From contig CAZILL010000001.1 of assembly GCA_964540105.1 (NCBI GenBank), positions 1,034,063-1,098,062 of the forward strand: a stretch of 64,000 bases of DNA. Reading direction: 5' to 3'. Shown here piece by piece: positions 1 to 64,000 of this stretch. The stretch comes from an uncultured Ignavibacteriales bacterium (GTDB taxonomy: Bacteria; Zixibacteria; MSB-5A5; GN15; FEB-12). The position numbers were made by a program, and so were the translations under genes. The notes under the pieces were generated by a model. That model did not search any database. It saw nothing but the letters and a program-made list of their open reading frames with translations, and was not told the DNA's origin. Positions within the stretch are counted from its first letter, which is position 1; every line of letters begins with the position of its first letter.

Positions 1-455
1 ACGCAGAAATCCATCCCACCGTTCCGCAGATGATTCATCGCCTCAACCGTCCTGCGGAAACTATCCGGCCGCTTGCGAATGAAATTGTGCACCTCTTCGG
101 TGCCGTCGATGCTGACCCCTACGCGGCCAATCTCCAGTCGGACAAAATCAGCGACAACCTGGGGCGTTACGGCATAGCCATTTGTAATCAGGTTCACGAT
201 CAGGCCGTTTTCTCTAAGATGGGCCGCCAACTCGCGCCAATCATCGCGAAGAAGCGGCTCACCTCCCGACAGCGTGACATGCTTGCACCCCAGTGCTGTA
301 AGGTCATCGATCAATTTCAGCGCTTCAGCAGTCGTCAATTCATCAGGCCGACGTTTCCCTGCCGCCGTACCGCAGTGGATGCAGCGCATATTACACGCGA
401 AGGTTATCTCCCAGACAACCATCTCGGGATAAAATTTGAAACCGTTGCCGCTCAT
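1..455 (-). CDS. Radical SAM enzyme, N-terminal part (gene runs off the left edge)
   Basis: Absent from the ORF track because it has no in-window stop. Reverse translation from the ATG at 455..453 gives MSGNGFKFYPEMVVWEITFACNMRCIHCGTAAGK...VTLSGGEPLL. This contains the CxxxCxxC cluster motif (CNMRCIHC) and the GGEPLL SAM motif. Its start and the upstream gene's stop overlap as ATGA. Confidence 0.8.
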   Translation of the reverse strand, partial: MSGNGFKFYPEMVVWEITFACNMRCIHCGTAAGKRRPDELTTAEALKLIDDLTALGCKHVTLSGGEPLLRDDWRELAAHLRENGLIVNLITNGYAVTPQVVADFVRLEIGRVGVSIDGTEEVHNFIRKRPDSFRRTVEAMNHLRNGGMDFC

Positions 456-1804
456 TTCTGGGTCTCCTGTGTGGTTACGGGATTCGATTGCTGGCGTGAC
501 TGCGCAACCAATTCGAGCATCGGGCGTAAATTGTATTTCCAGCTGTCGCAAAATTCAGATTCGTCTATCGAGCGGTCTGACCGCCTCGACGGACACCCCC
601 CCATGCAGATTGGAAGGATCTCGCAATCGCGACAACTCCCCACCTCGAACGGATCGAAGGAAAACAGGCGAAGAAATTCCTCGTTCTTGTAGTCGACATC
701 CTGAAGGATGTTACCTGTGACTTTCGTCTTATCCCCCACATAGTTGAAACAGCGGTACAGATCACCGTCGGGGTCAATCAGGAACGAATTCCTCCGCTGC
801 GCGAGGCAGAAGGTCAGTATTGGCTGCGGAAGCTTCTCGACGCGGAATCCCTCATCCAGCAGAATCCGGTAGTACTCCAATTCGGCCTGCGAATATGCCT
901 TTGTCTCGAAGCAACTTTCAGCGATGTTGGCGCACGCCACTGTCGCAGGCTCGAGATGCCCAAAATAGATGCAGGTTTTGTTCTTCAGTCCGGCCGCATC
1001 GAGTTCGACCAACAATTCTCTGATCGTTTCAGGCGTAAACGACCTATCGACATTGACGCGGATCACAGTCGGAATCTGTGCGCAGGCGTAAGCGAGATTC
1101 GTTAGTATCACGTCGAAACTATCCTTGCCGTTCTTCAAGGGACGTTTACGATTGTGTACCCTCGCAGGCCCATCGATTGTTACCTGAATTTCCCCCAATC
1201 GCAGGTTCGCAAATCGGTCGACTTTCTCTTTCGTGAGAAGATAACCGTTGGTCATGACGCCACCAGCACTGAACTTGAACTTGTATTGCTTCTCAAGATC
1301 TACAAAGGACGCCGTCAGATCTTCAATAATGTCCATCGCCAGCAAGGGTTCACCGCCATACCAGGTAACCTGGAAATCTTCGAGCTTTGGCGCGCGCCTT
1401 TCGATGAATTCTATCAACCCCTCTACCACTTTGGGCGTCATGCGGCCACTCTTGTTGGCCTCAAAGCAATAGTCGCATCCCATGTTGCATGCCATCGTCG
1501 GCGCGACCACCAGACCGAGTGATGACATGTCGTACCGCGAATCACGGTACCGGAATTTCAGTCGTTCCAGTTCACTCCCATCGGCTTCGGTGACAAACCC
1601 GCCGTAGCCAAGTTGACTAAGCAACAGCTTCTCTTCTTCCGTCAATTGAACCGGCTGGCCGTCGGACAGCATGACACATAGCCGCTCATAGACGGCGAAG
1701 TTTTCCGCGGTCATCATTCCGACCGCACCCGTCAGGGCGTTGAAAGCTAGGCAGTTTCCGTCACGCAAAGGGTGTATGTGGTTGTATCGTGATATGTACG
1801 GCAT
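452..1804 (-). CDS. Radical SAM/SPASM-domain peptide-modifying enzyme (maturase-like)
   Basis: CNMGCDYC (CxxxCxxC) and GGEPLL are present. The C-terminal SPASM signature is exact: GDLYRC (Gx4C) followed by CRDCEILPICMGGC (Cx2Cx5Cx3C). About 105 aa precede the cluster, which could be an RRE-like peptide-binding domain. AAGGA lies 7 nt upstream of the ATG. Confidence 0.85.
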   Translation of the reverse strand: MPYISRYNHIHPLRDGNCLAFNALTGAVGMMTAENFAVYERLCVMLSDGQPVQLTEEEKLLLSQLGYGGFVTEADGSELERLKFRYRDSRYDMSSLGLVVAPTMACNMGCDYCFEANKSGRMTPKVVEGLIEFIERRAPKLEDFQVTWYGGEPLLAMDIIEDLTASFVDLEKQYKFKFSAGGVMTNGYLLTKEKVDRFANLRLGEIQVTIDGPARVHNRKRPLKNGKDSFDVILTNLAYACAQIPTVIRVNVDRSFTPETIRELLVELDAAGLKNKTCIYFGHLEPATVACANIAESCFETKAYSQAELEYYRILLDEGFRVEKLPQPILTFCLAQRRNSFLIDPDGDLYRCFNYVGDKTKVTGNILQDVDYKNEEFLRLFSFDPFEVGSCRDCEILPICMGGCPSRRSDRSIDESEFCDSWKYNLRPMLELVAQSRQQSNPVTTQETQK

Positions 1805-1879
1805 TGGATATCCTTCGCTTGTAACGCCCGGTCAGTACTTTCTACACTACATCGCTTTTGTCGCATTCTCAATCTTCAT

Positions 1880-1909
1880 GCGGGCGTTCCCCCGAAAGGG
1901 AGCGCCCGC
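1880..1909 (-). promoter_or_regulatory. Intercistronic stem-loop between the small ORF and the radical SAM gene
   Basis: The transcript reads GCGGGCGCUCCC-UUUCGG-GGGAACGCCCGC. That gives 11 of 12 paired positions and a 6-nt loop. No U-tract follows, so it is not a classical intrinsic terminator. Confidence 0.4.
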
Positions 1910-1922
1910 GTAACTATGGTCA

Positions 1923-2015
1923 TCAGATGATGATGCCATACAGAGGCTTGATGTGACAGTACACCTTGCACCCCTGCAATTCGATCACATCTTTAGGGTC
2001 GACCAAATAGATCAT
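1923..2015 (-). CDS. 30-aa small ORF, candidate RiPP precursor (MIYLVDPKDVIELQGCKVYCHIKPLYGIII)
   Basis: Hand-translated; it is too short for the ORF track. GAGGAGGTGA ends 5 nt upstream of the ATG. It lies on the same strand as the SPASM radical SAM gene and 118 nt upstream of it. It has two Cys residues in its C-terminal half. Confidence 0.5.
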   Translation of the reverse strand: MIYLVDPKDVIELQGCKVYCHIKPLYGIII

Positions 2016-2498
2016 GAATCTCACCTCCTCGGGTCTCTTAGGGTTTTGGATTGAACGATCATATCCGTGTACCACACATCAGAACTATGATACACATGCA
2101 ACATGAAGATTTACAGACGCTTCTGCAGACAATGAAGATACTCATACAGCAGACTCTCAATTGTCGTTCGTGAACTGCGTACTAACTGCAAGTACCGCCT
2201 GTTCGCGAGAACAGTACTATTAGTGTATTATTCGTAGAACATCTTGTCAAGGACGATCTGCACGACATTCCCCGTCGGGTAGTAACTACATCGAGGTCCT
2301 GATCTGTGCGGGTTTAGCTAATGTCGGACACGGACAGTCTTTTTGTCAAGGCGCAGTCCTGATAATCTAGTCTTGCTGAAAGGGGCAAACCACGCGCACC
2401 AAAAGGAGCCATTGTCCCGAAGAAGAGTCCTCTTCTGAAGTGTCAGTCGATGAAAGAAAGTCTGATGCGCTCGCTCGCGACGATGCGTACTTTGCGGT

Positions 2499-3344
2499 AT
2501 GGCATCGGGCAGAATTCGCATCGGCACGTCATCGTTCTCGGAGACCGACTGGGTCGGCCCGTTCTACCCACCCGGGACTAGGCCCAGAGATTTCTTCAAA
2601 TTCTACGCCACGCAATTCTCGACCGTGGAGATCGATGCGTCATACTATGCCATACCGACCATTCGTACCGTAGAACGATGGTGTCAGCTTGCCCCCTCAG
2701 AGTTCATTGTAGGCGCGAAGTTTCCCCGCGAGATTGTCCACGGCGGCGAGGCCGCGACGCCGGATGGTTCGACAGTGCTGGACCCAGACCGGACTTATCC
2801 CGTGCGCGACAAGTTCCTGAGCGTGATGGAGCGACTCGGAACGCGCCTCGGCGTGCTGGTTCTTCAGTTTCCGTACTTCAACAGATCCATCTTCCCGGAG
2901 CCTGAAGCATTCCTCAATCGGTTAGATCGATTTCTCAATGACCTTCCAAGGCAGTTTCGATACGCGGTTGAAATTAGGAACCCAAAATGGCTTACCGCCG
3001 ATTTTGCTGATCTTCTCCGTAGGTACGATGTCGCACTGGTGCTGGTAGATCAGGAGTGGATGCCACCGATCGCAGAAGTTACTCAGCGCTTTGATCCGTT
3101 TACGACTGATTTCGCGTATGTGCGCCTGCTTGGGGAACGGAAGCGCATCGAAGCGATTACGACGACGTGGGAGAAGGAGGTCATCGACCGAACCGACTCC
3201 CTCGAGATCTGGAGCACATTCCTGACCAAGTCCCTCTCCGTCAACACCAATGCCTATATCTACGTCAACAATCACTTCTCGGGGCATGCGCCGTCAACCG
3301 CCCGAAAGCTCGAAGCACTCATCCAAGAGAAACTGTCGCTCTGA
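2499..3344 (+). CDS. DUF72 (YecE/UPF0759) family protein
   Basis: The N-terminus reads IRIGTSSFSETDWVGPFYPPG...FFKFYATQFSTVEIDASYYAIP, which is characteristic of DUF72. The length (281 aa) is typical for the family. Confidence 0.85.
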   Translation: MASGRIRIGTSSFSETDWVGPFYPPGTRPRDFFKFYATQFSTVEIDASYYAIPTIRTVERWCQLAPSEFIVGAKFPREIVHGGEAATPDGSTVLDPDRTYPVRDKFLSVMERLGTRLGVLVLQFPYFNRSIFPEPEAFLNRLDRFLNDLPRQFRYAVEIRNPKWLTADFADLLRRYDVALVLVDQEWMPPIAEVTQRFDPFTTDFAYVRLLGERKRIEAITTTWEKEVIDRTDSLEIWSTFLTKSLSVNTNAYIYVNNHFSGHAPSTARKLEALIQEKLSL

Positions 3345-3437
3345 GGTGATCTCGCGACAGCGAATGTCGTTGGACCCCCAAATTGTTCTCCGGGACGATG
3401 GCGAACGATCACGGCTGATCGCGAGCTATCTCCCCCA

Positions 3438-3466
3438 TTGACACAATCCCCAGATGTGGGTATACT
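3438..3466 (+). promoter_or_regulatory. Near-consensus sigma70-type promoter
   Basis: TTGACA (3438-3443), a 17-nt spacer, then TATACT (3461-3466). It sits about 35 nt upstream of the GGAGG-preceded ATG at 3503. Confidence 0.5.
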
Positions 3467-3502
3467 GATACATAATTATCAGTTACGCCCGTTGGAGGCG
3501 AA

Positions 3503-3739
3503 ATGAAATCATTGCTCAATCTCATCGCAGTTCTTGGCATAGCCATAAGTGTTTCCGCCACCACAATTCATGTTCCCGCCGATCAGCCGACGATACAAGC
3601 CGGCATCAATGCGGCTTCAAACGGTGATACAGTGCTGGTGGCGCCGGGGACGTATTATGAGAATGTAGATTCCGTTGGGAAGCCCGTGGTCTTGCTCTCT
3701 TCCGATGGAGCGGCGGTCACAACCATAATTCAAGGTTGA
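3503..3739 (+). pseudogene. Truncated N-terminal stub of a secreted right-handed beta-helix-type protein
   Basis: A signal peptide (MKSLLNLIAVLGIAISVSA) is followed by TIHVPADQPTIQAGINAASNGDTVLVAPGTYYENV, the usual opening of large pectate-lyase-fold surface proteins. The ORF stops after 78 aa, 41 nt from the convergent aqpZ stop. Confidence 0.45.
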
Positions 3740-3780
3740 ACGACTACCAGTCCGAGTTGCTATGCTACCAAATCCAAGAC

Positions 3781-4470
3781 CTACGATTTATGCGAACCAA
3801 TGAAGCGGTATACTGCTGCTCCCAATATGGCCCCGACAATCGGGGCTACCCAGAATAACCATAGCTGTTCAACTGCCCAGCCGCCTACAAACAGAGCCAC
3901 GCCTGTACTCCGCGCAGGGTTGACCGACGTGTTTGTTACGGGGATACTGATTAGATGGATCAACGTGAGTCCTAAGCCTATAGCTATTGGGGCGAAGCCT
4001 TGGAGTGCACGTTTGTCCGTTGCCCCAAGAATGATGAGCAGGAACATCATTGTCATTACAACTTCCGTAAGCAGTGCGGCAAGGAATGAGTAACCGCCGG
4101 GAGAATGGGTTCCATAGCCGTTTGATGCGAAACCAGCTGATACATCGAAATCGGCCTTGCCGGTGGCGATGAGGTAGAGAACTCCACCTGCCACAACTGC
4201 TCCGAGCACTTGAGCAATGATGTAGGGCAGGAGTTTATTGGCCGGGAAACGCCCCCCAGCCCAAAGTCCGATCGACACGGCCGGGTTGAGGTGACAGCCG
4301 GAAATGTGGCCGATGGCATAGGCCATGGTCAGAACGGTCAGACCGAACGCAAGGGCCACCCCAAGCAATCCTATGCCAACACCTGGAAATGCAGCGGCCA
4401 AAACAGCGCTTCCGCAACCTCCAAGAACCAACCAGAATGTTCCAAAGAATTCAGCACCATACTGTTTCAT
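3781..4470 (-). CDS. aqpZ: Aquaporin Z
   Basis: Two NPA boxes are present (HLNPAVS and VNPARS). The N-terminus [23 protein letters not shown] and the 229-aa six-TM layout fit the family. AAGGAG lies 8 nt upstream of the ATG. Confidence 0.95.
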
Positions 4471-4978
4471 TGTTCTACTCCTTTCTAAAGCAATGACACA
4501 TAGATGTTGTTGTGCGCCTGCAAGCTATCAGCACGCGGTGATGCTCCAAGTAAGAGTACACTTCGCGTCATGGCAACGACTTTCCGACAGTCGGGTCTCC
4601 TTCGATCGATTGTCCCTGATTTGATCCGAAAGGATCATGTGCGAGCTGCCCCGGCTAAGATTCTTTCGACCGACCATTCCAACTTCCCCTCCTTCGCTCG
4701 CGTCAGTCCAATCGCTGTTTCTGACATATCTGCCCCCTCCAGTGGTCACTGTGCAGACTTCCACAGTTCAACAGAAGGCTCCATCGCCGCCGTCCGCAGA
4801 ATGCCAATCCGCCCCCACCGTCACATCGCACGACTGACTCGACGTGATGAGCACCCGCGCCTTGCCACCCATACCGAACCGGGGGAGGGTCACAATTCCA
4901 TTGCGAGACCAGCCAATCTGCGTATATTATGATCGATACTATGGGAATTAATATCTGCTACACTGCTCCGGTTGACCT

Positions 4979-7900
4979 GTGAAGGCGCTCACGCTTGCTG
5001 CTTTGTGGTCGGTTGGCCTCTGCCTGTTTGCGGCTCAGTCCTTTGCGTTCCACCCGATCTTTTATACTCGCATCGACTTTCCGGTAGGCGGCAGGGAACC
5101 ACGCTCGATGTGCACCGCAGATTTCGATGGGGATGGCGCACTGGACTTGGCAACGTCGAATTTCGACAACGGCAATGTCTCGATTCTCCGCAACAATGGG
5201 AATGGAACCTTCGGCGTCGCTGACAATTATGGCGTGGGAAGCGGACCTCTTACAATATTTGCTACCGATGTTGACAAGGATGGCCATCCTGACATCGTGG
5301 TGGCTAACTACAGCTCCAATGACATTTCAGTGCTGAAGAACAACGGTAACGGCACGTTTGGGACCGCCACGAACTATGGAGTTGGTATTAGCTGGCCTTA
5401 TTCTCTTTGTTCAGCCGACTTTGACGCCGACGGATGGCCGGACATAGCCGTTGCTAATTCGGGCACAAATACTGTGTCCATGTTGAAGAATCACGGCGAT
5501 GGAACTTTCGCTGATGGTGTCAGCTACACTTGTGGCAGCAACCCGCATTCGGTCTGTGCTGCTGACTTTGATGGGGACGGAAGTTTCGATCTGGCCGTGG
5601 CCGATTATGCTGCAGACAGCGTTTCGATTCTCAAGAACAATGGCAACGGTACTTTTGCAGCTCTGGTAAGTTATAAAGTTGGGTCCGGTCCGTGGTATGT
5701 GCTTGCAGCGAATTTCGGCGCAGACGCAAAGCTTGATCTTGTGGCTGTAAACTATGGTTCAAACACGGTATCCGTCCTTATCAATGACGGTTCCGGTGCA
5801 TTTGGGACAGCTGTTGACTACCCGTCAGGAGGTAGGTCACTTTGTGCCAGTTCTGGCGATCTGGACTCAGACGGAGACATCGACCTGATAGTACCGAGCA
5901 TCGACGTACAAAGTGTCTCAATCCTGAAGAACAACGGAGTCGGCACATTTGCTGCACCGGTTAGCTATGCGATTGAGAATGAAGGGTGGGCCGCTTGTGT
6001 TGGTGATCTTGATGGGAATGGAAAACCTGACGTTGCAGTGGGAAACCGATGGCCGATGCCCAGTGTCTCGGTTTTCATGAACGATGGAAATGGAGGACTT
6101 CGAACCCCACCAGAATATGGGGTTGACAATCCTCAATCTATCACTTCAGCAGATTTCAATGGCGATGGACAATTTGACGTAGCCACGGCAAACTGGAATT
6201 CCAACGCGATATCCACATTGAAGGGTAATGGCGACGGGACTTTTGAGCCTGCTATCAACTACGCTGTGGGCAGCCACCCGATTTCAATAGCTACAGCGGA
6301 TGTGACTAGCGACGGGAAGCCCGATTTGGCAGTCGTGAACTACTCCTCAGGCACAGTATCCGTCCTAAGGAACAACGGTAACGGTGAATTCGGAAATCGA
6401 CTTGACTACTTTGTAGGATCTTGTCCGATTTCAATCGCTGCCGGAGATCTGGATGGAAACGGATCGACTGACCTGGCGGTCGCCAACTTCTGCTCCAATA
6501 ACATCTCTATCCTACTCAATGACGGTGCTGGCACTTTTAACGCTTCAGCTAACTACTCTGCCGGACTCAACCCCTACTCTTTACAGATCGCTGATATCGA
6601 TGGTGACGGAAAGAAGGACGTAATAGATGTCTGCACCGGAGATGCAGGGGCATACTTCTTCAAGAACAACGGAAACGGCACTTTCTCTTCGGGAGTGTAT
6701 TCTGCGATAGGAGGTTCGCCACGCTTCGTGTGTGTTCATGATGTGAACATGGATGGAAAGCCTGACTTGATTATAGCTAATGGATCTAACAATCCCTATA
6801 ACTGGGGGGCCGGTGTCCGAGTATTGATAAACAGTGGCAGCGGTACATTTTCAACTCTCGCTGTTTACTCACCTGGCTACAATCCGTATTCACTTGCTGT
6901 AACGGATTTTGACGGCGACGGCCTATCAGAAGTGGCTGTGGGAAATGCAGGTTCTGCTAACATCTCGATAATGGAAATCAATGGCGACGGCACACTTACC
7001 TTGAGAAACAACTACGGGGTGAATGGTGGAATGCTCTCTATTTGCGCAGCAGACTTCAATGGTGATGGCAAGACCGACTTGGGAGTAGCTTTGTATGCAA
7101 AGAATGCGATCACCGTTCTCCTGAACCAATCCGTACCGAGCATACCTCTATTCGATACTACTTCGACTACCGACACAGCCAACGTTTTCTTTGTCAAACA
7201 GGCGGATATGGATTTGGACAATAACCCGGATATTGTATTCACCGGCAATAGTTCAGACAGTCTGTTTATCATTTACGGGAAACCAAACGGCACGCTGGAA
7301 AAACAGCGATCTTACTTGAACATCAAGAACGCCGCCATCGCGATTGACTTCATCAACGGTGATACTCTACTGGATATCGCGGCCCGGACAATGACGAAAC
7401 TGTATGTGCTCTTGAATCTGGGAGGCCGCAATTTCAGCATCGATTCAATGACTACAGGCGCTTCGCCGATGGTGTATTCGCCGAACGTGGCGACGTTTCC
7501 GACAATCACCACCGGCTACTTTGACGGAGATGCCAAGAAAGATATCGTTGTCAATCCCGGTGTACTCTTGTCAGGCAATGGTCTTGGTCAGTTCCCATCT
7601 AATCAGACACTGCCGTTCACGCTCGATTTTGTCGGCACAGCTGATTTCAACGGAGACGGCAGAGATGACATTATTGCTACGAACGGCGACTCCGCCCGAA
7701 TCTATCTGAACAACGGAACGGGGGCCTTCACTCTGTCGGCAGCCACTCGGATCGGGTATCGGGCGTATGATGTGGTATCGCTTGCCTCAGACATCGATTT
7801 GAACAATGACGGCAAACCTGATGTGGCGTTGGTGACGGGCATTTCCACAGGAACTAATGACACGAGTGTGGTAACGCTGATTGTAGGGAATGGAACCGGT

Positions 7901-9091
7901 GGGGTTGCCAGTTCGCAGGCGATTCCGATTGTGGGGAGCGCCTTGAGCCTGTCGGTGGCAGACATTGACAAAGACAAGAATCTGGATATCAGTGTGGTCA
8001 ACAGCACGACCAAGGACTTGACCATATATTCAGGGAACGGTTTAGGGGGTGTAATTGCTACGCTCAAAGAATCGATGGGAGCTAATCCAGTACTTTCATT
8101 AGTGGCGACGGATTTGAACCGGAGCGGAAGTGTTGATTTTGTGGTTGGTGGTCAGGCGGGGAGCCCGATTCTGACGGCCCTTAACCAACTGCCGCCTGAT
8201 CCGATTCGACCTGAGGAGATGGTCGCCACGGGGTATGGGAATATCTCCATCTCCGAGATCAACCCGCAGGGAAGGACGATCTCAAGAGGATTGAGCACGG
8301 TGGCCGGTTCGGCCTTTGGCCGGTCTGATTTCGACGGGGACGGCGTGATTGACCAGCGAACCTGGGACTACAATCTGCAGGACGGCGAGTACATGATTGT
8401 GATACGCCCCAATCCGGGAACCACCCCTCCTGGTCCGGTGTTTTCGACCGACATTCGAATTAATGGTTCTGATCAATTGCAGTCACGTGTGTTTCATGAC
8501 TATCGCGATGCCTGGGGGAGTCTACAGAAAACAGCCGATGCTGCCGCCTTTGACAGCCTCATCTTCTATTTCAAGGTGGAATCGGTGTCCTCGATCAAGC
8601 CGAACAACGGCGTCAGGACGCACAGTCCACGTCCCGGCTTTGCGTGGGATCGTTTGATCGACTCGTCTGGAGTGCTCAAATATCAGTTTCAGCTGGATCG
8701 CTATTATGACTTGCGAGCCCCGATCTACGACGATTCGAGTCTGACGGCACCGAGATTCTTTGTCAATGCGTCCCTGGGTCTTGATTCGGTCTATTACTGG
8801 CGGGTGCGTGCTAAACGAGCGGGGGGGTGGGACTTATACTCTCGCACTTTTGCGGCGTACATAGGACCTGGCTGTTGCCTGAGTACCACCGGCAACACCG
8901 ACGGCTCACCCGACGACGTGGTTGACATTTCGGATGTGTTTGCGGTAGTCGATTATCTGGGCGCGAGCATTCCGCTTTCAAGCTGTTCGCCTGAGAATGA
9001 TGTCAATATCGATGGCACCATAGATATTTCCGATCTGTTCGCTCTGATCGATTACTTGAGTGGGACAGCGCAGCTGCCACCGTGCGCATAA
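4979..9091 (+). CDS. Secreted FG-GAP/VCBS-repeat protein (1370 aa) with a C-terminal 72-aa dockerin-like module
   Basis: GTG start with a signal peptide (LCLFAAQSFA). There are 21 repeats of about 47 aa, each with a DxDxDG Ca-loop (for example DFDGDGALD and DVDKDGHPD) and an SVLxNNGNGTF strand. The last 72 aa read CCLSTTGNTDGSPDDVVDISDVFAVVDYL...ENDVNIDGTIDISDLFALIDYL...PPCA. Confidence 0.9.
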   Translation: MKALTLAALWSVGLCLFAAQSFAFHPIFYTRIDFPVGGREPRSMCTADFDGDGALDLATSNFDNGNVSILRNNGNGTFGVADNYGVGSGPLTIFATDVDKDGHPDIVVANYSSNDISVLKNNGNGTFGTATNYGVGISWPYSLCSADFDADGWPDIAVANSGTNTVSMLKNHGDGTFADGVSYTCGSNPHSVCAADFDGDGSFDLAVADYAADSVSILKNNGNGTFAALVSYKVGSGPWYVLAANFGADAKLDLVAVNYGSNTVSVLINDGSGAFGTAVDYPSGGRSLCASSGDLDSDGDIDLIVPSIDVQSVSILKNNGVGTFAAPVSYAIENEGWAACVGDLDGNGKPDVAVGNRWPMPSVSVFMNDGNGGLRTPPEYGVDNPQSITSADFNGDGQFDVATANWNSNAISTLKGNGDGTFEPAINYAVGSHPISIATADVTSDGKPDLAVVNYSSGTVSVLRNNGNGEFGNRLDYFVGSCPISIAAGDLDGNGSTDLAVANFCSNNISILLNDGAGTFNASANYSAGLNPYSLQIADIDGDGKKDVIDVCTGDAGAYFFKNNGNGTFSSGVYSAIGGSPRFVCVHDVNMDGKPDLIIANGSNNPYNWGAGVRVLINSGSGTFSTLAVYSPGYNPYSLAVTDFDGDGLSEVAVGNAGSANISIMEINGDGTLTLRNNYGVNGGMLSICAADFNGDGKTDLGVALYAKNAITVLLNQSVPSIPLFDTTSTTDTANVFFVKQADMDLDNNPDIVFTGNSSDSLFIIYGKPNGTLEKQRSYLNIKNAAIAIDFINGDTLLDIAARTMTKLYVLLNLGGRNFSIDSMTTGASPMVYSPNVATFPTITTGYFDGDAKKDIVVNPGVLLSGNGLGQFPSNQTLPFTLDFVGTADFNGDGRDDIIATNGDSARIYLNNGTGAFTLSAATRIGYRAYDVVSLASDIDLNNDGKPDVALVTGISTGTNDTSVVTLIVGNGTGGVASSQAIPIVGSALSLSVADIDKDKNLDISVVNSTTKDLTIYSGNGLGGVIATLKESMGANPVLSLVATDLNRSGSVDFVVGGQAGSPILTALNQLPPDPIRPEEMVATGYGNISISEINPQGRTISRGLSTVAGSAFGRSDFDGDGVIDQRTWDYNLQDGEYMIVIRPNPGTTPPGPVFSTDIRINGSDQLQSRVFHDYRDAWGSLQKTADAAAFDSLIFYFKVESVSSIKPNNGVRTHSPRPGFAWDRLIDSSGVLKYQFQLDRYYDLRAPIYDDSSLTAPRFFVNASLGLDSVYYWRVRAKRAGGWDLYSRTFAAYIGPGCCLSTTGNTDGSPDDVVDISDVFAVVDYLGASIPLSSCSPENDVNIDGTIDISDLFALIDYLSGTAQLPPCA

Positions 9092-9215
9092 GAACAATCC
9101 CCTTGTAGAATGAGGAAGAGCCTCTGACAGCAATGCCAGAGTCTCCCGTGTTGTTACGGCCAATATGAGTATGTAGAGATTTGCCGTTCCGAGCGCGGCG
9201 AGAGATTTGCTTGCT

Positions 9216-9307
9216 CGTCCGCTGCGTCAAGGACTGATCGCCCCCCTTTGCCCATGTGACGCGCTCTGCGGGCTCGAGAGGGCGACTGAGAGGTTCGTAG
9301 GGGGGAT
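9216..9307. repeat. Copy A of a roughly 92-bp direct repeat (remnant gene 3' end plus downstream structured element)
   Basis: About 85% identical by eye to 10101..10191. It begins with cgtccgctgcgtcaaggactga, which encodes VRCVKD*, the same C-terminal end as the FISUMP gene at 9430..10122. Confidence 0.7.
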
Positions 9308-9358
9308 ATTGAAAGACGAGAAGGCACGAGGGCTGCCGCCCGACGGGTGTTCTTCGCC

Positions 9359-9387
9359 TTGACAAAACGGGGACTGTGATGTATTCT
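9359..9387 (+). promoter_or_regulatory. Sigma70-type promoter candidate for the FISUMP gene
   Basis: TTGACA (9359-9364), a 17-nt spacer, then TATTCT (9382-9387). It sits about 45 nt upstream of the GGAGGT-preceded ATG at 9430. Confidence 0.45.
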
Positions 9388-9429
9388 TTTATGTAATTCA
9401 GGTCAAACAATCTCGGTGGAGGTAATCGT

Positions 9430-10122
9430 ATGGGTAAACAGTGGCTCTTTATCGGCTTCTTGACAGCTTCTTTGTTTCTGACATCATCTTGTTCGAAAAA
9501 ATCCACTGAACCTGATGCAAAGACTGGCACAGTAACCGACATTGACAACAATGTTTACAAGACGGTGAAAATAGGTAATCAGTGGTGGATGGGGGAGAAC
9601 TTGAAAGTGACCCATTATCGCAATGGCGAAGCGATCCCCGACATAACAGACGTTCCCGCATGGGTAGGCCTTACCACTGGCGCTTACTGCGAATACAACA
9701 ACGACGTTCAGAATGTAACCACCTATGGCAGATTATATAACTGGTATGCTGTAGCTGACGGCCGGAACATAGCGCCAGCAGGGTGGCATTTGCCGACGGA
9801 CTCCGAGTGGACGACCCTCACTGACTATCTTGGTGGTAATGCTGTTGCCGGTGGCAAGATGAAAGAAGCAGACACAACTCATTGGGCAGACCCCAACACG
9901 AGTGCTACGAATGAAAGCGGATTCTCCGGGTTGCCTGGTGGTTACCGTAACTACTATGATGGCACCTACTTCGGCATAGGGCACAGCGCCAACTTCTGGT
10001 CCTCTACGGAAGGCAGCAGTGGGGACGCCAGGTACCGAAGCCTGAATTTCTACGATTCAACCGTCGACCGTAACTACTTCAATAAGGGAGACGGTTTCTC
10101 CGTCCGCTGCGTCAAGGACTAA
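9430..10122 (+). CDS. Fibrobacter succinogenes major paralogous domain (FISUMP) lipoprotein
   Basis: A lipobox-like LTSSC is present. The motifs GTVTDIDNNVYKTVKIGNQWWMGENLKV...YGRLYNWYAV...APAGWHLPTDSEW...AGGKMKE...SGFSGLPGGYR...FWSST...GFSVRCVKD match the hallmark motif string of this family. Confidence 0.85.
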   Translation: MGKQWLFIGFLTASLFLTSSCSKKSTEPDAKTGTVTDIDNNVYKTVKIGNQWWMGENLKVTHYRNGEAIPDITDVPAWVGLTTGAYCEYNNDVQNVTTYGRLYNWYAVADGRNIAPAGWHLPTDSEWTTLTDYLGGNAVAGGKMKEADTTHWADPNTSATNESGFSGLPGGYRNYYDGTYFGIGHSANFWSSTEGSSGDARYRSLNFYDSTVDRNYFNKGDGFSVRCVKD

Positions 10123-10191
10123 TCGCCCCCTTGCCCCGCGCGACGCTCTCTGCGGGCCCGAGACGGCTGCTGTGAAGGTCGTAGGGGGGAT
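10101..10191. repeat. Copy B of the roughly 92-bp direct repeat (3' end of the FISUMP gene plus downstream element)
   Basis: It pairs with 9216..9307. The post-stop part has C-run and G-run ends (tcgccccc ... ggggggat) and an inner CCCGC/GCGGG stem, so it is likely structured or terminator-like. Confidence 0.7.
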
Positions 10192-10194
10192 CGT

Positions 10195-10659
10195 CTACGC
10201 TTTGCGGAGGTCGACGCCGAATTTCAGGTAGGCTTTGAGGCCGGTATGAAATTCCGTCCAGCCTTCGCACATCATGAAGGCCATCTTGATATCCTTGGGA
10301 TCATAGCCGCTTTCATGGATGCGGAAGATAGTCTTGCCATTTTTGCGTACGAATTCAAAGCGGATCGTAGTCTGATAAGTCCCCATCATGTTGGAGCCGC
10401 GGACGATGATTTCCTTGTGCTTGACGAACTTGATGACTTCGAGGTGGATGGCACCGTGTTCCTTCCAGACCCATTCGACCGGAGTTTTCTTAGTGCCAAA
10501 TTCCCCAATGACATCATCGACAAAGTGTTTCACCAGATGCTTCTTCATGGTAACGCCGTCCCATACTTTCTGGAGCGGGGCGTTGAACACATTTGAGGTA
10601 GTGTACCCGAGTTTTCCCTTACCTATTTTGATCTTGGTGGGTTTCTTTGCTGTGGCCAT
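10195..10659 (-). CDS. SRPBCC/AHSA1-like domain protein
   Basis: It is 154 aa long and shows the FNAPLQKVWDGVT...IRFEF...G.T...HESGY...GWTEFHTGLKAYLE-type pattern typical of Aha1/SRPBCC ligand-binding folds. AGGAGA lies 9 nt upstream of the ATG. Confidence 0.75.
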   Translation of the reverse strand: MATAKKPTKIKIGKGKLGYTTSNVFNAPLQKVWDGVTMKKHLVKHFVDDVIGEFGTKKTPVEWVWKEHGAIHLEVIKFVKHKEIIVRGSNMMGTYQTTIRFEFVRKNGKTIFRIHESGYDPKDIKMAFMMCEGWTEFHTGLKAYLKFGVDLRKA

Positions 10660-11006
10660 GGAACTTGTTCTCCTGCGTTTGTCGTGTTGTTATGGTGGAC
10701 AACTTATGGAGCGTAATGAGTTTGGTCAACGCAATTCGGAGCGTCACTGTGGGAGTGATTGCACAGAGGCCACAAATTGCAGGGCTGATCCGCTGGGCCG
10801 AGCAAATCTGATGTCGGGTATCAGGTGTGCCAGGAGAGTCTCCCGTAACTTGAATGAGTTCTGCTCGAAGTGGGGACAGAACGGCGTAAGGATAAGTCGT
10901 GGTCTTGGCACGAGGTTCTAGTCGAAGAAGCATCCTGCCATCGACGCTCAGACTACTATATCCATGTTCGATCAGCGAATTTGTGCCTTTCTTGTGCCTT
11001 GTTTCG

Positions 11007-11052
11007 TTCAAAACTATTCAAAACAGTTCAAAAGGACTTGAACCAATTCAAA
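11007..11052. repeat. Helically phased TTCAAA(A) repeats in non-coding DNA
   Basis: TTCAAA starts at 11007, 11017, 11027 and 11047, with TTGAAC at 11038, giving a 10-bp register. A TTGTGCCTT x2 repeat (10981 and 10992) precedes it. Confidence 0.3.
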
Positions 11053-11194
11053 GATCGAACCTGATCGACGACAGGCGGTTAGATTGTAAGGTTATGGTGT
11101 CGAGCGGGTTACAAAAGTCGGCTACGCGTATCCCTGTCTCCCAGCTTATTCCCCGAATCATCGCCTTCAGCAAAATACCTTGAGTCTGCCGCTA

Positions 11195-11308
11195 TCCGGT
11201 CGTCCCGCGGAGAATGACGTTAATAGGGACGGGTCGGTATACATTTCTAATCTGTTTGCCATCATTGACTACTTGCACGGAACGACTCTGCTGCCGGCGT
11301 GTCCGTGA
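11195..11308 (+). pseudogene. Orphan remnant of the dockerin-like C-terminal module
   Basis: It translates to LSGRPAENDVNRDGSVYISNLFAIIDYLHGTTLLPACP*, matching positions about 35-72 of the 72-aa module found on three intact genes. The open frame reaches back only to 11090, with no start codon and no upstream domain. Confidence 0.7.
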
Positions 11309-11403
11309 GTATTGGCGTCACGCCACCCGTGTTGAAGCTGGGGCGGGCACTTCTCGCCAATGGCGAGCGCAAGACGTAACGCAGTGTTTGAACTCACTTC
11401 ACG

Positions 11404-14400
11404 TCATTGATTTGATAAGCCCGGCACGCTCGGAGCCACTGAATCTTTGACAATAGCAACCTCTGACCGTTCCGTCTCGCCTGTAGTCCGTTCCTTTGTG
11501 AGGCGCGCGAGAAGGGTATAGACGACGGGCACGACCAGCAAGGTGAGGAAGGTAGAGAAAATCATTCCGCCCACTACGGCGATGCCCAGAGGGCGACGCG
11601 ATTCGGCGCCGGCCCCGAGTCCAATGGCGATCGGCAGGACGCCAAAAATAGTCGCGAAGGAAGTCATCAGAATCGGTCTGAGTCGGATTGACGCAGCCGT
11701 GCAGACAGCGTCGACGACCTGCTTCCCCTGGTGTCGGAGCTGATTTGCGTATTCTACGATCAGGATTGAGTTCTTGGTTACCAACCCGATCAGCATGATC
11801 AGGCCAATCTGTGAGTAGATATTGAGGCTCTGCTTGAAGACGAGCAGGGAGACGAAAGCGCCCACAACTGCCAGCGGCACAGAGAGCAGAATGGTCAGGG
11901 GGTGAATGAAACTCTCGAACTGAGCCGACAGCACCAGGAAGATGAAGACAAGAGCGAAGAGGAACAGGAAGTACAGAGCGGAACTGGAATCGCGGAAGTC
12001 TCGCGATTGTCCGGACAGATCGGTCTTGATGGTATTGGGCAGGTCAGCAACGGCGATCTTGCCGAAGTCATCGAGAGCCTGCCCAAGACTGAAGCCCGGT
12101 GCGAGGTTTGCGGATACGGTTGCCGAGCGAACGCGATTGAAGTGATTCAGCTCCTTGGGCGCAACGGTTTCGTTAGTTTTCACTACTGTTGCGAGCTGCA
12201 CCAGACCACCCTTGCCGCGAACGTACAATTCATCGATTGCCCCCGGCGTGGCGCGTTCAGTCGGTTTCAACTGGGTAATCACATCATACTGTTTTGCGCC
12301 ACGTTTGAAATTCCCCACCACGCGCCCCCCAAGATAAGTCTCCAAGGCGGTGCCGACATCAGTCACCGAGACCCCGAGTCCTGCCGCTCGTTCCCGGTCG
12401 ATGCTGACGTCGAGTTGCGGCTTGTTGAGGCGAAGATCAGTGTCGAGATTTACGAGATACCCAAGGGCGCTCGCTTTTGAGATCATGATACCGACCCCCT
12501 TCTGAAGTTCCTCGTAGGTGTCCGCTTGCAGGACAAACTGCACCGGTGCGCTGAATCCCTGTCCAAGGGAGGGGGGATTGATGAGGAACGCCAGGACACC
12601 GGGGATGCCCAGCAGGCGTGGGAACAATTGCTGTACGATCTCCTGCTGAGAGCGGGTTCGCTCGTCGCGAGGCTTGAGCGCAAAGAACACGAACCCGTTG
12701 GTCACCCGACCGGGTCCGCCGAATCCGAGTCCAGTGGCGGTGAACAGCCCCTGGCGCTCGGGGACGTTCATGAGCACCTCTTCAATCTGGCGCATGTAGC
12801 GGTCGGTGTACGCCAGGGTTGCTCCTTCAGGGGCGAGGACGATTCCAAACGCGGTGCCTCGATCCTCGGTGGGAACTAATTCCCGGGGAAGGAAGCGCAG
12901 TGTGGCAACTCCCACTGCGACCAGTATCGCGACACTGGATAGTGTGATCACCCGATGGTGTATGACATATTCCAGAGAACTGTTATAGACGCGATCAAGG
13001 CGGACGAAGAAGGCGTCGAACGAGCGGGAGGCCCAGGTGTTGCGTCCACTGTGCAGGGGCTGGAGGATGCGCGAGCAGAGCATTGGAGTTAAGGTGAGAG
13101 CGACGAAGCCGGAGATCAGAACTGAAACGGCGACGGTCAATCCGAATTCATTGAACAGCCGCCCGACACTCCCTTGAAGAAAGGCCAGGGGCACAAAGAC
13201 CGTTACCAGCGAGATGGTCGTTGCGATGACGGCGAAGCCAATCTCCTTCGAGCCGTCGAAGGCAGCCCGCCATCGTGATTTCCCCATCTCCATGTGACGG
13301 TAGACGTTTTCGAGAACGACGATGGCGTCGTCGACTACCAGTCCAATGGCCAGTACCAGAGCGAGCAGGGTCAGAATGTTGATCGTGAACCCCAGGAAAT
13401 ACGCAATCGCGAAGGCACCGATGATCGATGTTGGGATCGCGAAAGTTGGGATGATTGTCGCTCTGAAACTCTTGAGAAACAGCAGAATGACCAGAACGAC
13501 GAGGACGATGGCAAGCGCCAGGGTCAGACCGACTTCGTGAATTGATTCCTTGATAAACGTCGCGGAATTGTAGGCAACGTCGAGCCGCATTCCTTCAGGA
13601 AGAAGCTTCGAGAGCTCCGGTAGATCGACGATTACGCGATCCGCAACCTCCAGCGTGCTGGCCTTGGATTGTTTGACGATCCCCAGACCAACTGCCGGCT
13701 GGCCGTTATAGCGCACGGCGGTACGTTCGTCGGCAGCTCCGAGGGTAACTTGGGCAACATCGCCGAGCTTTACAAAGTCGTCGCCGCTCTGCTTTACTAC
13801 GATCGCTGCAAATTGCTCCGGAGTGGCCAGCTCACCTCGCGTTCGGACCGAGAACTCGCGTCCCTCGCCCTCGACTCGGCCGGCGGGGATCTCAACGTTT
13901 TCGCGACGTATCGCCTGCTCGATGTCGGCAGTCGTAAGGCCGAGGCCTGCCATCTTTTGCGCATCGAGCCAGACTCGCATGGCATAACGCCGCTGACCGC
14001 CGATAATAATCGAGCCGACCCCTGGGAGCCGCTGGATATGATCCTTCAGAATTCGGTCCGCGACATCGGTCAGCTCCAGATTCGAGTGGCGAGTGCTTGA
14101 AAGGGCCAGCCAAACGATAGCCTGGGCGTTGGCATCGACCTTCTGTATGATCGGATCGTCCGCCTCTCGCGGCAGCTGGCCACGAATACGGGAGACGCGA
14201 TCGCGAACATCATTGGCGGCCTCATCGACATTGCGCCCCAGTTCGAATTCAATCGTGATGACCGATCCTTGTTCCTGGCTCGAAGAAGTGAGCGTCTTCA
14301 CTCCAGGGATGGTCGAAATCTGCTCTTCCAGAAGATCGGTGATCTCGGTTTCCACAACGTTCGGGCTCGCTCCACGGTAGAATGTTGAGATAGAGACGAT

Positions 14401-14529
14401 AGGTGGGTCGATGTCGGGGTACTCGCGGACGGGAAGGCGAGTGTAGGCAATCAGGCCGAACAGAATGATTACGAGCGTGAAGACAATCGCCAGAACCGGT
14501 CGATTGATGGAAAGTTCGCTCAACCTCAC
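11404..14529 (-). CDS. RND efflux transporter permease (AcrB/HAE1-like)
   Basis: It is 1041 aa. The N-terminus LSELSINRPVLAIVFTLVIILFG, the 12-TM plus two large-loop architecture and typical AcrB-family blocks all fit. Its GTG start overlaps the adaptor gene's stop as GTGA. Confidence 0.9.
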   Translation of the reverse strand: MRLSELSINRPVLAIVFTLVIILFGLIAYTRLPVREYPDIDPPIVSISTFYRGASPNVVETEITDLLEEQISTIPGVKTLTSSSQEQGSVITIEFELGRNVDEAANDVRDRVSRIRGQLPREADDPIIQKVDANAQAIVWLALSSTRHSNLELTDVADRILKDHIQRLPGVGSIIIGGQRRYAMRVWLDAQKMAGLGLTTADIEQAIRRENVEIPAGRVEGEGREFSVRTRGELATPEQFAAIVVKQSGDDFVKLGDVAQVTLGAADERTAVRYNGQPAVGLGIVKQSKASTLEVADRVIVDLPELSKLLPEGMRLDVAYNSATFIKESIHEVGLTLALAIVLVVLVILLFLKSFRATIIPTFAIPTSIIGAFAIAYFLGFTINILTLLALVLAIGLVVDDAIVVLENVYRHMEMGKSRWRAAFDGSKEIGFAVIATTISLVTVFVPLAFLQGSVGRLFNEFGLTVAVSVLISGFVALTLTPMLCSRILQPLHSGRNTWASRSFDAFFVRLDRVYNSSLEYVIHHRVITLSSVAILVAVGVATLRFLPRELVPTEDRGTAFGIVLAPEGATLAYTDRYMRQIEEVLMNVPERQGLFTATGLGFGGPGRVTNGFVFFALKPRDERTRSQQEIVQQLFPRLLGIPGVLAFLINPPSLGQGFSAPVQFVLQADTYEELQKGVGIMISKASALGYLVNLDTDLRLNKPQLDVSIDRERAAGLGVSVTDVGTALETYLGGRVVGNFKRGAKQYDVITQLKPTERATPGAIDELYVRGKGGLVQLATVVKTNETVAPKELNHFNRVRSATVSANLAPGFSLGQALDDFGKIAVADLPNTIKTDLSGQSRDFRDSSSALYFLFLFALVFIFLVLSAQFESFIHPLTILLSVPLAVVGAFVSLLVFKQSLNIYSQIGLIMLIGLVTKNSILIVEYANQLRHQGKQVVDAVCTAASIRLRPILMTSFATIFGVLPIAIGLGAGAESRRPLGIAVVGGMIFSTFLTLLVVPVVYTLLARLTKERTTGETERSEVAIVKDSVAPSVPGLSNQ

Positions 14530-15617
14530 TTGGGACCTCCCTGATCACGCGCTACGCCTGAGGCTGATTCGTGCGCAATTGGCACCACCTTGCTCCCTTC
14601 TCTCAGTTTCTGATGCCCCGCCCGCACCACAATCATACCGGGCTCGAGTCCCTTCAGAATCTCCACCATCCGACTTTGCCGAACGCCCAGCTCTACCGGA
14701 ACTCGCGTTACGCTGCTGTCAGGATTGACGGCGAAGACCAGCGTCTGACTTCCTTCGGCGAAGATCGCCTCGTCCGGGATCATCAGCGCGTGATCGCGCT
14801 TGCTCAGCACGGCGGAGACATTCGCGGACATACCCGGGCGGAGTTTCAGTTCCTGGTTCCGCACGTGAGCGATAACGCGAACGCTGCGAGTGGCTTTATC
14901 GACGACAGGCTCGATCACTGCAATGGTACCCTCGAATTCACGGTCCGGGAAGGCGGTGGTTGTGATTGACACAGGCGAATGCATCCGAAGCATCGGGTAG
15001 TAGCGCTCTGGCGCGGCGAACGTGACCTTGAGTTCATTGATCTGTGTCAAATCAGTGATGGAGGCGCCAGCGCGGACGAACGCCCCAGCGCTGACTCGAC
15101 GCGATCCGGTCACTCCCGCGAAAGGGGCAGTAATTTTCAGTTTGGCGAGTCTCGCTTGAATAATCCCCATTTCCGCCATCGCGACTTTCAGGCCGGCGGT
15201 GGCGTCGTCGAATTCCTGCGGGGCGACGGCTCCCTTGTCGGCGAGTGACTTGACCCGATCAAAAGTAGCCTGCTTCTGATCGCGAACCGCTTCCGCACGC
15301 GCCAGTTCAGCCTGAAGCTGCGTGTCGTCAAGCTGAGCGATGACAACGCCTCGCTGGATGGACGCCCCTTCCTGAAACGGCAGTTCTTTCACCAGTGCAT
15401 CGACTTCAGAAACAACGACAATGGCGTCAATAGCGTCGATTGAACCAACCGCTTCAAAACGATCGGTAACTGTCGCTTCGTTCACATTGGTCTGCTCTAC
15501 GGGCATCGGCGGAGGGGTGAACCGTTCCGCGGCTTGATTTCGGGAGCATCCGAGCAGCGCCGCTAAAGACAGCAGGGTGGCTGACCAGATGAATCGAGTA
15601 AGAATCTTGTGAGTCAC
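14526..15617 (-). CDS. RND efflux periplasmic adaptor (membrane fusion protein), lipoprotein
   Basis: A lipobox (LAALLGCS) is present. The coiled-coil hairpin region (QLQAELARAEAVRDQKQATFDRVKSL) and beta-barrel C-terminus are typical of the HlyD/AcrA family. It is coupled to the downstream permease. Confidence 0.85.
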   Translation of the reverse strand: MTHKILTRFIWSATLLSLAALLGCSRNQAAERFTPPPMPVEQTNVNEATVTDRFEAVGSIDAIDAIVVVSEVDALVKELPFQEGASIQRGVVIAQLDDTQLQAELARAEAVRDQKQATFDRVKSLADKGAVAPQEFDDATAGLKVAMAEMGIIQARLAKLKITAPFAGVTGSRRVSAGAFVRAGASITDLTQINELKVTFAAPERYYPMLRMHSPVSITTTAFPDREFEGTIAVIEPVVDKATRSVRVIAHVRNQELKLRPGMSANVSAVLSKRDHALMIPDEAIFAEGSQTLVFAVNPDSSVTRVPVELGVRQSRMVEILKGLEPGMIVVRAGHQKLREGSKVVPIAHESASGVARDQGGPK

Positions 15618-15801
15618 TGTAAACCTCTCAGTTAGCTTTCAAATCGCCAGGGTTCGGATCCCCTGCCGCCGGCATTAGTCGACTGTTGTTGTCTATTATC
15701 TCACTATAATGCGCCAGACGGCGGACGGTTCCCGAGGAATTCGGTCAGGCTGTCGGCCGAGAGCTCTTAACGGCTAATGGGGGGGGATAGGGACAGGCTT
15801 C

Positions 15802-17124
15802 TCATTCCTGATCGGCGAACGGCGCCTTTGCTGGAGAGAGCGCATATCCCTCCGAACGGGCAACGTAGGTGGCCGCAGTGATATCCCCGGTGACATTGAG
15901 TGTAGTGCGGCACATGTCGAGGATTCGGTCCACGCCCAGGATAACCGCGATCAGCGCCGGGTTCACACCGATTGTCGACAAGACAACAATAATGAACGGC
16001 ATCGATCCGGATGGTACGCCGGCGGTTCCGATTCCGCCGAGGATAGCCAGGTAGGCGACGACGATCTGCTGCCCCACGCTCAGATCGACCCCCGATAACT
16101 GAGCCAGGAACAGCACGGTCACCCCTTCATAGAGGGCGGTTCCGTTCTGATTGGCGGTGGCGCCGATAGTGAGAACGAAGTTGTTGATCTCCTTGGGTAC
16201 GCCGAGATTCCGCTCGGTTTCGGCAAGTGCAGTGGGGAGGGTAGCGTTAGAGGATGACGTCGAGAAGGCGGTCAGCATGACGGTCTTGATCCGCCGGAAA
16301 AAATCGATTGGGTTCAGTCGCGACAAGAAATAGACAGAGAGAGAGTAGACTCCGAACATATGCAGCGATAGCCCCAGCAGAACAGTCAGAATGAACCAGC
16401 CCAGGGCGGCGAGAAGGTCGACCCCGAACTGGGCCACGTTGTTGAACAACAGGCAGGCGACCGCGAATGGCGCGAACCGCATGATCAGATCGATCAGTTT
16501 GGCGGAGAGCGCAAAGAGGGCCTCCATGGCGCCCACAAACGGCGCTGCCACGCCCGCTGACACCAGTGTCGCCGCGATTCCGAGCGCCAACGCGAAGAAC
16601 ATCAAGTGCAGCATATTGGGCGTTTCGCTTGCGATGGCGGATAGCGGGTTGGATGGCACTATGGTCTTTACGGCCTGCATGAACGGAGATTCGTCTGATA
16701 ACTTGCTCAGAGCCCCTATGCGGCGGGACGCCTCAGTGCCATAGCGTTGCTCCAAAGCTTCAGCTGTGCTCTGGTCGACTCGTGAGCCGGGTTTGATTGT
16801 GTTCGCGAGGGTCAGACCGATCACGACGGAAATAGCCGAGATGACGAGAGTGTAGAGAAAGGACTTTAGTCCGACCCGACCCAGGGTTCGCAAGCTGCCA
16901 ATCCCAGCCACGCCGACTACAAGGGAGGAAAACACGAGCGGCACAACGATCATCAGGAGCAGGCGCAGGAAGAGCTGACCGATCGGTTCGGTTATCTGGC
17001 GGATAATCCAGATCACCGAGGAATTGCCGCCCCCCGCTGTCAGATTGACAGTGAGGCCGGCCGCAACGCCAACGACAAGTCCATAGAAGATTTTGGCATG
17101 GAGCGGACGTTTCGGGACAGACAT
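15802..17124 (-). CDS. Dicarboxylate/amino acid:cation symporter (DAACS family)
   Basis: The conserved blocks STSSSNATLPTAL and ATANQNGTALYEGVTVLFLAQ are present. I placed the start at MSVPKRPLHAKIFYGLVVG (ATG 17124). The ORF-track extension to 17340 adds 72 non-hydrophobic residues atypical for the family. Confidence 0.8.
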   Translation of the reverse strand: MSVPKRPLHAKIFYGLVVGVAAGLTVNLTAGGGNSSVIWIIRQITEPIGQLFLRLLLMIVVPLVFSSLVVGVAGIGSLRTLGRVGLKSFLYTLVISAISVVIGLTLANTIKPGSRVDQSTAEALEQRYGTEASRRIGALSKLSDESPFMQAVKTIVPSNPLSAIASETPNMLHLMFFALALGIAATLVSAGVAAPFVGAMEALFALSAKLIDLIMRFAPFAVACLLFNNVAQFGVDLLAALGWFILTVLLGLSLHMFGVYSLSVYFLSRLNPIDFFRRIKTVMLTAFSTSSSNATLPTALAETERNLGVPKEINNFVLTIGATANQNGTALYEGVTVLFLAQLSGVDLSVGQQIVVAYLAILGGIGTAGVPSGSMPFIIVVLSTIGVNPALIAVILGVDRILDMCRTTLNVTGDITAATYVARSEGYALSPAKAPFADQE

Positions 17125-17363
17125 CTGTGGAAGATCATTCGACTCTGAGCGGTCAGTCAAGAGATATTGCGTGAGCGGACATCTGGATTGAAGACAAGAC
17201 TCCCGATAGAGTGTCTGCTTCGGGAGCATGATCCCCGAGGTATTCGCGGCGCAGCTTCTGCCCTTGACATGAGCGACCATGATCATATATTGGATTGATT
17301 GCTCCAAGAGACATATGTCTCTGTTAGGTAAAGACGACAACCGCAGAACGAGAGGACTTTCCT

Positions 17364-19721
17364 ATGCGCTTGAGATTAATCCTGATCGCTACGGCAACAC
17401 TGGCCTTAGCCGGTCCCGCGATAGCCGATGATCTGTACAAGGTGTCTGTCAGCAACGCAAATGAGGCTCGTCGCCTTGCGGCCACCAGCGCCGAGGCGCT
17501 GATTCGGTTAGATGACGGATATCTGGTGCTAATTTCTCCTGACGATCTCGGGTCGATCGGCGAGAGCGGCCTTACTTTTGCGCTGATCGCCCGCAACGTC
17601 GATCGGGAGAGGCTGGCAGTTGATAACCGGCTTGATCGGGCCAATGTTTCGCGGTTTACACTTCTCCATGAACAGGGGAATTTCCGGCTGTACTCTCTGG
17701 ACCGGCCACTTTCGTTCTACCGTGGGATTGAGCCTGAAGTGTCCGCAATATCAGCGGAGCCGCTTGCGATCAGCTTCCCGCAACCGGGAGCCTCACCCGC
17801 GGAGTTGATAGCACAGCTGTCGACGACCGATATTCCGCTCCTGACCTTGATTTCCGGCGTGCGCCAGGACTCCTTAACGTCGTATGCCAGCCGCCTTCAG
17901 GCCTACTACCGACGACCGGCAGGCACCGATTCGAACTATGCATCGCGAGATTGGATCGCCGCCCGATTCACGGCGTTCGGCTATGATTCGGTTGTGGTAG
18001 ATAGCTTCACGACGACCATCGGCGGGCTCTCGACCCCGTGCCAGAATGTGCTGGCGTATAAGATTGGGACAGTCTATCCAAATCATCAAGTGATCATTGG
18101 GGCGCATCGGGATGGCGTAGCGGCGTCCCCCGGCGCCGATGACAACGGCTCCGGAACGGCGGCTGTTCTTGAGGTGGCGCGTGTACTCAAAGATGTTCCC
18201 ACCGATGTCACTGTGATCTTTTCGCTGTACGATGCCGAGGAGAATGGGCTACTCGGTTCGGCGGATTATGTGCGACGCGCCTACACCCGCGAGGACAGCA
18301 TCGTGTATATGCTCAACATGGATATGATCGCTCAGGCAACCAACCTCGATTCGGCCAATATCTACCACGGCGCCGCGCTCCAGTACTCGAATCTTTGGAT
18401 AAAGCTGGCTGACTCGCTTGCGGGCATCACCAAGGGGGTCCTCAAAGGGACCAGCGGCGGCTCGGATCATTATCCGTTTCAACAGAAGGGGTACGAAGTC
18501 AGCTTTGTGCAGGAGGGAGTCTTTTCGACCGTTTATCATACCTACCGGGACAGCACGTCGTTCATGGATTTCGAATACATGACGCGCATGGTTCAGGCAT
18601 CACTGGCCACCGCCTATACGGTCAGCCAGTCATTTGCACCCGCGGCAACCCTGGTACTCAATTATTCAGCGGGGTATCCGGTCATGCTTACCCCCGGCGC
18701 AGCAGCCGCGGTCGAAATCAACATAGCCGCCTTCTATGGGGCGTCTGTCGCTCCCGGGTCGGTCACGTTGAACTACAGAATCGAGAATGGATCATGGCTG
18801 CAAAGCGCAATGAACCCGGGGGGGATCGGCTATTCTGCCTCGTTACCGGGACTCGCCTGTCTTGAACGAGTTCAGTACTATGTCAGCGCTCAGGATCAGA
18901 CCACGAGCCAGATGTACTACGCTCCCTCAGCCAACGATCCGATCAAGGCCTGGGCCGCTTCGAGCAAGACGACAATCTTCTCCGATAACTGTAACACCGA
19001 TCTCGGATGGACTGTCGGGGGGTACTGTGTCGACGGACCCTGGACTTTGGGGGTGCCGGTTGGTCTGGGGGACCGCGGGGATCCGCCCACAGCGTTTGGG
19101 GGCGCCGGTTCCTGCTGGCTGACGGACAATGTCTATGGCAACTCCGACGTCGACAATGGAAACACGACGCTGATGTCGCCCAAGTTTTCGGCTGACGTGA
19201 CAACCCGAGTTGAATATGCAGTCTGGTATTCGAATGATTTCGGGGCGGCTCCACTCACCGACGCCTTCAAGGTATACATCTCCAACAATAACGGCATGTC
19301 ATGGACATTGGCCAACTCGATCGGTCCGGTCTTTCACGCCAGCGGGGGGTGGTATGTCTATTCGCTCTGGGTGAAGGACTATCTCACGCCGACTTTGGAC
19401 ATGCGTTTGATGTTCGAGGCGGACGATCTTGGTTCTGGTTCAGTGGTCGAAGCTGGACTGGATAACATTATAGTCGAGAAATTCGCCTGTGCCCCCCCGC
19501 CGTGCTGTGTTGGCACAACGGGCAACACCGACGGTTCGACCGACGACGTAGTTGATATCTCCGATGTCTTTGCGCTCGTCGACTACCTGGGGGCGAGCAT
19601 TCCGCTTGCCGATTGCCCAGAGGAAAATGATGTCAATACTGACGGTCCCGTGGACATCTCTGATATGTTTGCCTTGATCGATTATCTTGGCGGAACAGCG
19701 GTATTGCCCCCATGTCCGTAA
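17364..19721 (+). CDS. Secreted M28-family zinc aminopeptidase with a C-terminal 72-aa dockerin-like module
   Basis: A signal peptide is present. The M28 metal-ligand blocks GAHRDGV..GADDNGSGTAAVLE, YDAEENGLLGS and GGSDHYPF are all present. The terminal sequence reads CCVGTTGNTDGSTDDVVDISDVFALVDYLGASIPLADCPEENDVNTDGPVDISDMFALIDYLGGTAVLPPCP. Confidence 0.85.
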   Translation: MRLRLILIATATLALAGPAIADDLYKVSVSNANEARRLAATSAEALIRLDDGYLVLISPDDLGSIGESGLTFALIARNVDRERLAVDNRLDRANVSRFTLLHEQGNFRLYSLDRPLSFYRGIEPEVSAISAEPLAISFPQPGASPAELIAQLSTTDIPLLTLISGVRQDSLTSYASRLQAYYRRPAGTDSNYASRDWIAARFTAFGYDSVVVDSFTTTIGGLSTPCQNVLAYKIGTVYPNHQVIIGAHRDGVAASPGADDNGSGTAAVLEVARVLKDVPTDVTVIFSLYDAEENGLLGSADYVRRAYTREDSIVYMLNMDMIAQATNLDSANIYHGAALQYSNLWIKLADSLAGITKGVLKGTSGGSDHYPFQQKGYEVSFVQEGVFSTVYHTYRDSTSFMDFEYMTRMVQASLATAYTVSQSFAPAATLVLNYSAGYPVMLTPGAAAAVEINIAAFYGASVAPGSVTLNYRIENGSWLQSAMNPGGIGYSASLPGLACLERVQYYVSAQDQTTSQMYYAPSANDPIKAWAASSKTTIFSDNCNTDLGWTVGGYCVDGPWTLGVPVGLGDRGDPPTAFGGAGSCWLTDNVYGNSDVDNGNTTLMSPKFSADVTTRVEYAVWYSNDFGAAPLTDAFKVYISNNNGMSWTLANSIGPVFHASGGWYVYSLWVKDYLTPTLDMRLMFEADDLGSGSVVEAGLDNIIVEKFACAPPPCCVGTTGNTDGSTDDVVDISDVFALVDYLGASIPLADCPEENDVNTDGPVDISDMFALIDYLGGTAVLPPCP

Positions 19722-19817
19722 ACTAAAAGTAGTTGCGACACGCGCATGATGGAGCATATTTGTCTCCAGTCTCAGCGATTGGAAGTCGATAATAGACAGA
19801 GATAAGGAGATGAGAAT

Positions 19818-20489
19818 ATGTCCATGAACAGAGTTGTGTTACTTTGCCTGCCGCTCTTGTTGGCGGTTACGGCCAAGGCTCAGGTTTCGGCGGGGATTTC
19901 GATCACCGATGAAGGTGTCAAGAGCTTCTACCTCGCCATCGGTCAGACCTACCGCGTTCCGGAGCGGGAAGTAGTGGTCATCCGTGAGCGCCGAATTCCC
20001 GATGAGGAATTACCGGTTGTCTTCTTCATAGCTTCTCGGGCTCGTGTAAAGCCGGAAGTTGTGGTGGACCTTCGTCTTTCCGGGAAATCCTGGATGGACA
20101 TTACTCTTCATTACCATCTGCGTCCGTCAGTCTACTACATCGCTCTGGATTGCGATCCGGGGCCGGAATACGGGCGAGCCTACGGACACTGGAAACGTCC
20201 TCGAAAGGAATGGAACAGAATCCGATTTGAGGATGATGACATTGTCAAGATGGTCAACCTGCGGTTTGTCACAAATCACTATGGTCTCAAGCCGTCAGAA
20301 GTGATTCGACTTCGCGGCGAACATCGCGATTTTGTCAGGGTGAACCATGAGGTCTCAAGCGCGGAATACCGTTCCCGCCACGGGAAGTCGGAGAAACAGA
20401 GCGAGGGACGAGGTCACGACCGAGAGAACAAACATGGCAAAAAGAACGGCCATGGCAACGGTCATAAGGGGGAGAAGCACGACGACTAA
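19818..20489 (+). CDS. Secreted hypothetical protein with a His/Lys/Gly-rich tail
   Basis: AAGGAG RBS and a signal peptide (LLLAVTAKAQ). I recognised no family. The tail reads RHGKSEKQSEGRGHDRENKHGKKNGHGNGHKGEKHDD. Confidence 0.55.
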   Translation: MSMNRVVLLCLPLLLAVTAKAQVSAGISITDEGVKSFYLAIGQTYRVPEREVVVIRERRIPDEELPVVFFIASRARVKPEVVVDLRLSGKSWMDITLHYHLRPSVYYIALDCDPGPEYGRAYGHWKRPRKEWNRIRFEDDDIVKMVNLRFVTNHYGLKPSEVIRLRGEHRDFVRVNHEVSSAEYRSRHGKSEKQSEGRGHDRENKHGKKNGHGNGHKGEKHDD

Positions 20490-20570
20490 AGTCCGGCGCG
20501 ATCAATAAGCAGGGCTCTTGAAGCTTCCGGGCCGCGTTACGTAGAGCGCCGCCTTGGGGTCGTTACGGAG

Positions 20571-20896
20571 GGCCCGACCGAACGACGAATCTCCCCCTCA
20601 CCCGTCGCTCCGCGCCACCCTCTCCCTGACAGGGAGAGGGGAAGGGTGCGTGGGCGTTTTTCCTAACAGCTCCGTCACGCCTGCCCTTATTTCAACAGGG
20701 ATCAAGGCCCGACCGAACGACGAAGCTCGTCCCGACGGTGCGGGTCAGGTCACCCCAGTTGAAGCTGGGGCAGGCATTCCCATTTGAAGAAGGGACAGGA
20801 CCTGACCAAACGGTAAAGTTTCAACTGTGATGCCGTGACCCTCTCTCGATAATCTCAAGCTTCTTCCCCTCGCCCCGCTTGTGTGCGGGGAGAGGG
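20571..20896. repeat. Intergenic GC-rich hairpin / short direct-repeat cluster (REP-like)
   Basis: A 19-mer, ggcccgaccgaacgacgaa, occurs at 20571 and 20706. One hairpin is CCCTCTCCC-tgaca-GGGAGAGGG (20618-20640). A related hairpin is CCCTCGCCCCGC-ttgtgt-GCGGGGAGAGGG (20867-20896). Each hairpin is followed by AAGGGTG. The cluster lies between convergent genes. Confidence 0.55.
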
Positions 20897-20918
20897 ACCA
20901 AGGGTGAGGATCTGTCGA

Positions 20919-23423
20919 CTACGGACAGGCGGGAAGCGGTCTGCCGAGTACGAGATAGTTGACCAGAATGATGATGTCTATGATATCAACTCTCCCATCC
21001 CTGTTCACGTCTTCTTCCGCGACGCAGGATGACAATGGCCCCGATCCGAGAAGATATGACACCAGCGCCATAACATCCGAAAGGTCAGCAGTTTCCGCGA
21101 GATCGCCGTCGACGTTTCCGGTGACACCCACACAGCAGGAAGTATCAGCTCTGACCGGACTTAGCGCGTAGGGTGTCTCGAGAGGACCAAGTCCGACCTT
21201 GAGCGACCCGTAGTCGAATGCTGTCACGTTCACATAATATGGGACTAAGGGCAATAGGCCATCGATGGTGTAGTTATATTCGTAGTATTTCAGATAATTG
21301 TCATCGGTGAAATACATGGCTCGAGTGACTGAGTCGAGGATAGGAAATGAGAACGAAGTCGGGTCCCACCTCGCCTGCAGGAATGAGTCCGGCGGCTTCG
21401 GATGTGCCACGGTGTCAGGATAGATTTTGTGAATCCGTGTTGCCGACGGAGTAGATCGATTCGCTCCCTCGGGTTCGAAGTAAAAAACCGAATCCGCAAG
21501 GCCGATTCTGTTGTACGGATTGTTCTCATAGCGATGGGTCGAGTCATTGAAGAGCAGCATCGGATCCCAGTTGGGGTCACCGATCGGTCCATACAGATCG
21601 CGCAGCTGTTGGAGTGTGAACGGTGAGTCGCGCAGGACCCATTGCCCGTTCCCGAATGTCCATTTCCTGAAATCGAGTCTGTCGTAGCTTTCCAGTTTGC
21701 TGAAACTGGAGGGTTGAAGGTCACGAGACAGATAGACGTTGTACCCCTCAAAATCCCGCTCTCGGGAGAACTCGTCGAGGCCAGTTTCCGATTTTGCACC
21801 GTTGAACCTAACCCGTATTCTCCAGTAGAGACTTCCGTCTATGTATGTCGAGCCGTTGCCCCACACTTTGGGGGCATTCGGCGGTCGGGGACCTTTGAAA
21901 TCCGGTACGCCGTCCCCCTCCTGCCACAAAGTGTCATATCTGGCAGATACAGAATCGTAACAGATTCGATACTTACCGGCATACCCGTCGCTGTCGGTGT
22001 CGACTCCCGGATTGTCGTACATCCATGACGCCCACGCGGAGTTAAGACCAAGATCGGTGAAGTCGAGATTATCGTAATATGCTGACGGATTTCCCGCGAG
22101 GAGGTTGATCCTGTAGTTGTTGGGATCGGTATGAAAATCCTCTCCGGCTATGTATACAAAAGAGAGCGGCAGCTCCTGTCCCGGACTGATATCGAACGGA
22201 CCAACCGAGAGCAGGTAGCGAACGTCTGCGCCCAGGGCAGCCCCGAGGGTAACAGGTGAACTCGGAGGGACCCAGATGGAATCAGTGGGTGAGATGGTTC
22301 CAGTCATTATCTGGTCATAGTCGATTTCCCGGTTACGCAGCAGGTGGTATTTGTTTGCATCACCTGCTGGAACGCCCAACCCCCCTGTGGGTCCCATGGG
22401 ACGTAATTTCGCCCGTGTCTGGGGACCGAAATCACCCAAATCGGGAAACCACCAGTTAAAGGAGAGAGCAGATGATTCGAGGGGAGTGCGTATGAAACGG
22501 GTAGCTGTCACGTGAGGCACTGACCTGGATGCATGAAGGTCCCCACCTACCGGATCGCCGTCATTGTCAAAGATATACGCGATGTTCACAGTATCTTGGA
22601 AGTTACAGCTTCCCGAAAATCCGCTGGGAGTCGGGAGATCGCGGCGGAAACCGGCGTGGTCATCGTGGGCACCTAAACTGCCGTCAACCCCCCGCCCGTA
22701 CACGTCGCCATCGACGCAGATCCCCATGTAGAAATCGCGAAGTTCGTTCTGCTGAATGTTCCTGATACGATAGTCGAAAAGAACAAAGTCCTCGGCGTAA
22801 GGGAGGGCCCAAGCGTAGCTGCTCTGCGTGATTTCGATCCCCAGTGGTCTGTGACGTCGCCCCGAGACTGCGTCAGGTTGGAGTGAAACACCGTTTCTCG
22901 ACACTGTAAAGGTATCAGTGTGTTTCGAAATAAAATCCTGATCCGAGACAGCTTGAGGGTGGTAGGAAGGATCGCTCGGATTCGAAGAGCGCTTCACTAT
23001 ACTGCCGAAAGGACTCTCGTCGGGGTAAACCTCGAACATATTAGGTGTCCAGCCGTCGGCGCCGGTCGATACGAGCGTATCTTGGCCGACCAGAGCCCCA
23101 AACCAAAAGAGCCCCGCAAACAGATAGCGTGATCCGGATCCCTTGGGGAACTCGCAGGGGGGAACCTTCAAGCCAGTGAATGGATCGATATCTCCGCCGC
23201 CACTGCCGTACGCTCCAAACAGACCGTGGTTCGAAATCGTCAAGACGATCCTGCCGACATTGTGGACTGCCGATTGGAGCAGGATCGACGCCGGAGACAT
23301 GACCGCCTCGTTCGTCAGTTTCTCTCGTAGGTCCTCGAATTTGGCGCGGGCCGATACAGTGCCGACACATGGCAGAAAGATTAGCGCCGCGAGCATGCTG
23401 AGTCGAACTGTTCTGAAAACCAT
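20919..23423 (-). CDS. Secreted hypothetical protein (834 aa) with a C-terminal 72-aa dockerin-like module
   Basis: GGAGGA RBS and a signal peptide (LIFLPCVGTVSA). I recognised no catalytic family in the body. The terminal sequence reads CCVGVTGNVDGDLAETADLSDVMALVSYLLGSGPLSSCVAEEDVNRDGRVDIIDIIILVNYLVLGRPLPACP. Confidence 0.75.
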   Translation of the reverse strand: MVFRTVRLSMLAALIFLPCVGTVSARAKFEDLREKLTNEAVMSPASILLQSAVHNVGRIVLTISNHGLFGAYGSGGGDIDPFTGLKVPPCEFPKGSGSRYLFAGLFWFGALVGQDTLVSTGADGWTPNMFEVYPDESPFGSIVKRSSNPSDPSYHPQAVSDQDFISKHTDTFTVSRNGVSLQPDAVSGRRHRPLGIEITQSSYAWALPYAEDFVLFDYRIRNIQQNELRDFYMGICVDGDVYGRGVDGSLGAHDDHAGFRRDLPTPSGFSGSCNFQDTVNIAYIFDNDGDPVGGDLHASRSVPHVTATRFIRTPLESSALSFNWWFPDLGDFGPQTRAKLRPMGPTGGLGVPAGDANKYHLLRNREIDYDQIMTGTISPTDSIWVPPSSPVTLGAALGADVRYLLSVGPFDISPGQELPLSFVYIAGEDFHTDPNNYRINLLAGNPSAYYDNLDFTDLGLNSAWASWMYDNPGVDTDSDGYAGKYRICYDSVSARYDTLWQEGDGVPDFKGPRPPNAPKVWGNGSTYIDGSLYWRIRVRFNGAKSETGLDEFSRERDFEGYNVYLSRDLQPSSFSKLESYDRLDFRKWTFGNGQWVLRDSPFTLQQLRDLYGPIGDPNWDPMLLFNDSTHRYENNPYNRIGLADSVFYFEPEGANRSTPSATRIHKIYPDTVAHPKPPDSFLQARWDPTSFSFPILDSVTRAMYFTDDNYLKYYEYNYTIDGLLPLVPYYVNVTAFDYGSLKVGLGPLETPYALSPVRADTSCCVGVTGNVDGDLAETADLSDVMALVSYLLGSGPLSSCVAEEDVNRDGRVDIIDIIILVNYLVLGRPLPACP

Positions 23424-23704
23424 ACTATCCTCCGCGTACTTCGTTCACCGACAATACTAAGGTCGGTTGAAGAGTATCCCAGGGAGCGGTCGCAACGTGT
23501 ACCGACCTATCTTACATTATCCATGAACTGACGAATTGTCAAGGAATCTTGTGCAATGCTTGGTGTGAGATCGGGGTAGTAACAAATGTCATCGACCGGC
23601 GTCGGAGCTGCTCGCACCACTTCTAAACAGCAAGAAGAGCGCAGAAAACAAGTTGAACAATCCTGACCCGGATATATCTTGAAGGATAGAAAGAGGTATT
23701 CAGC

Positions 23705-24799
23705 ATGACCAAAGCTATCGAGGACAGATTTCGATCCTTGTCGTTTCTGATCGGCAATACGCCTTTGCTTGAAATTCAGTTTCGGCGAGCCGGTGTTGGA
23801 CGGCGCGTTTTCGCCAAGGCCGAGCATCTCAACATGACTGGAAGCATCAAGGATCGGATGGCGTTGCACATCCTGGAACGAGCTTATTCTGCAGGAACGC
23901 TCAAACCGGGGGACACGATTGTCGAGGCGACCAGTGGAAACACCGGAATTTCCTTTGCTGCCATCGGGCGCGCCTTAGGGCATCCGGTTACTATCTTCAT
24001 GCCGGACTGGATGAGCCGGGAGCGGGTGGACCTGATTCAGAGTCTGGGGGCGAGGATTCGTCCGGTGACGAAGGAAGAAGGGGGCTTTCTGGGGAGCATT
24101 CGTCAGGCCGAGGAGTTAGCCAAAGGATCGCAGAATCATTTCCTCCCCAGGCAATTCTCCAATAGCGGCAACACCGAGGCACACGAACTGACCACCGGTC
24201 CCGAGCTCTGGTGGCAGTTGAATTTCAATGACCTGATTCCCGATGCCTTCGTGGCCGGAGTAGGCACCGGGGGGACAGTTATGGGGGTAGGCAACTATCT
24301 TCGTACCCAGAACCCGTCAACGCGAGTTCACCCGATGGAGCCCTCCAACTCACCCACGCTTCGCACCGGGCGCAAGATCGGGCATCATCGGATTCAGGGA
24401 ATTTCTGATGAGTTCATTCCACCCATTCTGGACCTGAACGCGCTCGATCCGGTTATTGACGTAGCTGACGGCGACGCCATTCTGATGGCACAAAAACTCG
24501 CACAGAACCTCGGGCTGGCGGTTGGCATTTCATCGGGGGCGAACTTTCTCGCGGCAGTGTTGATTCAGGACGAATTGTCGCCGTCGTCAGTAGTGGTGAC
24601 CGTCTTCCCCGACGACAACAAGAAGTACTTGAGCACGGATTTGCTGCGTGAAGAACCAATCAAGCCGGACTACATCTCGCCAGAAATAGAGCTGACTGGG
24701 TTTCTTGCTCATAAGAGGGTATGCCACACTTGCTGTGATTACCGGAATTGTGCCGAGCGAAAGAACGCGGGCCTGATTACGCTGACCGGCTGCAAATGA
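23705..24799 (+). CDS. Cysteine synthase / PLP-dependent beta-substituting enzyme (CysK/CysM/CBS family) with a Cys-rich tail
   Basis: IGNTPLLEI, the PLP-lysine block [17 protein letters not shown] and GVGTGGT are all present. An extra C-terminal segment of about 45 aa ends [29 protein letters not shown]. Confidence 0.8.
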
Positions 24800-24881
24800 T
24801 CGGGTTTTGCGCAGGCGTGTGAGCTGTGTGAGCGGGAACGTTTTTGTTGAACTGCGTCCACACGTGTCATAGACTCACCAA

Positions 24882-26114
24882 GTGAAAAGTCGCTATGTGT
24901 CTTCAACGACTCCAGCTAATGTTGTCGCAGTCCCCCGCGACGAGAGACCGAGCAAGGTCCTGCCGTATGGGCGCCAGCAGATAACCGAGGAGGATGTACA
25001 GGCGGTTGTCGAGGCGCTTCGATCTGACTGGTTGACCCAGGGGCCGACCATTGAACGTTTTGAGCGCGCCGTTGCCAAGTACTGTGGTTGCAAGCATGCC
25101 GTGGCCACCAATAGCGCCACCTCGGCGCTCCATATTGCCGCGCTGGCAAGCGGACTTGGTGGTGGCGACAGGCTCTGGACTTCCCCAAATACGTTTGTCG
25201 CGTCGGCCAATTGCGCCCTCTACTGCGGGGCGGAAGTGGACTTCGTCGACATAGACCCGCGCACTTACAACCTCAGTGTCAACGACCTCTCGGCAAGACT
25301 GGCGGGCGCCTCACGCAATGGCACGCTGCCGAAAGTGATCGTCCCGGTTCACTTTGCCGGTCAATCGTGTGAGATGTTGAAAATCGCCGAATTGGCCAGG
25401 GAGTACGGTGTCGTCCTCATCGAGGATGCCTCGCATGGTATTGGCGGGAGTTACTTGCGGACCAAAGTGGGGAGCTGCGCCTATTCGGATCTGGCCGTCT
25501 TCAGTTTCCATCCGGTCAAAATCATTACCACCGGCGAAGGGGGGCTGGTCCTCACGAATCGCGATGATCTCTCTACCAAGCTTCGGCTGTTGCGAAGTCA
25601 CGGCATTACTCGTTCCGAGGCGGAAATGGTCGGGTCGAGTCACGGTCCTTGGTACTATGAGCAGGTCGCCCTCGGCTACAACTATCGTATGACCGACATC
25701 GAGGCCGCTTTAGGGCTGAGTCAATTGCAACGAATCGACCAGATTGTGACACGCCGACAGGTCCTCGCGAAGCGATATGACGAGCTACTGTCGTCGTTAC
25801 CGGTCACGACTCCGTGGCAGCACCCGGACACGTGTTCTGCGTTTCATCTCTATGTCATCAGGCTAAGACGTGATTTGATCGAGAAGTCACATCGACAGGT
25901 GTTCGAAGAACTGCGAGCGGCCGGTATACTTGTCAATCTTCACTACATTCCGGTCCACACCCAGCCCTACTACCAGCGGCTTGGTTTCAAGGCGGGTCAG
26001 TTTCCGAACGCCGAGAATTACTATGCTGAAGCGATAACGCTTCCGCTGTACTTCGGTCTGACCGACTCGGAACAGGATTTCGTGGTAGCGCAACTGTCTC
26101 GTATACTCCTATGA
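24882..26114 (+). CDS. pseC: UDP-4-amino-4,6-dideoxy-N-acetyl-beta-L-altrosamine transaminase (DegT/DnrJ/EryC1 family)
   Basis: LPYGRQQITEEDVQAVVEALRSDWLTQGPTIERFE is the PseC-type N-terminus. The PLP-lysine block is FSFHPVKIITTGEGG. The other pse genes lie in the same locus. A GTG start is used (alternative GTG at 24897). Confidence 0.85.
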   Translation: MKSRYVSSTTPANVVAVPRDERPSKVLPYGRQQITEEDVQAVVEALRSDWLTQGPTIERFERAVAKYCGCKHAVATNSATSALHIAALASGLGGGDRLWTSPNTFVASANCALYCGAEVDFVDIDPRTYNLSVNDLSARLAGASRNGTLPKVIVPVHFAGQSCEMLKIAELAREYGVVLIEDASHGIGGSYLRTKVGSCAYSDLAVFSFHPVKIITTGEGGLVLTNRDDLSTKLRLLRSHGITRSEAEMVGSSHGPWYYEQVALGYNYRMTDIEAALGLSQLQRIDQIVTRRQVLAKRYDELLSSLPVTTPWQHPDTCSAFHLYVIRLRRDLIEKSHRQVFEELRAAGILVNLHYIPVHTQPYYQRLGFKAGQFPNAENYYAEAITLPLYFGLTDSEQDFVVAQLSRILL

Positions 26115-26848
26115 AGACAGCCATCATTGTCCAGGCACGGATGACTTCGAGCCGTCTCCCGGGCAAAGTCCTCAGGAGCGTCCTGGGCAAGCCGCTTCTG
26201 GAGTACCAAATCGAGCGTTTGCGCCGAGTGAAGGGCGCTCAGGCCCTGGTCGTCGCGACCACCACCAACGCCACCGACGATGTGATCTGTGAATTCTGCA
26301 CGCGACTCGATCTGCCTGTCTTCCGTGGCTCTGAGGAAGATGTTCTGGGACGTTACTATCAGGCCGCGGTGATAACGAACGCCGATCATATTGTCAGAGT
26401 GACGTCGGATTGCCCGCTGATTGATCCTGACGTCATCGACAAGGTCATTGCGCTCTACAATGCTGGCGAGAGATTCGATTACGTCAGCAACACTATCGAA
26501 CGGAGTTACCCCAGAGGGCTGGATGTTGAAGTGTTCTCAATGAAAGCACTTGGCGAGATGCATAGGGAGGCGAAGCGCGCGCATCAGAGGGAACATGTGA
26601 CGCCGTTTATTCAGGATCAGCAAGAGCGCTATCGCGTCGGGCAGGTGCATCATGAGCTCGACCTGAGCAGTCATCGTTGGACAGTCGACACAATCGAAGA
26701 CTTCGAGCTGATCAGGCTGATTCTCGAAGCGCTCTATCCTGTGACGCCACGCTTTGGGATGCAGGATGTTCTTGACCTCTGTGCGAAGCACCCGACCTGG
26801 ATCACGCTCAACCAGCACGTGCACCAGAAAGAGCTCTCCGGGCGCTGA
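26111..26848 (+). CDS. Cytidylyltransferase (SpsF/PseF-like), putative CMP-pseudaminic acid synthetase
   Basis: IIVQARMTSSRLPGKVL...GKPLL...VVATTTNATDDVI...FRGSEEDVLGRYY...RVTSDCPLIDP...DYVSN...PRGLDVEVF...EHVTPF matches the CTP_transf_3/SpsF pattern. Its start overlaps the pseC stop as ATGA. Confidence 0.65.
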   Translation: MKTAIIVQARMTSSRLPGKVLRSVLGKPLLEYQIERLRRVKGAQALVVATTTNATDDVICEFCTRLDLPVFRGSEEDVLGRYYQAAVITNADHIVRVTSDCPLIDPDVIDKVIALYNAGERFDYVSNTIERSYPRGLDVEVFSMKALGEMHREAKRAHQREHVTPFIQDQQERYRVGQVHHELDLSSHRWTVDTIEDFELIRLILEALYPVTPRFGMQDVLDLCAKHPTWITLNQHVHQKELSGR

Positions 26849-26881
26849 TGCCCTGAAGCTTCATGCCGTTTCATGAGGTGA

Positions 26882-28027
26882 ATGACCTTGCCCGACCGCA
26901 GCAAACGATCTCGTCCATCGGTTGTGTTCCGGGTTGATTCCTCCACGGAAATCGGCACCGGTCATGTTATGCGCTGCCTTACTCTGGCCGACCAGCTTCG
27001 TCGCGCCGGGCGCGAGTGCCTCTTCGTCTGCCGCGAGCTGCCGGGAAACCTGGGCCGTGTCATCAGGAAACAGGGGTTCGCTCTCAGTCTCCTAAAGGAC
27101 TCGGGGCAGGGCACGGAGTGTTCCGCCTCTATAGAGAATGAGTATGCTCGCTGGCTTGGCGTGAGCTGGTCAGATGATGCCGCCCAGGCCCTCCAGGCGA
27201 TAGTCTCGGCAGGATGCAGTTGCGAGCTGCTCGTTATCGATCACTACGGGATAGACTACCGATGGGAGGAGATCCTGCAGCCGGCTGTCGGTCGGCTGAT
27301 GGTGATTGATGATCTGGCCAATCGACGCCACACCTGCGATCTCCTTCTTGACCAGAATCTCCACAGGGACATGAAGGATCACTATCGCGGCCTGGTTCCT
27401 TCTGCCTGCCTGACTTTTCTTGGCCCAAGCTACGCCCTGCTCCGACCGCAGTTTGAAGTCGCATACCAGAGCCTGCCGCGCCGCGACGGTACCGTACGAC
27501 GGATGTTCATCTTCATGGGAGGCGCGGACCCTTCGAACGAGACCTCCAAGGCTCTCGACGCCATTGGAATTCTCAATCGACCTGAGATAGCCGTTGACGT
27601 GGTGGTCGGCGAGAGTAACCCCCATCGACACGACATAAACCAAATCGTGAGTGGCATGCGATCCACCACGTTCCACTGTCAGGTCGACAATATCGCTGAG
27701 CTCATGGCGAAGGCAGATCTGGCGATCGGAGCCGGGGGCACTTCCGCATGGGAGCGATGCTATCTAGGCCTGCCGTCGCTCATGATGGTTCTCGCCCAGA
27801 ATCAGGAAGAGCTTGCGCTGTCCATTGCAGAGGCAGGCGCCGGTTGGAATTTGGGATGGGCACATGCCGTAACTGCCGATCAGATCGTAAGGGCACTCGT
27901 CGACGTCATGAGTCGTCCGGACGAACTCCTATCTGTCGCTCAGAGAGCCGAGAGCCTCATGCATGGGGAATCAGATTGGCACACTCCGCATCTGTTGTCA
28001 GCGCTGCTGTCCGGCGCTTTAATATAG
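26882..28027 (+). CDS. pseG: UDP-2,4-diacetamido-2,4,6-trideoxy-beta-L-altropyranose hydrolase
   Basis: VVFRVDSSTEIGTGHVMRCLTLADQLRRAG is the PseG signature N-terminus. The layout is GT-B-like, and the gene follows pseC and the pseF-like gene. Confidence 0.8.
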   Translation: MTLPDRSKRSRPSVVFRVDSSTEIGTGHVMRCLTLADQLRRAGRECLFVCRELPGNLGRVIRKQGFALSLLKDSGQGTECSASIENEYARWLGVSWSDDAAQALQAIVSAGCSCELLVIDHYGIDYRWEEILQPAVGRLMVIDDLANRRHTCDLLLDQNLHRDMKDHYRGLVPSACLTFLGPSYALLRPQFEVAYQSLPRRDGTVRRMFIFMGGADPSNETSKALDAIGILNRPEIAVDVVVGESNPHRHDINQIVSGMRSTTFHCQVDNIAELMAKADLAIGAGGTSAWERCYLGLPSLMMVLAQNQEELALSIAEAGAGWNLGWAHAVTADQIVRALVDVMSRPDELLSVAQRAESLMHGESDWHTPHLLSALLSGALI

Positions 28028-28049
28028 GGGAGAGATCAGGTGATCGGAT

Positions 28050-29243
28050 CTACTTCTGGGAAGTGTCGGCTGCAGTTAGCCGTAATTTTCGCACCGCACG
28101 CATTCGATCAATCATTCTCCAGCCGCGAGGAAACGAGCTCCTTACGGTATCGCGAAGGGATTCAAAATCAGCACGATTTCCCCCCGAGGTCCCCTGTCGG
28201 GCGATGTCGGACCCAATGATGACCAACGCGACTACAAAGAATGCCAGAACGCCAGACAGGATGATCACCTGCCTTCTAAATGGGCCGGACTTGATGGTCG
28301 GCAGCGATGGGGTGTCGAGAATCCGTACGATCGGAACATCCTTCTGCGCGTCCAGTTTTGCTGATTCGTACTGGTGACAAAGCGTTGTGTATGTGTTTGA
28401 CTTAATTTCTACATCGCGCTGAAGGCGGCTCAGCTCCTTAAGAATCTCAGGGCTGGAAGTGTTATTCCAGTCCATGTTCTGGTTCTGGAACTGTTCCAGC
28501 TGGTCTTCGGCGCCGCGAAGTTCCAGACCCACAAGTTCCATCTGGTGGGAAAGGAATTGGGCGTTGTTCTTTGCCGACGAACGTCGTTTGTTAAGATTGT
28601 AGTCTTCGAGCTGTGTCAGGTACTCGGCCACGATCAGCTGCGAAAGCTGCGGGTGGGAAGTCTCCACGCCGACGCTGATTTCTCCGGTTCTCTTGTCGGA
28701 TTCAATGCTCGTCTGATCACGGAGGTTCCTGCGGAGGAGATCAGGGTTCTCTTCATCGAAATACTGGCCCAGCGTCTGAGAATTTCGCCGCTCACCATCA
28801 GAGAATTCATAGGTCTTCTCCAGAACGGCGTTGACGATGAGATTGGACTTGAGGATGACCGGAAACAGGGCCGAGGAATTCTCGTCGGACAACGCCAGAG
28901 GGTCGGCCAGCCCGACCAAGCTCTTCACGGAGTTCAAACCGTCGTTCATCGATTTCCCCGATGGCAATATGCTCGCCTTCGACGTATACATGTTCGGTTT
29001 CAGGAACATGTAACCTGCCGTGACTACCATCACGGCGCTAACGACGCTAACGATTAGCCGTCTCCTGTGAACCAGAAGCCGGGCAAGTTCGAACAAGTTT
29101 ATGTCGAACTTGAAAGAGGACGAATCTTGTTCGATATTCCGGTCTTCCTGTTCTATTCCGGATGGAATGTGTTCTCTTTTTGCCGTCTGGTCCAATCTCA
29201 GTGTGTCTTTCAATATGACGCGTCCTTGCATGCCCTTCTCCAA
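28050..29243 (-). CDS. Polysaccharide chain-length determinant (Wzz/PCP family, no kinase domain)
   Basis: The Wzz N-terminal block is LFELARLLVHRRRLIVSVVSAVMVVTAGYMFLKPNMYTSKASIL. A long coiled-coil periplasmic region and a second TM segment near the C-terminus (VIILSGVLAFFVVALVIIG) follow. Confidence 0.7.
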   Translation of the reverse strand: MEKGMQGRVILKDTLRLDQTAKREHIPSGIEQEDRNIEQDSSSFKFDINLFELARLLVHRRRLIVSVVSAVMVVTAGYMFLKPNMYTSKASILPSGKSMNDGLNSVKSLVGLADPLALSDENSSALFPVILKSNLIVNAVLEKTYEFSDGERRNSQTLGQYFDEENPDLLRRNLRDQTSIESDKRTGEISVGVETSHPQLSQLIVAEYLTQLEDYNLNKRRSSAKNNAQFLSHQMELVGLELRGAEDQLEQFQNQNMDWNNTSSPEILKELSRLQRDVEIKSNTYTTLCHQYESAKLDAQKDVPIVRILDTPSLPTIKSGPFRRQVIILSGVLAFFVVALVIIGSDIARQGTSGGNRADFESLRDTVRSSFPRGWRMIDRMRAVRKLRLTAADTSQK

Positions 29244-29501
29244 TTCAATGATGTATTATATCAAATAGCATGCCGCGAGATCAACCAAAACATTGAAGTG
29301 AAGTCATTGTATAGCAATGAATTAACGATGATCGACTCGGGCGGTCGAGTAGAATCTCAGGAAACTCCGGAAAACAGGAAAGACTTTCTCCAAGGTCATG
29401 GATAATTCTTCAAATCATCCACCTCAACGAAATATACAAAAGAGGTGTTATTGGTGTAAACTGGTCGTGCCAATGTGGCGCGCTGAAGGCTGCCATGCCT
29501 T

Positions 29502-30668
29502 TCATCCTGCGTTGGGTGAAAGGGCTTCGGGGTAAGAGGCAAGTGAGCTCGTTACGAATTCCGTCAGTTCGTTTCGGAACCGATCCTGAGAGAAGCGTAG
29601 CGCGTTTTTCCGAATCTCGATTGGGTCAAAGTGATCTTGCATCTGCTCGAATTTGCGAACGGCATCGACGATCTCAGCGGTCTGCTGTTGCTCAAAAAGG
29701 AGGCCTGTCTTGCCGTTGATAATGGTCTCGAGCGCTGCGCCTTTGCCGTAGGCGATAACTGGTGTGCCGCAGGCCTGTGCTTCGATAAGGACAATCCCAA
29801 AGTCCTCTTCTGCGGCGAACAGGAATCCTCTGGTGCGCTGAAGGTGATCTTTCACCACTTCGAAAGGCTGGTAGCCGAGTAGAGTAACATTCGCTCCGGC
29901 CTTCGAACGTATTTTCGCGAAATCCGGGCCGTCGCCGATTACTATCAGCTTCTTATCCGGCATCAGCTGAAACGATTCAACAATCAGATCGATTCTCTTG
30001 TAAGGGACCATGCGGGAAACCGTCAGATAGAAATCTTCCTTCTTCTGACAGAGATCGTACGCGTTCACATCCACGGGTGGATAAATAACGCTCGATTTTC
30101 GACGGTAGGTTTTCAGGATTCTTCGGGCTATGTAGTGCGAGATCGCAATGAACTCGTCAACACGGTTGGCCGAAATCACATCCCAGCTGCGCATACGATG
30201 GAGCATCCGTTGGGCGAGAACCCCCCGCGGACCATCGGAGAGACCGGACTCACGCAGGTACTGATGGGTCAAATCCCAGGCATAGCGCATCGGTGAATAG
30301 CACATGCAAATGTGAAGCTGGTCGGGTCCGGTGATAACGCCCTTAGCGACGGCGTGCGAACTGGAGATGACCAGTTCATAACTCGAAAGATCGAAGCGTT
30401 CTATCGCGAACGGCATTACGGGGAGGTAGTTCCGATACTTGCTCCGTGCCATCGGAAGCCGCTGTACAAAGCTGGTCGTCACCGATCTGCCGCGCAGGTG
30501 TTTTCTGTCCTGATCTGGAAGAAAGTCCACTATCGAAAAGAGATCGGCGTTCGGAAACAGAATCAGCATCTGCTCGAGGACCCGTTCGGCTCCTCCGTAC
30601 GTAACCAGCCAGTCGTGTACGATGGCGACTCGAAGCCCGCTCAGCATGTCTGGGGCAGGCGAATTCAC
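29502..30668 (-). CDS. Glycosyltransferase family 4
   Basis: The N-terminus VAIVHDWLVTYGGAERV and the C-terminal EX7E-type block FLFAAEEDFGIVLIEAQACGTPVIAYGKGAALETI are both present. Confidence 0.8.
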   Translation of the reverse strand: MNSPAPDMLSGLRVAIVHDWLVTYGGAERVLEQMLILFPNADLFSIVDFLPDQDRKHLRGRSVTTSFVQRLPMARSKYRNYLPVMPFAIERFDLSSYELVISSSHAVAKGVITGPDQLHICMCYSPMRYAWDLTHQYLRESGLSDGPRGVLAQRMLHRMRSWDVISANRVDEFIAISHYIARRILKTYRRKSSVIYPPVDVNAYDLCQKKEDFYLTVSRMVPYKRIDLIVESFQLMPDKKLIVIGDGPDFAKIRSKAGANVTLLGYQPFEVVKDHLQRTRGFLFAAEEDFGIVLIEAQACGTPVIAYGKGAALETIINGKTGLLFEQQQTAEIVDAVRKFEQMQDHFDPIEIRKNALRFSQDRFRNELTEFVTSSLASYPEALSPNAG

Positions 30669-31951
30669 CGTCGCACCAGGCTCTCTCTTGCCGGTTGCGA
30701 TTTCACAGCGTTCGAAGGGGTGTGCGAGGCATTTCCCATGACACTCGAATAAACTTCTTCAAGAAGTTGCAAGTGTTTGTCCATCGTCGGAGGATCTGCC
30801 CAGAATTTGTCGTACGCAGCTTGTCCCATGTGCGTCGCTGTTTCCTTGTCTTTCAGTTTCCGCATCTTGTCGGCCAGGTCATCGCTGTTTCCTGTCTCGA
30901 ACCAAAGGCCAGTCAATCCGTCGATGACGCTGTCACGCGCTGCGCAGTTATCCGGCACAATCGCCGGAATTCCCAGAGCCGCCGCCTCAAGGACAACCAT
31001 CCCCTGGGTTTCATACCAGAGCGAAGGGAGGACCAGCGCCCGGGCTTGTTTCATTTGAGCTCTGACATCGTCATCCGACAGCCACCCAGTCACAACGATC
31101 TCAGGGAAACGCGACTCCAGACTCCGCCGGCCTTCTCCATCTCCGACGACCACAGGCGCTGTTCCATTCTTACGGCCAGCCTGAGCGAACAAATCGAGTC
31201 CTTTTTCAGGCGAAACGCGACCGACCGCAACGAACCGGTGGTTCTCTCCGCAGCTGGCCGGAGACTCCTGCAATCCGGGTACCGGATTCGGGATGTCATA
31301 GGTGGCTGCACCATAGGGAAGGTATGGTCCGAGAATGTTCCGACTGAACCGAGAGATCGTGATGAAGTGGCTGATCCCTGAAGGGACTCTGCCCCATGTT
31401 CTTTGAATTCCCTGGCGCCCAACACGCCAAACCTTGTGAAGATATCCATTCTTGTCGCAGTTTGTGGCAAGGCAAGCGGAAGACATCGCACGCAGGGCAC
31501 AGATGTTGTTGGTTCGATAGTTGAAGAATCCACCGTTCGGACAGGCGATGAAGTAGTCATGCAATGTGCAGACTATAGGGAACCGCCGTTTGACGGCCTC
31601 ATATATGACACTCGTTGACAGGCTTTTGGTCCACGCGTGCACGTGGATGATGGTGCATGAGGGGTCACAGGAATCCAGAAGCTGGGCAATTCGACGCCCG
31701 GCAGTCGCGTTCCAGAGTCCCTGTCGAGCGGCTCGAAACCGATTGGGATCAGCACGTATCTCCTGTTGATCAGTGCAGATCAGCTTGATCTTCATGCCGC
31801 TCAGCTCGGCCATTACCGGTGCGACTGCAGAGAAGAGCGTCACGTCATGTCCTCGACGCGCAAGACCGAGTGCCGAAAGCAACGCAACTTTGCCCGCACC
31901 GCCGTTGATGTGCGCGAAGTCGTTTATGATTATGAGATTGTAAGCTCCCAT
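30665..31951 (-). CDS. Glycosyltransferase family 4
   Basis: The N-terminus INDFAHINGGAGKVALLSALGLARRGHDV and the C-terminal block LVLPSLWYETQGMVVLEAAALGIPAIV are both present. It overlaps the downstream GT by 4 nt. Confidence 0.75.
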   Translation of the reverse strand: MGAYNLIIINDFAHINGGAGKVALLSALGLARRGHDVTLFSAVAPVMAELSGMKIKLICTDQQEIRADPNRFRAARQGLWNATAGRRIAQLLDSCDPSCTIIHVHAWTKSLSTSVIYEAVKRRFPIVCTLHDYFIACPNGGFFNYRTNNICALRAMSSACLATNCDKNGYLHKVWRVGRQGIQRTWGRVPSGISHFITISRFSRNILGPYLPYGAATYDIPNPVPGLQESPASCGENHRFVAVGRVSPEKGLDLFAQAGRKNGTAPVVVGDGEGRRSLESRFPEIVVTGWLSDDDVRAQMKQARALVLPSLWYETQGMVVLEAAALGIPAIVPDNCAARDSVIDGLTGLWFETGNSDDLADKMRKLKDKETATHMGQAAYDKFWADPPTMDKHLQLLEEVYSSVMGNASHTPSNAVKSQPARESLVRR

Positions 31952-31960
31952 CAGAGTGGC

Positions 31961-32503
31961 TCAGGCCTCATAGACAGAGGGCGCGAGTCTCTTCTCCCCA
32001 TCGGCCACCTTGATCACTCTGGCCGGATTGCCGACGACGGTCGCGTATGCCGGAACATTGCTGATGACCACGCTTCCCGCGCCGATCCTGGCGTAATCAC
32101 CGACCTGAATGCCCCCAAGGATGACGCTATTGGCCCCGACTTCGACATTGTCTCCGATTACCGGACTCGGTCCCTGTGAGCCATCAGCGAGTTTAACACA
32201 GCCGATCGTCGTGCAGTGACGCACGTGAACGTTGCGCCCGATAACAGTGCGATCGTTGATGACCAGGGCATAGCCGTGCTCGATCTTCAGTCCAGCCCCG
32301 ACGCTGGTCGAAGCGCGCAGTTCCACGCACAGGATGTACTCGACCATCACACGGTAGGCAATCATGAATGGAATGCCGAGCCACCACAGGATCGAACCGC
32401 GTCGCCGGGCGAACAGATTGACGAAGCGGAAGAACACGAGAATGAGTATGATCTTGACCTGCCCCCTGTTGTTGACGTAATCCTGAAACAGATATCGAAT
32501 CAT
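31961..32503 (-). CDS. Hexapeptide-repeat O-acetyltransferase (serine acetyltransferase-like)
   Basis: The left-handed beta-helix repeats read VGAGLKIEHGYALVINDRTVIGRNVHVRHCTTIG...PVIGDNVEVGANSVILGGIQVGDYARIGAGSVV. Confidence 0.75.
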   Translation of the reverse strand: MIRYLFQDYVNNRGQVKIILILVFFRFVNLFARRRGSILWWLGIPFMIAYRVMVEYILCVELRASTSVGAGLKIEHGYALVINDRTVIGRNVHVRHCTTIGCVKLADGSQGPSPVIGDNVEVGANSVILGGIQVGDYARIGAGSVVISNVPAYATVVGNPARVIKVADGEKRLAPSVYEA

Positions 32504-33801
32504 GTCGACACTATGCCTCTTCGCGCTCCGAAGCTTCCCATCTCGAGCGTCAGCAATATGAGAATCTTCACAATCATGCCAAAAGTAAAAAACACTTCGA
32601 AGTTGCCGGTGAACAGGACGGTGGTGAACGGCATCAGGATGACCATGGCGATAATCGAGCGAAACGCGTGATTATAGACGACGGAGTAGTAGAGATAGTA
32701 GAGCATAAGGAAGTAGACCGCGCCGACCAGAAATTGCAGGATCGCTGTGATCCAGAACGGGAACATGGCGATGAGGATGGCGGGATAGGCCATCGTGTAA
32801 AGATATCCCCTCGCAATGATGGTCGATGCCACCTGCGGACCGAGAATCTTGATCATGAGATACTTCATTCCGACCTCCTCAGCGGGGACAGCGCCGCGAT
32901 GTAAGAGGTTGGTCAATTCGACCTCGCTATGATCATCATCGTACCGTCCCCGTGATGCGATATCGTTGTCGACGGCCCACCAAATCTCCCCCTGGAAAGT
33001 CAGGGTGCGATTGAGAAGATAGTTGTACGCTATGCTCGTATTACCGATGACGACGGAATAGGTCGTGAGGGCGAAGGCTCCGACCACGACCGCGGCCGCA
33101 CCGACGAGCAGGGCGTGTCGCATTCTGAACAATCGTAGGTCCGGATGTTGATAGTGATACCGGATATAGACGGCGACATAGTAATGCACAAAAACGCTCA
33201 CAAGCATCGAGAACTTGTTTCCGATCATCACCGCATAGGCGAGGAAGACGAACAGGATGATGCCGTTGACCGATATCCGACCTGCTTTCCTGCGGAAATA
33301 CCCCAAGGCGAAGGCGATGAGATTTCCGTAGATCAGCAGCGCGCGCTGCATCGGATCGGCGGCCTGAAAAAATTCATACTTTCCGAAGCCCGATAGCACT
33401 GGAATCCCCTCGACCGTAAAGACGTAGGCGATATAGATAACCACCAGCCCGATCGCGGCGTATGCCGACGCCTTCAGATTTCCGAGCTGAAGGGATCCGG
33501 GGGAGACGGTAAAGTCGACTCGGGAGAGCGGCACCTTGTCGAGCAGCGCGGCCACAGCAAGAAATCCGGTGTTGAAGACAATGTACAAGAACGCCAACTT
33601 CGACGTCGCGAGAGTTGGGAAAGTAAACCGGAGCAGTTCGACGTTGTAAGTACCCAGATCGTTATAGAAACAGGAGACCAGCGCCCAAGCCTGGGAAAAG
33701 AAGAGATAGCCGAAGAGAATGAAATGCTTCTTGTGGCGTCGCAACGCATAGAGACTGAGACTCACATACGCGACGATCGACAAGGCGTTAAGAAGAATCA
33801 C
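32500..33801 (-). CDS. Polytopic membrane protein, putative O-antigen/repeat-unit polymerase (Wzy-like)
   Basis: It is 433 aa with at least 10 hydrophobic segments and one larger loop. It is embedded among glycosyltransferase, acetyltransferase, Wzz and Wzx genes. I saw no diagnostic motif, so the call is contextual. Confidence 0.45.
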   Translation of the reverse strand: MILLNALSIVAYVSLSLYALRRHKKHFILFGYLFFSQAWALVSCFYNDLGTYNVELLRFTFPTLATSKLAFLYIVFNTGFLAVAALLDKVPLSRVDFTVSPGSLQLGNLKASAYAAIGLVVIYIAYVFTVEGIPVLSGFGKYEFFQAADPMQRALLIYGNLIAFALGYFRRKAGRISVNGIILFVFLAYAVMIGNKFSMLVSVFVHYYVAVYIRYHYQHPDLRLFRMRHALLVGAAAVVVGAFALTTYSVVIGNTSIAYNYLLNRTLTFQGEIWWAVDNDIASRGRYDDDHSEVELTNLLHRGAVPAEEVGMKYLMIKILGPQVASTIIARGYLYTMAYPAILIAMFPFWITAILQFLVGAVYFLMLYYLYYSVVYNHAFRSIIAMVILMPFTTVLFTGNFEVFFTFGMIVKILILLTLEMGSFGARRGIVST

Positions 33802-35191
33802 GCGACACCACGCTTAGAAAGGCGTTCTGCAGTTTGACTACATTCTCTTGAGAGAGCACACTGGGGAAGAGAAGGGGATCGGACCAGAACGCGTCGTGGG
33901 AGTTTGCCATCAGGCGTTCCATAAACCTGCAGTCGGCGTCATAATCGCGATGAAAGCGTCGCAGGAGGTCATGGGTCAATTCGCGGAGTTTGGTCATATC
34001 GCTGCAATAGTGAATGGAAGAGAAACCGTTGAAAAACATCTTGCAGAATACGATGGCCGGTTTGCCGAGCATCCCCGCCTCAAGTGCAGCGGTACCGGAT
34101 ATTGTGAATACGATCGCAGAACGCTTGAGTATCTCCATGCTGGAGACGCTGTGGTGAATCAGCTTTACATTCGGTATTCGGCGCATTTCGTGGAAGAGTG
34201 AGAGCTTCTTGGTTCCGAGGAAATTGGGATGCTCCTTGACAATCAGTGTGACATCAAACGGCAGCGCCCGCCTGATGTCTTTCACGAGCTTCAATTGATC
34301 GCTGAAATAGGCTCCCAGAACGTCGATAGATGATTCCGGTTGCACATGGAGTGGGTAGTACGCGATGGCCCCGTTGACGTCATTCAGTCGATCGTAGCGA
34401 AACAGATGCCGCAGCGAAAAGCCGTTCACCAATCGTCTGGTCAGCAGGCTGATCCGTCCTGAAAGATCATGATGGGTCAGGTTTTGGCGGGTAAACATGG
34501 CCTTTCGGGTTACCCGATTGCTGATCGAATTCAACAGCTTCATCGGGCTCAAAACGCGCTGCTTGTTCAATTCCCCGAAGTAGAGGGGTGGGGGACTGTC
34601 TACAGCGAACCTCTCAAGCAGCGTCTTTCCGTCCGCCGTTTCTCGACTCTCTGGACAGGGGATCGTCCTCTCCTGCCGATAGCTGTCAAAGAAGACAACC
34701 CGACGGGGAGGGTGCCGCATGTCGCTTGGTGAAATAAACGTGATCCCCAGGCGTCGACAGAGCAGATGGGCAACCATCTCGTTAGTGTTTGTTGGTTCCG
34801 CAAAGAGGTGAGTGATTCCGCGGCTCGAAAGGAACTCCTTCATGTGATAGTAATACAAGAAGGCATACTCATTGATATCCGGCTTGTTCTTCCTCATGAC
34901 AAACTGATCCATCATGAAGATCTGGTTGATGGTCAGATCACATTCATTCTCGCTGGCTACGATTTCCTCCATAAGGCGCTCTTTGAGCTTCGCGTCAAGA
35001 AAATCTCTCGTTGAAAACACGAGCTCAAGGATGACGGTGCGTGGCACTCCCTGTTTCACCAGCCATCCAGTCCAGAAGTTGTTCGTCGTGATCCAGAAGA
35101 CCTCGTGACCGGCGGCGGACAGGGCTGTCGAGATTTCGTACAATACCCGGGTCAGATCAAAAATTGAAACAATGGCAATCTTCCTGCCCAT
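33788..35191 (-). CDS. Capsule-synthesis (KpsS/TagF-like GT-B) family protein
   Basis: YYPLHVQPESSIDVLGAYFSDQLKLVKDIRRALPFDVTLIVKEHPN...TISGTAALEAGMLGKPAIVF matches the Capsule_synth-type HxQPE ... VKxHP ... GK pattern. Confidence 0.55.
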   Translation of the reverse strand: MGRKIAIVSIFDLTRVLYEISTALSAAGHEVFWITTNNFWTGWLVKQGVPRTVILELVFSTRDFLDAKLKERLMEEIVASENECDLTINQIFMMDQFVMRKNKPDINEYAFLYYYHMKEFLSSRGITHLFAEPTNTNEMVAHLLCRRLGITFISPSDMRHPPRRVVFFDSYRQERTIPCPESRETADGKTLLERFAVDSPPPLYFGELNKQRVLSPMKLLNSISNRVTRKAMFTRQNLTHHDLSGRISLLTRRLVNGFSLRHLFRYDRLNDVNGAIAYYPLHVQPESSIDVLGAYFSDQLKLVKDIRRALPFDVTLIVKEHPNFLGTKKLSLFHEMRRIPNVKLIHHSVSSMEILKRSAIVFTISGTAALEAGMLGKPAIVFCKMFFNGFSSIHYCSDMTKLRELTHDLLRRFHRDYDADCRFMERLMANSHDAFWSDPLLFPSVLSQENVVKLQNAFLSVVSRDSS

Positions 35192-35477
35192 CCTTCAGGC
35201 CTCCTTGCCTGAGTAAGGTCCATTCCGTCTCTTTCCCTTGTTTCTTCAACAGGAGCAGGAGACCGGTTTCTCGCGCTCTGGTTGCGTGCATGCGAGCGGA
35301 TTCAGACCGGTATGTAGCATAGGCTTCGCGTGCCACTGCCCGCAATTACAATTTTCCCTGTTGAATGTTGTTTTCGGTCGCGCCGAATCAAATGCTTGTT
35401 GACTTCGGAGGGAGAGGAATCTTGGTTACTCCCGTCAGGAGCCTCTGCAAGGCAATTCTGGAAGAGAGGTAGAATTT

Positions 35478-36689
35478 TTGGATAAGATAACGCTCAAAAA
35501 GGAAATTGCTCGCGACTCGATATCGCATGCTGCCAAGTCGATCGTCTATTGCGTTCGGTGCGTGATGCCAGAAACCAAACCCGATCTGCTCATCGATGAA
35601 GCGGGTGTCTGCAACGCCTGTCGCAGTTATGAGCGTCGCAAGCAGATCGACTGGCCGGCCCGAAAGACGGAACTACATGCGATTCTCGACCGCTTCCGGA
35701 GCAAGAACCACAGCAACTACGACTGCATCATTCCGGTCAGCGGCGGCAAGGATAGCACCTACCAGACGGTTAAGGTCCTGGAAATGGGAATGAACCCTCT
35801 GTGTGTGACTGCCACAACCTGCAAGCTGTCCGCAATCGGTCGGGCGAACATCGAGAATCTGAAGATGCGGGGCGTTGACTATGTCGAAGTGACCACCAAC
35901 CCGATCATCCGACGCCGAATAAATCGACTTGCCCTCAGACAGATCGGCGATATCTCCTGGCCGGAACACCTAACCATCTTCACGATTCCGGTTCGAGTCG
36001 CCGTGCAGATGAATATCCCACTCCTGGTCTGGGGTGAGAACTCACAGAATGAGTACGGCGGCCCGGCTGGCGACGTGGAAAACAACGTGCTGACCCGTCG
36101 CTGGCTTGAAGAATTCGGCGGTTTGCTGGGGCTTCGCGTAACCGATCTGATCGGGCAGGAAGAGATCGAGGCCAGGCATCTGATTAGCTACACGTATCCT
36201 TCTGACGAAGAGCTGAAGCGGATCGGTGTCACAGGAATATTCCTCGGGTACTATCTGCCCTGGGACGGCTACTCCAATGCGTTGTTTTCACAGGCTCACG
36301 GCATGGCGACCTATCACAAGACCATCGAAGGCTCGATGGTCAATTATGAAAATCTCGATAACCTGCATACCGGTATACACGACTACTTCAAGTTCCTCAA
36401 GTATGGCTTCGGACGGGCGACCGATTTCGCCTGCCTGCATCTTCGCCGTGGCCGACTCACGCGCGAGGACGCACTTCAATTGGTGAAGATGCACGACGGG
36501 AAGTTTCCCTGGACCTACCTTGGCACTCCGATTGATGAAATCCTTGACGATCTCGATGTGACAATTGACGAATTCATATCGATTTGCGATCGATTTACCA
36601 ACAAACGGTTGTTTGTCTGCGATTCTCGCGGGAATCTCCTGAAGGACCGCAACGGCAATCTGACCAAGATCAACTACGATAATATATGA
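35478..36689 (+). CDS. N-acetyl sugar amidotransferase (PP-loop ATPase; PseA/WbuX-like)
   Basis: The N-terminal Zn-ribbon is CVRCVMPETKPDLLIDEAGVCNAC. The PP-loop is IPVSGGKDSTYQ. A TTG start follows AGAGGT. The HisH/HisF-like pair lies immediately downstream. Confidence 0.85.
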   Translation: MDKITLKKEIARDSISHAAKSIVYCVRCVMPETKPDLLIDEAGVCNACRSYERRKQIDWPARKTELHAILDRFRSKNHSNYDCIIPVSGGKDSTYQTVKVLEMGMNPLCVTATTCKLSAIGRANIENLKMRGVDYVEVTTNPIIRRRINRLALRQIGDISWPEHLTIFTIPVRVAVQMNIPLLVWGENSQNEYGGPAGDVENNVLTRRWLEEFGGLLGLRVTDLIGQEEIEARHLISYTYPSDEELKRIGVTGIFLGYYLPWDGYSNALFSQAHGMATYHKTIEGSMVNYENLDNLHTGIHDYFKFLKYGFGRATDFACLHLRRGRLTREDALQLVKMHDGKFPWTYLGTPIDEILDDLDVTIDEFISICDRFTNKRLFVCDSRGNLLKDRNGNLTKINYDNI

Positions 36690-37303
36690 GCGTCGTAGCC
36701 ATCGTTGATTACGGCATGTGTAATCTGGATTCGATGGCACGAGCGGTCGAAGAGAACGGAGGGCGTCCGCTGGTTACCAGCGATCCGGCCGACCTGAAGG
36801 ACGCAACTCATATTATTCTCCCCGGCGTTGGGTCGTTCGCGGAGGCGATGAAGAACCTCTCGGAGCGAGAACTTGATCAGGCTCTGACTGAGCAGGCGCT
36901 CAACCGAGGGATTCCGTTTCTCGGAGTCTGCCTTGGGATGCAGCTTCTCGCGACTGTCGGCTTTGAGGGGGGTGAAACAGCCGGGCTGGGGTGGATTCGC
37001 GGTGAGGTGCGGCGATTGACTCCTGCCAAGGGCGACCTCCGCATTCCCCACATCGGGTGGAACGAAGTGTTTCCGGACAAAGAGGATGCTCTGTTTGCGG
37101 ATATCACACCCGGTACCGACTTCTACTTTGTCCACAGCTACCACTGTTGTTGCTATGATCCGAACGACATCGCTGCCAGTACTCCTTATGCCGATGGCTT
37201 TACCTCCGCGATCAGCCATGAAAACATCCGCGGAGTCCAGTTTCATCCCGAAAAGAGCCAGCGACCGGGTTTTCAGGTATTGAAGAACTTTCTCTCCATG
37301 TAG
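36686..37303 (+). CDS. Glutamine amidotransferase, HisH-like (WbuY-type)
   Basis: The class-I GATase catalytic block GVCLGMQLL is present, together with PHIGWN...FVHSY...GVQFHPEKS. Its start overlaps the upstream stop as ATGA. Confidence 0.9.
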   Translation: MSVVAIVDYGMCNLDSMARAVEENGGRPLVTSDPADLKDATHIILPGVGSFAEAMKNLSERELDQALTEQALNRGIPFLGVCLGMQLLATVGFEGGETAGLGWIRGEVRRLTPAKGDLRIPHIGWNEVFPDKEDALFADITPGTDFYFVHSYHCCCYDPNDIAASTPYADGFTSAISHENIRGVQFHPEKSQRPGFQVLKNFLSM

Positions 37304-37312
37304 AGGTCAGTC

Positions 37313-38074
37313 GTGTCCTTGAAGATCAGAGTCATGCCGACGCTCCTTTATAAGGACTTGGGGCTTGTGAAGGGGAAAGGCTTCGACTCGTGGCGGCGGG
37401 TCGGGAGCGTCATGCAGGCCATCAAGGTGTACAACATGCGTGGAGTCGACGAACTTGTTTTCCTTGATATCTCCGCGACTCAGCAGGGGAGAGAGCCGGA
37501 CTATGCTCTGATCGATGAAATCGCCGACGAGTGTTTTATGCCGCTGACGGTTGGCGGCGGCATACGATCGGTCGAGCATGTTCGATCTTTGCTTGGTGTC
37601 GGCGCTGATAAAGTTGCCCTCAATTCAGCCGCGGAAGAATCGCCCGAGTTGATCCGTGAGATTGCCCGACGATTTGGATCGCAATGCGTGGTCATATCGA
37701 TAGATTTCCGTCGTTCTCCGGACGGTCGCTATGAGGTGTTCACGCGGTCAGGGACACATCCGACCGGACGCGATCCGGTGGAATGGGCGAAAGAAGCGGA
37801 AGGGCACGAGGCGGGAGAGATTCTTCTGACCTCGATTGACCGTGATGCCACAATGGCCGGCTACGATGTTGATGTGACGCGCCGCGTAAGCGAAGCGGTG
37901 TCGATTCCGGTGATCGCTTCGGGTGGAGCGGGAGAGTATGAACATATGGCGCTCGCCCTTCGCGAGGGAAAGGCGTCGGCGGTCGCCGCTGCTGCTATGT
38001 ACCACTACACCGAAAGAACGCCGCTGGAGGCTAAGCGATACCTCAGGAATCACGGCTTCAATGTTCGCGTGTGA
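37313..38074 (+). CDS. Imidazole glycerol phosphate synthase cyclase-like subunit, HisF-like (WbuZ-type)
   Basis: GVDELVFLDISAT, PLTVGGGIRS, GADKVALNSAA and IASGGAG are the (beta-alpha)8 HisF blocks. It lies within a glycan locus rather than a his operon. Confidence 0.9.
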   Translation: MSLKIRVMPTLLYKDLGLVKGKGFDSWRRVGSVMQAIKVYNMRGVDELVFLDISATQQGREPDYALIDEIADECFMPLTVGGGIRSVEHVRSLLGVGADKVALNSAAEESPELIREIARRFGSQCVVISIDFRRSPDGRYEVFTRSGTHPTGRDPVEWAKEAEGHEAGEILLTSIDRDATMAGYDVDVTRRVSEAVSIPVIASGGAGEYEHMALALREGKASAVAAAAMYHYTERTPLEAKRYLRNHGFNVRV

Positions 38075-39600
38075 TCGAGCATCCCATTTGAGGCAGGAAT
38101 CCCGCGTGATCTGAGAACCTGGTTCAAGTACGATCGTTCGTTATCATGGAGCAGGAAACGGTAATTGACTCCGGCGTGAATCACAAGAATGATTCCGGCG
38201 CAGGAGCCCATTGCGACGTAGTTGTCGGACAGCAGAAGACGCACCAACAGATAACTACCCACGGCTACTACGCTGACAGCGACAATAGGCACGAGGGGCT
38301 TCACCAGCGCTTCGACTTCCATCTCAAGAAACTTCTTCATTGAAAGTGAGTAAGGAGCGAGGTAGAAGACCTCTGCCAGCAGAGTCCCTATCATGAGGCC
38401 GGCCAGCCCGATCACGTTCAGCAAGATTAGGCTCCCGACAATTTTGACGAGGGTATACGCTATTGAAATCCACATCGTCTGCTTCACCTTCTCCATGCCG
38501 ACGACCATCGTGGATGCAATCGATGGAATCGGCAGCACGAGGTAGGCGGAGAGCAGTATCAGGGCCAGGTACGAGCTCGAGGCAAACAGTTCGCCGACCC
38601 ATGCGCGCAGAAGATAATCCATGAACACAAACAGGACGGCGAGCAGGGGGAGGAGGATCAGATATGCATAGCGGACGAGATCGACGAACAATCGGCGCAG
38701 CGACGAAAGATCGTTGATTTGATGCAGGCGCGCCACCTCGGGAATAATGGCAGAATTGAGCACGCTAAGCACGAGACGCAACAGATTGGCGGGGCGGGTG
38801 ACGACGTCATAGATCGTCATGCCGGCTACGGCTTGGAAGAACCAGATCAGAAACTTGTCGACCTGATTACAGAGCAACCCGATCAGGCGATTGACGAACA
38901 GTATGCCGCTGTAGCTGAAGAGACGTCTCAAGAGTGTCAGATTGAAGCGCGGTCGCATGCCGCGAAACGCGGTACGTCTTAGAAAGAACACCCCGACATA
39001 GACGATCAGAGTCACACCCGATAGACACATGATGACGAGAAAAGCCAGGTCAATTCGATGAAACTTCACCGCGATGACAATCAAGAGAATATACCGGCCG
39101 ATATTCATGATCGAATTGATCGACTTCGTGAGAACAAATTGTCGAAGCCCCTGCAGAATCGCCGCGAAGGGTAACGTCATGAATTGGATGACAATATTTA
39201 CCGACACATATGTCATCGCCGTCAGCGCTTCCTCTTTGTTCAGCGCCGAGTGTTCGCCGAGCATCCGTGACGCAATGATATCTCCGCACAGGTAGAGCAC
39301 TACTCCGAGAATGCTCCCTAACGCGGCGTAATAAGCCAGCGAAACGGAGAGGGCATCTTCAAGTTCAGTGGTGGCGCCATTGGCATCGATGCGCGCCACG
39401 TGATTCATCAGCGATCCCTCCATCCCCAGATCGAAGAACGAGAGCATGCCGTAGATGCTGAAAACGCTGAGAAAGACAAATGCGCCGTAGCCATCGACGC
39501 CGAAATTGTGAATCAGGACTGGCGTGGCAAGAAAACTGAGGATAATCAATATGATCAAGTCGAGACCGGAGAAGACAGTATTCCTGAAAAGAGCGTTCAT
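38050..39600 (-). CDS. Oligosaccharide flippase (Wzx; MOP/Polysacc_synt family)
   Basis: It is 516 aa with about 14 TM segments. The N-terminus FRNTVFSGLDLIILIILSFLATPVLIHNFGVDGYGAFVF is typical of Wzx. Its 3' end overlaps the convergent HisF-like gene by 25 nt. Confidence 0.75.
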   Translation of the reverse strand: MNALFRNTVFSGLDLIILIILSFLATPVLIHNFGVDGYGAFVFLSVFSIYGMLSFFDLGMEGSLMNHVARIDANGATTELEDALSVSLAYYAALGSILGVVLYLCGDIIASRMLGEHSALNKEEALTAMTYVSVNIVIQFMTLPFAAILQGLRQFVLTKSINSIMNIGRYILLIVIAVKFHRIDLAFLVIMCLSGVTLIVYVGVFFLRRTAFRGMRPRFNLTLLRRLFSYSGILFVNRLIGLLCNQVDKFLIWFFQAVAGMTIYDVVTRPANLLRLVLSVLNSAIIPEVARLHQINDLSSLRRLFVDLVRYAYLILLPLLAVLFVFMDYLLRAWVGELFASSSYLALILLSAYLVLPIPSIASTMVVGMEKVKQTMWISIAYTLVKIVGSLILLNVIGLAGLMIGTLLAEVFYLAPYSLSMKKFLEMEVEALVKPLVPIVAVSVVAVGSYLLVRLLLSDNYVAMGSCAGIILVIHAGVNYRFLLHDNERSYLNQVLRSRGIPASNGMLDHTRTLKP

Positions 39601-40883
39601 CGGATATACCTTCCCACCGAATCGAAGAACCGCTCACACACGTGCCCGTCGGGTCGATAAAGGTACTCGTTGACGAATCGGTCGCGCGCCGCGAGAGTCT
39701 CTTGCGAGAACTCGAACATCGATTTGTCGCCAGTCAGAACCCGCTCGCACGTCTGTCGAAATTCCTGCAGTGATCGGGCGATGCGAATTCCTGGAGCATT
39801 ATGGAACGGAAGCAGATCACTTTCCAGCCGGGGAAGAAGTTCACTCCAATACGTATAGACCACTCTCTTCCCCATGAACATGGCCTCAATGACAGCCGTC
39901 GTCTGAAAGGCGATTATCAGCGTTGAGCGTTGGATGAGCTCATTGGCGATTGAAGAACCACCAACCACGCGCAGATTGTCTCGTTCGTATCTGTCTTTCA
40001 GGAGTTGTCGGTCGGGTTGCTGAGGGTGAGCCTTTACCACGAAGTTATAGTTCGGAAATTGCTGGGCCAAACGAGAGACCTCTTCGTGGGTCTCGTCCCG
40101 CATAACCGTCCAGGTCAATCCCTCTGCGGTAGCCAGCTCAATTGGTATATATGCGTCGTGCATGTACGTAAAGAAGACAATCGTGGGCTGTGATCTCGGA
40201 AAGAGCGCATCGACTTCGTTCGTTGCTTCGCAATAGAACAAGTCCGAGCGCGGCTGCCCGATGACAGATATGTTCTCGTTGGAAACCCCGATTCTGTTCC
40301 AGAACACTCGCTGCCGTTCGCTCCAGACATACAGGTGGTCCGACATGAACGGCGCCATCATGCGAATCCTGTTAGCAGCGGCCTCAAAATCGTACGGGGA
40401 GATGATCCCCTCCTTGTCAATCACGACCGTCTTGAAACCTCTCTCGTGCCCGACGTCGATCATTTCACGAATCCACCAGAAGCAATCCGCAGGGGTGATC
40501 ATCAGATCAATCCCAAACCGTTTGTCAACACGGTCCAGAAGCCGCCGACATTCGTTCTGCCAGGCAGCCCGTTTGGATGGCGAGGAAGAGTCGTACGGAG
40601 CGTTCAGTTGAATGACGTCGTCATCGAAGAACAATTTTGCCCCGCGCACCAGTCGAGGAGCATCAACGACGACGAAATTGTAATCGCGGCAAGCCTGCGA
40701 CAGGGCGCGCAGGTCCTGCTCGTAGAAATGATTTAGCGCCAGAATCGTCTTTTTCGCCGGGTCGTGCGAGGGAGTAAGACTGTCGATATACCGTTCGGCC
40801 AGCCGCCGATAGATTCGAATGAGAATTGAGGGTGGGAGGAAGGATCTGATTGTACGCTTAGTCGATGTCGTCATTTCAACCAA
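39597..40883 (-). CDS. Hypothetical GT-B-like protein related to the KpsS/TagF-like protein at 33788..35191
   Basis: It shares a C-terminal pattern with that protein: FVVKAHPQQPD vs LIVKEHPNFLG, and QTTAVIEAMFMGKRVVY vs SGTAALEAGMLGKPAIVF. It sits between wzx and pseI. Confidence 0.4.
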   Translation of the reverse strand: MVEMTTSTKRTIRSFLPPSILIRIYRRLAERYIDSLTPSHDPAKKTILALNHFYEQDLRALSQACRDYNFVVVDAPRLVRGAKLFFDDDVIQLNAPYDSSSPSKRAAWQNECRRLLDRVDKRFGIDLMITPADCFWWIREMIDVGHERGFKTVVIDKEGIISPYDFEAAANRIRMMAPFMSDHLYVWSERQRVFWNRIGVSNENISVIGQPRSDLFYCEATNEVDALFPRSQPTIVFFTYMHDAYIPIELATAEGLTWTVMRDETHEEVSRLAQQFPNYNFVVKAHPQQPDRQLLKDRYERDNLRVVGGSSIANELIQRSTLIIAFQTTAVIEAMFMGKRVVYTYWSELLPRLESDLLPFHNAPGIRIARSLQEFRQTCERVLTGDKSMFEFSQETLAARDRFVNEYLYRPDGHVCERFFDSVGRYIR

Positions 40884-41928
40884 GCAGATCCCAGCTCGCC
40901 GGAGTACCGCGCTTTACGTCGCGACTCACTCTCTTCCCCAAGAGCACGTCGTAGAACTTCGGAGCAAGGCCGTACCCCGGGCGGATCGCTCTCAGGTTAT
41001 CCGGAGTCAGCGCATCTCCCGTACTCATATCGTCGACTATGTAGAGACTCCTGCGAAATTGCAGGGACCTCTTCTCATTTTCTGATACCCCGTAGAGAAT
41101 CGTCCCCAGGGCCTGCCAGGCGCGGTCGGTTTCATCGACCAGTGCACGCAGTTCACTGGGTTCAAGCGAAAAGGCGGCGTCGACGCCGCCATCGGCGCGC
41201 GCCAATGTGAAGTGCTTCTCAATGACTGTCGCCCCAAGGGCAACTGCCGCCAGCGGTACTCCCAGCCCCAGCGTGTGATCCGACAGCCCGACCTCAACGC
41301 CAAACAGATCCCGCATATGCGGAATGGTGCGAAGATGAATGTCGGTCGGCGGCGCAGGGTAGCTGCTCGTGCATTTCAGCAAGACAATGTCCCTTGCTCC
41401 GGCCTCGCGGGCGGTACGAATCGCGTCGTCCAATTCGGCAAGAGAGGCCAAGCCCGTCGAAATGATCATCGGTTTGCCGGTAGCGGCGATGTGGCGGATC
41501 AGGGGTAGGTCAGTGTTTTCAAACGACGCCACTTTATACGCCGGTACCTTCAGCGATTCCAGAAAATTCACCGCGCTCACGTCGAATGGCGTGGAAAAAC
41601 CGGTCATACCGAGTTTCTGGCACCGCTCAAAGATTGGCTCGTGCCATTCCCAGGGCGTGTGCGCCCTTTCGTACAACTGATACAGATTTGTCCCGTTCCA
41701 AAGACTCGATTGATCGTCTATCGAGAACCCATCCCCTTCAATATCGAGCGTCATCGTGTCGGCGGTATACGTTTGGATCTTCAGCGCATGCGCGCCTGCC
41801 TGAGCGGCTGCATCCACGATCGTCAGGGCTCTCTCAAGGGATTGATTGTGATTGCCCGACATCTCGGCGATTATGAACGGCTTACGATCCAGACCAATCT
41901 GGCGGCCGCCGATGGTCACTCCGGACAC
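40876..41928 (-). CDS. pseI: Pseudaminic acid synthase (NeuB family)
   Basis: FIIAEMSGNHNQSLERALTIVDAAAQAGAHALKIQTY, GLSDHTLG and a C-terminal SAF domain (IRPGYGLAPKFYDVLLGKRVSRDVKRGTP) are all present. Confidence 0.9.
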   Translation of the reverse strand: MSGVTIGGRQIGLDRKPFIIAEMSGNHNQSLERALTIVDAAAQAGAHALKIQTYTADTMTLDIEGDGFSIDDQSSLWNGTNLYQLYERAHTPWEWHEPIFERCQKLGMTGFSTPFDVSAVNFLESLKVPAYKVASFENTDLPLIRHIAATGKPMIISTGLASLAELDDAIRTAREAGARDIVLLKCTSSYPAPPTDIHLRTIPHMRDLFGVEVGLSDHTLGLGVPLAAVALGATVIEKHFTLARADGGVDAAFSLEPSELRALVDETDRAWQALGTILYGVSENEKRSLQFRRSLYIVDDMSTGDALTPDNLRAIRPGYGLAPKFYDVLLGKRVSRDVKRGTPASWDLLG

Positions 41929-42488
41929 ACAGCCTCCGTTGTGCGAAAGAAACGTTGCTCCAGCTCCGGTTTGATCCGAAGCCAGTTATCGCGGAAAATC
42001 GCCATAACCAGCACGTCTTCGTATCGTCCCCCTTTCAATACATGACCGACCAGTCGTCCCTCCTCGACAAAACCCAGTCGCTTGTGGAACTTCAAACTCT
42101 CGGTGTTGAATGCGAACGCTTCACCGGTAACTTTGCGAAGGCCGAGCGATTCAAAGAGATATTCCAAAGCCATAAAACCCATGATCGAACCGCTCCCCTT
42201 GGGCGCTTCGGTCGCACCGATGTAGAACCCCCAACAGCACTTGCTGTTAACGGGGTCAATATCGGTAACGTGGACAACGCCAAGCGGCTGGCTGCCGTGT
42301 TCGAGGATAAAATGCTGTGAGGTAGTTCCGGCCGAAACGCGACGAAACCAGCTCCGATGTTCTTCCATCGAAATGATATGATCGGTATACGAGACATTCC
42401 TGATCCGTTCGGAATTGCGCCAAGCCAGAATGATCTCAAGATCAGTCTCGCGGATCGGCCGTAATATGAAATCCTCACGTCTGGGGAT
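41916..42488 (-). CDS. pseH: UDP-4-amino-4,6-dideoxy-N-acetyl-beta-L-altrosamine N-acetyltransferase (GNAT)
   Basis: The first ATG (42368) cuts into the conserved N-terminus. The in-frame upstream sequence EDFILRPIRETDLEIILAWRNSERIRNVSYTDHIISMEEHRSWF is the PseH-type start. No ATG, GTG or TTG is available upstream. GGAGGT lies 5 nt before an in-frame ATC at 42488. The 5' boundary is uncertain. Confidence 0.65.
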   Translation of the reverse strand: MPRREDFILRPIRETDLEIILAWRNSERIRNVSYTDHIISMEEHRSWFRRVSAGTTSQHFILEHGSQPLGVVHVTDIDPVNSKCCWGFYIGATEAPKGSGSIMGFMALEYLFESLGLRKVTGEAFAFNTESLKFHKRLGFVEEGRLVGHVLKGGRYEDVLVMAIFRDNWLRIKPELEQRFFRTTEAVCPE

Positions 42489-42622
42489 GTGGCACCTCCA
42501 TCATCGATGATGACAACGCTGCTAACGGTCTACGCTCTGCAAATCAGAGTATAGACCGTCACATTCGCGCTTGGCAATATAAATTCAAGCTTGGGAGAAT
42601 TGCACCGCAGAAGCGCCGTGCG

Positions 42623-43765
42623 TTAGAGTTCCACTCCGACCGGATCGACCTCCGCGACAAATCGAGACGTGCTCTCGCTTTGCTCAGGCCCGCGCTCGAG
42701 AACTATCCGCCGCGTTGCTTTCAGGCGGACCGATGGCCGCAGAGCGCTACCCACCGGATTGAAATCCGGGTCCACATGAATCCTGATCAGCGATCGCAGC
42801 TGCTCGACCGATAACCACTCGGTATTGCTGCCGCTGGAATAATTGAAACCATCAGCGCAACTCCGTCCGTCGAAAGCCGAGGCCAAGTTTTTTACGTCCC
42901 ACATTGGGGTTGGCGGGATTATCACGAAATATCGATCGAACTCAAGCGTGCTGAGCGCGTCGGTCTGGGTAATCATCTCTTCGTGAAGTTTCTCGCCGGC
43001 TCGGATACCGACATGAACCTGCTTGCAACCCGGCGCGATCGCCTCGGCCAGATCGGTGATATGATAGCTCGGAATCTTCGGCACGAAAATCTCGCCGCCC
43101 CACATGTGAGTGATCGCATGGAGGACGAGATTCACGCCCTCTTCGAGCGTGATATTGAACCGCGTCATACGCGGGTCGGTGATCGGCAGAGTAGATCTCT
43201 CGCGCGATTTGCTGAGATAGAACGGGATTACGCTTCCACGGCTCCCCATGACATTGCCATAGCGCACGACGGAAAACCGGATATTGTGGCGTCCGCGAAA
43301 ATTGTTAGCCGAAACAAACAATTTGTCGGAGCAGAGCTTGGTGGCTCCATAGAGATTCACCGGCGCGGCTGCCTTGTCGGTACTAAGCGCCACCACTCGG
43401 CTCACGCCCTGATCAATTGCCGTTTCAATCACATTCTGCGCGCCGACGATGTTGGTCTTGATGAATTCGAACGGATTGTATTCGGCCGCCGGAACCTGTT
43501 TCAGCGCCGCCGCATGCACGACGATATCGACATCTTCCATCGCACGCCGCAGGCGATCCTTGTCGCGAACGTCGCCAAGGAAATAGCGAATCGCTGGATA
43601 TTTCGACTCCGGAAACAGCTGGCTCATTTCGTATTGCTTGAGTTCGTCGCGCGAGTAGATGATGAGCCGCCGCACGGACGGAAACCGCGAAAGAACCATG
43701 GCGGTGAATTTCTGCCCGAGCGATCCGGTCCCGCCGGTGATGAGAATTGATTTACCTGACAGCAT
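42623..43765 (-). CDS. pseB: UDP-N-acetylglucosamine 4,6-dehydratase (inverting)
   Basis: ILITGGTGSLG, IIYSRDELKQ, FLGDVRD, HAAALKQVP and the catalytic LYGATKLCSDK block match the PseB/FlaA1 signature. It carries about 45 extra C-terminal residues. Confidence 0.9.
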   Translation of the reverse strand: MLSGKSILITGGTGSLGQKFTAMVLSRFPSVRRLIIYSRDELKQYEMSQLFPESKYPAIRYFLGDVRDKDRLRRAMEDVDIVVHAAALKQVPAAEYNPFEFIKTNIVGAQNVIETAIDQGVSRVVALSTDKAAAPVNLYGATKLCSDKLFVSANNFRGRHNIRFSVVRYGNVMGSRGSVIPFYLSKSRERSTLPITDPRMTRFNITLEEGVNLVLHAITHMWGGEIFVPKIPSYHITDLAEAIAPGCKQVHVGIRAGEKLHEEMITQTDALSTLEFDRYFVIIPPTPMWDVKNLASAFDGRSCADGFNYSSGSNTEWLSVEQLRSLIRIHVDPDFNPVGSALRPSVRLKATRRIVLERGPEQSESTSRFVAEVDPVGVEL

Positions 43766-44188
43766 AATCCCTTACTTCCCTGTTACTCTTCCTTGAGTAG
43801 CATCGTGCTGGCCGCACGGTCATTGTGCGCCACACGGTATTTTCGCTTCTGTAAGTGCACGCGCGATGCCAAGCGCCGACGAAAAGCCGTAAGTGATTAA
43901 CGGACAACGCAATTGCATCACACACTGCCCGCACAATCGCACACATCAGCGGATCAAAGGGGAATTATTTGATGCACGAAGGGGAAGGAGATTCCGAGAT
44001 GATGGTGGCTGATGCATCGCTTTGGCAGTCTCATGGATTCGGATCCCTATGGACGTCACCTTAGTCAAAGCAGAAGAACCAATGAAACATAAGAAAACAG
44101 TAGAAAACACTTATAAACACAAAGAAACTGCTTGCTCAATGGGAGCCTTCTTGTTATCCTTCTGATGAATGTTAGTAAGGAGGTGACC

Positions 44189-44980
44189 ATGCGAATTGGC
44201 TCTTTATTCTCGCCGGACGCTTTTCCATCACTGTTGAATACCGATGCTTACTTCGAGAAACTGATGAGGGCAGAAGGTGCGAAAGCGCTCGTTGCAAACC
44301 AAATGATCCTACTCGCTTTGTTCTTGTTCATCTATGGTGCAGTGATGGGGGCGTATCACAGTCTCCTGCAAGCAGTCGTGGCAGGCGTGAAGCTCTCCAC
44401 GCTGTTCACACTCGCCCTGCTCATTTGCTTCCCGGCCTTCTTCATCGTCCAGTTCATTCTGGGATCTCGCCTGAAACTGCTTCAGATGATCCCAATGGTG
44501 CTGTCGGGGTTTCTGCTGATGGCTGCCATCATGCTCTCCTTTGTGCCCATTGTAGTAATCTTCCTGCTAACCGGCAGCAACTACTACTTTCTGCATCTAT
44601 TGCATCTCGCGGTGATGCTCTTCGCCGGCATATTCGGCATGAATACGATCGTTCAGGCGTTGAAGTACTCCTGCGAGAAGAAGGACATTTACCCGAGAAA
44701 CGGAGTGATCGTCTTTCGTGTCTGGGTAGTCATCCTGGCATTTGTCGGAGTCCAGCTTGCGTGGAGCCTAAGGCCGTTCATAGCAAAACAGAACCAGCCG
44801 TTTGAGTTGTTCGGCACATACGAAGGGAACTTCTACGCTGCTGTGATTTACTCAGCCAAACATCTGGTCGAACTTGATCAAGGGGCGCCGGCTACAGGGA
44901 ACGCAAGGCAGCCCGACTCCAGCTGCGTCGACACTTTGCAAACGCCTGGGGGGTGGCTTGACAGCCTTTATGGACGATGA
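44189..44980 (+). CDS. Polytopic membrane protein, unknown function
   Basis: I preferred the ATG at 44189, which follows TAAGGAGGTGACC, over the ORF-track start at 44132. There are six or more hydrophobic segments. I recognised no family. Confidence 0.55.
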   Translation: MRIGSLFSPDAFPSLLNTDAYFEKLMRAEGAKALVANQMILLALFLFIYGAVMGAYHSLLQAVVAGVKLSTLFTLALLICFPAFFIVQFILGSRLKLLQMIPMVLSGFLLMAAIMLSFVPIVVIFLLTGSNYYFLHLLHLAVMLFAGIFGMNTIVQALKYSCEKKDIYPRNGVIVFRVWVVILAFVGVQLAWSLRPFIAKQNQPFELFGTYEGNFYAAVIYSAKHLVELDQGAPATGNARQPDSSCVDTLQTPGGWLDSLYGR

Positions 44981-45197
44981 TGTCATGACGCTCGAAGAAG
45001 TGGCTGCGTATCTGAAACTTAAGCCCCAGACGATCTACACGTGGGCCAAGGAGAACCGCATCCCAGCCGCCAAATTGGGCAAAGAGTGGCGCTTTCGGAA
45101 ATCGATTATAGATAGATGGTTTGCGTCACACATCGACGCCAGGTTCAGTGATTTCATTGACTCTGATGAAAGTGAAGCCGCTTCTCGAGATGAATGA
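44970..45197 (+). CDS. Excisionase/MerR-superfamily helix-turn-helix DNA-binding protein
   Basis: MTLEEVAAYLKLKPQTIYTWAKENRIPAAKLGKEWRFRKSIIDRW is the HTH_17-type motif, followed by an acidic tail. I took the start at ATG 44970 (or 44985). It overlaps the upstream membrane-protein gene. Confidence 0.7.
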   Translation: MDDDVMTLEEVAAYLKLKPQTIYTWAKENRIPAAKLGKEWRFRKSIIDRWFASHIDARFSDFIDSDESEAASRDE

Positions 45198-48100
45198 CTA
45201 AGGCGAAGTGACTTTGCCTGCAAATCCACGATACCCCCCCCTATGTATCTCCTGCAGCGAGCAAATCGAAATCTCATGTGTGCGAAGGGCGACGACAGCT
45301 TCCTCCGCAGCGACAGCCCCGGAAAGAGTCGTGATACACGGAACTCCGTGCTGGATCGCCGCCGTTCGAATCGCCCAGCCATCTTGAGCTGACGTTGCCC
45401 CAAGCGGCGTGTTGATCACCATTGCCACATCGCCGCTCTTGATCAGATCGACACAGTTCGGACGCCCTTCGCTGACTTTGAGCACACTCTCCGCCATGAC
45501 CCCCATATCCTGCAGGAAGGTGGCTGTGCCGGTGGTGGCCAGAATGCGGAACCCAAGCGCGCTGAAACGCCGCGCCACCCGCAACATCCCTTTCTTGTCC
45601 CGGTCATTGACACTGATCAAGATCGCTCCCTCGTTCGGCAACCTGATTCCCGCCGCCAGCTGGGCTTTGTAGAAAGCAGTGCCGAAATCGGCGCCAATTC
45701 CGAGCACTTCGCCCGTCGAACGCATCTCAGGGGAGAGTTTGGGATCGACCCCCGGGAATTTGATGAACGGGAAAACCGGCGTCTTGACAAAGAAACGGCC
45801 GACTTTCAAATCTTCAGTCAGGCCGAGATCTCGTAGTTTGCTTCCGAGCATCAGACGGGTCGCGATCTTCGCCAGCGGGACACCGGTCGATTTCGCGACA
45901 AATGGCACCGTGCGCGAAGCGCGGGGGTTCACTTCAAGAACATACAATTCGTCATCCGCAATCGCGTACTGGATGTTCATCATGCCGACCACTTTCAATT
46001 CTCGCGCCAGCACACGGGTCACATCCGCAATCTCTTCAAGGTGTTTCGGCGCAATCAGAAACGTCGGCAGCACCGAACTCGAATCGCCGCTGTGCACACC
46101 CGCCTCTTCGATATGCTGCATGACACCCGCGAGAATACACTCTTCGCTGTCAGAAAGCGCGTCGACGTCGACCTCGAAGGCATCCTCAAGAAACTTGTCG
46201 ATCAGCACCGGCTGTCCGGGAGCAGCGTCGAAAGCAGCATTGAGATAGCTGTGAAGCTGGCGGGTGCCGTAGACAATAGCCATACCGCGCCCGCCAAGCA
46301 CGTAGGATGGCCGCAGAAGCAGCGGAAAGCCAAGATTCCGCGCAGCTGCATCCCCTTCATCGATGTTTCGTCCGATCGCGTGCGCCGGATGCCGGATCGC
46401 GAGCCGATCCAGAAACGCCGCGAATCGTTCGCGATCTTCGGCTAGATCGACCGAATCAGGTGGAGTCCCCAGAATCTTTACCCCCGCTTTCGCCAGCGGC
46501 AGCGTCAATTTGAGCGGCGTTTGACCGCCGAACTGCACAATGACTCCATCGGGTTGTTCGCGATGATACACTTCGAGTACATCTTCGAGTGTGAGCGGCT
46601 CGAAGTACAAACGATCGCTCGTGTCATAATCGGTGGAGACGGTTTCCGGGTTACAATTGACCATAATGCTCTGCATCCCGGCCTCGCGAATGGCATACGA
46701 CGCATGGCAGCAGCAGTAATCGAATTCGATCCCCTGCCCAATCCGATTCGGCCCGCTCCCGAGGATGATGACTTTTTTGCCCGGTTGAGGATCGCTCTCG
46801 TCTTCCTCGTCGTAGGTCGAATAGAGATACGGTGTGAATGATTCGAACTCCGCAGCGCAGGTGTCGACCCGCTTATAGACGGGCCTGATTTTGGCATCAA
46901 AGCGGCGTTGTCGGACTAAGTCTTCTTCGGTGTTGGTCAGGTAGCCGATGCGGCGATCAGAGAAGCCGTATTCCTTGGCCAGTCGCAACTCGGCGTCGGC
47001 TATGTCGGCCAGCGGTCTGCCCCGCAGCTGTTGTTGCAGAGCGGCGAAGTGAGAAATCTGATCGAGAAACCAGGGATCGATCTGGGTCAGCCGATTTATA
47101 TCACCGACATTCCATCCCGAGTCAAGCGCATGGACAATGTAGTGAAGGCGGAATTCGTTTGGAGTCGCAAGTGCGGCAGAGAGCTGCTCGCGGGTCATGG
47201 CGCTCGGACGGAACGGCTTTACGGCTTCGAGCGAGCGAAGCGCCTTGAAGAGTGACTCCTTGAACGTGCGGCCGATAGCCATCACCTCGCCGACCGATTT
47301 CATCTGGATTCCGAGTGCGGCGTCGGCCCCGGGAAATTTTTCAAACGCGAATTTGGGCATCTTCGTTACCACATAGTCAATCGCCGGTTCGAACGCCGCG
47401 GGTGTCTTTCGAGTGATGTCGTTGGGAATCTCATCAAGCGTATAGCCGATAGCCAGCTTGGCCGCGATCTTGGCGATCGGAAAGCCGGTCGCCTTGGAAG
47501 CGAGCGCCGACGAGCGCGAAACGCGCGGATTCATTTCGATCACGACCAGCCTTCCACTCTGCGGGTTCACCGCAAACTGGACATTCGCGCCGCCGGTTTC
47601 CACCCGGACACGGCGCAGAATAGCCGCCGCTGCATCACGCATGCGCTGATATTCACGGTCGGTCAATGTCTGAGCGGGTGCGACCGTCAAGGAATCACCG
47701 GTATGCACACCGAGCGAATCGAAATTTTCAATTGAGCAGACCACGACGAAGTTGTCGCTACGATCCCGCATGACTTCCAGCTCGTATTCTTTCCATCCGA
47801 TCAACGACTCTTCGACGAGCGCCTGACGAACAGGGGAGAGGCCGAGCCCGCGATTGACAATGGTTTCGAGCTCTTCGAGATTGTACGCGACGCCCCCTCC
47901 GGATCCGCCGAGTGTGAATGAAGGCCGCACAATGATCGGGAAGCTGTTTTCATCGGCAAAGGCTTTGGCTTGTTGGAAATCCGAGACCAGAACGCTCAGT
48001 GGTACCTCGAGCCCGATACCCTGCATCGCCTGTTTGAACAGTTCTCGATCTTCGGCCACTCTGATCGCCTCGGCGCTGGCGCCGATCAACTCGACACGAT

Positions 48101-48431
48101 AGCGGTCAAGGATGCCGGATTCCTGCAGAGATAGGGCCAGATTGAGCGCAGTCTGGCCGCCGACACTGGGCAGGACGGCATCGGGCCGTTCGCGCGCGAT
48201 AACCTGCTCAAGAAACTCCACCGTCAGCGGTTCGATGTAAGTGCGGTCGGCGAGATCGGGGTCGGTCATAATCGTGGCTGGGTTGGAGTTGACCAACACA
48301 ACTTCGATCCCCTCAGCGCGGAGGGCTTTGATAGCCTGCGTTCCAGAATAGTCGAATTCGCACGCCTGCCCGATAACAATCGGACCGGAACCGATCACCA
48401 ACACCCGTTTGAGATCAGCGCGCTTTGGCAT
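45198..48431 (-). CDS. carB: Carbamoyl-phosphate synthase large subunit
   Basis: It is 1077 aa. It has the N-terminus [26 protein letters not shown], a duplicated ATP-grasp halves layout and an MGS-like C-terminal domain. Confidence 0.97.
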
Positions 48432-49602
48432 GAGTGTCGCTTCCGCGCCAGAGTTTGATCATCTCGACAAAATCGGTGAAGAAATCCAGTGAGTCGTGCG
48501 GCCCCGGTGACGCCTCAGGATGATACTGTACGCTGAACGCAGGCAGATCGCGAAGCCGCAGTCCTTCGACCGTATTGTCATTCAGATTGATATGAGTGAT
48601 TTCAGTTGTCCTGTTGGGGAGAGAATCGGCATCGACGGAGAAACCGTGATTATGCGCAGTGATGCGGACCTGTCCGGTGCGCGTTTCCAGCACAGGATGA
48701 TTGCTTCCGCGGTGGCCGAATTTGAGCTTGTATGTTTTGCCTCCCGAGGCGAGGGCGAGCAACTGGTGCCCAAGACAGATACCGGCGACTGGCACCCGAC
48801 CGAGCAGACTCTGGATATTTCGCACAGCGTACTGTAGCGGATCCGGATCACCAGGACCATTTGAGAGCACAACGCCATCAGGCCGGAGCGCGAGAATGTC
48901 TGAGGCCGCAATCTCAGGGGGAACAACGGTCACCCGGCAACCGACTTTGACCAGGCAGCGCAGGATGTTCCATTTCGTTCCGTAATCGTACACCACGACG
49001 TGGAATTGCGACGACTGCCCGAAGGTAAAGAGGCTCTGCTGTGTCCATGTGCCACTGACCGTCACCGCTTGCTCCGCCCACGAATAGATATCCCCGCGCG
49101 CGACGCCGCTCGCCAGATCAGTACCGGCCATCGACGGATGCGCGCGCGCCCGGCTCAAAAGCTCCAGATCGTCAACGTTGAGGTCCGCGAGAATTCCGCG
49201 CAGTGCTCCTTGCGAGCGCAGATGCCGAACCAGTGCGCGCGTATCGATCCCTTCAAGACCGGGGATACCGTTCTCAGCGAGATACTCATCGAGCCCCTGC
49301 ACCGCTCGCCAGTTACTCGCAATGCGACTGCGTTCTTTGACGACGAGGGCACTCAGGAAAAGCTTTCGAGACTCTGCGTCGTCGCGGGTGATGCCGTAGT
49401 TGCCGATTTGGGGATAGGTCATCACGATGATCTGACCGGCATAGGACGGATCGGTGAGAATTTCCTGGTAACCGCTCATCGCGGTGTTGAAAACGACCTC
49501 CCCGATCCCGTCAGAACGCGCCCCGAACCGTCGACCCAAATAGACTCGACCATCCTCGAGGAGGAGTTTTGCGTTGTATTCTCTTTGCAGCGCTCTCGTC
49601 AA
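48415..49602 (-). CDS. carA: Carbamoyl-phosphate synthase small subunit (glutaminase)
   Basis: [13 protein letters not shown], the GATase block GICLGHQLL and HNHGF...QYHPEA are present. It overlaps carB by 17 nt. Confidence 0.95.
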
Positions 49603-49714
49603 GATTCCATCGCACGGAAGTTTTGGTTGTGAGAGATGAACAATCCCTTGTTCAATGTCGCGCGAACATAGCGGAACGCGACAGCGCTGTCAAGGGGTCT
49701 CTAAGAGAGGTGGT

Positions 49715-51628
49715 TCAGACCGCGGGCAGAGCGGGTGCAGCGGCAAGACCGGGAATGAGACCAACCTGAATCTTTTGCGCCCGCTTCCTCTGTTCGGAGT
49801 CGAGGATAGCCTTGCGCATCCGAATCGATTTGGGGGTTACTTCCACCAACTCGTCGGATCGGATCCACTCCATGGCCTGTTCCAGCGTCATTTTGCGTGG
49901 GACATTGAGCGTGACCGCGATATCCTTGGTCGATGAGCGATGATTGGTCAGATTTTTGCGTTTGGTCGGGTTGCACGGCAGATCGTCGGGTCGGGAGTTT
50001 TCTCCCACAATTTGGCCGGAGTAGATTCGCTCGGTCGGTTCGACAAAGATCACGGCGCGTTCCTGAAGTCCCTCAATCGCGTACGCTGTCGCCGGACCGG
50101 TTTCAATACTGACCACCGACCCCCGATTTCGCGAGGCAATTTCTCCCCGCCATGGACCGTAACCGACGAAGCGCGACGACATGATCCCGAGCCCGCGTGT
50201 GTCGGTCAGGAACTCGGTGCGATAGCCGCTTAACCCCCGGGTTGGTATGGCGAACTCGATCCTGATAACATTCGTGCCGGCATTTTCGACCGTTCGCAGT
50301 TCCCCCTTGCGCCCCGCCAGCTTCTCGATCACGATTCCCTGATACTCTTCAGGGACATCAATGATCAACTGTTCCATCGGCTCAAGGGTGTTGCCATCAT
50401 CGTCTTTGTGCGTAATAACTTCGGGGCGTGAAATGCAGAACTCGAGCCCTTCGCGCCGCATCTCTTCAATCAGGATAGCCAGATGTAATTCACCTCGCCC
50501 GGAGACTTTGACTCCATCGGATCGTCCCAGATCTTCCATCCGCAAAGCGACGTTGGTGCGAAGCTCTCGCAGCAGCCGTTCTTTCAACTGGCGCAGCATG
50601 ATGGCCGTGCCATCGCCGCCGGAGAAAGGACCATTGTTAACGAGGAAGAACATGGAGACGGTCGGCTCCTCGATTTCGAGCGGCGGCAGAGCCGCCGATT
50701 GATCTTCAAGAGCTGAAAAAGTGTCGCCGATCCCGATTTCATTCGGTCCGGCCAGCCAGACAATATCGCCGGCGCTGATCTTGTCGGCCTCGACCCGCTG
50801 CAGACCGCGCGTCACCCACAGATGCACACCCTTTTCCTTCGACGAGTTGACAAACTCCCACCCGGCTTCCTGATCCGACGAATCCTTCCAGCGCATCACG
50901 AGCCGCGTGAAATCTTCCCCTTTGTCGAGTGTGCCACGGAGCACTCTTCCTCCACCGATCTGTCCAATGTAGTCGTTCCACGCCAGCGTGCTAATCTGCA
51001 TAAGGAACGGCCCCTCCTGGTCAACTTTCGGCGGGGGAACATGCTCGATCACCGTTTCAAACAGAGCTTCCATTCCCTCGCGCGCGTCTGTTTCAAGATT
51101 TCGTACAAACCAGCCGTCGAGTCCGGAGCCATAGAGTACCGGGAAATGCGCCTGCTCGTCAGTTGCCCCAAGATCGATAAACAGGTCAAAAGTCTTGTTC
51201 AAGGCGTAATCGGGTCGCGCGTTCGGTCGATCGACCTTGTTGATAATGACGATCGGTCGTAGGCCGAGCCGCAAGGCGCGCATCAGTACATACCGCGTTT
51301 GCGGCATTGGCCCTTCGTTAGCATCCACCAGGAGGAGAACAGAGTCGACCATCGAGAGCACGCGTTCAACTTCACCTGAGAAATCGGCATGCCCCGGCGT
51401 GTCGATAATGTTGATGAGATACTCGTTCCAGCTAACTGTGCAGTGCTTGGCCCGAATCGTTATGCCGCGCTCCCGCTCCAGATCATTGTTGTCCATCAGG
51501 CGCTCTGCGACCTGCTGATTATCCCGAAACGTGCGCGTTGCACGAAAGACAGAATCGATCAGAGTCGTTTTCCCGTGGTCGATGTGGGCAACAATGGCCA
51601 GGTTGCGAATGCGGTCAACTGGTATCAT
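49715..51628 (-). CDS. typA: Translational GTPase TypA/BipA
   Basis: The G-motifs [18 protein letters not shown] and NKVDR are present, with EF-G-like domain order. It has a short Ala/Pro-rich C-terminal tail. Confidence 0.95.
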
Positions 51629-52025
51629 ACGACAATCAAACCTTTCGTGGGGCGGATAAGTTTCCGCCTCGTTAGAAACTCCGCATCTGAGTCATTGATC
51701 AAACCATTGACGGGAAGATCATCCAAAAGAAACCCGGGTTCGACAATTGCCGCCCGGGTCAATGCAGATTCTAACAAGAATAACATGGAATGTTGAATTC
51801 TACAAGCCCTTTCTTGGACTTCTATGGAGAATGTCGGTCGTGGAGTCGGCCCCGCCGGAAGCAAGAGGTGAGTTGGCAGCAGATTGCCCTGCATTGACTT
51901 ACCAGTAGGAGTTGACGTCGTGAAGAGGATCAGCCTTTCAGTTTTTGTCGTTGACTTTCACTATCTATGATCGCAATTTGCTTAGAAACTACGAACCAGC
52001 AAAACCTGATATCGATGTAACCAAT

Positions 52026-53087
52026 ATGGGCAAACCAGCGGCTCGGATGGGAGATACAACAGTCCACGGCGGGACCATAGTGGTTGGGGCGCCGACGGTC
52101 CTGATCGGCGGCATGATGGCGGCTCGCGTGGGGGACATGCATGTCTGCCCCATGCTCAATCCCGGAGTGCCGCCACCACCCCACGTGGGAGGACCGATTA
52201 TGCCGCCCGGTGTTCCGACAGTCCTGATCTGTGGAACTCCGGCAGCCTGTGTCGGAGACATGGTCACCTGTGCCGGACCGCCTGACACGATCGCGCCTCC
52301 CGGTTGTCCGACCGTCATGATTGGAAGTGGCGGCGGCGGGGGCGGTGGAGCGGGCGCTGGCAGTGGTGGTCTTGACGTGGGACAGGGAGATAAGTCAAAA
52401 AGCTCCGAGCCGCCCAAAGGGCATTTCCTTGACGTCAGATTTGTCGACAAGGCGGGATTGCCAGTTGGCGGTGTCGAGTACGTGATCAAAGACCCAACAG
52501 GCGCCGTGACCACCGGCACCCTGTCGGGTCAACTGCGCAAAGGGGGAGTGCCCGAAGGGAACCATGAGATCATTCTGAAAGGGATCACGAAGGCGGAATG
52601 GTCGGTCAAGTCGGCTCGGGTCGGCGATACGGTGAAGCTCAAGGCGGAAACATCGGGAATCGATGACGGCGAAAAGGGGAGCTTCGACATCTTTATCAGG
52701 GAGTCGCGCTTCGCGCATACACTCTTGAAGACCATCGAGACCACAGTGCAGGGGGATAAGGTAGAGGCCGAATGGGAACTGCAAGTCGACGAAAAGTACC
52801 TCAACCTGCAGCGCGACAAACTTCAGAAAGGGGGTTATTCTTCCCCCACATTCTATTTCGTGGTCAAGACTCCCTACGGCGTTCGCCGCTCAGCCACGCT
52901 CGAGTATAAGGATTGGATCGAGCTGGAATATAAGAATGCCGAGGGGAAGCCGATGGCCAATAAAGAATACAAGCTCTTTCTCCCCAACGGGGAAGTGCGC
53001 AAAGGAAAGCTCGATGGCAACGGTTATGCCAAGATCAACAACGTTCCCCCCGGCCTGATCAAGGTGGTTGTGGATCCCCGGAAATAG
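52026..53087 (+). CDS. PAAR-domain spike-tip protein with a Gly linker and a roughly 240-aa C-terminal extension
   Basis: There are three PAAR motifs (KPAARMGD, MMAARVGD and TPAACVGD), each followed by a ...PTVLIGG/PTVLICG/PTVMIGS strand. A G-rich linker (GSGGGGGGGAGAGSGG) follows. The extension ends in short beta-rich segments, for example YKLFLPNGEVRKGKLDGNGYAKINNVPPG. I preferred the start at MGKPAAR (52026) over the TTG at 51945. Confidence 0.85.
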   Translation: MGKPAARMGDTTVHGGTIVVGAPTVLIGGMMAARVGDMHVCPMLNPGVPPPPHVGGPIMPPGVPTVLICGTPAACVGDMVTCAGPPDTIAPPGCPTVMIGSGGGGGGGAGAGSGGLDVGQGDKSKSSEPPKGHFLDVRFVDKAGLPVGGVEYVIKDPTGAVTTGTLSGQLRKGGVPEGNHEIILKGITKAEWSVKSARVGDTVKLKAETSGIDDGEKGSFDIFIRESRFAHTLLKTIETTVQGDKVEAEWELQVDEKYLNLQRDKLQKGGYSSPTFYFVVKTPYGVRRSATLEYKDWIELEYKNAEGKPMANKEYKLFLPNGEVRKGKLDGNGYAKINNVPPGLIKVVVDPRK

Positions 53088-53117
53088 AATCTTTTCGCTG
53101 ACGGATTGTGACCTCAG

Positions 53118-56100
53118 ATGACCTTGCCGCCATCCAAAGTGAAGTTCGCCGTGACTTCAAAGGGAGCCCTGCCTCCGACGCATCAGAAATTCGAGGTGCA
53201 GCAGGAACGAACTGTGGTCCATATTCTCGAAATGGAAGACGTGCTGTTCCACCACGACAGCGCGGTCATGATGCCCGAGAATCCGGAGGGAACCTCTTCC
53301 ACACAAGGAGGGGGCGCCACCCCTGAGCAGACGAAGATCAGCGGCGTCAAAGCGCTGGCGCTTGTGTTTAAGCAGTTCGAGTTCAATCCAAAGCAGAAGA
53401 TCATCATCGCCGGTCACACCGATACCTCCGGCGGTGCGACCTACAATTTCAAGCTTTCGGACCTGCGCTCGAAGAATGTTCTCTATCTATTGATCGGTTC
53501 GCAGAACGACTGGGCGAAGATCTGCCACGAGAAGCAGAAGATTGAAGACCACAAGCAGATTCTGACCTGGGTGTTCAAGAAACGTCACTGGCCCTGTAAT
53601 CCCGGGTCAATCGATAACAATTGGGATAGTCCGCTCGAACAGGCGCTGACGGCCTTCGTCAACTACTATAACATGGAGTACGCCGACAAGAAGAAAGTGG
53701 CTCGTCTCGACGACAACATGGTCACAATCGTGAAAGCGGACGGCCAGAAGCGCTGGCCCGTCCAGCTTTGGGAAGCGGTATATAATCTGTATAACGACGA
53801 ATTGTGCGAGGTCCTTGCGGACACGCCGGAACAGCTGGACAAGCGCCGCCTTGACACCCTTAGGTTCGTCGAAGACTCCAAGCCCTATGTGGCGTGCGGT
53901 GAGTCCTTTCCGATTCAGGCCAAGGACAAGAGCGACTATCGTTCCCAGACCAATCGCCGCGTCGAGATACGCTTCTTCGATGAGGGAGAAGCGCCGGCGC
54001 TCGACTGCCCCAAGGATGTCAGCGCTGTTCACAAGGAGAAAGATTGCCCGCTCTATCACCCTGATCTCTACGACCCGAAGTATATCTCCCCAAGCGATCT
54101 CTATGCGGTCATGTACCATGTCTGCTTTCGATTCTATGATCGGATCGCCAAGAAGCTTCGAGATGTCCCGAGAGGAATCACGATCAAGGCTTTCGAGAAC
54201 GATACAGTTCCCGTCGACATCGTGCAGGAAGAGGTCGTCAAATCGAATGACTCCTGCGTCTATGCCCTCAAACTGCAATTCAAGACAGCCCTCAACGACC
54301 CGAACCGAAAGAAGCTTCATTTTGAATTCACCACCGACAGCCAGTGGGTTTTCACTGACAGCGACAAAGTCGCCCCGACCGTTGTCACCAAGAAAGTGGA
54401 TGAAGTTAAGAAACTCGCTCTGCCGGACCGGTTCAAGTATTACGACCTGCCATTGCGCTGGTCATCGCGGAATTACTGGACACGCTATGACGGAGACATG
54501 GCCACGGGAGAACGATTTGAAAACGTACTCACAGTACAGAAGAAGCTCAAGCCCTTTGGCGGGAATGTCACTGCCCCCGACACGCCCTTGATCTTCTGCC
54601 TGGACGACCTCGTACTTCTTGATGTCAAGGATGGCACTCAGAACATATATGACTGCGACCATATCCACCCCAACTGCGATGTTGTCGCTGTCGACAAGGG
54701 GAAACCGCTCTCGGAGAAGTCGCGCGTGAAGATTTTCTTCGTCGATCAGACCAAGGGACTGCTGAATCTGTATCAGCCCGATGCAACCAAGCCGATGTCA
54801 AGCCGCATTCCGTTCAAAGTCAACCTGCTGCCGACGAAGGCCGACGACTCAGCTAACGCCAGGATTGTCTTCTTCCGGGACGGTTTCTATACAATCGGCG
54901 ACAAGCGAGCTGTGGCCGACGCCTCCTACGATCCGGCGAAACATGTTCTTGGGGCGCGGGCAGCAGTCAGAAACGACACCGACTTTCATCTCCATTGGCC
55001 GATGGGATACAATCACACCGAGTTCGGCTCAACCGGTGATTACGATCTGCATTATTTCCATCACCAGCATCTTGACGGCAAACATCCGGTCTCGTACACC
55101 ATCTCCTATGTGTCGATCAGTTTCATGATTGACTCGAGGAGACAGCCCGCGAATCCTCCGGCTCCTGCCGCCCCCATTAATCCCAAACCTTCGAAGGCCG
55201 ATGTCAAGCAGTTCGTCGATGAATTCGTCTACGACGCTGTCCGTCATTGGAACAAGAAGCAATACTTCCTCGAAGAAAAACCGGTGACGGAGACCTCGGT
55301 CGTCATTCGCCCCTTCTACTTTTTCGATGAACGCGAGACCTTTGTCGTCCCCGATCCGCAGCCGGACAACATCGACTTCGACACCAGACCCGACCCCGCT
55401 CATCCGGCTGTCTCGAATTTCACGGAACTGTTCTCAAACGTCAAAGCCCCGTCCATTCTCAAAGCGCGCCAAGATGCGCTCGGGGGAAAGTCAAAGTTCC
55501 TGGCGCTGGTGTGTCGTGATGAAAACGGACACTGGGGACCCGCGTATCAGTGGGCGATCCGCACCGAAGGGTATCTCTACTCATTGTTCAAACTCAACAA
55601 GTCGGGAGGTACTGACCAGAACGACGTCTTCAATCCCAAGGTACCCGTCACCGAACACGGGGACTCTTTCGGGGCGCACACGATGGCTCATGAACTGGGG
55701 CATGCTACAGGACAGCCCGATGAGTATGTCAAGACGCTCTACAAGCCGGACCCCAACGACAACTATGCGTCCCCGGATTTCGACCAATTCATGATCCAGT
55801 TATCGATGCCGGAGAACGTGACCTCAATGATGTTCCATAATGGTGCGCCTCGCTTGCACCATTTATGGTATCCGATGCACCAAATAATGGAAGCGACCAA
55901 AGCGGCCCCGCTGAAAACGCTCCTTCCCGACAAGACTTTTGTGGCTCGCCTGAAACGGGACACCTGGGATATCACCTACACGCGTTCGCTGACGGCCGTC
56001 GGTCCCTCGACCCGTCCCGCCGACATGGCTCTGCCAATGGCTCAAACGGCACAGTTTGAAGTCGCCCACTCGCCGCTCAAACGCCTGAATCTGGCGCTCT

Positions 56101-56651
56101 ACGATGTGGGGAAAGACGAATCGTCAATCAAGTACTTCCACCCCAACCAGGACGCCGCGCCAAGCCCTATTCAGTATCAGGCTGTGCTGGTTGTTCGATT
56201 GCTGCTGAGCTGTCAATTCACTCACGGCGCCTGGACCGGCAATCAACAGGCCGTTCGCGTGTTCCGGCTTCAACAACAATGGGAGTCATACGAGACCCCC
56301 TCAAACCCACCAGCCGGCAAGGGTTACTTTCGATTGGTGGGCGGATCCGGTGAGATCAAGAACATTTTCGTGCATTTTATGGCCGGCTTTCTCCCTTCGA
56401 ATTCCACGAGCGCCGCCTTGGCCAACAACAACTACGCCCTTGACTTCCATCACGCCAACGCGCCTGCGACCGGGACGAGAATCCCGAACACGGGCGGTTC
56501 CGTCATTATCTATGACAATGTAACGGCGGACGAATTTGTGCGCTATGCGCTGAACATAATCAATCCGGCGGCGCCGCTGGGTCAAATGAGCTATCTTAAG
56601 ACATGGACCGACGCCCGCCTGGGCGATTCCTATACTCTGGAGCAGTTCTGA
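53118..56651 (+). CDS. Leaderless 1177-aa protein: interrupted OmpA-like peptidoglycan-binding domain plus C-terminal HExxHxxGxxD zinc-metallopeptidase motif (candidate T6SS cargo effector)
   Basis: The OmpA_C blocks VLFHHDSAVMMPE, IIIAGHTDTSGGATYNFKLSDLRSKNV and RSQTNRRVEIRFF are separated by an insert of about 130 aa. That insert contains PGSIDNNWDSPLEQALTAFVNYYN, which resembles PG_binding_1. HTMAHELGHATGQPDEY lies at nt 55689-55727. There is no signal peptide or TM segment. Confidence 0.7.
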   Translation: MTLPPSKVKFAVTSKGALPPTHQKFEVQQERTVVHILEMEDVLFHHDSAVMMPENPEGTSSTQGGGATPEQTKISGVKALALVFKQFEFNPKQKIIIAGHTDTSGGATYNFKLSDLRSKNVLYLLIGSQNDWAKICHEKQKIEDHKQILTWVFKKRHWPCNPGSIDNNWDSPLEQALTAFVNYYNMEYADKKKVARLDDNMVTIVKADGQKRWPVQLWEAVYNLYNDELCEVLADTPEQLDKRRLDTLRFVEDSKPYVACGESFPIQAKDKSDYRSQTNRRVEIRFFDEGEAPALDCPKDVSAVHKEKDCPLYHPDLYDPKYISPSDLYAVMYHVCFRFYDRIAKKLRDVPRGITIKAFENDTVPVDIVQEEVVKSNDSCVYALKLQFKTALNDPNRKKLHFEFTTDSQWVFTDSDKVAPTVVTKKVDEVKKLALPDRFKYYDLPLRWSSRNYWTRYDGDMATGERFENVLTVQKKLKPFGGNVTAPDTPLIFCLDDLVLLDVKDGTQNIYDCDHIHPNCDVVAVDKGKPLSEKSRVKIFFVDQTKGLLNLYQPDATKPMSSRIPFKVNLLPTKADDSANARIVFFRDGFYTIGDKRAVADASYDPAKHVLGARAAVRNDTDFHLHWPMGYNHTEFGSTGDYDLHYFHHQHLDGKHPVSYTISYVSISFMIDSRRQPANPPAPAAPINPKPSKADVKQFVDEFVYDAVRHWNKKQYFLEEKPVTETSVVIRPFYFFDERETFVVPDPQPDNIDFDTRPDPAHPAVSNFTELFSNVKAPSILKARQDALGGKSKFLALVCRDENGHWGPAYQWAIRTEGYLYSLFKLNKSGGTDQNDVFNPKVPVTEHGDSFGAHTMAHELGHATGQPDEYVKTLYKPDPNDNYASPDFDQFMIQLSMPENVTSMMFHNGAPRLHHLWYPMHQIMEATKAAPLKTLLPDKTFVARLKRDTWDITYTRSLTAVGPSTRPADMALPMAQTAQFEVAHSPLKRLNLALYDVGKDESSIKYFHPNQDAAPSPIQYQAVLVVRLLLSCQFTHGAWTGNQQAVRVFRLQQQWESYETPSNPPAGKGYFRLVGGSGEIKNIFVHFMAGFLPSNSTSAALANNNYALDFHHANAPATGTRIPNTGGSVIIYDNVTADEFVRYALNIINPAAPLGQMSYLKTWTDARLGDSYTLEQF

Positions 56652-56657
56652 AAAGAG

Positions 56658-57860
56658 ATGATGCACGCAAAGCGATGGCTGCTGTTGTTTGGAGTGGCGC
56701 TGATGCCCGCAGCTTCATGCCATTCGGGCAAACAGGAGGTAACCGTGGCTAACCCCGTCTTACTTAACACAACCTTGTATGGCGATCGCCAGAATAGCTC
56801 CTCGCTTCCCGTCGACGGCCGACCGGACGGCGAAGCGGTCTGGGAGAAGCCGTCGATCCTGGCCGATCAGCCGCGCCCGGCTCTTCATTTGGCGATTGCC
56901 GATTCACTTCTCCTGGTATCGTACGGGGGAGTGATCGACGCTCGTCGGCTCGACAACGGTGAGCCGATCTGGCGCCGCCAGGTAGGTGGAAACGCACTCT
57001 TTGATCTGAGGCCAGAAGGGCTCGTGACCCTCGATCCTGGCGGCTTCTATCAACTCATCGCCATGAACCAGAAACTGACAGAACCGATCTCTTTGCCGTT
57101 TCTCTCATCAAAGGCAATTCTCCACTATAGCCGCCGTCTTGGGGATGAAATGCTTTATTGCTACGAGAGTATCCCTACGCCCACCAACAGCCCGGGCGAT
57201 GAATTCGGCGGCCCCAACTTCTCTCTGTATCGTTTCAATCTCAAAACCGATGATTTCGCGTGGCAATTCCGGCGACCTGAGAATGTTGTCACAGTCATAG
57301 AATCACCTGATGGCGCGCAGGTTGGGGTAGCAACCGGCCAGAATCTGTATCTACTCCCTGCTGAGGCTCGCTCAGACAGCGCAGTCTCGACGATCAGCTT
57401 CACACGTCTGGTTTCCTGTTCATGCGACCACGCCGCACGGATTCTCGCAGTCGTGGAGTTCCCGCAGGAAGAAGGTGGGCTCACCCTGCAGGCAATCAAC
57501 GCCAAGCACGAAGTGGAGTGGAAATTACCTCTTGGTGAGACGGTCCCGTCCCTGCAGCCGCCATCCGTCGGTCCCGGGGATGCCATCTACTTGATAGTAG
57601 ATGCCAAATTGCTGAGCGTAAGCGCTGGGGCAATCACGTGGACAGCGCCTATTCCGGGTAACGCCAACGAAGCTCGACTGACCGTGCTGAAAGATGGCTC
57701 GGTCCTCTGTGCCGCAGGAAGAACCCTGCTGCACATTTCATCACGAGGCGACATCCAGATGAACAAGCCGCTCAAAGAGGCGGCAACCTGTCGACCGATC
57801 ATGGACTCTCGCGGTCGAGTGATTGTCGCGGGACTGAACAGTGTAATCTGTATTGAGTGA
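56658..57860 (+). CDS. Lipoprotein with a BamB/PQQ-like beta-propeller appearance (candidate immunity protein)
   Basis: A signal peptide plus lipobox-like MPAASC is present. Repeated roughly 40-aa strand-rich units have W/G patterns (GEPIWRRQVGG, DFAWQF, EVEWKLPLG and ITWTAPIPG). The function is contextual inference. Confidence 0.55.
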   Translation: MMHAKRWLLLFGVALMPAASCHSGKQEVTVANPVLLNTTLYGDRQNSSSLPVDGRPDGEAVWEKPSILADQPRPALHLAIADSLLLVSYGGVIDARRLDNGEPIWRRQVGGNALFDLRPEGLVTLDPGGFYQLIAMNQKLTEPISLPFLSSKAILHYSRRLGDEMLYCYESIPTPTNSPGDEFGGPNFSLYRFNLKTDDFAWQFRRPENVVTVIESPDGAQVGVATGQNLYLLPAEARSDSAVSTISFTRLVSCSCDHAARILAVVEFPQEEGGLTLQAINAKHEVEWKLPLGETVPSLQPPSVGPGDAIYLIVDAKLLSVSAGAITWTAPIPGNANEARLTVLKDGSVLCAAGRTLLHISSRGDIQMNKPLKEAATCRPIMDSRGRVIVAGLNSVICIE

Positions 57861-58309
57861 GGATTCAAGATATGGCGCAAACGACCACCATGCCCACTTT
57901 CTCTCTCCTCCCTCCCAATGGTTGGGAGGATCAGACTGTCTATACGTTTAGGGGTCCCGACGACAGCGGGCATCAGCACTTTGTGACCTTGACCATCGAC
58001 CCCTCACCGGGCTCCGATGATGTCGCTGAATTCGCCCGAGTGCGGATCGATGCCACCCTCACCACTCTGCAGGGAGCTGAAACCCTCAAAGACGAGCCGA
58101 AAGAGCTTCCGAACGGTAATCCGGCTCATGAGTGTGTCTATAAGTGGATACCGGTTGACGGGACGGTGCGGTTCGTGAAGATTGTCTTTCTGTTGATTGG
58201 CGGTCGCGGGTACACATTCTCGGGGACTTTCTCCAGAAAGACCATCAAGACCATTGCCCTCGAGATGGATCAGATGGTGAACAGCTTCACTCCAACGCTT
58301 TCCAAATGA
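57857..58309 (+). CDS. DUF1795 (DcrB/Eag-type effector chaperone family)-like protein
   Basis: PTFSLLPPNGWEDQTVYTFRGP...FVTLTIDP...L..F...RIDATLTTLQG...YTFSGTF fits the DUF1795 F-x-LP-x-GW-x-D-x-T/S-V opening and size (about 145 aa). The GTG at 57857 overlaps the upstream stop; an alternative ATG lies at 57872. Confidence 0.6.
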   Translation: MRIQDMAQTTTMPTFSLLPPNGWEDQTVYTFRGPDDSGHQHFVTLTIDPSPGSDDVAEFARVRIDATLTTLQGAETLKDEPKELPNGNPAHECVYKWIPVDGTVRFVKIVFLLIGGRGYTFSGTFSRKTIKTIALEMDQMVNSFTPTLSK

Positions 58310-58325
58310 GTGAACGAAGATAGCC

Positions 58326-59192
58326 ATGGAACTGAAATTCTCCAAAGCCACTGACACGCCGCATAAGATCAAACTGGAATCGGACCTGATCGAAACCAGC
58401 TGGGCGAGTGGCGTCGCATATATGGGACTGCCGGCCGCATTTGTCGTTCGGACCTCCTTTGTCGGCAATGGCGCATCGGTCGAAGTCACGGGTAAGTCCG
58501 ATAAGGGGAAGAAGTGCGGTAAAGTCAAGGGTGAGATTTCCAACAACGCCTTCATGGGCGCTCTGGATATTCCCGACAATCTTGACCCAAAGGACAAGGT
58601 CTATTTCGAAGTGAAGCTCCCCAAGCATGGCCTGAACGGGGATTCGGACCTCATCCCGGTCAAGCCTGGTGTGCTCGTGACGAACATGAAGTGGAGCGCC
58701 AAAGAGGCGCGGCGTGGAGAGATTCTCACCCTTTCGGCCGACGTCCGTGGGGCTGCCGACGATACCGAGGTTCTGGTCACGATATACGAGTTTGATCGGG
58801 ACAGTATCCACGACAAGATTGCCGAGCTGAAGGCGGTGGTGAAGAACCAGCAGATCAGGTTGGACTGGGAGTATCAGTACTTCGAGGACACCGACGAAAT
58901 CCCGTCCGACGCCGAGCTGCAGCGATACGGTCGCAGCTACAACCCGCCGGAGTACTTTTTCACGGTGAAAGTGGAGAAGCAGGAATTCGGCAAGAAGCAA
59001 CAGGACTCCGGCCTGCTGGAGTTCAAAGACTGGATCGAGATTGAGGCTATTGATGACAGCGGACAGCCGATCAAGAATGCCAAATACAAAGTAACCCTCC
59101 CCGATGGAACTGAGCGAGAAGGTAGTCTCGATCAAAACGGACGGGCGCGCCTGGAGGATATTCCTCCCGGTGAATTCACCGTGGATCTCTGA
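58326..59192 (+). CDS. Hypothetical protein paralogous to the C-terminal extension of the PAAR protein (candidate adaptor)
   Basis: Residues about 122-288 align by eye with PAAR-protein residues about 217-380 (ORF-track numbering). Matching pairs are KWSAKEARRGEILTLSADVRG/EWSVKSARVGDTVKLKAETSG, RLDWEYQ/EAEWELQ, YFFTVKV/FYFVVKT, LEFKDWIEIE/LEYKDWIELE and KYKVTLPDGTEREGSLDQNGRA/EYKLFLPNGEVRKGKLDGNGYA. Confidence 0.6.
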   Translation: MELKFSKATDTPHKIKLESDLIETSWASGVAYMGLPAAFVVRTSFVGNGASVEVTGKSDKGKKCGKVKGEISNNAFMGALDIPDNLDPKDKVYFEVKLPKHGLNGDSDLIPVKPGVLVTNMKWSAKEARRGEILTLSADVRGAADDTEVLVTIYEFDRDSIHDKIAELKAVVKNQQIRLDWEYQYFEDTDEIPSDAELQRYGRSYNPPEYFFTVKVEKQEFGKKQQDSGLLEFKDWIEIEAIDDSGQPIKNAKYKVTLPDGTEREGSLDQNGRARLEDIPPGEFTVDL

Positions 59193-59369
59193 TGGATTTT
59201 ACGAATAGCTCGACGATTGGCGATTTGTGAATGATGCTCACAAGGGACGCTCATGTGTGATGGCAGCAGAGGCCGTGCCAGAGGCCGGAGCGGCGGGCGA
59301 ACCCGCGTAACGGTCGAACCGCAACTCGTGGAGCCAGCGGTCAGAGTGTCGCGCGTCTCCGTGCAGGAC

Positions 59370-60485
59370 ATGGCCGAGACGCATCATGTCGGCACACTCA
59401 CAAACACCTTTCATGGCGAGAATTTCAGCCAGGAAGAACAGCGCATCGCATTGGAGGCTAACGCTCTTTTCGAAGTCGCTCTCAACGTCCGAACCGTGAA
59501 TTACGTGACCGTTGTTCGACCACGCCGAGCGGGGGCAGCCGCCGCTGCCGGTGAGTTTATGCTCTTTAATGTCGTGCCCAACACCAATACCGGCACACTT
59601 GATATCTTCAAAATTGGCACCCCTCCGACCGCCCTCCCGAGTGACAACGACGTAGCGACCGTCACGCGGCGCTTGAATAGTTATGGAATCGCTTTCGACA
59701 ACGCCTGGCGAGACCAGGATAAGCGCGTCGCCTTGATGGCTCTCAACATATTGACCGATCAGGAACTTGAGCGTGTTCGGGGGCTTCACTTTCGGCGCAG
59801 AGGTACCGCGCCTCCTGAGGTTCATCAAAACGAATCTGAGCAAGAGGGGGGCGCCTATTGGGATAGCCAGCACACGGTGGACATATATAACCTCGGTATG
59901 GTTAATGGCGCGCTCATGTCGCTTGGCACGAATTCGACGAATCTCCTGCCGGGCTGTGCGCAGACAGTCCTGCATGAGGTAGGGCATGCTCTCGCGTTTG
60001 CCGAAGTCCGGCTCGCCGGCGAACGAAATCGTGAGGCACGGGCAAACCTCTTGAGGGAACGCGAGCGAATTTCTAATCGCTGGCCCGACTATTTCAGGGT
60101 CCGAAACCCGGATCCCGACCACTACGAGTATCAGTACGAGCAACCAAGCACGGTGCCGACCAGCGATCGGCCTGCCTATAGTTCTGACCTACAGAGCCTC
60201 AGGAGTGCAGAGAATGCCTTTTCAACAGCCAATCGCAGTTACACCGGCATGGACCAAAGCCACATGGCTGCAGATTTCCAGCGGATCCAGCGTCAGTTGG
60301 CTCCAGTGACTCCGTACAGCCGAACACGGCGCGCCAATATGGGGCGAGATGCCGAGCGCGTCCGGGCTGCATCGGAAGAGTTCCTGGCCGACAGCTTTGC
60401 CATATACCGATGGAATCCGGAGTGGCTTCGTGCCAATCGCCGAACCGTTTTTGACTTTTTCGACCAGAACCGTCATCTTCGATGA
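59370..60485 (+). CDS. Leaderless HExxH zinc-metallopeptidase-like protein (candidate second effector)
   Basis: TVLHEVGHALAFAE (HEVGH at nt 59973-59987) is present, with possible downstream ligand or stabilising Glu residues (EEFLADSFAIY). There is no signal peptide. I preferred the start at MAETHH (59370). The ORF-track start at 59253 adds an Arg/Gly-rich low-complexity leader. Confidence 0.55.
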   Translation: MAETHHVGTLTNTFHGENFSQEEQRIALEANALFEVALNVRTVNYVTVVRPRRAGAAAAAGEFMLFNVVPNTNTGTLDIFKIGTPPTALPSDNDVATVTRRLNSYGIAFDNAWRDQDKRVALMALNILTDQELERVRGLHFRRRGTAPPEVHQNESEQEGGAYWDSQHTVDIYNLGMVNGALMSLGTNSTNLLPGCAQTVLHEVGHALAFAEVRLAGERNREARANLLRERERISNRWPDYFRVRNPDPDHYEYQYEQPSTVPTSDRPAYSSDLQSLRSAENAFSTANRSYTGMDQSHMAADFQRIQRQLAPVTPYSRTRRANMGRDAERVRAASEEFLADSFAIYRWNPEWLRANRRTVFDFFDQNRHLR

Positions 60486-60647
60486 ATCAGCGAAATGGGC
60501 TATCGACAGGTATACTCCAGAACAAACCGCTTGACATAGTAGGTCGGTAATGCGGATATTTCTGATCGCACAGTCCGGCCCTTTGGGATGAATGCCGGAA
60601 GGTAACTGTTCCAGAAGATATAAGAGGCAAGGATTGCGGTATAACGA

Positions 60648-62105
60648 ATGGATATAGCTAATTACTCTTCCGACGCTCGCGCAGTGATCAAGAATGCCCG
60701 CGAAGTTGCGGCCAGCTTCCGGCACCCGGAAATCTACATCGAACATCTGCTCATGGCGACCATCCGCCATGAAGGCTCAGAAGTTGAGTCAATCCTCAAC
60801 CAGCTTGGCAAGAGCAAAGTGTTCGTCGAATCAATCATCGAAGAACATCTCAAATCTCAACCCTCCAAGATGTCAGCTCGTGACAATCTCACTATCGCGC
60901 CACCGGTGCAGGATGTGCTCATTCAGGCGATCGAGGAAAAGGCCAAGCTGTTCGATGCTCTCGTTGAACCACATCATATCTTCATCGCGATTCTCGACCC
61001 GAAATCGCATCTCTCCGGTTACATTCGCGAGAAAATCGACATTACGAAGGAAGATATCTATCGCGGCATCGCGGAAAGCAAGTCGGTGGCCGAAATCACG
61101 TCGAAAACGACCGTTGCTGGAGCCACGGGTGGTTCCGAAGCCACAGGAGAGGTGGCCGGAACCCTGCGCTATTGCATCGATCTGACCAACCAGGCGGCCG
61201 CCGGTGAGTTCGACGTGTGCGTGGGGCGCGAAAAGGAAGTTCAGCAGGTCATCCAGATTCTTCTTCGCCGCCGGAAAAACAGCCCGATCCTCGTCGGGGG
61301 AGCTGGTGTCGGGAAAACCGCCATTGTCGAAGGATTTGCGCGGGCGATCATCGATAAGAAAGTTCCCGCCGCCCTGTGTGATGCTAAAGTCATGGGGGTC
61401 GACATGGGGGCGTTGGTCGCTGGGGCCAAGTACAAAGGGGAATTCGAAGAGCGCTTCAAGAGTTTGGTCAGCGAAGTGGTCAAGACGGCGGGCAAGATCA
61501 TCCTGTTCATCGACGAAATCCACACCATCGTCGGCGCCGGTAACGGGGGAGGCGGCATGGACGCTGCTAATCTGCTCAAGCCCGCGCTGGCGCGCGGTCA
61601 GATTCGGCTGGTAGGCGCAACCACCGAAGAGGAATACATCAAGTACATCGAGAAGGACAAAGCCCTCGACCGGCGTTTTGAAAAGGTCAAGGTCGCTCCT
61701 CCGAATTACGATGAAGCTGTCCGTATTGTCAGCGGAGTCATTCCCAAGTACGAAACCCACCACAAGATTGTCTACTCCGCGGAAGCCATTACCGGATCGG
61801 TTCGTTACGCCCAGCGATACCTCAGCGAACGAAATCTCCCTGATATCGCGCTTGATATCATCGACGAAGCCGGGTCGGAGTTCAGCGTGAAAGAGGAGTT
61901 CGCCCGAGTAATCGTGCCGACGATCTCAACGCAGATCACGGAAATCGAGAAACTGGTTGCCGCGTGTGAAGGCAAGAGGGTGGCGACGGACAAGGAACCG
62001 TTTGACAAACTAAACATGGCCTACACCGAATTCACCCGCCTGGTTGACCGTCTTCAAGGTTACTGGGGACATCGTGCCGAAGTGGCGAAGGAGGCGAAGT
62101 CATGA
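60648..62105 (+). CDS. clpV: ClpV/ClpB-type AAA+ ATPase, N-terminal half (Clp_N domain, D1 ring, first part of middle domain)
   Basis: Clp_N repeats (ARAVIKNAREVAASFRHPEIYIEHLL) are present. D1 Walker A is GGAGVGKTAIVEG and Walker B is IILFIDEIHTIVGAG. KPALARGQIRLVGATT and a coiled-coil tail follow. It stops inside the middle domain. Confidence 0.85.
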   Translation: MDIANYSSDARAVIKNAREVAASFRHPEIYIEHLLMATIRHEGSEVESILNQLGKSKVFVESIIEEHLKSQPSKMSARDNLTIAPPVQDVLIQAIEEKAKLFDALVEPHHIFIAILDPKSHLSGYIREKIDITKEDIYRGIAESKSVAEITSKTTVAGATGGSEATGEVAGTLRYCIDLTNQAAAGEFDVCVGREKEVQQVIQILLRRRKNSPILVGGAGVGKTAIVEGFARAIIDKKVPAALCDAKVMGVDMGALVAGAKYKGEFEERFKSLVSEVVKTAGKIILFIDEIHTIVGAGNGGGGMDAANLLKPALARGQIRLVGATTEEEYIKYIEKDKALDRRFEKVKVAPPNYDEAVRIVSGVIPKYETHHKIVYSAEAITGSVRYAQRYLSERNLPDIALDIIDEAGSEFSVKEEFARVIVPTISTQITEIEKLVAACEGKRVATDKEPFDKLNMAYTEFTRLVDRLQGYWGHRAEVAKEAKS

Positions 62106-63208
62106 CCGCCGCTCCATTGGATTTCAAGGGTATCAAGCAGGACTTTGAACAGAGAATTGCCCAATTCAATCGACTGCGGGGGGTTGTTGAGAAGCTCGAG
62201 AAGAAGATCGAAGACGCGGACATCGCCGCCGTTGTCGCTCGCCGGACCGGCATCCCGCTTTCCAAGATGCTGACGGCCGAGAAAGATCGGCTGGTCAACA
62301 TGGAGTCGTTCCTGTCGGCCAAAATCATAGGTCAGGACAAAGCGATCAGCGCGATTGCCAATGCCGTCCGCAAAGCAAGAGCCGGACTGAAGATGCCGAA
62401 CCGACCCGTGGGGAGTTTCCTCTTCCTCGGTCCGACCGGTACCGGCAAGACGTATCTGCCGAAACTGCTCGCCGAATTCCTCTTCGACGATAAGAACGCG
62501 ATGGTACGCTTTGATATGTCCGAGTACATGGAAACCCATTCCGTCGCCAAGATGATCGGCGCTCCGCCCGGGTATGTCGGCTACGAAGCCGGGGGCATGC
62601 TGACCGAGGCCGTGCGCAAGAAGCCGTTCTCGATTGTCCTGTTCGACGAGGTCGAAAAGGCGCACCCCGACGTCTTCAATATACTGTTGCAGTTGCTTGA
62701 TGACGGCCGTCTTACGGACGGTCAGGGACGCACCGTCGATTTTTCCAACTGTCTGGTCGTCCTCACCTCGAATTATGCCGCCGACAAAATTCTCGACGCC
62801 GACCGTGAGGGGCGCGACCTCGACATGGATGAGGTTCGGGCGTTCCTCTTCACCAAGTTCCGCCCGGAACTGCTGAACCGTCTGAACGACATCATTATTT
62901 ATCACTCATTCAAGATGGAACAGATCGAGGTTATCGCCGGACTGGAATTCGATTCTCTGGTGAAACTGCTGAAAGATCAGAACATCAACGCCACCCTGAG
63001 CACCGAAGCGCGCAAGAAACTCGCCCGCGATGGCTACACGTTCGAACTGGGGGCGCGCCCCATTCAACGCATCATCGAGAAGGAGGTCATCAACAAGCTC
63101 TCGGTCGATATCATCACGGGAACTGTTGAACCGGGTGATCACGTTATGGTTGATATCGTAAACGACGCGTACGTGTTCACAAAGAAACCGAAAACGACCA
63201 TCGAGTAG
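62102..63208 (+). CDS. clpV: ClpV/ClpB-type AAA+ ATPase, C-terminal half (rest of middle domain, D2 ring, C-terminal domain)
   Basis: IAAVVARRTGIPLSKM and IIGQDKAISAIANAVRKARAGL are present. D2 Walker A is FLGPTGTGKTYL and Walker B is IVLFDEVEKAHPDVFN; sensor-2 is GARPIQR. The ATG overlaps the upstream stop as ATGA, and AAGGAGG ends 7 nt upstream of it. Confidence 0.85.
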   Translation: MTAAPLDFKGIKQDFEQRIAQFNRLRGVVEKLEKKIEDADIAAVVARRTGIPLSKMLTAEKDRLVNMESFLSAKIIGQDKAISAIANAVRKARAGLKMPNRPVGSFLFLGPTGTGKTYLPKLLAEFLFDDKNAMVRFDMSEYMETHSVAKMIGAPPGYVGYEAGGMLTEAVRKKPFSIVLFDEVEKAHPDVFNILLQLLDDGRLTDGQGRTVDFSNCLVVLTSNYAADKILDADREGRDLDMDEVRAFLFTKFRPELLNRLNDIIIYHSFKMEQIEVIAGLEFDSLVKLLKDQNINATLSTEARKKLARDGYTFELGARPIQRIIEKEVINKLSVDIITGTVEPGDHVMVDIVNDAYVFTKKPKTTIE

Positions 63209-63228
63209 ACATAAAACCGGAGGTAAGT

Positions 63229-63669
63229 ATGGGAAAATTTATGCTCGGCGCCTCGGAACGAATCCAGAAGGATGATTCAATACCCGTTGAACTCCTTCCC
63301 TCGAACAAGATCTTGTACGCCGCAAAACTCAACAGTGATCAGGACGCCGATGTCACTCCGACACGGTGCAACAACCTCAAAGACGTGTTTGAGAAATTCC
63401 GCCCAGAGTTTTCCGTAGAAATGGAAAATACGCAGGGGGAACAGGTGAACGCATCATTCGAAATTCGCGCAATGAAGGATTTCACCTCGAAAGAACTGAT
63501 CGAAAAGAACGACCATCTGTCCAAGACCTATTATGGCAAATCGATGATGGACGATCTCGAGACCCAGTTGAAGAAGAACAACGCTCTGAAGAAAACGCTT
63601 GAAGACAAGCAGAAGAAAGAAGCTCTCCTAAAGGTCGCCAAGTACTATATCGACCTGCTGAGCGAATAA
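63229..63669 (+). CDS. tssB: T6SS contractile sheath small subunit-like protein (TssB/VipA-like)
   Basis: It is 146 aa with GGAGGT 6 nt upstream. By-eye resemblances to VipA blocks are VELLPSNKILYAAKL (cf. ELPLKTLVVGDF), NLKDVFEKFRPEFSVEMEN and FEIRAMKDFTSKELIEKNDHL (cf. LNFKSLADFAPDAV). It lies between clpV and a probable tssC. Confidence 0.6.
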   Translation: MGKFMLGASERIQKDDSIPVELLPSNKILYAAKLNSDQDADVTPTRCNNLKDVFEKFRPEFSVEMENTQGEQVNASFEIRAMKDFTSKELIEKNDHLSKTYYGKSMMDDLETQLKKNNALKKTLEDKQKKEALLKVAKYYIDLLSE

Positions 63670-63688
63670 GGGAAAGAGGTGAATGATC

Positions 63689-64000
63689 ATGGGTGAAGAA
63701 GAAAAAAGAGAGCTTCAGCCTCAGGCCGCGCAGGCCATGGAGGCACAGCGCGAAAAGCCGGCTGCCGAAAAGATATCTGACAAGGATTTTGCTTCTCTGA
63801 TTGGTGACTCCTTTGGCGACTTCAGCAAACTGGCGGCGTTGTTGCCGTCATTCAAGACCGCCGACGGCGATCTGGTCCGCGGCGTCGAGTGGCTCGACCC
63901 GAAGAAAGACTTCCAGCGCAAGGAGTTCCTGACCAAGAAAGAGTTCGCCAAGCAGCGCGCCTTGCTGGCCGAACGCCTGAAAATCTGGACCGAGCATTTG
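63689..64000 (+). CDS. Probable T6SS sheath large subunit (TssC/VipB-like), N-terminal 104 aa; runs off the right edge
   Basis: Absent from the ORF track because it has no in-window stop. It reads MGEEEKRELQPQAAQAMEAQ...KKEFAKQRALLAERLKIWTEHL, with GAGGTG 7 nt upstream of the ATG. The call rests on its position right after the tssB-like gene. I recognised no diagnostic motif in the part visible. Confidence 0.4.
   Translation, partial: MGEEEKRELQPQAAQAMEAQREKPAAEKISDKDFASLIGDSFGDFSKLAALLPSFKTADGDLVRGVEWLDPKKDFQRKEFLTKKEFAKQRALLAERLKIWTEHL

What the first reader, a model, noticed from the sequence alone, without database searches (positions are those of the whole stretch)
1..2015. Unannotated 30-aa Cys-containing ORF upstream of two translationally coupled radical-SAM genes: candidate RiPP cluster
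A short ORF (1923..2015, minus strand; MIYLVDPKDVIELQGCKVYCHIKPLYGIII) has one of the strongest ribosome-binding sites in the window: GAGGAGGTGA, 5 nt before the ATG.

An 11/12-bp GC stem-loop (1880..1909) follows it. Next comes a 450-aa radical SAM enzyme with an exact SPASM signature (Gx4C ... Cx2Cx5Cx3C) and a roughly 105-aa pre-cluster N-terminal region of the size of an RRE/PqqD-like peptide-binding domain. A second radical SAM gene (CNMRCIHC) is coupled to it by an ATGA overlap and runs off the contig edge.

Precursor, hairpin, then maturase is the classic layout for sactipeptide, ranthipeptide or cyclophane-type RiPPs. The hairpin is thought to set precursor-to-enzyme stoichiometry. The core-like half (CKVYCHIKPLY) has two Cys plus aromatic/His/Lys residues. 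Thioether or three-residue cyclophane chemistry is therefore conceivable, but which one applies is pure speculation. About 480 bp of AT-richer non-coding DNA upstream would fit a dedicated promoter.
Basis: partly seen in the sequence, partly recalled or inferred. Interest (0 to 1): 0.7.

Follow-up and report, generated by a model that had tools for sequence, protein, structure and literature searches.

The report
Unnamed two-enzyme radical-SAM peptide family
The 30-residue ORF is a real, widely conserved precursor peptide of an unnamed natural-product family, and it probably receives both cysteine cross-links and a tyrosine-excising "splice" that leaves a protease-inhibiting keto-amide.

Summary
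The ORF at 1923-2015(-) is a genuine gene. 151 non-identical relatives share M-I-Y-L-I-D-P, a Cys-x3-Cys core, and an invariant P-[L/M/C]-Y-G-[V/I] motif. Their codons vary mainly at third positions. They have GGAGG ribosome sites and usually a GC hairpin downstream.

The cassette is conserved in about 30 loci from Zixibacteria, Ignavibacteria, Calditrichota, Acidobacteriota and other MAGs. Its order is: precursor(s), a 450-aa RRE+SPASM radical-SAM enzyme, an overlapping 372-aa SPASM enzyme, an optional B12 radical-SAM enzyme, and an ABC exporter.

- **Enzyme 1** is a distant relative of the Clo7bot maturase and of CteB. Clo7bot peptides share the leader motif M-x-[Y/F]-[I/L]-[I/V]-x-P.
- **Enzyme 2** is about 35% identical to the PlpX-type tyramine splicease families (TIGR04103, TIGR03913). 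All four of their loci that I inspected encode X-Y-G peptides.

The likely product is a thioether-bridged peptide carrying an alpha-keto-beta-leucine warhead. No Pfam or NCBIfam model covers the peptide or reaches cut-off for the enzymes. I could not check whether the 2022 splicease survey already lists this type. No chemistry was tested.

The parts
1923..2015 (-). Precursor peptide gene (30 aa + stop): MIYLVDPKDVIELQGCKVYCHIKPLYGIII
   Evidence: ORF read. A gene caller also called it on the identical contig L001. The family comprises 151 non-identical peptides. Codon third-position variation shows selection on the protein.
1995..2015 (-). Leader motif M-I-Y-L-V-D-P (residues 1-7), the proposed recognition sequence for the RRE of enzyme 1
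   Evidence: M1 and P7 are invariant. Y3 is 140/151, L4 147/151 and D6 133/151. Clo7bot peptides next to 33-35%-identical maturases share M-x-[YF]-[IL]-[IV]-x-P.
1956..1970 (-). Cys16-x3-Cys20 core unit (CKVYC), the proposed site of cross-linking by enzyme 1
   Evidence: The first Cys falls at position 14-16 in 139/151 peptides. Cys-Cys spacing is x3 in 251/324 intervals. Peptides carry 2-5 Cys.
1935..1946 (-). P24-L25-Y26-G27, the proposed tyramine-splice site (X-Y-G motif)
   Evidence: P-X-Y-G is present in 151/151 peptides, with X = L 125, M 14, C 12. The next residue is V/I in 145/151, then P/D in 134/151. The context matches known splicease substrates: ALYGLPP, AAMYGVV, PGYGLPI.
2021..2030 (-). 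Shine-Dalgarno GAGGAGGTGA, 5 nt upstream of the ATG
   Evidence: A GGAGG-type site precedes nearly all family precursors.
1880..1909 (-). GC-rich stem-loop between precursor and maturase
   Evidence: Centroid -24.2 kcal/mol, z = -2.5. There is no U-tract. Stable hairpins follow most family precursors, mean z = -3.1.
452..1804 (-). Enzyme 1: 450-aa radical SAM/SPASM peptide maturase with an N-terminal RRE-like domain (residues ~1-92, window 1529-1804)
   Evidence: NCBIfam best hits are Clo7bot maturase TIGR04334 (330 bits, cut-off 600) and TIGR04463 (287 bits). The AF2 model has pLDDT 84 and a beta3-alpha3 N-terminus. The best Foldseek match is full-length CteB 5wgg. Twelve Cys are invariant.
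1..455 (-). Enzyme 2: the first 151 codons of a 372-aa radical SAM/SPASM splicease-like enzyme, overlapping enzyme 1 by ATGA. The rest lies left of the window (L001:3878-4996).
   Evidence: TIGR03913 249 bits, TIGR04103 247 bits, next family 182 bits. It is 33-37% identical over more than 90% of its length to annotated members of both families.
2016..2498 (.). Divergent intergenic region (GC 0.43-0.47) between the precursor and the DUF72 gene. It contains one sigma-70-like match at 2222-2250(-).
   Evidence: TTGACA-17-TACACT matches 10/12, but the number of matches equals the shuffle expectation, so the promoter is not established.

Best explanation
This is the start of a five-gene RiPP operon:
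1. the precursor (in the window);
2. enzyme 1, an RRE-SPASM radical SAM (in the window);
3. enzyme 2, a SPASM radical SAM (first 151 codons in the window);
4. a B12-dependent radical SAM (left of the window);
5. an ABC exporter (left of the window).

**Shown**
- The peptide belongs to a large, unnamed family with three modules: an N-terminal M-I-Y-L-I-D-P leader, a variable Cys-x3-Cys core, and an invariant P-[L/M/C]-Y-G-[V/I] motif.
- The two SPASM enzymes always accompany it.

**Inferred**
- *Step 1.* The winged-helix RRE domain of enzyme 1 binds the short leader, as in its Clo7bot-type and CteB-type relatives. Its radical SAM/SPASM core then links the Cys sulfurs to carbon atoms of nearby residues (sacti/ranthipeptide-type thioethers), making a compact polycyclic core.
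- *Step 2.* Enzyme 2 recognises P-L-Y-G-V/I and acts as PlpX-type spliceases do. It excises the tyramine part of Tyr26 (-135.07 Da) and rejoins the backbone. Leu25 thereby becomes an alpha-keto-beta-leucine, a keto-amide warhead against serine and cysteine proteases.
- *Step 3.* Where present, the B12 enzyme adds C-methyl groups.
- *Step 4.* The peptidase-less ABC transporter exports the product.
- *Expression.* The strong ribosome site plus the downstream hairpin favour an excess of precursor over enzymes.
For: **The gene is real and conserved**
-.

**The cassette is conserved**
- It holds in L002-L030 and in loci found starting from the peptide (L085-L088).
- The ATGA overlap between the two enzyme genes recurs in at least 10 loci.

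**Enzyme 1**
- Best family matches are Clo7bot maturase (330 bits), TIGR04463, CefB and PapB.
- The closest solved structure is CteB by both sequence (E = 1.8e-24) and fold (Foldseek E = 9e-19, full length).
- The N-terminus is beta3-alpha3.
- Clo7bot peptides share the leader motif: hhalign aligns columns 1-16 with P = 0.004.

**Enzyme 2**
- The top NCBIfam families are TIGR03913 and TIGR04103, about 65 bits above any other family.
- PlpX is described as a member of an uncharacterized SPASM radical-SAM subclass (IPR026482), and its precursors have NHLP- or Nif11-type leaders (PMC11002830).
- tblastn finds annotated members of both families at E = 1e-53 to 1e-66, then a gap to MftC at 1e-33.
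- The neighbours of those homologues carry ALYGLPP, PYGV/MYGV..GDL, QPYGAG and VMYGTG peptides.
- Shared motifs such as NIGYYG, GC.AG and NNPYC run along the whole core.
- Spliceases act at X-Y-G with X natively Met or Leu, and the products inhibit proteases (PMC9811515, PMC11626197, PMC11414181).

**Division of labour**
- Clo7bot loci lack both enzyme 2 and P-x-Y-G.
- In L013 a paralogue of enzyme 1 without enzyme 2 is preceded by leader-bearing peptides that lack P-x-Y-G.
- Across phyla enzyme 2 is more conserved than enzyme 1: 52% against 41% identity in L085.

**Exporter**
- It has ABC_membrane and ABC_tran domains only.
Against: - No chemistry was tested.
- Both enzymes score far below the curated cut-offs of every NCBIfam family, so function is transferred across 33-37% identity.
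- Known spliceases need a Y protein or a helical leader as activator (PMC11414181). The cassette has no Y-like gene, and the roughly 14-residue leader is too short for such a helix.
- The Clo7bot family is itself uncharacterised, as far as I know, so "thioether" rests on the more distant CteB and PapB.
- In two Rheinheimera spliceotides the Cys residues merely form a disulfide (PMC11626197).
- No leader peptidase is conserved, so the mature product's ends are unknown.
- The hairpin lacks a U-tract and the promoter is not established.
Confidence: 0.6

Rival explanations
1. One reading: a sactipeptide, ranthipeptide or cyclophane RiPP in which both SPASM enzymes only install cross-links. Enzyme 2 would make a Tyr-centred C-C, C-O or C-S cross-link at P-L-Y-G rather than excising tyramine.
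For: - Both enzymes are SPASM radical SAMs, and the core is Cys-rich and aromatic-rich.
- The last Cys sits exactly 6 residues before the Tyr in 89/151 peptides, so a fixed Cys-Tyr or Lys-Tyr ring is geometrically conceivable.
- Enzyme 2 is below every family cut-off.
Against: - The nearest families of enzyme 2 are the two whose inspected members all sit beside X-Y-G peptides.
- The invariant Gly after Tyr and the L/M preference before it match the splice motif (PMC9811515).
- Cyclophane-forming families score only 54-67 bits, and that is against enzyme 1.
Confidence: 0.2
2. It is a spliceotide only. Enzyme 1 is mainly a leader-binding or activating partner, a functional stand-in for PlpY, and the cysteines form ordinary disulfides after export.
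For: - Spliceases need an RRE-like activator (PMC11414181), and the only RRE in the cassette is on enzyme 1.
- The two genes overlap by ATGA in many loci.
- Rheinheimera spliceotides carry a disulfide (PMC11626197).
Against: - Enzyme 1 keeps all radical-SAM and SPASM cysteines invariant over 27 sequences at 52-77% identity.
- Its Clo7bot-type relatives work without any enzyme 2.
- The strict Cys-x3-Cys periodicity suggests an enzymatic register.
Confidence: 0.12
3. The small ORF is a chance ORF or a non-secreted cofactor precursor (PQQ- or mycofactocin-like), and the enzymes serve primary metabolism.
For: - Enzyme 2 also matches AhbD, NirJ and MftC at 150-180 bits.
- The ORF carries no annotation or name in any source.
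Against: - 151 distinct peptides have a hypervariable core.
- There are 1-6 tandem copies per locus.
- A dedicated ABC exporter is present.
- The codon-level signature shows selection on the protein.
- No sulfatase, heme or dehydrogenase partner is conserved nearby.
Confidence: 0.03

Closest known systems
Spliceotides (PlpX/PcpX/RhaX tyramine spliceases; NCBIfam TIGR04103, and TIGR03913 'GDL-motif peptide-associated' enzymes)
   Same: - Enzyme 2 is a SPASM radical SAM that aligns over its whole core with members of both families at 33-37% identity.
- The precursor has an invariant X-Y-G motif with X = Leu or Met, followed by V/I/L and then Pro. Compare ALYGLPP in Nostoc, AAMYGVV in PlpA3 and the splice tag PIRPGYGLPI.
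   Different: - It scores below both families' cut-offs: 247-250 bits against 592 and 725.
- The precursor is 29-52 aa with a 7-residue conserved leader, rather than a Nif11/NHLP leader of 70 aa or more or a DUF1842/1843 protein.
- There is no Y protein.
- A second, RRE-bearing SPASM enzyme and a Cys-x3-Cys core are always present.
- Hosts are Zixibacteria, Ignavibacteria, Calditrichota and Acidobacteriota MAGs.
Clo7bot Cys-rich peptide system (peptide TIGR04333, maturase TIGR04334) and its neighbours TIGR04463 and CefA/CefB
   Same: - Enzyme 1's best family match has the same RRE + radical SAM + SPASM architecture.
- The peptides begin directly with M-x-[Y/F]-[I/L]-[I/V]-x-P, followed about 8 residues later by a Cys-rich core.
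- Precursors occur in tandem copies.
   Different: - Identity is only 33-36%, and the score is 330 bits against a cut-off of 600.
- The family peptides do not hit TIGR04333.
- Clo7bot loci have no enzyme 2 and no P-x-Y-G tail.
- The Cys spacing differs (x2 to x3, in Asn/Asp-rich cores).
CteB (SCIFF maturase, PDB 5wgg) and PapB: ranthipeptide thioether synthases
   Same: - CteB is the closest solved structure by sequence profile and by fold, over the full length including the RRE.
- The substrates have cysteine-containing cores.
   Different: - Identity is about 19%.
- SCIFF and freyrasin precursors and motifs (Cys-x3-Asp in PapA, from my own knowledge) are unrelated to this family.
- The acceptor residue here is unknown. 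Thr is enriched at position 2 of the C-x-x-x-C unit.

Membership tests
Spliceotide RiPPs | A radical SAM/SPASM enzyme homologous to validated spliceases (PlpX type) | tested here: met
   Homology is clear: TIGR04103 at 247 bits (E = 2.5e-73) and TIGR03913 at 249 bits are the top two families. Identity to annotated members is 33-37% over more than 90% of the length. I had no validated splicease sequence to compare directly. The link from PlpX to TIGR04103 rests on family naming, PMC11002830 and my own knowledge.
Spliceotide RiPPs | Membership of the curated equivalog families TIGR04103 or TIGR03913 (score at or above cut-off) | tested here: not met
   247 bits against a cut-off of 725, and 249.5 bits against 591.75. 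Enzyme 2 forms its own branch, about 35% identical to both families, which are about 47% identical to each other.
Spliceotide RiPPs | The precursor carries a conserved X-Y-G splice motif | tested here: met
   P-X-Y-G is present in 151/151 family peptides, including the window's P24-L25-Y26-G27. Six peptides have two such sites.
Spliceotide RiPPs | A Y protein or a helical leader segment that activates the splicease | tested here: not met
   No Y-like gene is present in the cassette or conserved in the flanks. The leader before the first Cys is only about 14 residues. A conserved C-terminal tail on enzyme 2, or the RRE of enzyme 1, might substitute; this was not tested.
Spliceotide RiPPs | [quoted passage not shown] | not testable with these tools
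   Needs co-expression and MS/MS.
Clo7bot system (TIGR04333/TIGR04334) | The maturase scores at or above the TIGR04334 cut-off | tested here: not met
   330.5 bits against a cut-off of 600.
Clo7bot system (TIGR04333/TIGR04334) | The peptide matches TIGR04333 | tested here: not met
   Four family peptides give no hit at E <= 1. The Clostridial peptides found beside distant homologues score 34-60 bits. Only the first 16 columns align profile-to-profile, with P = 0.004.
Sactipeptide / ranthipeptide maturases | RRE domain + radical SAM CxxxCxxC + SPASM domain with auxiliary-cluster cysteines | tested here: met
   The beta3-alpha3 N-terminus is seen in the AF2 model. C106/C110/C113 plus nine further Cys are invariant. 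The SPASM domain model TIGR04085 scores 54 bits against a cut-off of 27. The fold matches CteB.
Sactipeptide / ranthipeptide maturases | A Cys sulfur-to-carbon thioether in the product | not testable with these tools
   Needs MS/NMR of the modified peptide.
Anaerobic sulfatase-maturating enzymes | Scores as TIGR03942 and has a sulfatase partner | tested here: not met
   88.9 bits against a cut-off of 349. No sulfatase is conserved near the cassette.
Three-residue cyclophane (triceptide) maturases | Enzyme in the XyeB/GrrM/YhhB/AmcB families | tested here: not met
   YhhB 67 bits, AmcB 62 bits and GrrM/OscB 54 bits, against cut-offs of 310-445.
Peptidase-containing ABC transporters (PCAT) | An N-terminal C39 peptidase domain | tested here: not met
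   The 585-aa protein has only ABC_membrane and ABC_tran domains. Its alignment to TIGR01193 starts at profile position 178.
B12-dependent radical SAM (class B) methyltransferases | B12-binding domain + radical SAM domain | tested here: met
   PF02310 at 43 bits and PF04055 at 55 bits. The best family is the RiPP C-methyltransferase TIGR03975, at 82 bits and below its cut-off. The gene lies outside the window (L001:5073-6500) and is present in only about 60% of the loci.

The most novel reading that the evidence does not exclude
This would be a distinct RiPP class in which one very short precursor is processed by two physically coupled SPASM radical-SAM enzymes with different chemistries: Cys thioether cross-linking and tyramine splicing.

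The splicease would have no Y protein or helical leader. It would be activated through the RRE of its partner maturase, or through its own conserved C-terminal tail.

The products would be compact, polycyclic keto-amide protease inhibitors made by uncultured sediment and soil phyla.
Probability: 0.35. Interest if true: 0.75.

Novelty: new variant of a known kind. Interest (0 to 1): 0.62.

Why it matters
[quoted passage not shown] If confirmed, this family would put that chemistry into 29-52-residue precursors beside a second cross-linking enzyme.
- **Natural diversity.** The 151 natural core variants amount to a ready-made library.
- **An open mechanistic question.** The family may show how a splicease can work without its usual activator.
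- **Annotation.** It would give a function to unnamed small ORFs and "radical SAM protein" genes in Zixibacteria, Ignavibacteria, Calditrichota and Acidobacteriota. It would also link the uncharacterised Clo7bot-type leader to a wider superfamily.

Tried and rejected
**Family and literature searches that found nothing**
- NCBIfam and Pfam searches with the peptides gave no family.
- Full-text searches found nothing relevant for the peptide motifs, for Clo7bot and the TIGR ids, for OhkG/FlmE/CefB, or for spliceotide combined with these phyla.
- The key survey (Scott et al. 2022, Chem) is not held. I could not check whether this type is already catalogued.

**Features that did not hold up**
- Intrinsic-terminator scan: no hit.
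- Sigma-70 promoter scan: one hit, equal to chance.
- Rfam over the whole window: no hit.
- Pfam on the N-terminal 103 residues of enzyme 1: no PqqD/RRE hit. The RRE-like domain was seen only in the AF2 model.
- Conserved flanking genes, especially a leader peptidase: none beyond the cassette.
- Any link between presence of the B12 enzyme and a peptide feature: none seen by eye. L010 and L015 have near-identical peptides but differ in having the B12 gene.

- The last protein search, run with the 151-aa fragment of enzyme 2, returned only fragments.

**Identities considered and rejected**
- Anaerobic sulfatase maturase, triceptide maturase, and a peptidase-containing exporter (see the membership table).
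Full report
**1. The observation**

Read on the minus strand, window 2015-1923 encodes MIYLVDPKDVIELQGCKVYCHIKPLYGIII. GAGGAGGTGA lies 5 nt before the ATG. A GC stem-loop follows at 1880-1909 (7+5 bp, centroid -24.2 kcal/mol, z = -2.5). Next comes a 450-aa radical SAM/SPASM ORF at 452-1804, and then a second radical SAM ORF that starts at 455 within an ATGA overlap. GC falls to 0.43-0.47 in the 480-bp region upstream.

Three details need correcting:
- The hairpin has no U-tract, so it is not a canonical terminator.
- The single sigma-70-like match (2222-2250) is what shuffled sequence gives.
- Position 1 is only the window edge. A Logan contig (L001), 100% identical over 4332 bp, continues 7.2 kb to the left.

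**2. The whole operon**

L001 shows this gene order:
- precursor (30 aa, called as a gene);
- enzyme 1 (450 aa);
- enzyme 2 (372 aa, radical SAM + SPASM);
- a B12-binding radical SAM enzyme (475 aa; best family is the RiPP C-methyltransferase TIGR03975, 82 bits);
- a 585-aa ABC exporter with no C39 peptidase domain.

A Gly-zipper lipoprotein-like protein and MscL follow. They are not conserved elsewhere.

**3. Is the small ORF real?**

A scan of species-representative genomes with a profile of enzyme 1 returned 29 close loci, at 48-61% identity. They come from Zixibacteria, Ignavibacteriales, Calditrichota, FCB-group and Thermodesulfobacteriota MAGs.
- In 25 of the 26 loci that have upstream sequence, one to three small ORFs of the same type precede the enzyme.
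- A profile of 39 of these peptides found 144 called peptides in the protein collection. All are "hypothetical" with no Pfam domain.
- Together this gives 151 non-identical sequences of 29-52 aa.

Their anatomy is strict:
- M1 and P7 are invariant. Y3 is 140/151, L4 147/151 and D6 133/151.
- The first Cys falls at position 14-16 in 139/151.
- Each peptide has 2-5 Cys, spaced by three residues in 251 of 324 intervals.
- Every peptide contains P-X-Y-G, with X = Leu 125, Met 14, Cys 12. It is followed by Val/Ile (145/151) and then Pro/Asp (134/151).
- Six peptides carry the motif twice.

Across 41 genomic copies, the conserved codons vary at third positions (entropy 1.3 bits) but hardly at first or second positions (0.1-0.5 bits). 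Selection therefore acts on the protein. GGAGG-type ribosome sites precede nearly all copies, and stable hairpins follow most (mean z = -3.1). The window's peptide is a typical member.

**4. The conserved cassette**

tblastn and clustering of all ORFs in the 30 loci show only four conserved partners: enzyme 1, enzyme 2 (57-69% identity, the best conserved), the ABC exporter, and the B12 enzyme in roughly 60% of loci.
- No peptidase is conserved.
- The 4-bp overlap between the two SPASM genes recurs in at least 10 loci.
- Starting from peptides instead of enzymes gives the same picture. P0154, listed in 106 blocks of the collection, sits with several sister precursors before enzyme 1, enzyme 2 and the exporter.
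- A Terriglobales MAG has three M[D/E]YLIDP...P[L/M]YGVP peptides before an extra SPASM enzyme, an enzyme 1 orthologue (41% identity) and an enzyme 2 orthologue (52% identity).

**5. Enzyme 1**

- NCBIfam ranks it with peptide maturases: Clo7bot maturase TIGR04334 (330 bits), TIGR04463 (287), FlmE/OhkG (203), CefB (194), geopeptide (175) and PapB (130). All are below cut-off. The anaerobic sulfatase maturase scores 89 bits.
- The closest solved structure is the SCIFF thioether synthase CteB, by profile (E = 1.8e-24) and by fold. The AF2 model has pLDDT 84, and Foldseek gives E = 9e-19 aligned over the full length.
- The model's first 90 residues form three strands and three helices, the RRE layout. 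Pfam does not detect this.
- Twelve cysteines are invariant.
- The more distant homologues (32-37% identity) in Clostridia are preceded by tandem peptides that score as TIGR04333 Clo7bot peptides. These begin M-K-[Y/F]-I-[V/I/K]-K-P.
- That is the same N-terminal motif as M-I-Y-L-I-D-P. A profile-profile alignment pairs columns 1-16 (P = 0.004, weak but in register).
- I infer that this short leader is what the RRE binds.

**6. Enzyme 2, the main revision**

- Its two best NCBIfam families are TIGR03913 ("GDL motif peptide-associated", 249 bits) and TIGR04103 ("nif11-class peptide radical SAM maturase 3", 247 bits). The next family scores 182 bits.
- PlpX, the founding tyramine splicease, belongs to an uncharacterized SPASM radical-SAM subclass (IPR026482) and modifies precursors with NHLP- or Nif11-type leaders (PMC11002830). 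That this is TIGR04103 is my own knowledge.
[quoted passage not shown] X is natively Met or Leu, and the keto-amide is needed for potent protease inhibition (PMC11414181, PMC9811515, PMC11626197).
- tblastn of enzyme 2 against annotated plasmids gives members of exactly these two families at 32-37% identity (E = 1e-53 to 1e-66). There is then a gap to MftC at 1e-33.
- I read the neighbours of four of these homologues:
  - Nostoc: a Nif11 precursor ending ...GGRGSIALYGLPPELF, plus a 71-aa gene in the position of a Y protein.
  - B. pseudomallei: DUF1843/DUF1842 proteins with TPYGVA, AAMYGVA and MPMYGVG, each followed by GDL.
  - Aureibacter: DUF1843 peptides with QPYGAG.
  - Agathobacter: an unannotated ORF ending GPVMYGTGVRM.
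- The PlpA3 core is AVAAMYGVVFPWD, and the engineered splice tag is PIRPGYGLPI.
- The family's K-P-L-Y-G-V-P is the same kind of site.
- Enzyme 2 aligns with these enzymes along the whole core and shares motifs beyond the Fe-S cysteines (VWEIT, GGE..R.DW, NIGYYG, GC.AG, NNPYC).
- It forms its own branch, about 35% identical to both families, which are about 47% identical to each other.

**7. Division of labour**

- Clo7bot-type loci have neither an enzyme 2 nor a P-x-Y-G tail.
- In L013 a paralogue of enzyme 1 that is not followed by enzyme 2 is preceded by MDYL[V/I]DP... peptides without P-x-Y-G. The second copy, which is followed by enzyme 2, is preceded by a peptide with P-L-Y-S.
- So the leader travels with enzyme 1 and the Tyr motif travels with enzyme 2.

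**8. Proposed mechanism**

*Shown:* the modular peptide, the enzyme pair and the exporter.

*Inferred:*
- The RRE of enzyme 1 binds the leader.
- Enzyme 1 forms thioether cross-links in the Cys-x3-Cys core. Thr is enriched at position 2 of the unit, and Lys/Leu/Tyr/Phe at position 3.
- Enzyme 2 splices Tyr26 out, turning Leu25 into alpha-keto-beta-leucine.
- The B12 enzyme, when present, methylates.
- The ABC transporter exports the product.

*Open points:*
- How enzyme 2 is activated without a Y protein or helical leader. The options are a complex with enzyme 1 or its own conserved C-terminal tail xDxExxxxLLxRF.
- Whether and where the leader and the 3-12-residue tail are removed.
- What role the hairpin plays.

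**9. Novelty**

No Pfam or NCBIfam (June 2026) model covers the peptide or reaches cut-off for either enzyme. No source names them. The searchable literature holds nothing on the motifs or on spliceotides in these phyla.

The 2022 survey of spliceases found YG-rich PlpX-like systems in 189 genera and confirmed 27 splicease-substrate pairs (as summarised in PMC10849128). It is not held here, so prior cataloguing of the enzyme 2 branch cannot be excluded.

I rate this a new variant of known kinds: a splicease system fused to a Clo7bot/ranthipeptide-like system on one short precursor.

**10. Verdict**

The finding is real and more interesting than proposed. The chemistry is untested.

Noticed in passing
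window 3781-4470 (-): A 229-aa ORF with two NPA motifs (HLNPAVS, VNPARS), so it looks like an aquaporin/MIP channel. It lies close to the cluster but is not conserved with it.
   Followed up: no
window 4979-9091 (+): A 1370-aa protein made of FG-GAP/VCBS-like repeats (...DFDGDG...) with a dockerin-like C-terminus. Large repeat proteins also turned up near the cassette in 5 related loci.
   Followed up: no
window 1-64000: No Rfam family reaches its gathering score anywhere in the 64 kb: no tRNA, rRNA or riboswitch.
   Followed up: yes
window 2499-3344 (+): A DUF72 protein (173 bits) is divergently transcribed from the precursor. It is not conserved next to the cassette in other loci.
   Followed up: partly
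L013:1811-7536: Two copies of enzyme 1 lie in one locus. The first is preceded by MDYL[V/I]DPKNFETSLTCCTPQGCYLYA... peptides that lack P-x-Y-G, and it has no enzyme 2. The second is preceded by a P-L-Y-S variant and is followed by enzyme 2.
   Followed up: partly
L085:2237-7132 and L086: An Acidobacteriota (Terriglobales MAG) variant: three M[D/E]YLIDPEEIT... precursors and an additional, unrelated 354-aa radical SAM/SPASM gene ahead of the enzyme 1 and enzyme 2 orthologues.
   Followed up: partly
L089:6716-9586: Two family peptides are followed by a GNAT acetyltransferase and a 212-aa ORF. No radical SAM gene appears before the contig ends, so the cassette may be split or differently ordered here.
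   Followed up: no
L087:5925-8850: Five or six precursors are dispersed over 3 kb and interrupted by an alcohol-dehydrogenase gene on the other strand. They include leader variants MLFLICP and MVYLISP, in which Asp6 is replaced.
   Followed up: no
L001:4880-4993 (C-terminus of enzyme 2) and its orthologues: A conserved tail xDxExxxxLLxRF follows the SPASM domain in the four family enzyme 2 sequences aligned, but not in the TIGR03913/TIGR04103 enzymes. It might act as a built-in activating helix.
   Followed up: no
L083:4168-4881 (Aureibacter tunicatorum plasmid pAT1): Three tandem DUF1843 peptides lie next to a TIGR03913-like enzyme, an ATP-grasp (RimK-like) gene and a methyltransferase. Two of the peptides have Y-A instead of Y-G at the expected splice position.
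   Followed up: no
L084:4800-4930 (Agathobacter rectalis): An unannotated small ORF, MFNLEELSLEFVKISELKTSKNLFGPVMYGTGVRM, lies directly upstream of a splicease-like radical SAM gene and an MFS transporter in a human-gut bacterium.
   Followed up: no

What the first reader, a model, noticed from the sequence alone, without database searches (positions are those of the whole stretch)
8873..9091. Fixed 72-aa, four-cysteine dockerin-like C-terminal module shared by three unrelated secreted proteins (plus one orphan remnant)
Three proteins with unrelated bodies end in a module of exactly 72 residues: the FG-GAP protein (8873..9088), the M28 peptidase (19503..19718) and the 834-aa unknown (20922..21137, minus strand).

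The module has invariant Cys at positions 1, 2, 38 and 71. It contains two EF-hand-like loops each followed by a helix: TGNxDGxxxxxxDISDVFALVDYL, then ENDVNxDGxxDISDxFALIDYL. The module ends -PPC(A/P) at the very C-terminus.

The duplicated Ca-loop/helix layout is dockerin-like. The conserved CC...C...C frame, the strict length and the strictly terminal position look more like a dedicated sorting or anchoring tag with disulfide staples. No cohesin-like partner is visible in this window.

The FG-GAP and M28 copies are also roughly 80% identical at the nucleotide level by eye. That suggests module shuffling or gene conversion. Four occurrences in 64 kb implies a large family genome-wide.
Basis: partly seen in the sequence, partly recalled or inferred. 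Interest (0 to 1): 0.55.

Follow-up and report, generated by a model that had tools for sequence, protein, structure and literature searches.

The report
Disulfide-framed dockerin tag on secreted proteins
Three unrelated secreted proteins in this window end in the same 72-residue, four-cysteine version of a dockerin (a calcium-binding docking module known from cellulosomes); it belongs to a large, poorly annotated subfamily in Zixibacteria-like uncultured bacteria that probably hooks proteases and adhesin-like proteins onto cohesin-like surface proteins.

Summary
Three proteins with unrelated bodies and signal peptides (FG-GAP 4979..9091, M28 peptidase 17364..19721, 834-aa unknown 20919..23423 on the minus strand) each end in a 72-aa module with Cys at positions 1, 2, 38 and 71. 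A decayed half-copy lies at 11183..11305.

The module is a true type I dockerin. It passes Pfam's Dockerin_1 threshold when scanned alone, and a confident model (pLDDT 94.8) superposes on solved dockerins.

It also defines a discrete subfamily: a CCxGx[T/R]GN prefix, a linker Cys and an LPxCP-COOH tail. A search blind to cysteines still recovers the frame and the terminal position. Named members are mostly Zixibacteria. Cargo is peptidases, FG-GAP, PKD and TSP3 proteins, not glycoside hydrolases.

It is not the T9SS sorting tag, because two relatives carry the module internally plus a real Por_Secre_tail. Gene conversion is not supported (71% nucleotide identity, 43% at third codon positions).

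No cohesin lies in the window or about 10 kb beyond each end. Elsewhere I found a Cys-rich cohesin-like domain family: 74 of 88 carriers end in a T9SS tail and 8 end in a dockerin. It shares proteins and contigs with these modules and sits next to homologs of this window's cargo.

Best reading: a disulfide-stapled dockerin for surface docking. Binding is untested.

The parts
4979..9091 (+). FG-GAP/VCBS-repeat secreted protein (1370 aa) carrying module A; signal peptide about residues 1-23
   Evidence: ORF listed. Pfam FG-GAP_3 at 9e-119 with 18 stretches. N-terminus VKALTLAALWSVGLCLFAAQSFA|F read by inspection.
8873..9088 (+). Module A: 72-aa four-Cys dockerin (CCLSTTGN...PPCA), followed directly by the stop codon
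   Evidence: Translation. Pfam Dockerin_1 31.0 bits against a gathering score of 22.9. This is the sequence modelled by AF2: pLDDT 94.8. Foldseek gives TM 0.6-0.76 to type I dockerins.
17364..19721 (+). M28 family peptidase (785 aa) carrying module B; signal peptide about residues 1-21
   Evidence: Pfam Peptidase_M28 at 1e-35. N-terminus MRLRLILIATATLALAGPAIA|D. A 35%-identical homolog that also ends in a dockerin lies about 2.5 kb from a 2963-aa cohesin-like, T9SS-tailed gene in L017.
19503..19718 (+). Module B: 72-aa four-Cys dockerin (CCVGTTGN...PPCP)
   Evidence: Translation. Dockerin_1 23.2 bits. NCBIfam dockerin_GC 29.5 bits against a cutoff of 29.
20919..23423 (-). 834-aa secreted protein with no known body domain, carrying module C; signal peptide about residues 1-25
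   Evidence: Only Dockerin_1 is found by Pfam. Body homologs (42% and 36% identity over more than 730 aa) lie 2-4 kb from cohesin-like genes in L085 and L014. Those homologs lack the dockerin.
20922..21137 (-). Module C: 72-aa four-Cys dockerin (CCVGVTGN...PACP), the most divergent copy (50% aa identity to A)
   Evidence: Translation. Dockerin_1 31.2 bits. Alignment.
11183..11305 (+). Orphan relic: second half of a module only (profile positions 32-72), ending PACP plus stop. C38 is now R, D51 is now Y, D54 is now N. No upstream body.
   Evidence: hmmsearch E = 2e-15. Sequence. Identical in two independent assemblies, L003 and L004.

Best explanation
The module is a lineage-specific subfamily of the type I dockerin fold, found in Zixibacteria and neighbouring FCB-group bacteria.

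Anatomy. Two Ca-binding F-hand loop/helix repeats sit inside a cysteine frame. The frame has three parts: a 7-residue N-terminal extension (CCxGx[T/R]G, followed by the invariant N8 that opens loop 1), one Cys in the inter-repeat linker, and an LPxCP tail that ends the protein.

Proposed steps:
1. The carrier proteins are exported by Sec. Signal peptides are shown by sequence.
2. In the oxidising periplasm the four Cys form two disulfides, most likely C2-C71 (a covalent version of the known N-to-C dockerin clasp) and C1-C38. These staple the small Ca-dependent fold. This step is inferred.
3. The stapled dockerin docks its cargo non-covalently onto a cohesin-type receptor at the cell surface. 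Cargo is peptidases and FG-GAP, PKD, TSP3 and beta-helix proteins. The best candidate receptor is a Cys-rich cohesin-like domain (about 200 aa) carried mostly by T9SS-anchored proteins of about 860 to 3100 aa. A few adaptor proteins have two cohesin-like repeats and themselves end in the Cys-framed dockerin. This step is inferred from architecture and neighbourhood; binding is not shown.

The module is therefore an anchoring or assembly tag, not a secretion signal. The system parallels the cellulosome-like assembly proposed for Cloacimonadota, but it displays proteases and adhesin-like proteins.
For: Dockerin identity:
- Pfam Dockerin_1 is above its gathering score for all three isolated modules.
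- A PDB sequence search hits only dockerins and EF-hand proteins.
- The AF2 model has pLDDT 94.8 and pTM 0.81. The first 33 Foldseek PDB matches are all dockerins, with TM up to 0.76 and rmsd mostly 1.6-3 A.

The frame is real and specific:
- In 82 C-terminal representatives from separate 50%-identity clusters, C1 is present in 78, C2 in 81, C38 in 82 and C71 in 82. 54 of the 82 are exactly 72 aa.
- In a Cys-masked search, 99/120 hits keep the linker Cys, 64/75 have CC directly upstream, 110/116 have a Cys just after the core, and 108/116 end within 6 aa of the core.
- CCCC modules are 161 terminal against 13 internal. Cys-less modules are 2 terminal against 132 internal.

Disulfide pairing:
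- DSSP on the model shows a beta-bridge between residues 5 and 70, so the two termini lie side by side.
- The recurring 2-Cys variant is .C.C (8 cases). C..C never occurs and .CC. occurs 3 times.
- Non-covalent N-to-C clasps are known to stabilise dockerins and to support cohesin binding (PMC3821032).

Not a T9SS tag:
- P0059 (a Zixibacteria S8 peptidase) and P0099 carry internal modules plus a Por_Secre_tail.

Candidate partner:
- P0122 has Pfam Cohesin at 37.7 bits (gathering score 24.1) and ends in a variant of the Cys-framed module: it starts N-C-C (scored .CCC) and ends ...CAK.
- 183 metagenomic relatives of its cohesin-like repeat were found.
- The family profile hits only cohesins in the PDB; the top 20 are all cohesins, best E = 2e-4.
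- Of 88 carrier ORFs, 74 end in a T9SS tail (E = 1e-15 to 1e-32 against Pfam-verified tails), 8 end in a dockerin, and none have both.
- 12 of 22 loci of at least 15 kb also hold C-terminal dockerin modules.
- Homologs of this window's M28 and 834-aa proteins lie 2-4 kb from cohesin-like genes in L017, L014 and L085.

Precedent: C-terminal dockerins plus a T9SS-CTD scaffoldin have been proposed for Cloacimonadota (PMC8542988).
Against: - No cohesin or cohesin-like gene is in the 64-kb window or in about 10 kb beyond each end. Whether this genome encodes one is unknown.
- The cohesin assignment of the candidate partner is weak. Similarity covers only the N-terminal 55 or so of about 200 residues. 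hhalign against clearer cohesins gives 25% probability.
- Co-occurrence on contigs may mostly reflect shared genomes, not specific linkage.
Three-Cys variants (.CCC 10 cases, C.CC 8 cases) do not fit a strict two-disulfide scheme.
- No binding, Ca or redox data exist.
- The organism is not identified directly. Zixibacteria is inferred from the names attached to relatives.
Confidence: 0.6

Rival explanations
1. The module is a dedicated C-terminal sorting or secretion signal, analogous to the T9SS CTD or PEP-CTERM. A specific export or attachment machine would recognise it and possibly cleave it. The dockerin resemblance would be only ancestral.
For: - The 4-Cys form is strictly C-terminal (161 terminal against 13 internal) and ends in a near-invariant C-P-COOH.
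- The cargo classes (peptidases, FG-GAP, PKD, CARDB) are typical of T9SS cargo.
- Homologs of the 834-aa body carry a weakly T9SS-CTD-like tail in place of the module.
- No cohesin lies nearby.
Against: - P0059 and P0099 have the module internally and a Pfam-verified Por_Secre_tail at the C-terminus, so the two domains do different jobs.
- There are 13 internal CCCC copies, and tandem internal modules with a related C-x3-C...C...CP frame in P0041.
- The fold is a helical F-hand pair, not a beta-sandwich, and there is no transmembrane segment.
- No Por_Secre_tail, PEP-CTERM or other sorting model hits the three proteins.
- Both helix faces are strongly conserved, as expected for a binding surface.
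Confidence: 0.12
2. The module is a Ca-binding stabilising or glycan-binding appendage with no protein partner. It might, for example, bind the cell's own surface polysaccharide. Many dockerin-only genomes are known.
For: - No cohesin is in the window.
- Module genes lie next to surface-polysaccharide or nonulosonic-acid clusters in the window, L006 and L010.
- From my own knowledge: dockerin-like modules without cohesins are widespread. The survey by Peer et al. 2009 is cited in PMC8542988, but I could not read it.
Against: - Cohesin-like domains occur in the same proteins (P0122, L012, L014, L020, L040) and on the same contigs as the modules.
- The scaffoldin-like split of their C-termini (T9SS tail or dockerin, never both) is hard to explain otherwise.
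- Polysaccharide clusters are large and common, so adjacency in 3 loci is weak evidence.
Confidence: 0.2
3. The similarity among the copies reflects recent module shuffling or gene conversion within this genome, not long-term selection on a functional tag.
For: A and B share 79% amino-acid identity although their bodies are unrelated.
Against: - A/B nucleotide identity is 71%: 85% at codon positions 1 and 2, but 43% at position 3.
- A/C and B/C are 53% and 51% identical at the nucleotide level, and the flanks are unrelated at 22%.
- The same frame is conserved across clusters that are less than 50% identical, in several phylum-level lineages.
Confidence: 0.03

Closest known systems
Type I dockerin of clostridial and ruminococcal cellulosomes (Pfam PF00404; e.g. 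PDB 4FL4, 2VN6, 4DH2, 1OHZ)
   Same: - The duplicated F-hand Ca-loop/helix layout and three-helix fold are shared (TM 0.6-0.76).
- It usually sits at the C-terminus of secreted proteins.
- The two repeats are internally symmetric: 9-12 of 15 helix positions are identical in A and B. In cellulosomes this symmetry underlies dual-mode cohesin binding.
- The N- and C-termini are adjacent, as in the known intramolecular clasp (PMC3821032).
   Different: - It has a four-Cys frame: a 7-residue CCxGx[T/R]G prefix, a linker Cys and an LPxCP-COOH tail.
- Loop 1 is 14 residues, not 12.
- E41 is invariant.
- The hosts are diderm FCB bacteria.
- Cargo is peptidases, FG-GAP, PKD and TSP3 proteins, not glycoside hydrolases.
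- Only 21 of 59 modules reach about the Pfam threshold.
Cellulosome-like system proposed for Cloacimonadota (Ca. Stygibacter; Williams et al. 2021, PMC8542988)
   Same: - It is also in an FCB-group diderm.
- Signal-peptide enzymes, including S8 and C25 peptidases, carry C-terminal dockerins.
- A cohesin-bearing scaffoldin is anchored through a T9SS-type C-terminal domain.
- It too was inferred only in silico.
   Different: - There, the cohesins and dockerins were recognised by standard InterPro models, and the scaffoldin has tandem cohesins plus CBMs.
- Here, the dockerin is Cys-framed.
- Here, the candidate receptor is a divergent Cys-rich cohesin-like domain of about 200 aa, usually present once per protein.
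- Here, no CBM or GH link was seen.
NCBIfam NF041540 'GC-type dockerin domain-anchored protein'
   Same: It is a curated concept of a C-terminal dockerin-like anchoring domain. Module B just reaches its cutoff (29.5 against 29 bits), aligned over positions 8-60. In my hits, GC...C dockerins such as P0005 and P0069 are bracketed by one N-side and one C-side Cys. That these correspond to NF041540 is my assumption.
   Different: Modules A (23 bits) and C (no hit) fail the cutoff. Only 1 of 59 subfamily modules passes. The model's ends do not align to the CC prefix or the PxCP tail, so it describes a different Cys frame.
T9SS C-terminal sorting domain (Pfam Por_Secre_tail PF18962 / TIGR04183)
   Same: It has a similar size (about 70-90 aa), a strictly C-terminal position, the same FCB lineages and the same kinds of cargo. 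On homologs of the 834-aa protein the two domains appear to be interchangeable.
   Different: The sequence and fold are unrelated. The two co-occur in single proteins (P0059, P0099), where the T9SS tail takes the terminal position.

Membership tests
Type I dockerin (Pfam PF00404 Dockerin_1) | Sequence score at or above Pfam's gathering threshold (22.9 bits) | tested here: met
   Isolated modules score 31.0 (A), 23.2 (B) and 31.2 (C) bits. Within the full-length proteins, A and B fall below the threshold (17.5 and 18.3 bits) and C passes (25.6 bits). Across the subfamily, 21 of 59 isolated modules reach E <= 1e-4.
Type I dockerin (Pfam PF00404 Dockerin_1) | Two tandem F-hand segments: a Ca-binding loop rich in Asp/Asn followed by a helix | tested here: met
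   Loop 2 is the canonical 12-residue DxNxDGxxDxxD. Loop 1 is 14 residues (N8..D21). Helices are predicted at 19-31 and 52-63. Ca binding itself was not tested.
Type I dockerin (Pfam PF00404 Dockerin_1) | Three-helix dockerin fold superposable on solved dockerins | tested here: met
   The AF2 model has pLDDT 94.8. The first 33 Foldseek PDB matches are all dockerins, with TM-score up to 0.76 and rmsd as low as 1.6 A.
Type I dockerin (Pfam PF00404 Dockerin_1) | Binds a cognate cohesin module | not testable with these tools
   No cohesin is in the window or about 10 kb beyond each end. A candidate cohesin-like family was found on other contigs. Binding has not been tested.
Cellulosome (cohesin-dockerin assembly of carbohydrate-active enzymes) | Dockerins are borne mainly by glycoside hydrolases and other CAZymes | tested here: not met
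   The carriers here are an FG-GAP protein, an M28 peptidase and an unknown protein. Among 57 full-length family members, none of the 25 most frequent Pfam families shown (of 38 found) is a GH. The commonest are TSP_3, FG-GAP_3, PKD and Beta_helix, with single members carrying various peptidase families.
Cellulosome (cohesin-dockerin assembly of carbohydrate-active enzymes) | A scaffoldin with cohesin modules is encoded in the same genome | not tested
   Only 64 kb plus about 20 kb of this genome could be read.
NCBIfam NF041540 GC-type dockerin | Score at or above the curated cutoff (29 bits) | tested here: not met
   B scores 29.5 bits (pass), A scores 23 bits (fail) and C has no hit. Only 1 of 59 subfamily modules passes at about the cutoff.
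T9SS C-terminal sorting domain (Por_Secre_tail / TIGR04183) | Sequence match to the CTD models, and a beta-sandwich fold | tested here: not met
   Neither Pfam nor NCBIfam finds a CTD on the three proteins. The model is helical. A profile of 74 T9SS tails gives no significant hit on any window protein; the best is E = 0.24.
T9SS C-terminal sorting domain (Por_Secre_tail / TIGR04183) | Acts as the sole C-terminal export signal of its protein | tested here: not met
   P0059 and P0099 carry the module internally and end in a Por_Secre_tail (33 and 29.9 bits; gathering score 27).
Tripartite sorting signals (PEP-CTERM, LPXTG, GlyGly-CTERM and similar) | A short motif followed by a hydrophobic transmembrane helix and a basic tail | tested here: not met
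   The sequences end ...LPPCA...LPPCP and ...LPACP, with no hydrophobic helix or basic tail. No such NCBIfam model hits them.
Cohesin (Pfam PF00963), for the candidate partner domain found in P0122 and L012-L091 | Pfam score above the gathering threshold, and homology across the whole beta-sandwich domain | tested here: inconclusive
   P0122 scores 37.7 bits (gathering score 24.1), but no single stretch is significant on its own. The family profile's top 20 PDB hits are all cohesins, but only over its first 55 or so residues, best E = 2e-4. hhalign against P0117's cohesins gives 25% probability. No structure prediction quota was left.

The most novel reading that the evidence does not exclude
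Zixibacteria and neighbouring FCB lineages run a previously undescribed, non-cellulosomal surface-display system. Dozens of Sec-exported proteases, FG-GAP, PKD and TSP3 proteins per genome would carry a covalently clasped (two-disulfide) dockerin. This would plug into a new Cys-rich cohesin-like domain borne by T9SS-anchored surface proteins and by dockerin-terminated adaptors. That would be a hierarchical 'proteolysome/adhesome' built on cellulosome logic in diderm bacteria.
Probability: 0.35. Interest if true: 0.7.

Novelty: new variant of a known kind. Interest (0 to 1): 0.5.

Why it matters
Cohesin-dockerin assembly is best understood in Gram-positive cellulose degraders. Its role in the many 'non-cellulosomal' genomes is a long-standing open question.

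This subfamily offers a well-defined, abundant and easily recognisable case in an uncultured diderm phylum:
- The dockerin has a built-in covalent clasp.
- The cargo points to protein degradation and adhesion, not to polysaccharide breakdown.
- There is a concrete, testable candidate receptor that is anchored by the T9SS.

If confirmed, it would do three things:
1. Explain how Zixibacteria-like bacteria organise their exoproteome.
2. Supply naturally disulfide-stabilised dockerin/cohesin pairs for protein engineering.
3. Justify a dedicated profile model. Current Pfam and NCBIfam models miss most members, which are deposited as 'hypothetical protein'.

Tried and rejected
- AF2 on the three window copies alone gave pLDDT 43 and was unusable. 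It was replaced by a 59-sequence alignment.
- Model coordinates are not exposed, so Cys-Cys distances could not be measured.
- The first word-indexed search with three sequences found only 3 proteins.
- The genome-contig scan returned only 2 loci, one Ignavibacteriales and one Latescibacterota, so genome-wide copy number and cohesin content of named genomes could not be assessed.
- The Foldseek afdb50 library was unavailable.
- Peer et al. 2009 is not held.
- Gene conversion was rejected on third-position identity.
- The T9SS-tag and tripartite sorting-signal readings were rejected.
- A marginal cohesin-like hit in L001 (E = 4.5e-4) lies in a 122-aa ORF that overlaps opposite-strand genes. I judged it spurious.
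- The claim that homologs of the 834-aa protein end in a T9SS CTD has only weak support (E about 8e-3), so it is reported as suggestive only.
- Extending about 10 kb beyond each window edge found an rSAM/ABC cluster and a T6SS locus, but no cohesin, T9SS tail or further dockerin.
- Rfam found nothing in the window.
Full report
OBSERVATION

The three claimed modules are in the sequence exactly where stated. A is at 8873..9088(+), B at 19503..19718(+) and C at 20922..21137(-). Each is 72 residues, runs to the stop codon, and has Cys at positions 1, 2, 38 and 71.

They terminate three different proteins: a 1370-aa FG-GAP protein (4979..9091), a 785-aa M28 peptidase (17364..19721) and an 834-aa protein with no other recognisable domain (20919..23423, minus strand). 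The three bodies are unrelated; the best pairwise match is 38 aa at E about 0.01. All three start with Sec-type signal peptides, judged by inspection.

A profile of the three copies recovers them at E = 1e-40 to 1e-43. It finds only one further match in the window, the orphan at 11090..11305. Only the second half of that stretch (11183..11305, profile positions 32-72) is module-like. The orphan has lost C38 and two loop-2 Asp residues, D51 and D54. It is identical in two independent assemblies, so it is a decaying relic.

Copy C ends PACP and departs from the quoted helix motifs. The A/B nucleotide identity is 71%, not about 80%.

WHAT IT IS

The module is a real type I dockerin:
- Scanned alone, all three copies exceed Pfam's Dockerin_1 gathering score: 31.0, 23.2 and 31.2 bits against 22.9.
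- A profile search of PDB sequences returns cellulosomal dockerins first.
- A three-sequence AF2 run failed (pLDDT 43). With 59 diverse family members the model is confident: pLDDT 94.8, pTM 0.81, helices at 19-31, 39-42 and 52-63.
- The first 33 Foldseek matches in the PDB are all dockerins, with TM up to 0.76 and rmsd as low as 1.6 A.
- Loop 2 (D43..D54) is a canonical 12-residue F-hand loop. Loop 1 (N8..D21) is two residues longer.
- The two loop-exit/helix segments are near-duplicates: 9-12 of 15 positions are identical in A and B.

THE CYSTEINE FRAME IS A FAMILY PROPERTY

An exhaustive HMMER search of 1.84 billion cluster representatives found 7,923 proteins at E <= 1e-3 and 708 at E <= 1e-10.

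Among the best 152 proteins analysed (the 150 returned plus earlier hits), 82 carry the module at the very C-terminus:
- C1 is present in 78 of 82, C2 in 81, C38 in 82 and C71 in 82.
- G7, N8, E41 and D54 are also invariant.
- 54 of the 82 are exactly 72 residues long.

That profile rewards cysteines, so I repeated the search with the core only (positions 3-70) and every Cys masked to X. Among the top 120 hits of this Cys-blind profile:
- 99 keep the linker Cys.
- 64 of 75 with an intact N-side have CC immediately upstream, and 71 of 75 have at least one Cys there.
- 110 of 116 have a Cys just after the core.
- 108 of 116 end within six residues of the core.
- The hits without the frame align only from core position 8. 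They are ordinary dockerins that lack the xGx[T/R]GN prefix.

Over 497 modules, CCCC modules are 161 terminal against 13 internal. Cys-less modules are 2 terminal against 132 internal. The subfamily is therefore discrete.

Existing models cover it poorly. Only 21 of 59 isolated modules reach about the Pfam threshold. Only 1 of 59 reaches NCBIfam's 'GC-type dockerin' cutoff. Most database entries are 'hypothetical protein'.

Where a source names the organism, it is nearly always Candidatus Zixiibacteriota (Zixibacteria), with a few FCB-group and Calditrichaeota records. One carrier is in an Ignavibacteriales MAG. It is diderm (AcrB/HlyD, OmpA, Fib_succ_major) and probably belongs to this group.

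No paper in the searchable library mentions both Zixibacteria and dockerin.

WHAT THE CYSTEINES PROBABLY DO

The coordinates of the model were not available, so distances could not be measured. Three indirect lines point to two disulfides, C2-C71 and C1-C38:
1. DSSP on the model shows a single beta-bridge between residues 5 and 70. This puts the N-terminal extension alongside the C-terminal tail.
2. The recurrent two-Cys variant is .C.C (8 cases, including both modules of P0059). C..C never occurs and .CC. occurs 3 times.
3. Dockerins are known to depend on a non-covalent 'intramolecular clasp' between residues just before the first loop and residues at the C-terminus. Breaking it lowers Tm by up to 20 degrees and weakens cohesin binding tenfold (PMC3821032).

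The frame looks like a covalent version of that clasp, plus a second staple to the inter-repeat linker. Three-Cys variants exist (18 cases), so the scheme is not absolute. A metal-Cys4 site cannot be excluded.

WHAT IT IS NOT

It is not the product of recent gene conversion. A and B are 85% identical at codon positions 1 and 2 but 43% at position 3. A/C and B/C are about 52% identical, and the flanks are unrelated. The copies are old and held by selection on the protein.

It is not the T9SS sorting signal or a tripartite sorting signal:
- No such model hits the three proteins.
- The fold is helical.
- Two relatives carry the module internally and end in a Pfam-verified Por_Secre_tail. They are P0059, an S8 peptidase from a Zixibacteria MAG, and P0099.

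It is not cellulosomal in content. The commonest Pfam families among 57 full-length carriers are TSP_3, FG-GAP_3, PKD, Beta_helix and DUF7948/SBBP. Single members carry peptidases C1, C10, M23 or M12B, an amidase, or a lectin-like domain. No glycoside hydrolase is among the 25 families shown, of 38 found.

THE PARTNER QUESTION

No cohesin is encoded in the window. All 43 ORFs scanned by Pfam, of 46 candidate ORFs, are negative. About 10 kb beyond each end holds an rSAM/ABC cluster and a T6SS locus, and no cohesin. Five neighbourhoods of relatives also lack one.

Cohesins do exist around this family, however. P0117 and P0055 alternate Cys-less dockerins with Pfam Cohesin domains (46 and 58 bits). 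P0122 has two cohesin-like repeats (37.7 bits against a gathering score of 24.1) and ends in a variant of the Cys-framed module: it starts N-C-C and ends ...CAK.

Using P0122's repeats as bait, a metagenome scan found 183 relatives, of which 80 loci (789 kb) were kept. They define a domain of about 200 aa with four invariant cysteines of its own and a W-x-D-C-G-D-N motif.

The cohesin assignment is a candidate, not established:
- The family profile's top 20 PDB hits are all cohesins, but only over its first 55 or so residues (best E = 2e-4).
- A profile-profile comparison with P0117's cohesins gives only 25% probability.

The architectures are nevertheless striking. Of 88 ORFs with the domain:
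- 74 end in a T9SS sorting domain (E = 1e-15 to 1e-32 against the Pfam-verified tails of P0059 and P0099).
- 8 end in a dockerin module. Four of these are CC-framed. Three of those (L012, L014, L020) share P0122's layout of two cohesin-like repeats plus the module; the fourth is L040, whose ORF is cut off at the contig start.
- None have both, and the other 6 are truncated or unclassified.

This is the division of labour expected of anchoring and adaptor scaffoldins.

Further links:
- 12 of the 22 loci of at least 15 kb also hold C-terminal dockerin modules. This may mostly show that the two families share genomes.
- More specifically, homologs of this window's own cargo lie 2-4 kb from cohesin-like genes. 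The M28 peptidase has a 35%-identical homolog, also dockerin-terminated, in L017. The 834-aa protein has homologs of 42% and 36% identity in L085 and L014.
- Those two 834-aa homologs lack the dockerin. They end in a tail that is weakly T9SS-CTD-like (E about 8e-3). This hints that direct T9SS anchoring and dockerin-mediated docking are interchangeable ways of holding the same protein at the surface.

MECHANISM PROPOSED

1. Sec export. Shown by sequence.
2. Oxidative folding with two disulfides, plus Ca binding. Inferred.
3. Non-covalent docking of diverse cargo onto cohesin-like domains of T9SS-anchored surface proteins, with adaptor proteins allowing hierarchy. Inferred from architecture, co-occurrence and neighbourhood.

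How the cargo crosses the outer membrane is unknown.

The closest described system is the in-silico cellulosome-like assembly of Cloacimonadota. There, C-terminal dockerins on S8 and C25 peptidases and on GHs are paired with a cohesin scaffoldin bearing a T9SS-type CTD (PMC8542988).

VERDICT

It is wrong on gene conversion, and a dedicated sorting tag is unlikely.

The module is a new, well-delimited variant of a known kind. What would make it more than that is the candidate Cys-rich cohesin-like receptor family and the non-cellulosomal cargo. Both need a whole-genome scan, a structure and a binding test.

Noticed in passing
window 51945-64000 (continues in L093 11128-20743): This is the 5' part of a type VI secretion locus. 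It holds a PAAR protein (51945-53087), a 1177-aa OmpA-domain protein (53118-56651) and TssB (63229-63669). L093 continues with TssC, Hcp, VgrG, TssE and TssG. The ClpV-like ATPase is split into two ORFs that overlap by 4 nt (60648-62105 and 62102-63208). The same split is seen in an independent assembly.
   Followed up: partly
window 23705-43765: A large surface-polysaccharide or nonulosonic-acid cluster (PALP, DegT, CMP-transferase, GT28, Wzz/GNVR, two GT4s, hexapeptide transferase, NeuB, GNAT, PseB-like dehydratase) starts right next to the 834-aa dockerin protein. Module genes also abut polysaccharide clusters in L006 and L010.
   Followed up: partly
window 452-1804 and L092 3878-8232: Three radical-SAM genes in a row (one with a SPASM domain, one B12-binding) followed by an ABC exporter. 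This looks like a RiPP-type maturation cluster.
   Followed up: no
window 9430-10122: A Fib_succ_major-domain lipoprotein (lipobox ...LTSSC) lies directly downstream of the FG-GAP dockerin protein. A 223-aa secreted ORF with no known domain (19818-20489) sits between the M28 and 834-aa genes.
   Followed up: no
L015 727-3267 and about 70 similar ORFs in L012-L091: This is a family of T9SS-tailed proteins, mostly about 860 aa with giants up to 3121 aa. They carry a Cys-rich cohesin-like domain with four invariant Cys and a W.DCGDN motif. In L015 and P0122, which I read directly, it is followed by a Cys-less dockerin-like segment. I found no description of this domain family.
   Followed up: partly
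L014 5535-8159; L085 13611-16214: Homologs of the window's 834-aa protein body lack the dockerin. They end in a tail that is weakly T9SS-CTD-like (E about 8e-3), an apparent C-terminal domain swap on a conserved body.
   Followed up: partly
P0004, P0006 (proteins): S8 subtilases preceded by 8-10 tandem Cys-less dockerin modules (Dockerin_1 at 1e-72 to 1e-81). This poly-dockerin architecture is unusual.
   Followed up: no
P0041; P0005 and P0069; L013, L045 and L058: Other cysteine frames occur on dockerins. P0041 has four internal tandem C-x3-C...C...CP modules. P0005 and P0069 have GC...C two-Cys tandem modules. L013, L045 and L058 have C-terminal xCGD...NCD...CxxC(P/K) variants. Cys bracketing of dockerins seems to have arisen several times.
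   Followed up: no
L008 10001-10378 (P0167): A 125-aa protein consists only of a lipoprotein-type signal (…VIIGC), a short linker and the Cys-framed module. It lies among genes with T9SS tails.
   Followed up: no
L007 2184-4391 and 8925-10228; L010 8345-10309: Several modules are separated from their bodies (Peptidase_C1, CARDB/TSP_3, Amidase_3-PKD) by frameshifts or split gene calls. This explains many of the short 'module-only' database entries.
   Followed up: partly
NCBIfam NF045500: The C-terminal 60 or so positions (314-375 of 377) of the 'Omp28-related selenoprotein' model match all three modules (E = 2e-6 to 9e-6). That family apparently also ends in a dockerin-like domain.
   Followed up: no

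Follow-up and report, generated by a model that had tools for sequence, protein, structure and literature searches.

What is encoded by the run of six co-directional genes (51945-60485, + strand) that stands upstream of clpV, tssB and tssC in the 64,000-nucleotide stretch of DNA analysed here (the window)? The original prediction saw in it two spike-loaded metallopeptidase effectors with an adaptor, chaperone and immunity set. We favour, with a probability of about 0.65, the reading that these genes supply the cargo and the loading parts of a T6SS of the kind typical of Zixibacteria and other members of the FCB group, by the delivery scheme proposed below.

Locus and T6SS Context

All six predicted open reading frames were recovered on the + strand (Table 1). 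The typA gene (49715-51628) adjoins the run as described; however, it lies on the opposite strand and diverges from the run instead of sharing its direction. Likewise, clpV follows the cargo genes, but is not the single gene originally called: it is split into two open reading frames overlapping by ATGA. This split is kept in at least 40 related loci, and clpV is a genuinely split gene. The probable tssC was confirmed, and TssC, Hcp, VgrG, TssE, TssF, TssG and TssK were found downstream of the window in the public run of the same contig. Since the contig continues with these core genes, the objection that no T6SS core lies downstream does not arise: a complete T6SS adjoins the cargo genes.

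Table 1. Features of the cargo module and the adjoining T6SS genes in the window.
Feature	Position	Strand	Evidence
PAAR spike-tip protein with C-terminal extension	51945-53087	+	Pfam PAAR_motif E = 9e-22
Effector 1, leaderless 1177-aa protein	53118-56651	+	OmpA-like segment, Pfam E = 2e-6; HELGHATGQPDEY peptidase motif
400-aa periplasmic lipoprotein, candidate immunity protein 1	56658-57860	+	Signal peptide, lipobox AASC
DcrB/DUF1795 (Eag-like) cytoplasmic chaperone candidate	57857-58309	+	Pfam 31.1 bits vs cut-off 27.2
Free PAAR-extension paralogue ("adaptor"), 288 aa	58326-59192	+	BLASTP vs PAAR extension E = 1e-27
Effector 2, 410-aa HEVGH protein, no leader	59253-60485	+	HEVGH aa 241-245, nt 59973-59987
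ClpV/TssH N-terminal half (Clp_N and first ATPase domain)	60648-62105	+	NCBIfam TssH E = 2.5e-112, Pfam matches
ClpV/TssH C-terminal half (second ATPase domain and ClpB_D2-small)	62102-63208	+	Pfam AAA_2 E = 6e-63
TssB, small sheath subunit	63229-63669	+	Pfam T6SS_VipA E = 1.4e-7; NCBIfam TIGR03358
TssC, large sheath subunit, cut off at window end	63689-64000	+	Contig continuation: 476-aa PF17541 TssC

Conservation of the Module

The module was compared across ~160 related loci, with a genome set in which effector 1 served as the anchor (80 loci) and an independent sample of 31 loci anchored on TssB, not on effector 1. Hundreds of genomes of uncultured Zixibacteria, Ignavibacteria and Fibrobacteres-type bacteria share the layout, with the gene order kept as PAAR protein with β-sandwich extension, effector 1 (slot 1, usually the 1177-aa protein), ~400-aa lipoprotein, DUF1795 protein, adaptor, slot 2 and clpV. 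It is shared by ~60 of the 80 effector 1 loci (flanking PAAR protein, DcrB-like gene, adaptor or T6SS core), and the DcrB and adaptor genes stand upstream of clpV in 29 of the 31 TssB-anchored loci. Two different T6SS types are accompanied by the module. Slot 1 also changes occupant now and then: certain loci with the same T6SS type carry unrelated genes there. The two cargo positions are variable; the adaptor and the Eag-like protein are fixed components, and the PAAR extension is retained irrespective of the cargo. This proposed cargo-loading module is a real, undescribed T6SS arrangement of FCB bacteria.

These comparisons bear on the view that the large proteins are housekeeping envelope enzymes adjoining the T6SS by chance, for which speak the ordinary chromosome upstream in the window (carAB, typA, capsule synthesis and RND efflux genes) and the public labels "OmpA family protein" or "hypothetical". 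T6SS-type neighbours in ~60 of the 80 genome loci and the recurrence of the layout in the TssB-anchored sample make chance adjacency extremely improbable. The scenario named at the outset, in which orthologues would be housekeeping enzymes with secretion signals, is contradicted by the conserved layout and by effector 1 orthologues that are leaderless.

Effector 1 and the Adjoining Lipoprotein

In effector 1, the OmpA-like peptidoglycan-binding domain (~aa 35-290) is split, with residues 127-256 forming a helical insert. β-rich domains follow in the middle of the protein, and the C-terminal part is a metzincin-like zinc peptidase, whose motif HELGHATGQPDEY (aa 858-870, nt 55689-55727) is of the HExxHxxGxxD type. 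A search for transmembrane or signal-like segments in the protein found none, and all 69 of 69 complete orthologues were free of a leader or N-terminal hydrophobic segment. The 1177-aa product is a leaderless HExxH protein with a domain of the peptidoglycan-binding type, as predicted; the statement that it resembles no nameable toxin family does not hold, since the metzincin-type motif places it in a known peptidase group. At least 272 full-length homologues were found, and the alignment is invariant at G-H-x-D-T-x-G, R117, NRRVE, HExGH, D868, Y870 and M905. Besides the Pfam OmpA match, a weak M6-domain match was obtained, and the PDB profile search returned OmpA/Pal matches together with weak serralysin and snapalysin matches. 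The AF2 model (pLDDT 79.6, pTM 0.75) is of low confidence in the catalytic region (aa 836-850, 868-894 and 906-910), and Foldseek with the whole chain recovered the OmpA-like part alone. In public annotations, members of the family are named "OmpA family protein" or "hypothetical".

The position after effector 1 is taken in nearly all loci by a 370-450-aa protein, mostly secreted or a lipoprotein; a signal peptide is missing from a few homologues of the lipoprotein. The window lipoprotein gave a weak PQQ_2/BamB-like match below the Pfam threshold and is possibly β-propeller-like. Its gene is the least conserved of the module: identity to the window proteins was 75% for TssB, 68-78% for ClpV, 68% for the PAAR domain, 54.5% for the adaptor, 46% for DcrB, 33% for effector 1 and 24% (median) for the lipoprotein. 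With 69 leaderless orthologues followed by a gene that is usually secreted and least conserved, the proposed pairing is supported at the sequence level, where effector 1 and the lipoprotein show the pattern of an effector with its immunity protein.

The 1177-aa protein might instead remodel or anchor the producer's own cell wall as a factor needed by the T6SS, in the manner of TagX, MltE or the OmpA-like extensions of TssL/TagL, with the lipoprotein as its partner or regulator. The family is almost universally tied to two types of T6SS loci in several phyla at constant length, the OmpA-like peptidoglycan-binding residues are conserved, and this segment weakly matches the OmpA domain of the TssL long form. 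However, because the orthologues carry neither signal peptide nor membrane anchor (69 of 69), effector 1 would reach its own periplasm through the T6SS alone. Moreover, it always lies behind a PAAR or VgrG protein bearing an adaptor-type domain, its place is taken by unrelated genes in some loci that share the T6SS type, and its gene evolves much faster than the core genes, with the lipoprotein gene faster still. We therefore regard a self-directed function as very unlikely.

In the favoured scheme, in which effector 1 is aimed at competitors, the protein would be made leaderless in the cytoplasm, would sit on the PAAR extension, probably assisted by the Eag-like protein, and would be delivered to the periplasm of an adjacent Gram-negative cell. 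Its OmpA-like domain would dock on target peptidoglycan, and the peptidase domain would then cut either the peptides of the peptidoglycan or envelope proteins anchored to it; the lipoprotein from the adjoining gene would protect the producer.

VgrG2b of the P. aeruginosa H2-T6SS has a C-terminal metallopeptidase and the immunity protein PA0261 (Tpe/Tpi family; PMC6899460). The arrangement proposed here is similar in its spike-borne HExxH zinc peptidase for the target periplasm, a TTR-like domain between spike and toxin, and a periplasmic or lipoprotein immunity protein encoded directly downstream. In contrast to VgrG2b, the peptidase here is encoded apart from VgrG as a 1177-aa cargo protein of its own. 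It bears an OmpA-like peptidoglycan-binding domain and HExxHxxGxxD, and the candidate for its immunity protein, a lipoprotein of 400 aa, may be propeller-like. No sequence similarity to VgrG2b was detected, as VgrG2b was missing from the PDB profile matches of effector 1.

PAAR Extension, Free Adaptor and Eag-like Protein

The Pfam PAAR_motif match falls in three stretches of the PAAR protein. Translation probably begins at the ATG at 52026 (MGKPAARMGD), which yields a product of 353 aa and agrees with the orthologue lengths of 350-390 aa; such orthologues lie directly upstream of effector 1 in 60 loci. The PAAR domain (~aa 28-135) and a Gly linker (~aa 128-141) are followed by an extension of ~230 aa (~aa 150-380) in three parts, TTR-like, β-sandwich and TTR-like. 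Prealbumin-like and CarboxypepD_reg matches at aa 330-376 were weak, with the prealbumin-type Pfam families below threshold. The extension and the 288-aa protein proved to be paralogues, as expected (33% identity over 169 aa). The adaptor fold consists of three β-sandwich domains, the last one small and TTR-like (AF2 model pLDDT 86.7); its best Foldseek matches, at low TM-scores, were macroglobulin-domain arrays of complement C3/C4 and alpha-2-macroglobulin.

C-terminal TTR adaptor domains on PAAR or VgrG proteins, such as EAEC VgrG1 with Tle1, are summarised in PMC6899460 and PMC7376260. Here, too, a small prealbumin-like domain ends a spike protein beside a cargo effector, and the VgrG next to an effector 1 homologue in locus L081 ends in the same terminal small domain as the PAAR extension. 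In contrast to those proteins, the extension is three-part and ~230 aa long, the operon also encodes a highly conserved paralogue of it as a protein of its own, prealbumin-type Pfam matches stay below threshold and the nearest solved folds of the adaptor are macroglobulin-domain arrays.

PF08786 scored above threshold in the window DUF1795 protein, whose gene likely starts at 57872, and in 32 of 32 orthologues; a signal peptide was found in 0 of ~60 orthologues. The family profile matched EagT6 (E = 2.4e-4) and SciW in the PDB and nothing else, and with these as its sole solved relatives the protein is Eag-like, in agreement with the original prediction. EagT6, EagR1 and SciW work with prePAAR effectors (10.1101/2020.10.28.356139, PMC7773334). 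Eag chaperones are known to bind the N-terminal transmembrane helices of such effectors, and the known clients combine prePAAR motif, N-terminal transmembrane helices and PAAR domain in one polypeptide. The window shares with these systems a small cytoplasmic DUF1795 protein within a T6SS effector operon. It differs in its complete, free-standing PAAR protein and in its candidate clients: a search of the PAAR protein, effector 1 and effector 2 for a hydrophobic helix found none, which counts against the favoured scheme.

Four-gene modules (PAAR, effector, lipoprotein and DcrB) occur without the adaptor and effector 2, so that the DUF1795 gene is not tied to effector 2. The proposal that chaperone and free adaptor together serve effector 2 was not sustained: the DUF1795 gene is kept in the absence of both, and the adaptor is still encoded where slot 2 is empty (L037, L040). 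Nor do the adaptors appear cargo-specific, as adaptor similarity tracks lineage rather than cargo family and the PAAR extension is retained where an unrelated protein replaces effector 1. Because they are kept whatever the cargo, the PAAR extension and the adaptor look generic to the spike or loading apparatus.

Together with the Eag-like protein, they could be spike or assembly parts, for example a decorated tip, and no cargo adaptors at all; effectors would then travel inside Hcp, on VgrG or bound directly to the PAAR domain. Since neither adaptor nor PAAR extension co-varies with cargo, a generic structural role fits at least as well as cargo binding. It also agrees with the strong conservation of the adaptor (54-77% identity among the 120 listed of 688 homologues), its presence in 29 of 31 TssB-anchored loci and the DcrB gene kept in adaptor-less modules. 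Other observations argue for cargo binding. In the listed loci, the distance from the adaptor stop to the start of the slot 2 gene is within ~130 bp. Locus L080 encodes an OmpA-type effector fused to adaptor domains, which together with the VgrG-TTR fusion in L081 places such fusions beside effector homologues. Unrelated slot 2 proteins have an N-terminal motif in common, and C-terminal TTR-like VgrG/PAAR domains of other T6SSs are established effector-binding adaptors, as summarised in PMC6899460. We consider a purely structural role possible but rather unlikely.

Effector 2 and the Variable Slot 2

On the cargo-loading reading, the free adaptor would take up effector 2 through the N-terminal region of this effector and would itself dock on the spike. 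The N-terminal region of ~120 aa has a Gly/Arg/Ser-rich start, an RSGG motif and then a β-strand-like stretch. The C-terminal domain, with TPY...EEFLADSF at aa 353-382, resembles lethal-factor/M34-like zinc peptidases: the family profile matched anthrax lethal factor (E = 5e-4) and also PPEP/Zmp1, and HExxH with the downstream T-x-Y...EEFFAEaF aligns with TSYG...EFFAEAF of lethal factor. Related zincins are anthrax lethal factor, Pro-Pro endopeptidase (M34) and MtfA (M90). In contrast to the lethal-factor/M34 group, window effector 2 gave no match to Pfam ATLF, and its HExxH-EEF spacing is ~130 aa. The 410-aa product is a leaderless HEVGH protein, as first described, but it can be placed with a named peptidase group.

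Its full-length family is rare (14 representatives at E < 1e-30), with homologues in the same slot in L059-L063 and L165. The domain also occurs, with weak ATLF/M90 matches, at the C-terminus of PF13699 eCIS_core (DUF4157) proteins, the place of toxins; DUF4157 is an eCIS toxin marker (PMC8213781). Unlike these proteins, effector 2 is proposed to be T6SS-delivered, and its N-terminal 120 aa are unrelated to DUF4157. No immunity candidate was found beside effector 2 in the three contexts examined, which counts against the favoured scheme; effector 2 may therefore act on a target missing from the producer.

Slot 2 held 24 unrelated clusters among 44 genome-set loci, and 29 in all with the metagenome set. 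The encoded proteins carry PG_binding_1, LysM, OmpA, Metallophos or Het-C domains, or none. This hypervariability is what would be expected of swappable effectors, in line with the prediction of an effector gene behind the free adaptor. An N-terminal (S/T)G(K/R/E) motif recurs across unrelated slot 2 effectors (14 of 24 clusters). Defined post hoc from the data, it was present in 5 of 7 independent clusters, a small test set (n = 7), versus 3-5% of control genes. The motif may be a loading signal, and together with the β-strand that follows it would likely form the slot 2 recognition element.

The predicted lack of MIX, FIX, Rhs and prePAAR-TMD markers was confirmed by domain and transmembrane searches, and domain searches of the window and slot 2 proteins gave no MIX, FIX, Rhs or DUF4123/DUF2169 domains. 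As with those markers, a conserved neighbour or N-terminal element flags polymorphic effectors; unlike them, the candidate marker is a very short (S/T)G(K/R/E) motif combined with adjacency to the 288-aa protein. In several loci, the slot 2 gene is trailed by a gene for a small secreted protein.

Organization of the locus

The six ORFs of the cargo island were found as originally predicted, tightly spaced and on the forward strand throughout. Two details of the surroundings required correction: typA is on the opposite strand, and clpV consists of two overlapping ORFs. These ORFs encode one ATPase domain each and overlap by ATGA. The split was also found in at least 40 related loci and is therefore genuine rather than a frameshift error; a fused gene of 813-876 aa occurs in loci L047, L053, L070, L160 and L165 (L-numbers denote compared loci, L001 being the window's own contig).

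Features of the locus and median identity to the window proteins across loci of the same T6SS type (positions in the window unless a locus is named)
Feature	Position	Strand	Length (aa)	Median identity
FG-GAP/VCBS-type repeat protein	4979-9091		1370	
PAAR protein with extension	51945-53087	+		68% (PAAR domain)
PAAR gene, likely start (ATG)	52026	+		
Effector 1 (large effector)	53118-56651	+	1177	33%
Lipoprotein (lipo400)	56658-57860	+	400	24%
DcrB-like protein	57857-58309	+	150	46%
Adaptor (288-aa protein)	58326-59192	+	288	54.5%
Effector 2 (HEVGH410)	59253-60485	+	410	
Effector 2, N-terminus	59253-59350	+		
ClpV/TssH, first ORF	60648-62105	+		68-78% (ClpV halves)
ClpV/TssH, second ORF	62102-63208	+		68-78% (ClpV halves)
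TssB				75%
Conserved 305-aa and 729-740 aa proteins after TssK	L001 18699-20441; L002 6121-9309			

The original prediction had made further T6SS core genes downstream a test of its reading. They were found on the identical contig of a public sequencing run, which continues beyond the window with TssC, Hcp, VgrG, TssE, TssF, TssG, TssK and two conserved proteins. VgrG, Hcp and TssB/C/E/F/G/K thus share a contig with the PAAR gene, and the T6SS is complete on the tail and baseplate side. The general reading of the region as a T6SS cargo island encoding effectors along with an adaptor, a chaperone and immunity was judged right, with its details revised.

TssK is followed by a conserved 305-aa protein with a single C-terminal transmembrane helix and TssL-like topology, and by a conserved protein of 729-740 aa that lacks transmembrane segments and contains a Walker A motif (GxxxxGKT). 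Pfam and NCBIfam gave no name for either. TssC and Hcp fit the Bacteroidota-type families PF17541 and PF17642, yet the membrane proteins TssN-R of T6SSiii were not apparent. Identity of the effector-1 family with TssN-R was rejected, since TssN-R of Bacteroidota T6SSiii are membrane proteins or lipoproteins (PMC10781749), whereas effector-1 proteins lack transmembrane segments and signal peptides alike.

The absence of MIX, FIX and Rhs markers was borne out, with no such Pfam or NCBIfam match in any of the six proteins. A hydropathy scan revealed no transmembrane-like segment in five of them and one borderline internal segment in the lipoprotein (aa 75-93). An Rfam search across the window gave no match, and the promoter and terminator scan did not rise above chance level. 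The upstream FG-GAP/VCBS-type protein, made up almost entirely of these repeats (14 stretches, E = 9e-119), lies among ordinary chromosomal genes and has no relation to the cargo module.

Distribution of the module and its two cargo positions

The effector-1 family numbers at least 272 full-length members, which are 1080-1250 aa long and whose annotations read no more than hypothetical or 'OmpA family'. Taking one genome per species gave 80 loci, whose ORFs were searched with the window proteins. They come from Zixibacteria, Ignavibacteria, Fibrobacterota/Chitinispirillaceae, Aminicenantes, Krumholzibacteriota, GN15 and Gemmatimonadota, with a few Desulfobacterales. About 60 of the 80 retain the order PAAR-with-extension, large effector, 400-aa protein, DcrB-like protein and 288-aa protein. 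The module adjoins two T6SS types: that of the window, with split ClpV, a 146-aa TssB and a PF17541 TssC, and a second with an 872-aa ClpV, a 710-aa VgrG directly upstream and FHA and PP2C regulators nearby. In a second search, anchored on TssB and thus independent of cargo, the DcrB and 288-aa genes were found upstream of clpV in 29 of the 31 loci with sufficient flank. Some genomes carry two paralogous modules (L009-L011, L013, L015 and L018 versus L060, L061 and L063). The first is a stand-alone set of four genes, for PAAR, effector, lipoprotein and DcrB, with T6SS core genes absent within 10 kb; the second combines a divergent effector 1 with the adaptor and a HEVGH410 homologue.

The gene directly behind the 288-aa gene is hypervariable, with 24 unrelated clusters among 44 loci of the genome set and 29 clusters when the metagenome set is included. 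The encoded proteins range from 123 to 1072 aa; some contain PG_binding_1, LysM, OmpA, Metallophos or Het-C domains, more often none was found, and transmembrane-like helices lie within the chain in 13 of the 44. A small signal-peptide protein comes next in several examples, and in L037 and L040 the position is empty. In several of the TssB-anchored loci (L095, L111, L125, L140, L142, L148 and L155), and likewise in L165, the PAAR extension is kept even though the following gene lies outside the 1177-aa family. This layout and variability define two cargo positions, the first usually occupied by the 1177-aa family and the second freely exchanged. The identity medians (table) fall in the order that would be expected of core, accessory, effector and finally immunity proteins.

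Effector 1 and its neighbouring lipoprotein

The 1177-aa protein contains an OmpA-like segment (PF00691; E = 2e-6, 28.4 bits against a cut-off of 27.2), and the family profile matched OmpA, Pal and OprF in the PDB at up to E = 3e-5. In OmpA and Pal, residues of the pattern G-x-T-D-x-x-G...L-S-x-x-R and of NRRVE touch the diaminopimelate stem of peptidoglycan. The corresponding residues of effector 1 are split by a helical insert of ~130 aa. G99, H100, D102, T103, G105, S114, R117 and N279-R-R-V-E283 were invariant in 20 diverse homologues and are the predicted OmpA/Pal-type peptidoglycan contacts.

Further along the chain, aa 858-870 read HELGHATGQPDEY. Across the same 20 homologues H858, E859, G861, H862, D868, Y870 and M905 were invariant and G865 nearly so. 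An HExxHxxGxxD motif followed by a conserved Met is a metzincin signature, which makes effector 1 a candidate metzincin-like peptidase. The profile also gave weak matches to serralysin, snapalysin and an M6-domain model. The AF2 model is of good overall quality (pLDDT 79.6, pTM 0.75) but weak just past the active-site helix, and a whole-chain Foldseek search with it recovered the OmpA-like part alone.

No N-terminal hydrophobic segment was found in any of 69 complete orthologues. Effector 1 therefore has no Sec or Tat route to the periplasm, despite its predicted peptidoglycan-binding domain. A leaderless protein with an OmpA-like domain fits a T6SS effector that would work in the target periplasm, with the adjacent lipoprotein as its putative immunity protein. 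The 400-aa protein has a signal peptide and the lipobox AASC, and the pair bears the genomic signatures of a leaderless effector, a secreted neighbour and a conservation gradient. In six loci (L036, L042, L043, L047, L050 and L076) the lipo400 homologue lacks a signal peptide, and an extra lipoprotein of ~300 aa is encoded between it and the DcrB-like gene.

VgrG2b and PA0261 (Tpe/Tpi) represent a peptidase in the target periplasm with a neighbouring immunity protein (PMC6899460). The logic proposed for effector 1 and the lipoprotein is the same. VgrG2b was not among the PDB profile matches of effector 1 at E <= 1, which indicates a different peptidase family.

Effector 2

The 410-aa protein contains HEVGH and matched no Pfam family at E <= 0.1, including no direct match to ATLF. 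An exhaustive profile search found 14 close representatives, against two from a word-indexed search. HEVGH410 homologues hold the same position in L059-L063 and L165. Profile searching also uncovered ~140 distant relatives, longer proteins that end in a domain corresponding to aa 125-400. In nine of the ten that were scanned, PF13699 eCIS_core (DUF4157) lies upstream; three of the ten had a weak ATLF match, and one of these three also a weak M90 match. DUF4157 is a marker of the toxins that extracellular contractile injection systems (eCIS) carry as cargo, and in these the C-terminus is the toxin domain (PMC8213781); one T6SS effector domain is thereby tied to eCIS cargo.

A three-sequence profile had no PDB match, a deeper alignment being required: the 26-sequence profile matched anthrax lethal factor (E = 5e-4) and the PPEP Pro-Pro endopeptidase Zmp1. 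The match spans T-P-Y...EEFFAEaF, aligned with TSYG...EFFAEAF of lethal factor. Within the family H241 and E242 are invariant, H245, T353 and Y355 nearly invariant, and the consensus reads EEFFAEAF. Profile match and conserved residues together identify effector 2 as a predicted lethal-factor/M34-like zincin preceded by an N-terminal delivery region of 120 aa. The original statement that none of the effector-sized proteins resembles a nameable toxin family is thus superseded, by this assignment and by the metzincin motif of effector 1.

No co-directional immunity gene follows effector 2 in the window (60486-60647), in L060, L061 and L063, or in L165 (9228-9442). The effector may act on a target absent from the producer, or be countered by an immunity gene located elsewhere. 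Several other effectors at this position, unlike effector 2, are followed by an immunity-like gene.

PAAR extension, adaptor and DcrB-like protein

The PAAR protein matched PAAR_motif (PF05488) in three stretches (E = 9e-22, 77.5 bits against a cut-off of 27), followed by a Gly-rich linker and an extension of ~230 aa. Its gene probably starts at the ATG encoding MGKPAARMGD (table), in agreement with orthologue lengths of 350-390 aa. Judged from the sequence, AARMGDTTVH is the opening strand of a full PAAR domain, not a prePAAR motif.

The 288-aa protein aligned to the PAAR extension at E = 1e-27. As to a prealbumin/transthyretin-like domain, the mark of TTR-type spike adaptors, both gave sub-threshold SpaA and CarboxypepD_reg matches (E = 4e-4 for the 288-aa protein, 0.06 for the PAAR protein). 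The 288-aa protein belongs to a family with 688 hits, is strongly conserved and was modelled as three beta-sandwich domains (pLDDT 86.7); the closest solved folds were macroglobulin-domain arrays, with low TM-scores. Neither this adaptor nor the PAAR extension co-varies with cargo, and the adaptor is retained where the second position is empty, as would suit the view that both may be generic structural parts. Against this view stand two fusions: the small terminal domain common to both proteins recurs at the end of a VgrG encoded immediately upstream of an effector-1 homologue (L081), and in L080 the first two 288-aa domains are fused to an OmpA-type effector. These fusions point to a role of the domains in spike attachment and effector contact. 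A comparison of adaptors gave no support for cargo specificity, the window adaptor being nearer to those of L066, L070 and L037, which carry unrelated cargo, than to those of L059-L063 with HEVGH410 homologues.

The DcrB-like protein, a member of the DUF1795 family, matched PF08786 (31.1 bits against 27.2), as did 32 of 32 orthologues, and no signal peptide was found in about 60 orthologues. A PDB search with the single sequence gave no match; a deeper alignment was required, and the only PDB matches of the family profile were EagT6 and SciW, both Eag chaperones. At the window locus the client that defines such chaperones, prePAAR followed by an N-terminal transmembrane region, is missing: the hydropathy scan found no transmembrane-like segment in the PAAR, 1177-aa, 288-aa and 410-aa proteins. 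DcrB is also kept in a clade in which the module stops after PAAR, effector, lipoprotein and DcrB and gives way to unrelated cytochrome genes, and so cannot be assigned to effector 2 alone. The original prediction had reserved the chaperone and free adaptor for effector 2; this four-gene clade and the adaptors kept beside empty second positions do not agree with that.

A candidate loading signal

Many proteins at the second position have an N-terminus rich in Gly, Ser, Lys and Arg, in which (S/T)G(K/R/E...) occurs ahead of a beta-strand-like run; that of effector 2 reads GRSGGRTRVTVEP. The pattern [KRSAG][ST]G[RKSGQET] within the first 32 residues, set after the data had been seen, occurred in 14 of 24 clusters at this position versus 5.2% of 833 control genes. 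A later metagenome set had 7 clusters with no relation to those of the first, and 5 of them showed the pattern, versus 3.2% of 441 controls. Motif-bearing loci are the window, L006, L007, L017, L020, L021, L031, L039, L045, L048, L103, L115, L140 and L148, and aa 20-30 of the effector-1 family contain a comparable (S/T)G...F.F element. As the pattern was defined post hoc, we treat the motif as a lead rather than a result, and as a possible loading signal.

The arrangement is known in kind, with spike-loaded cargo, adaptors, a chaperone and an effector-immunity pair. Its component families are all uncharacterised, and the Eag-like protein lacks its canonical client. Tentatively, with a probability of roughly 0.3, we propose a previously undescribed way of T6SS loading in FCB bacteria, in which PAAR-fused and free macroglobulin-like modules and the DUF1795 protein would recognise an (S/T)G(K/R/E)-plus-beta-strand signal. 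The DUF1795 protein would then serve without a transmembrane client, and an N-terminal signal common to otherwise unrelated effectors would be a portable T6SS export tag. Such a sequence-level tag would be rare, and could locate, perhaps engineer, cargo in lineages where T6SS effectors are unknown.

The literature searched contained no account of the module or of T6SS cargo in these phyla, and no described counterpart of a free paralogue of a spike extension, which would be a possible adaptor class; to our knowledge, T6SS cargo beyond Proteobacteria and gut Bacteroidales is almost uncharted. The use of Eag-type proteins would likewise extend past transmembrane clients. For Zixibacteria, Ignavibacteria, Fibrobacterota, Krumholzibacteriota and related MAGs, a simple reading rule follows, by which the gene after PAAR-with-extension and the gene after the 288-aa gene are taken as effectors. 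It already reveals more than 25 unrelated candidate toxin families, mostly without a Pfam domain.

Proteins of 750-900 aa at the second position in L045, L052, L031, L034, L048 and L075 contain between two and five hydrophobic helices inside the chain, which suggests toxins that insert into membranes or form pores. Such toxins could be what the Eag-like protein naturally serves.
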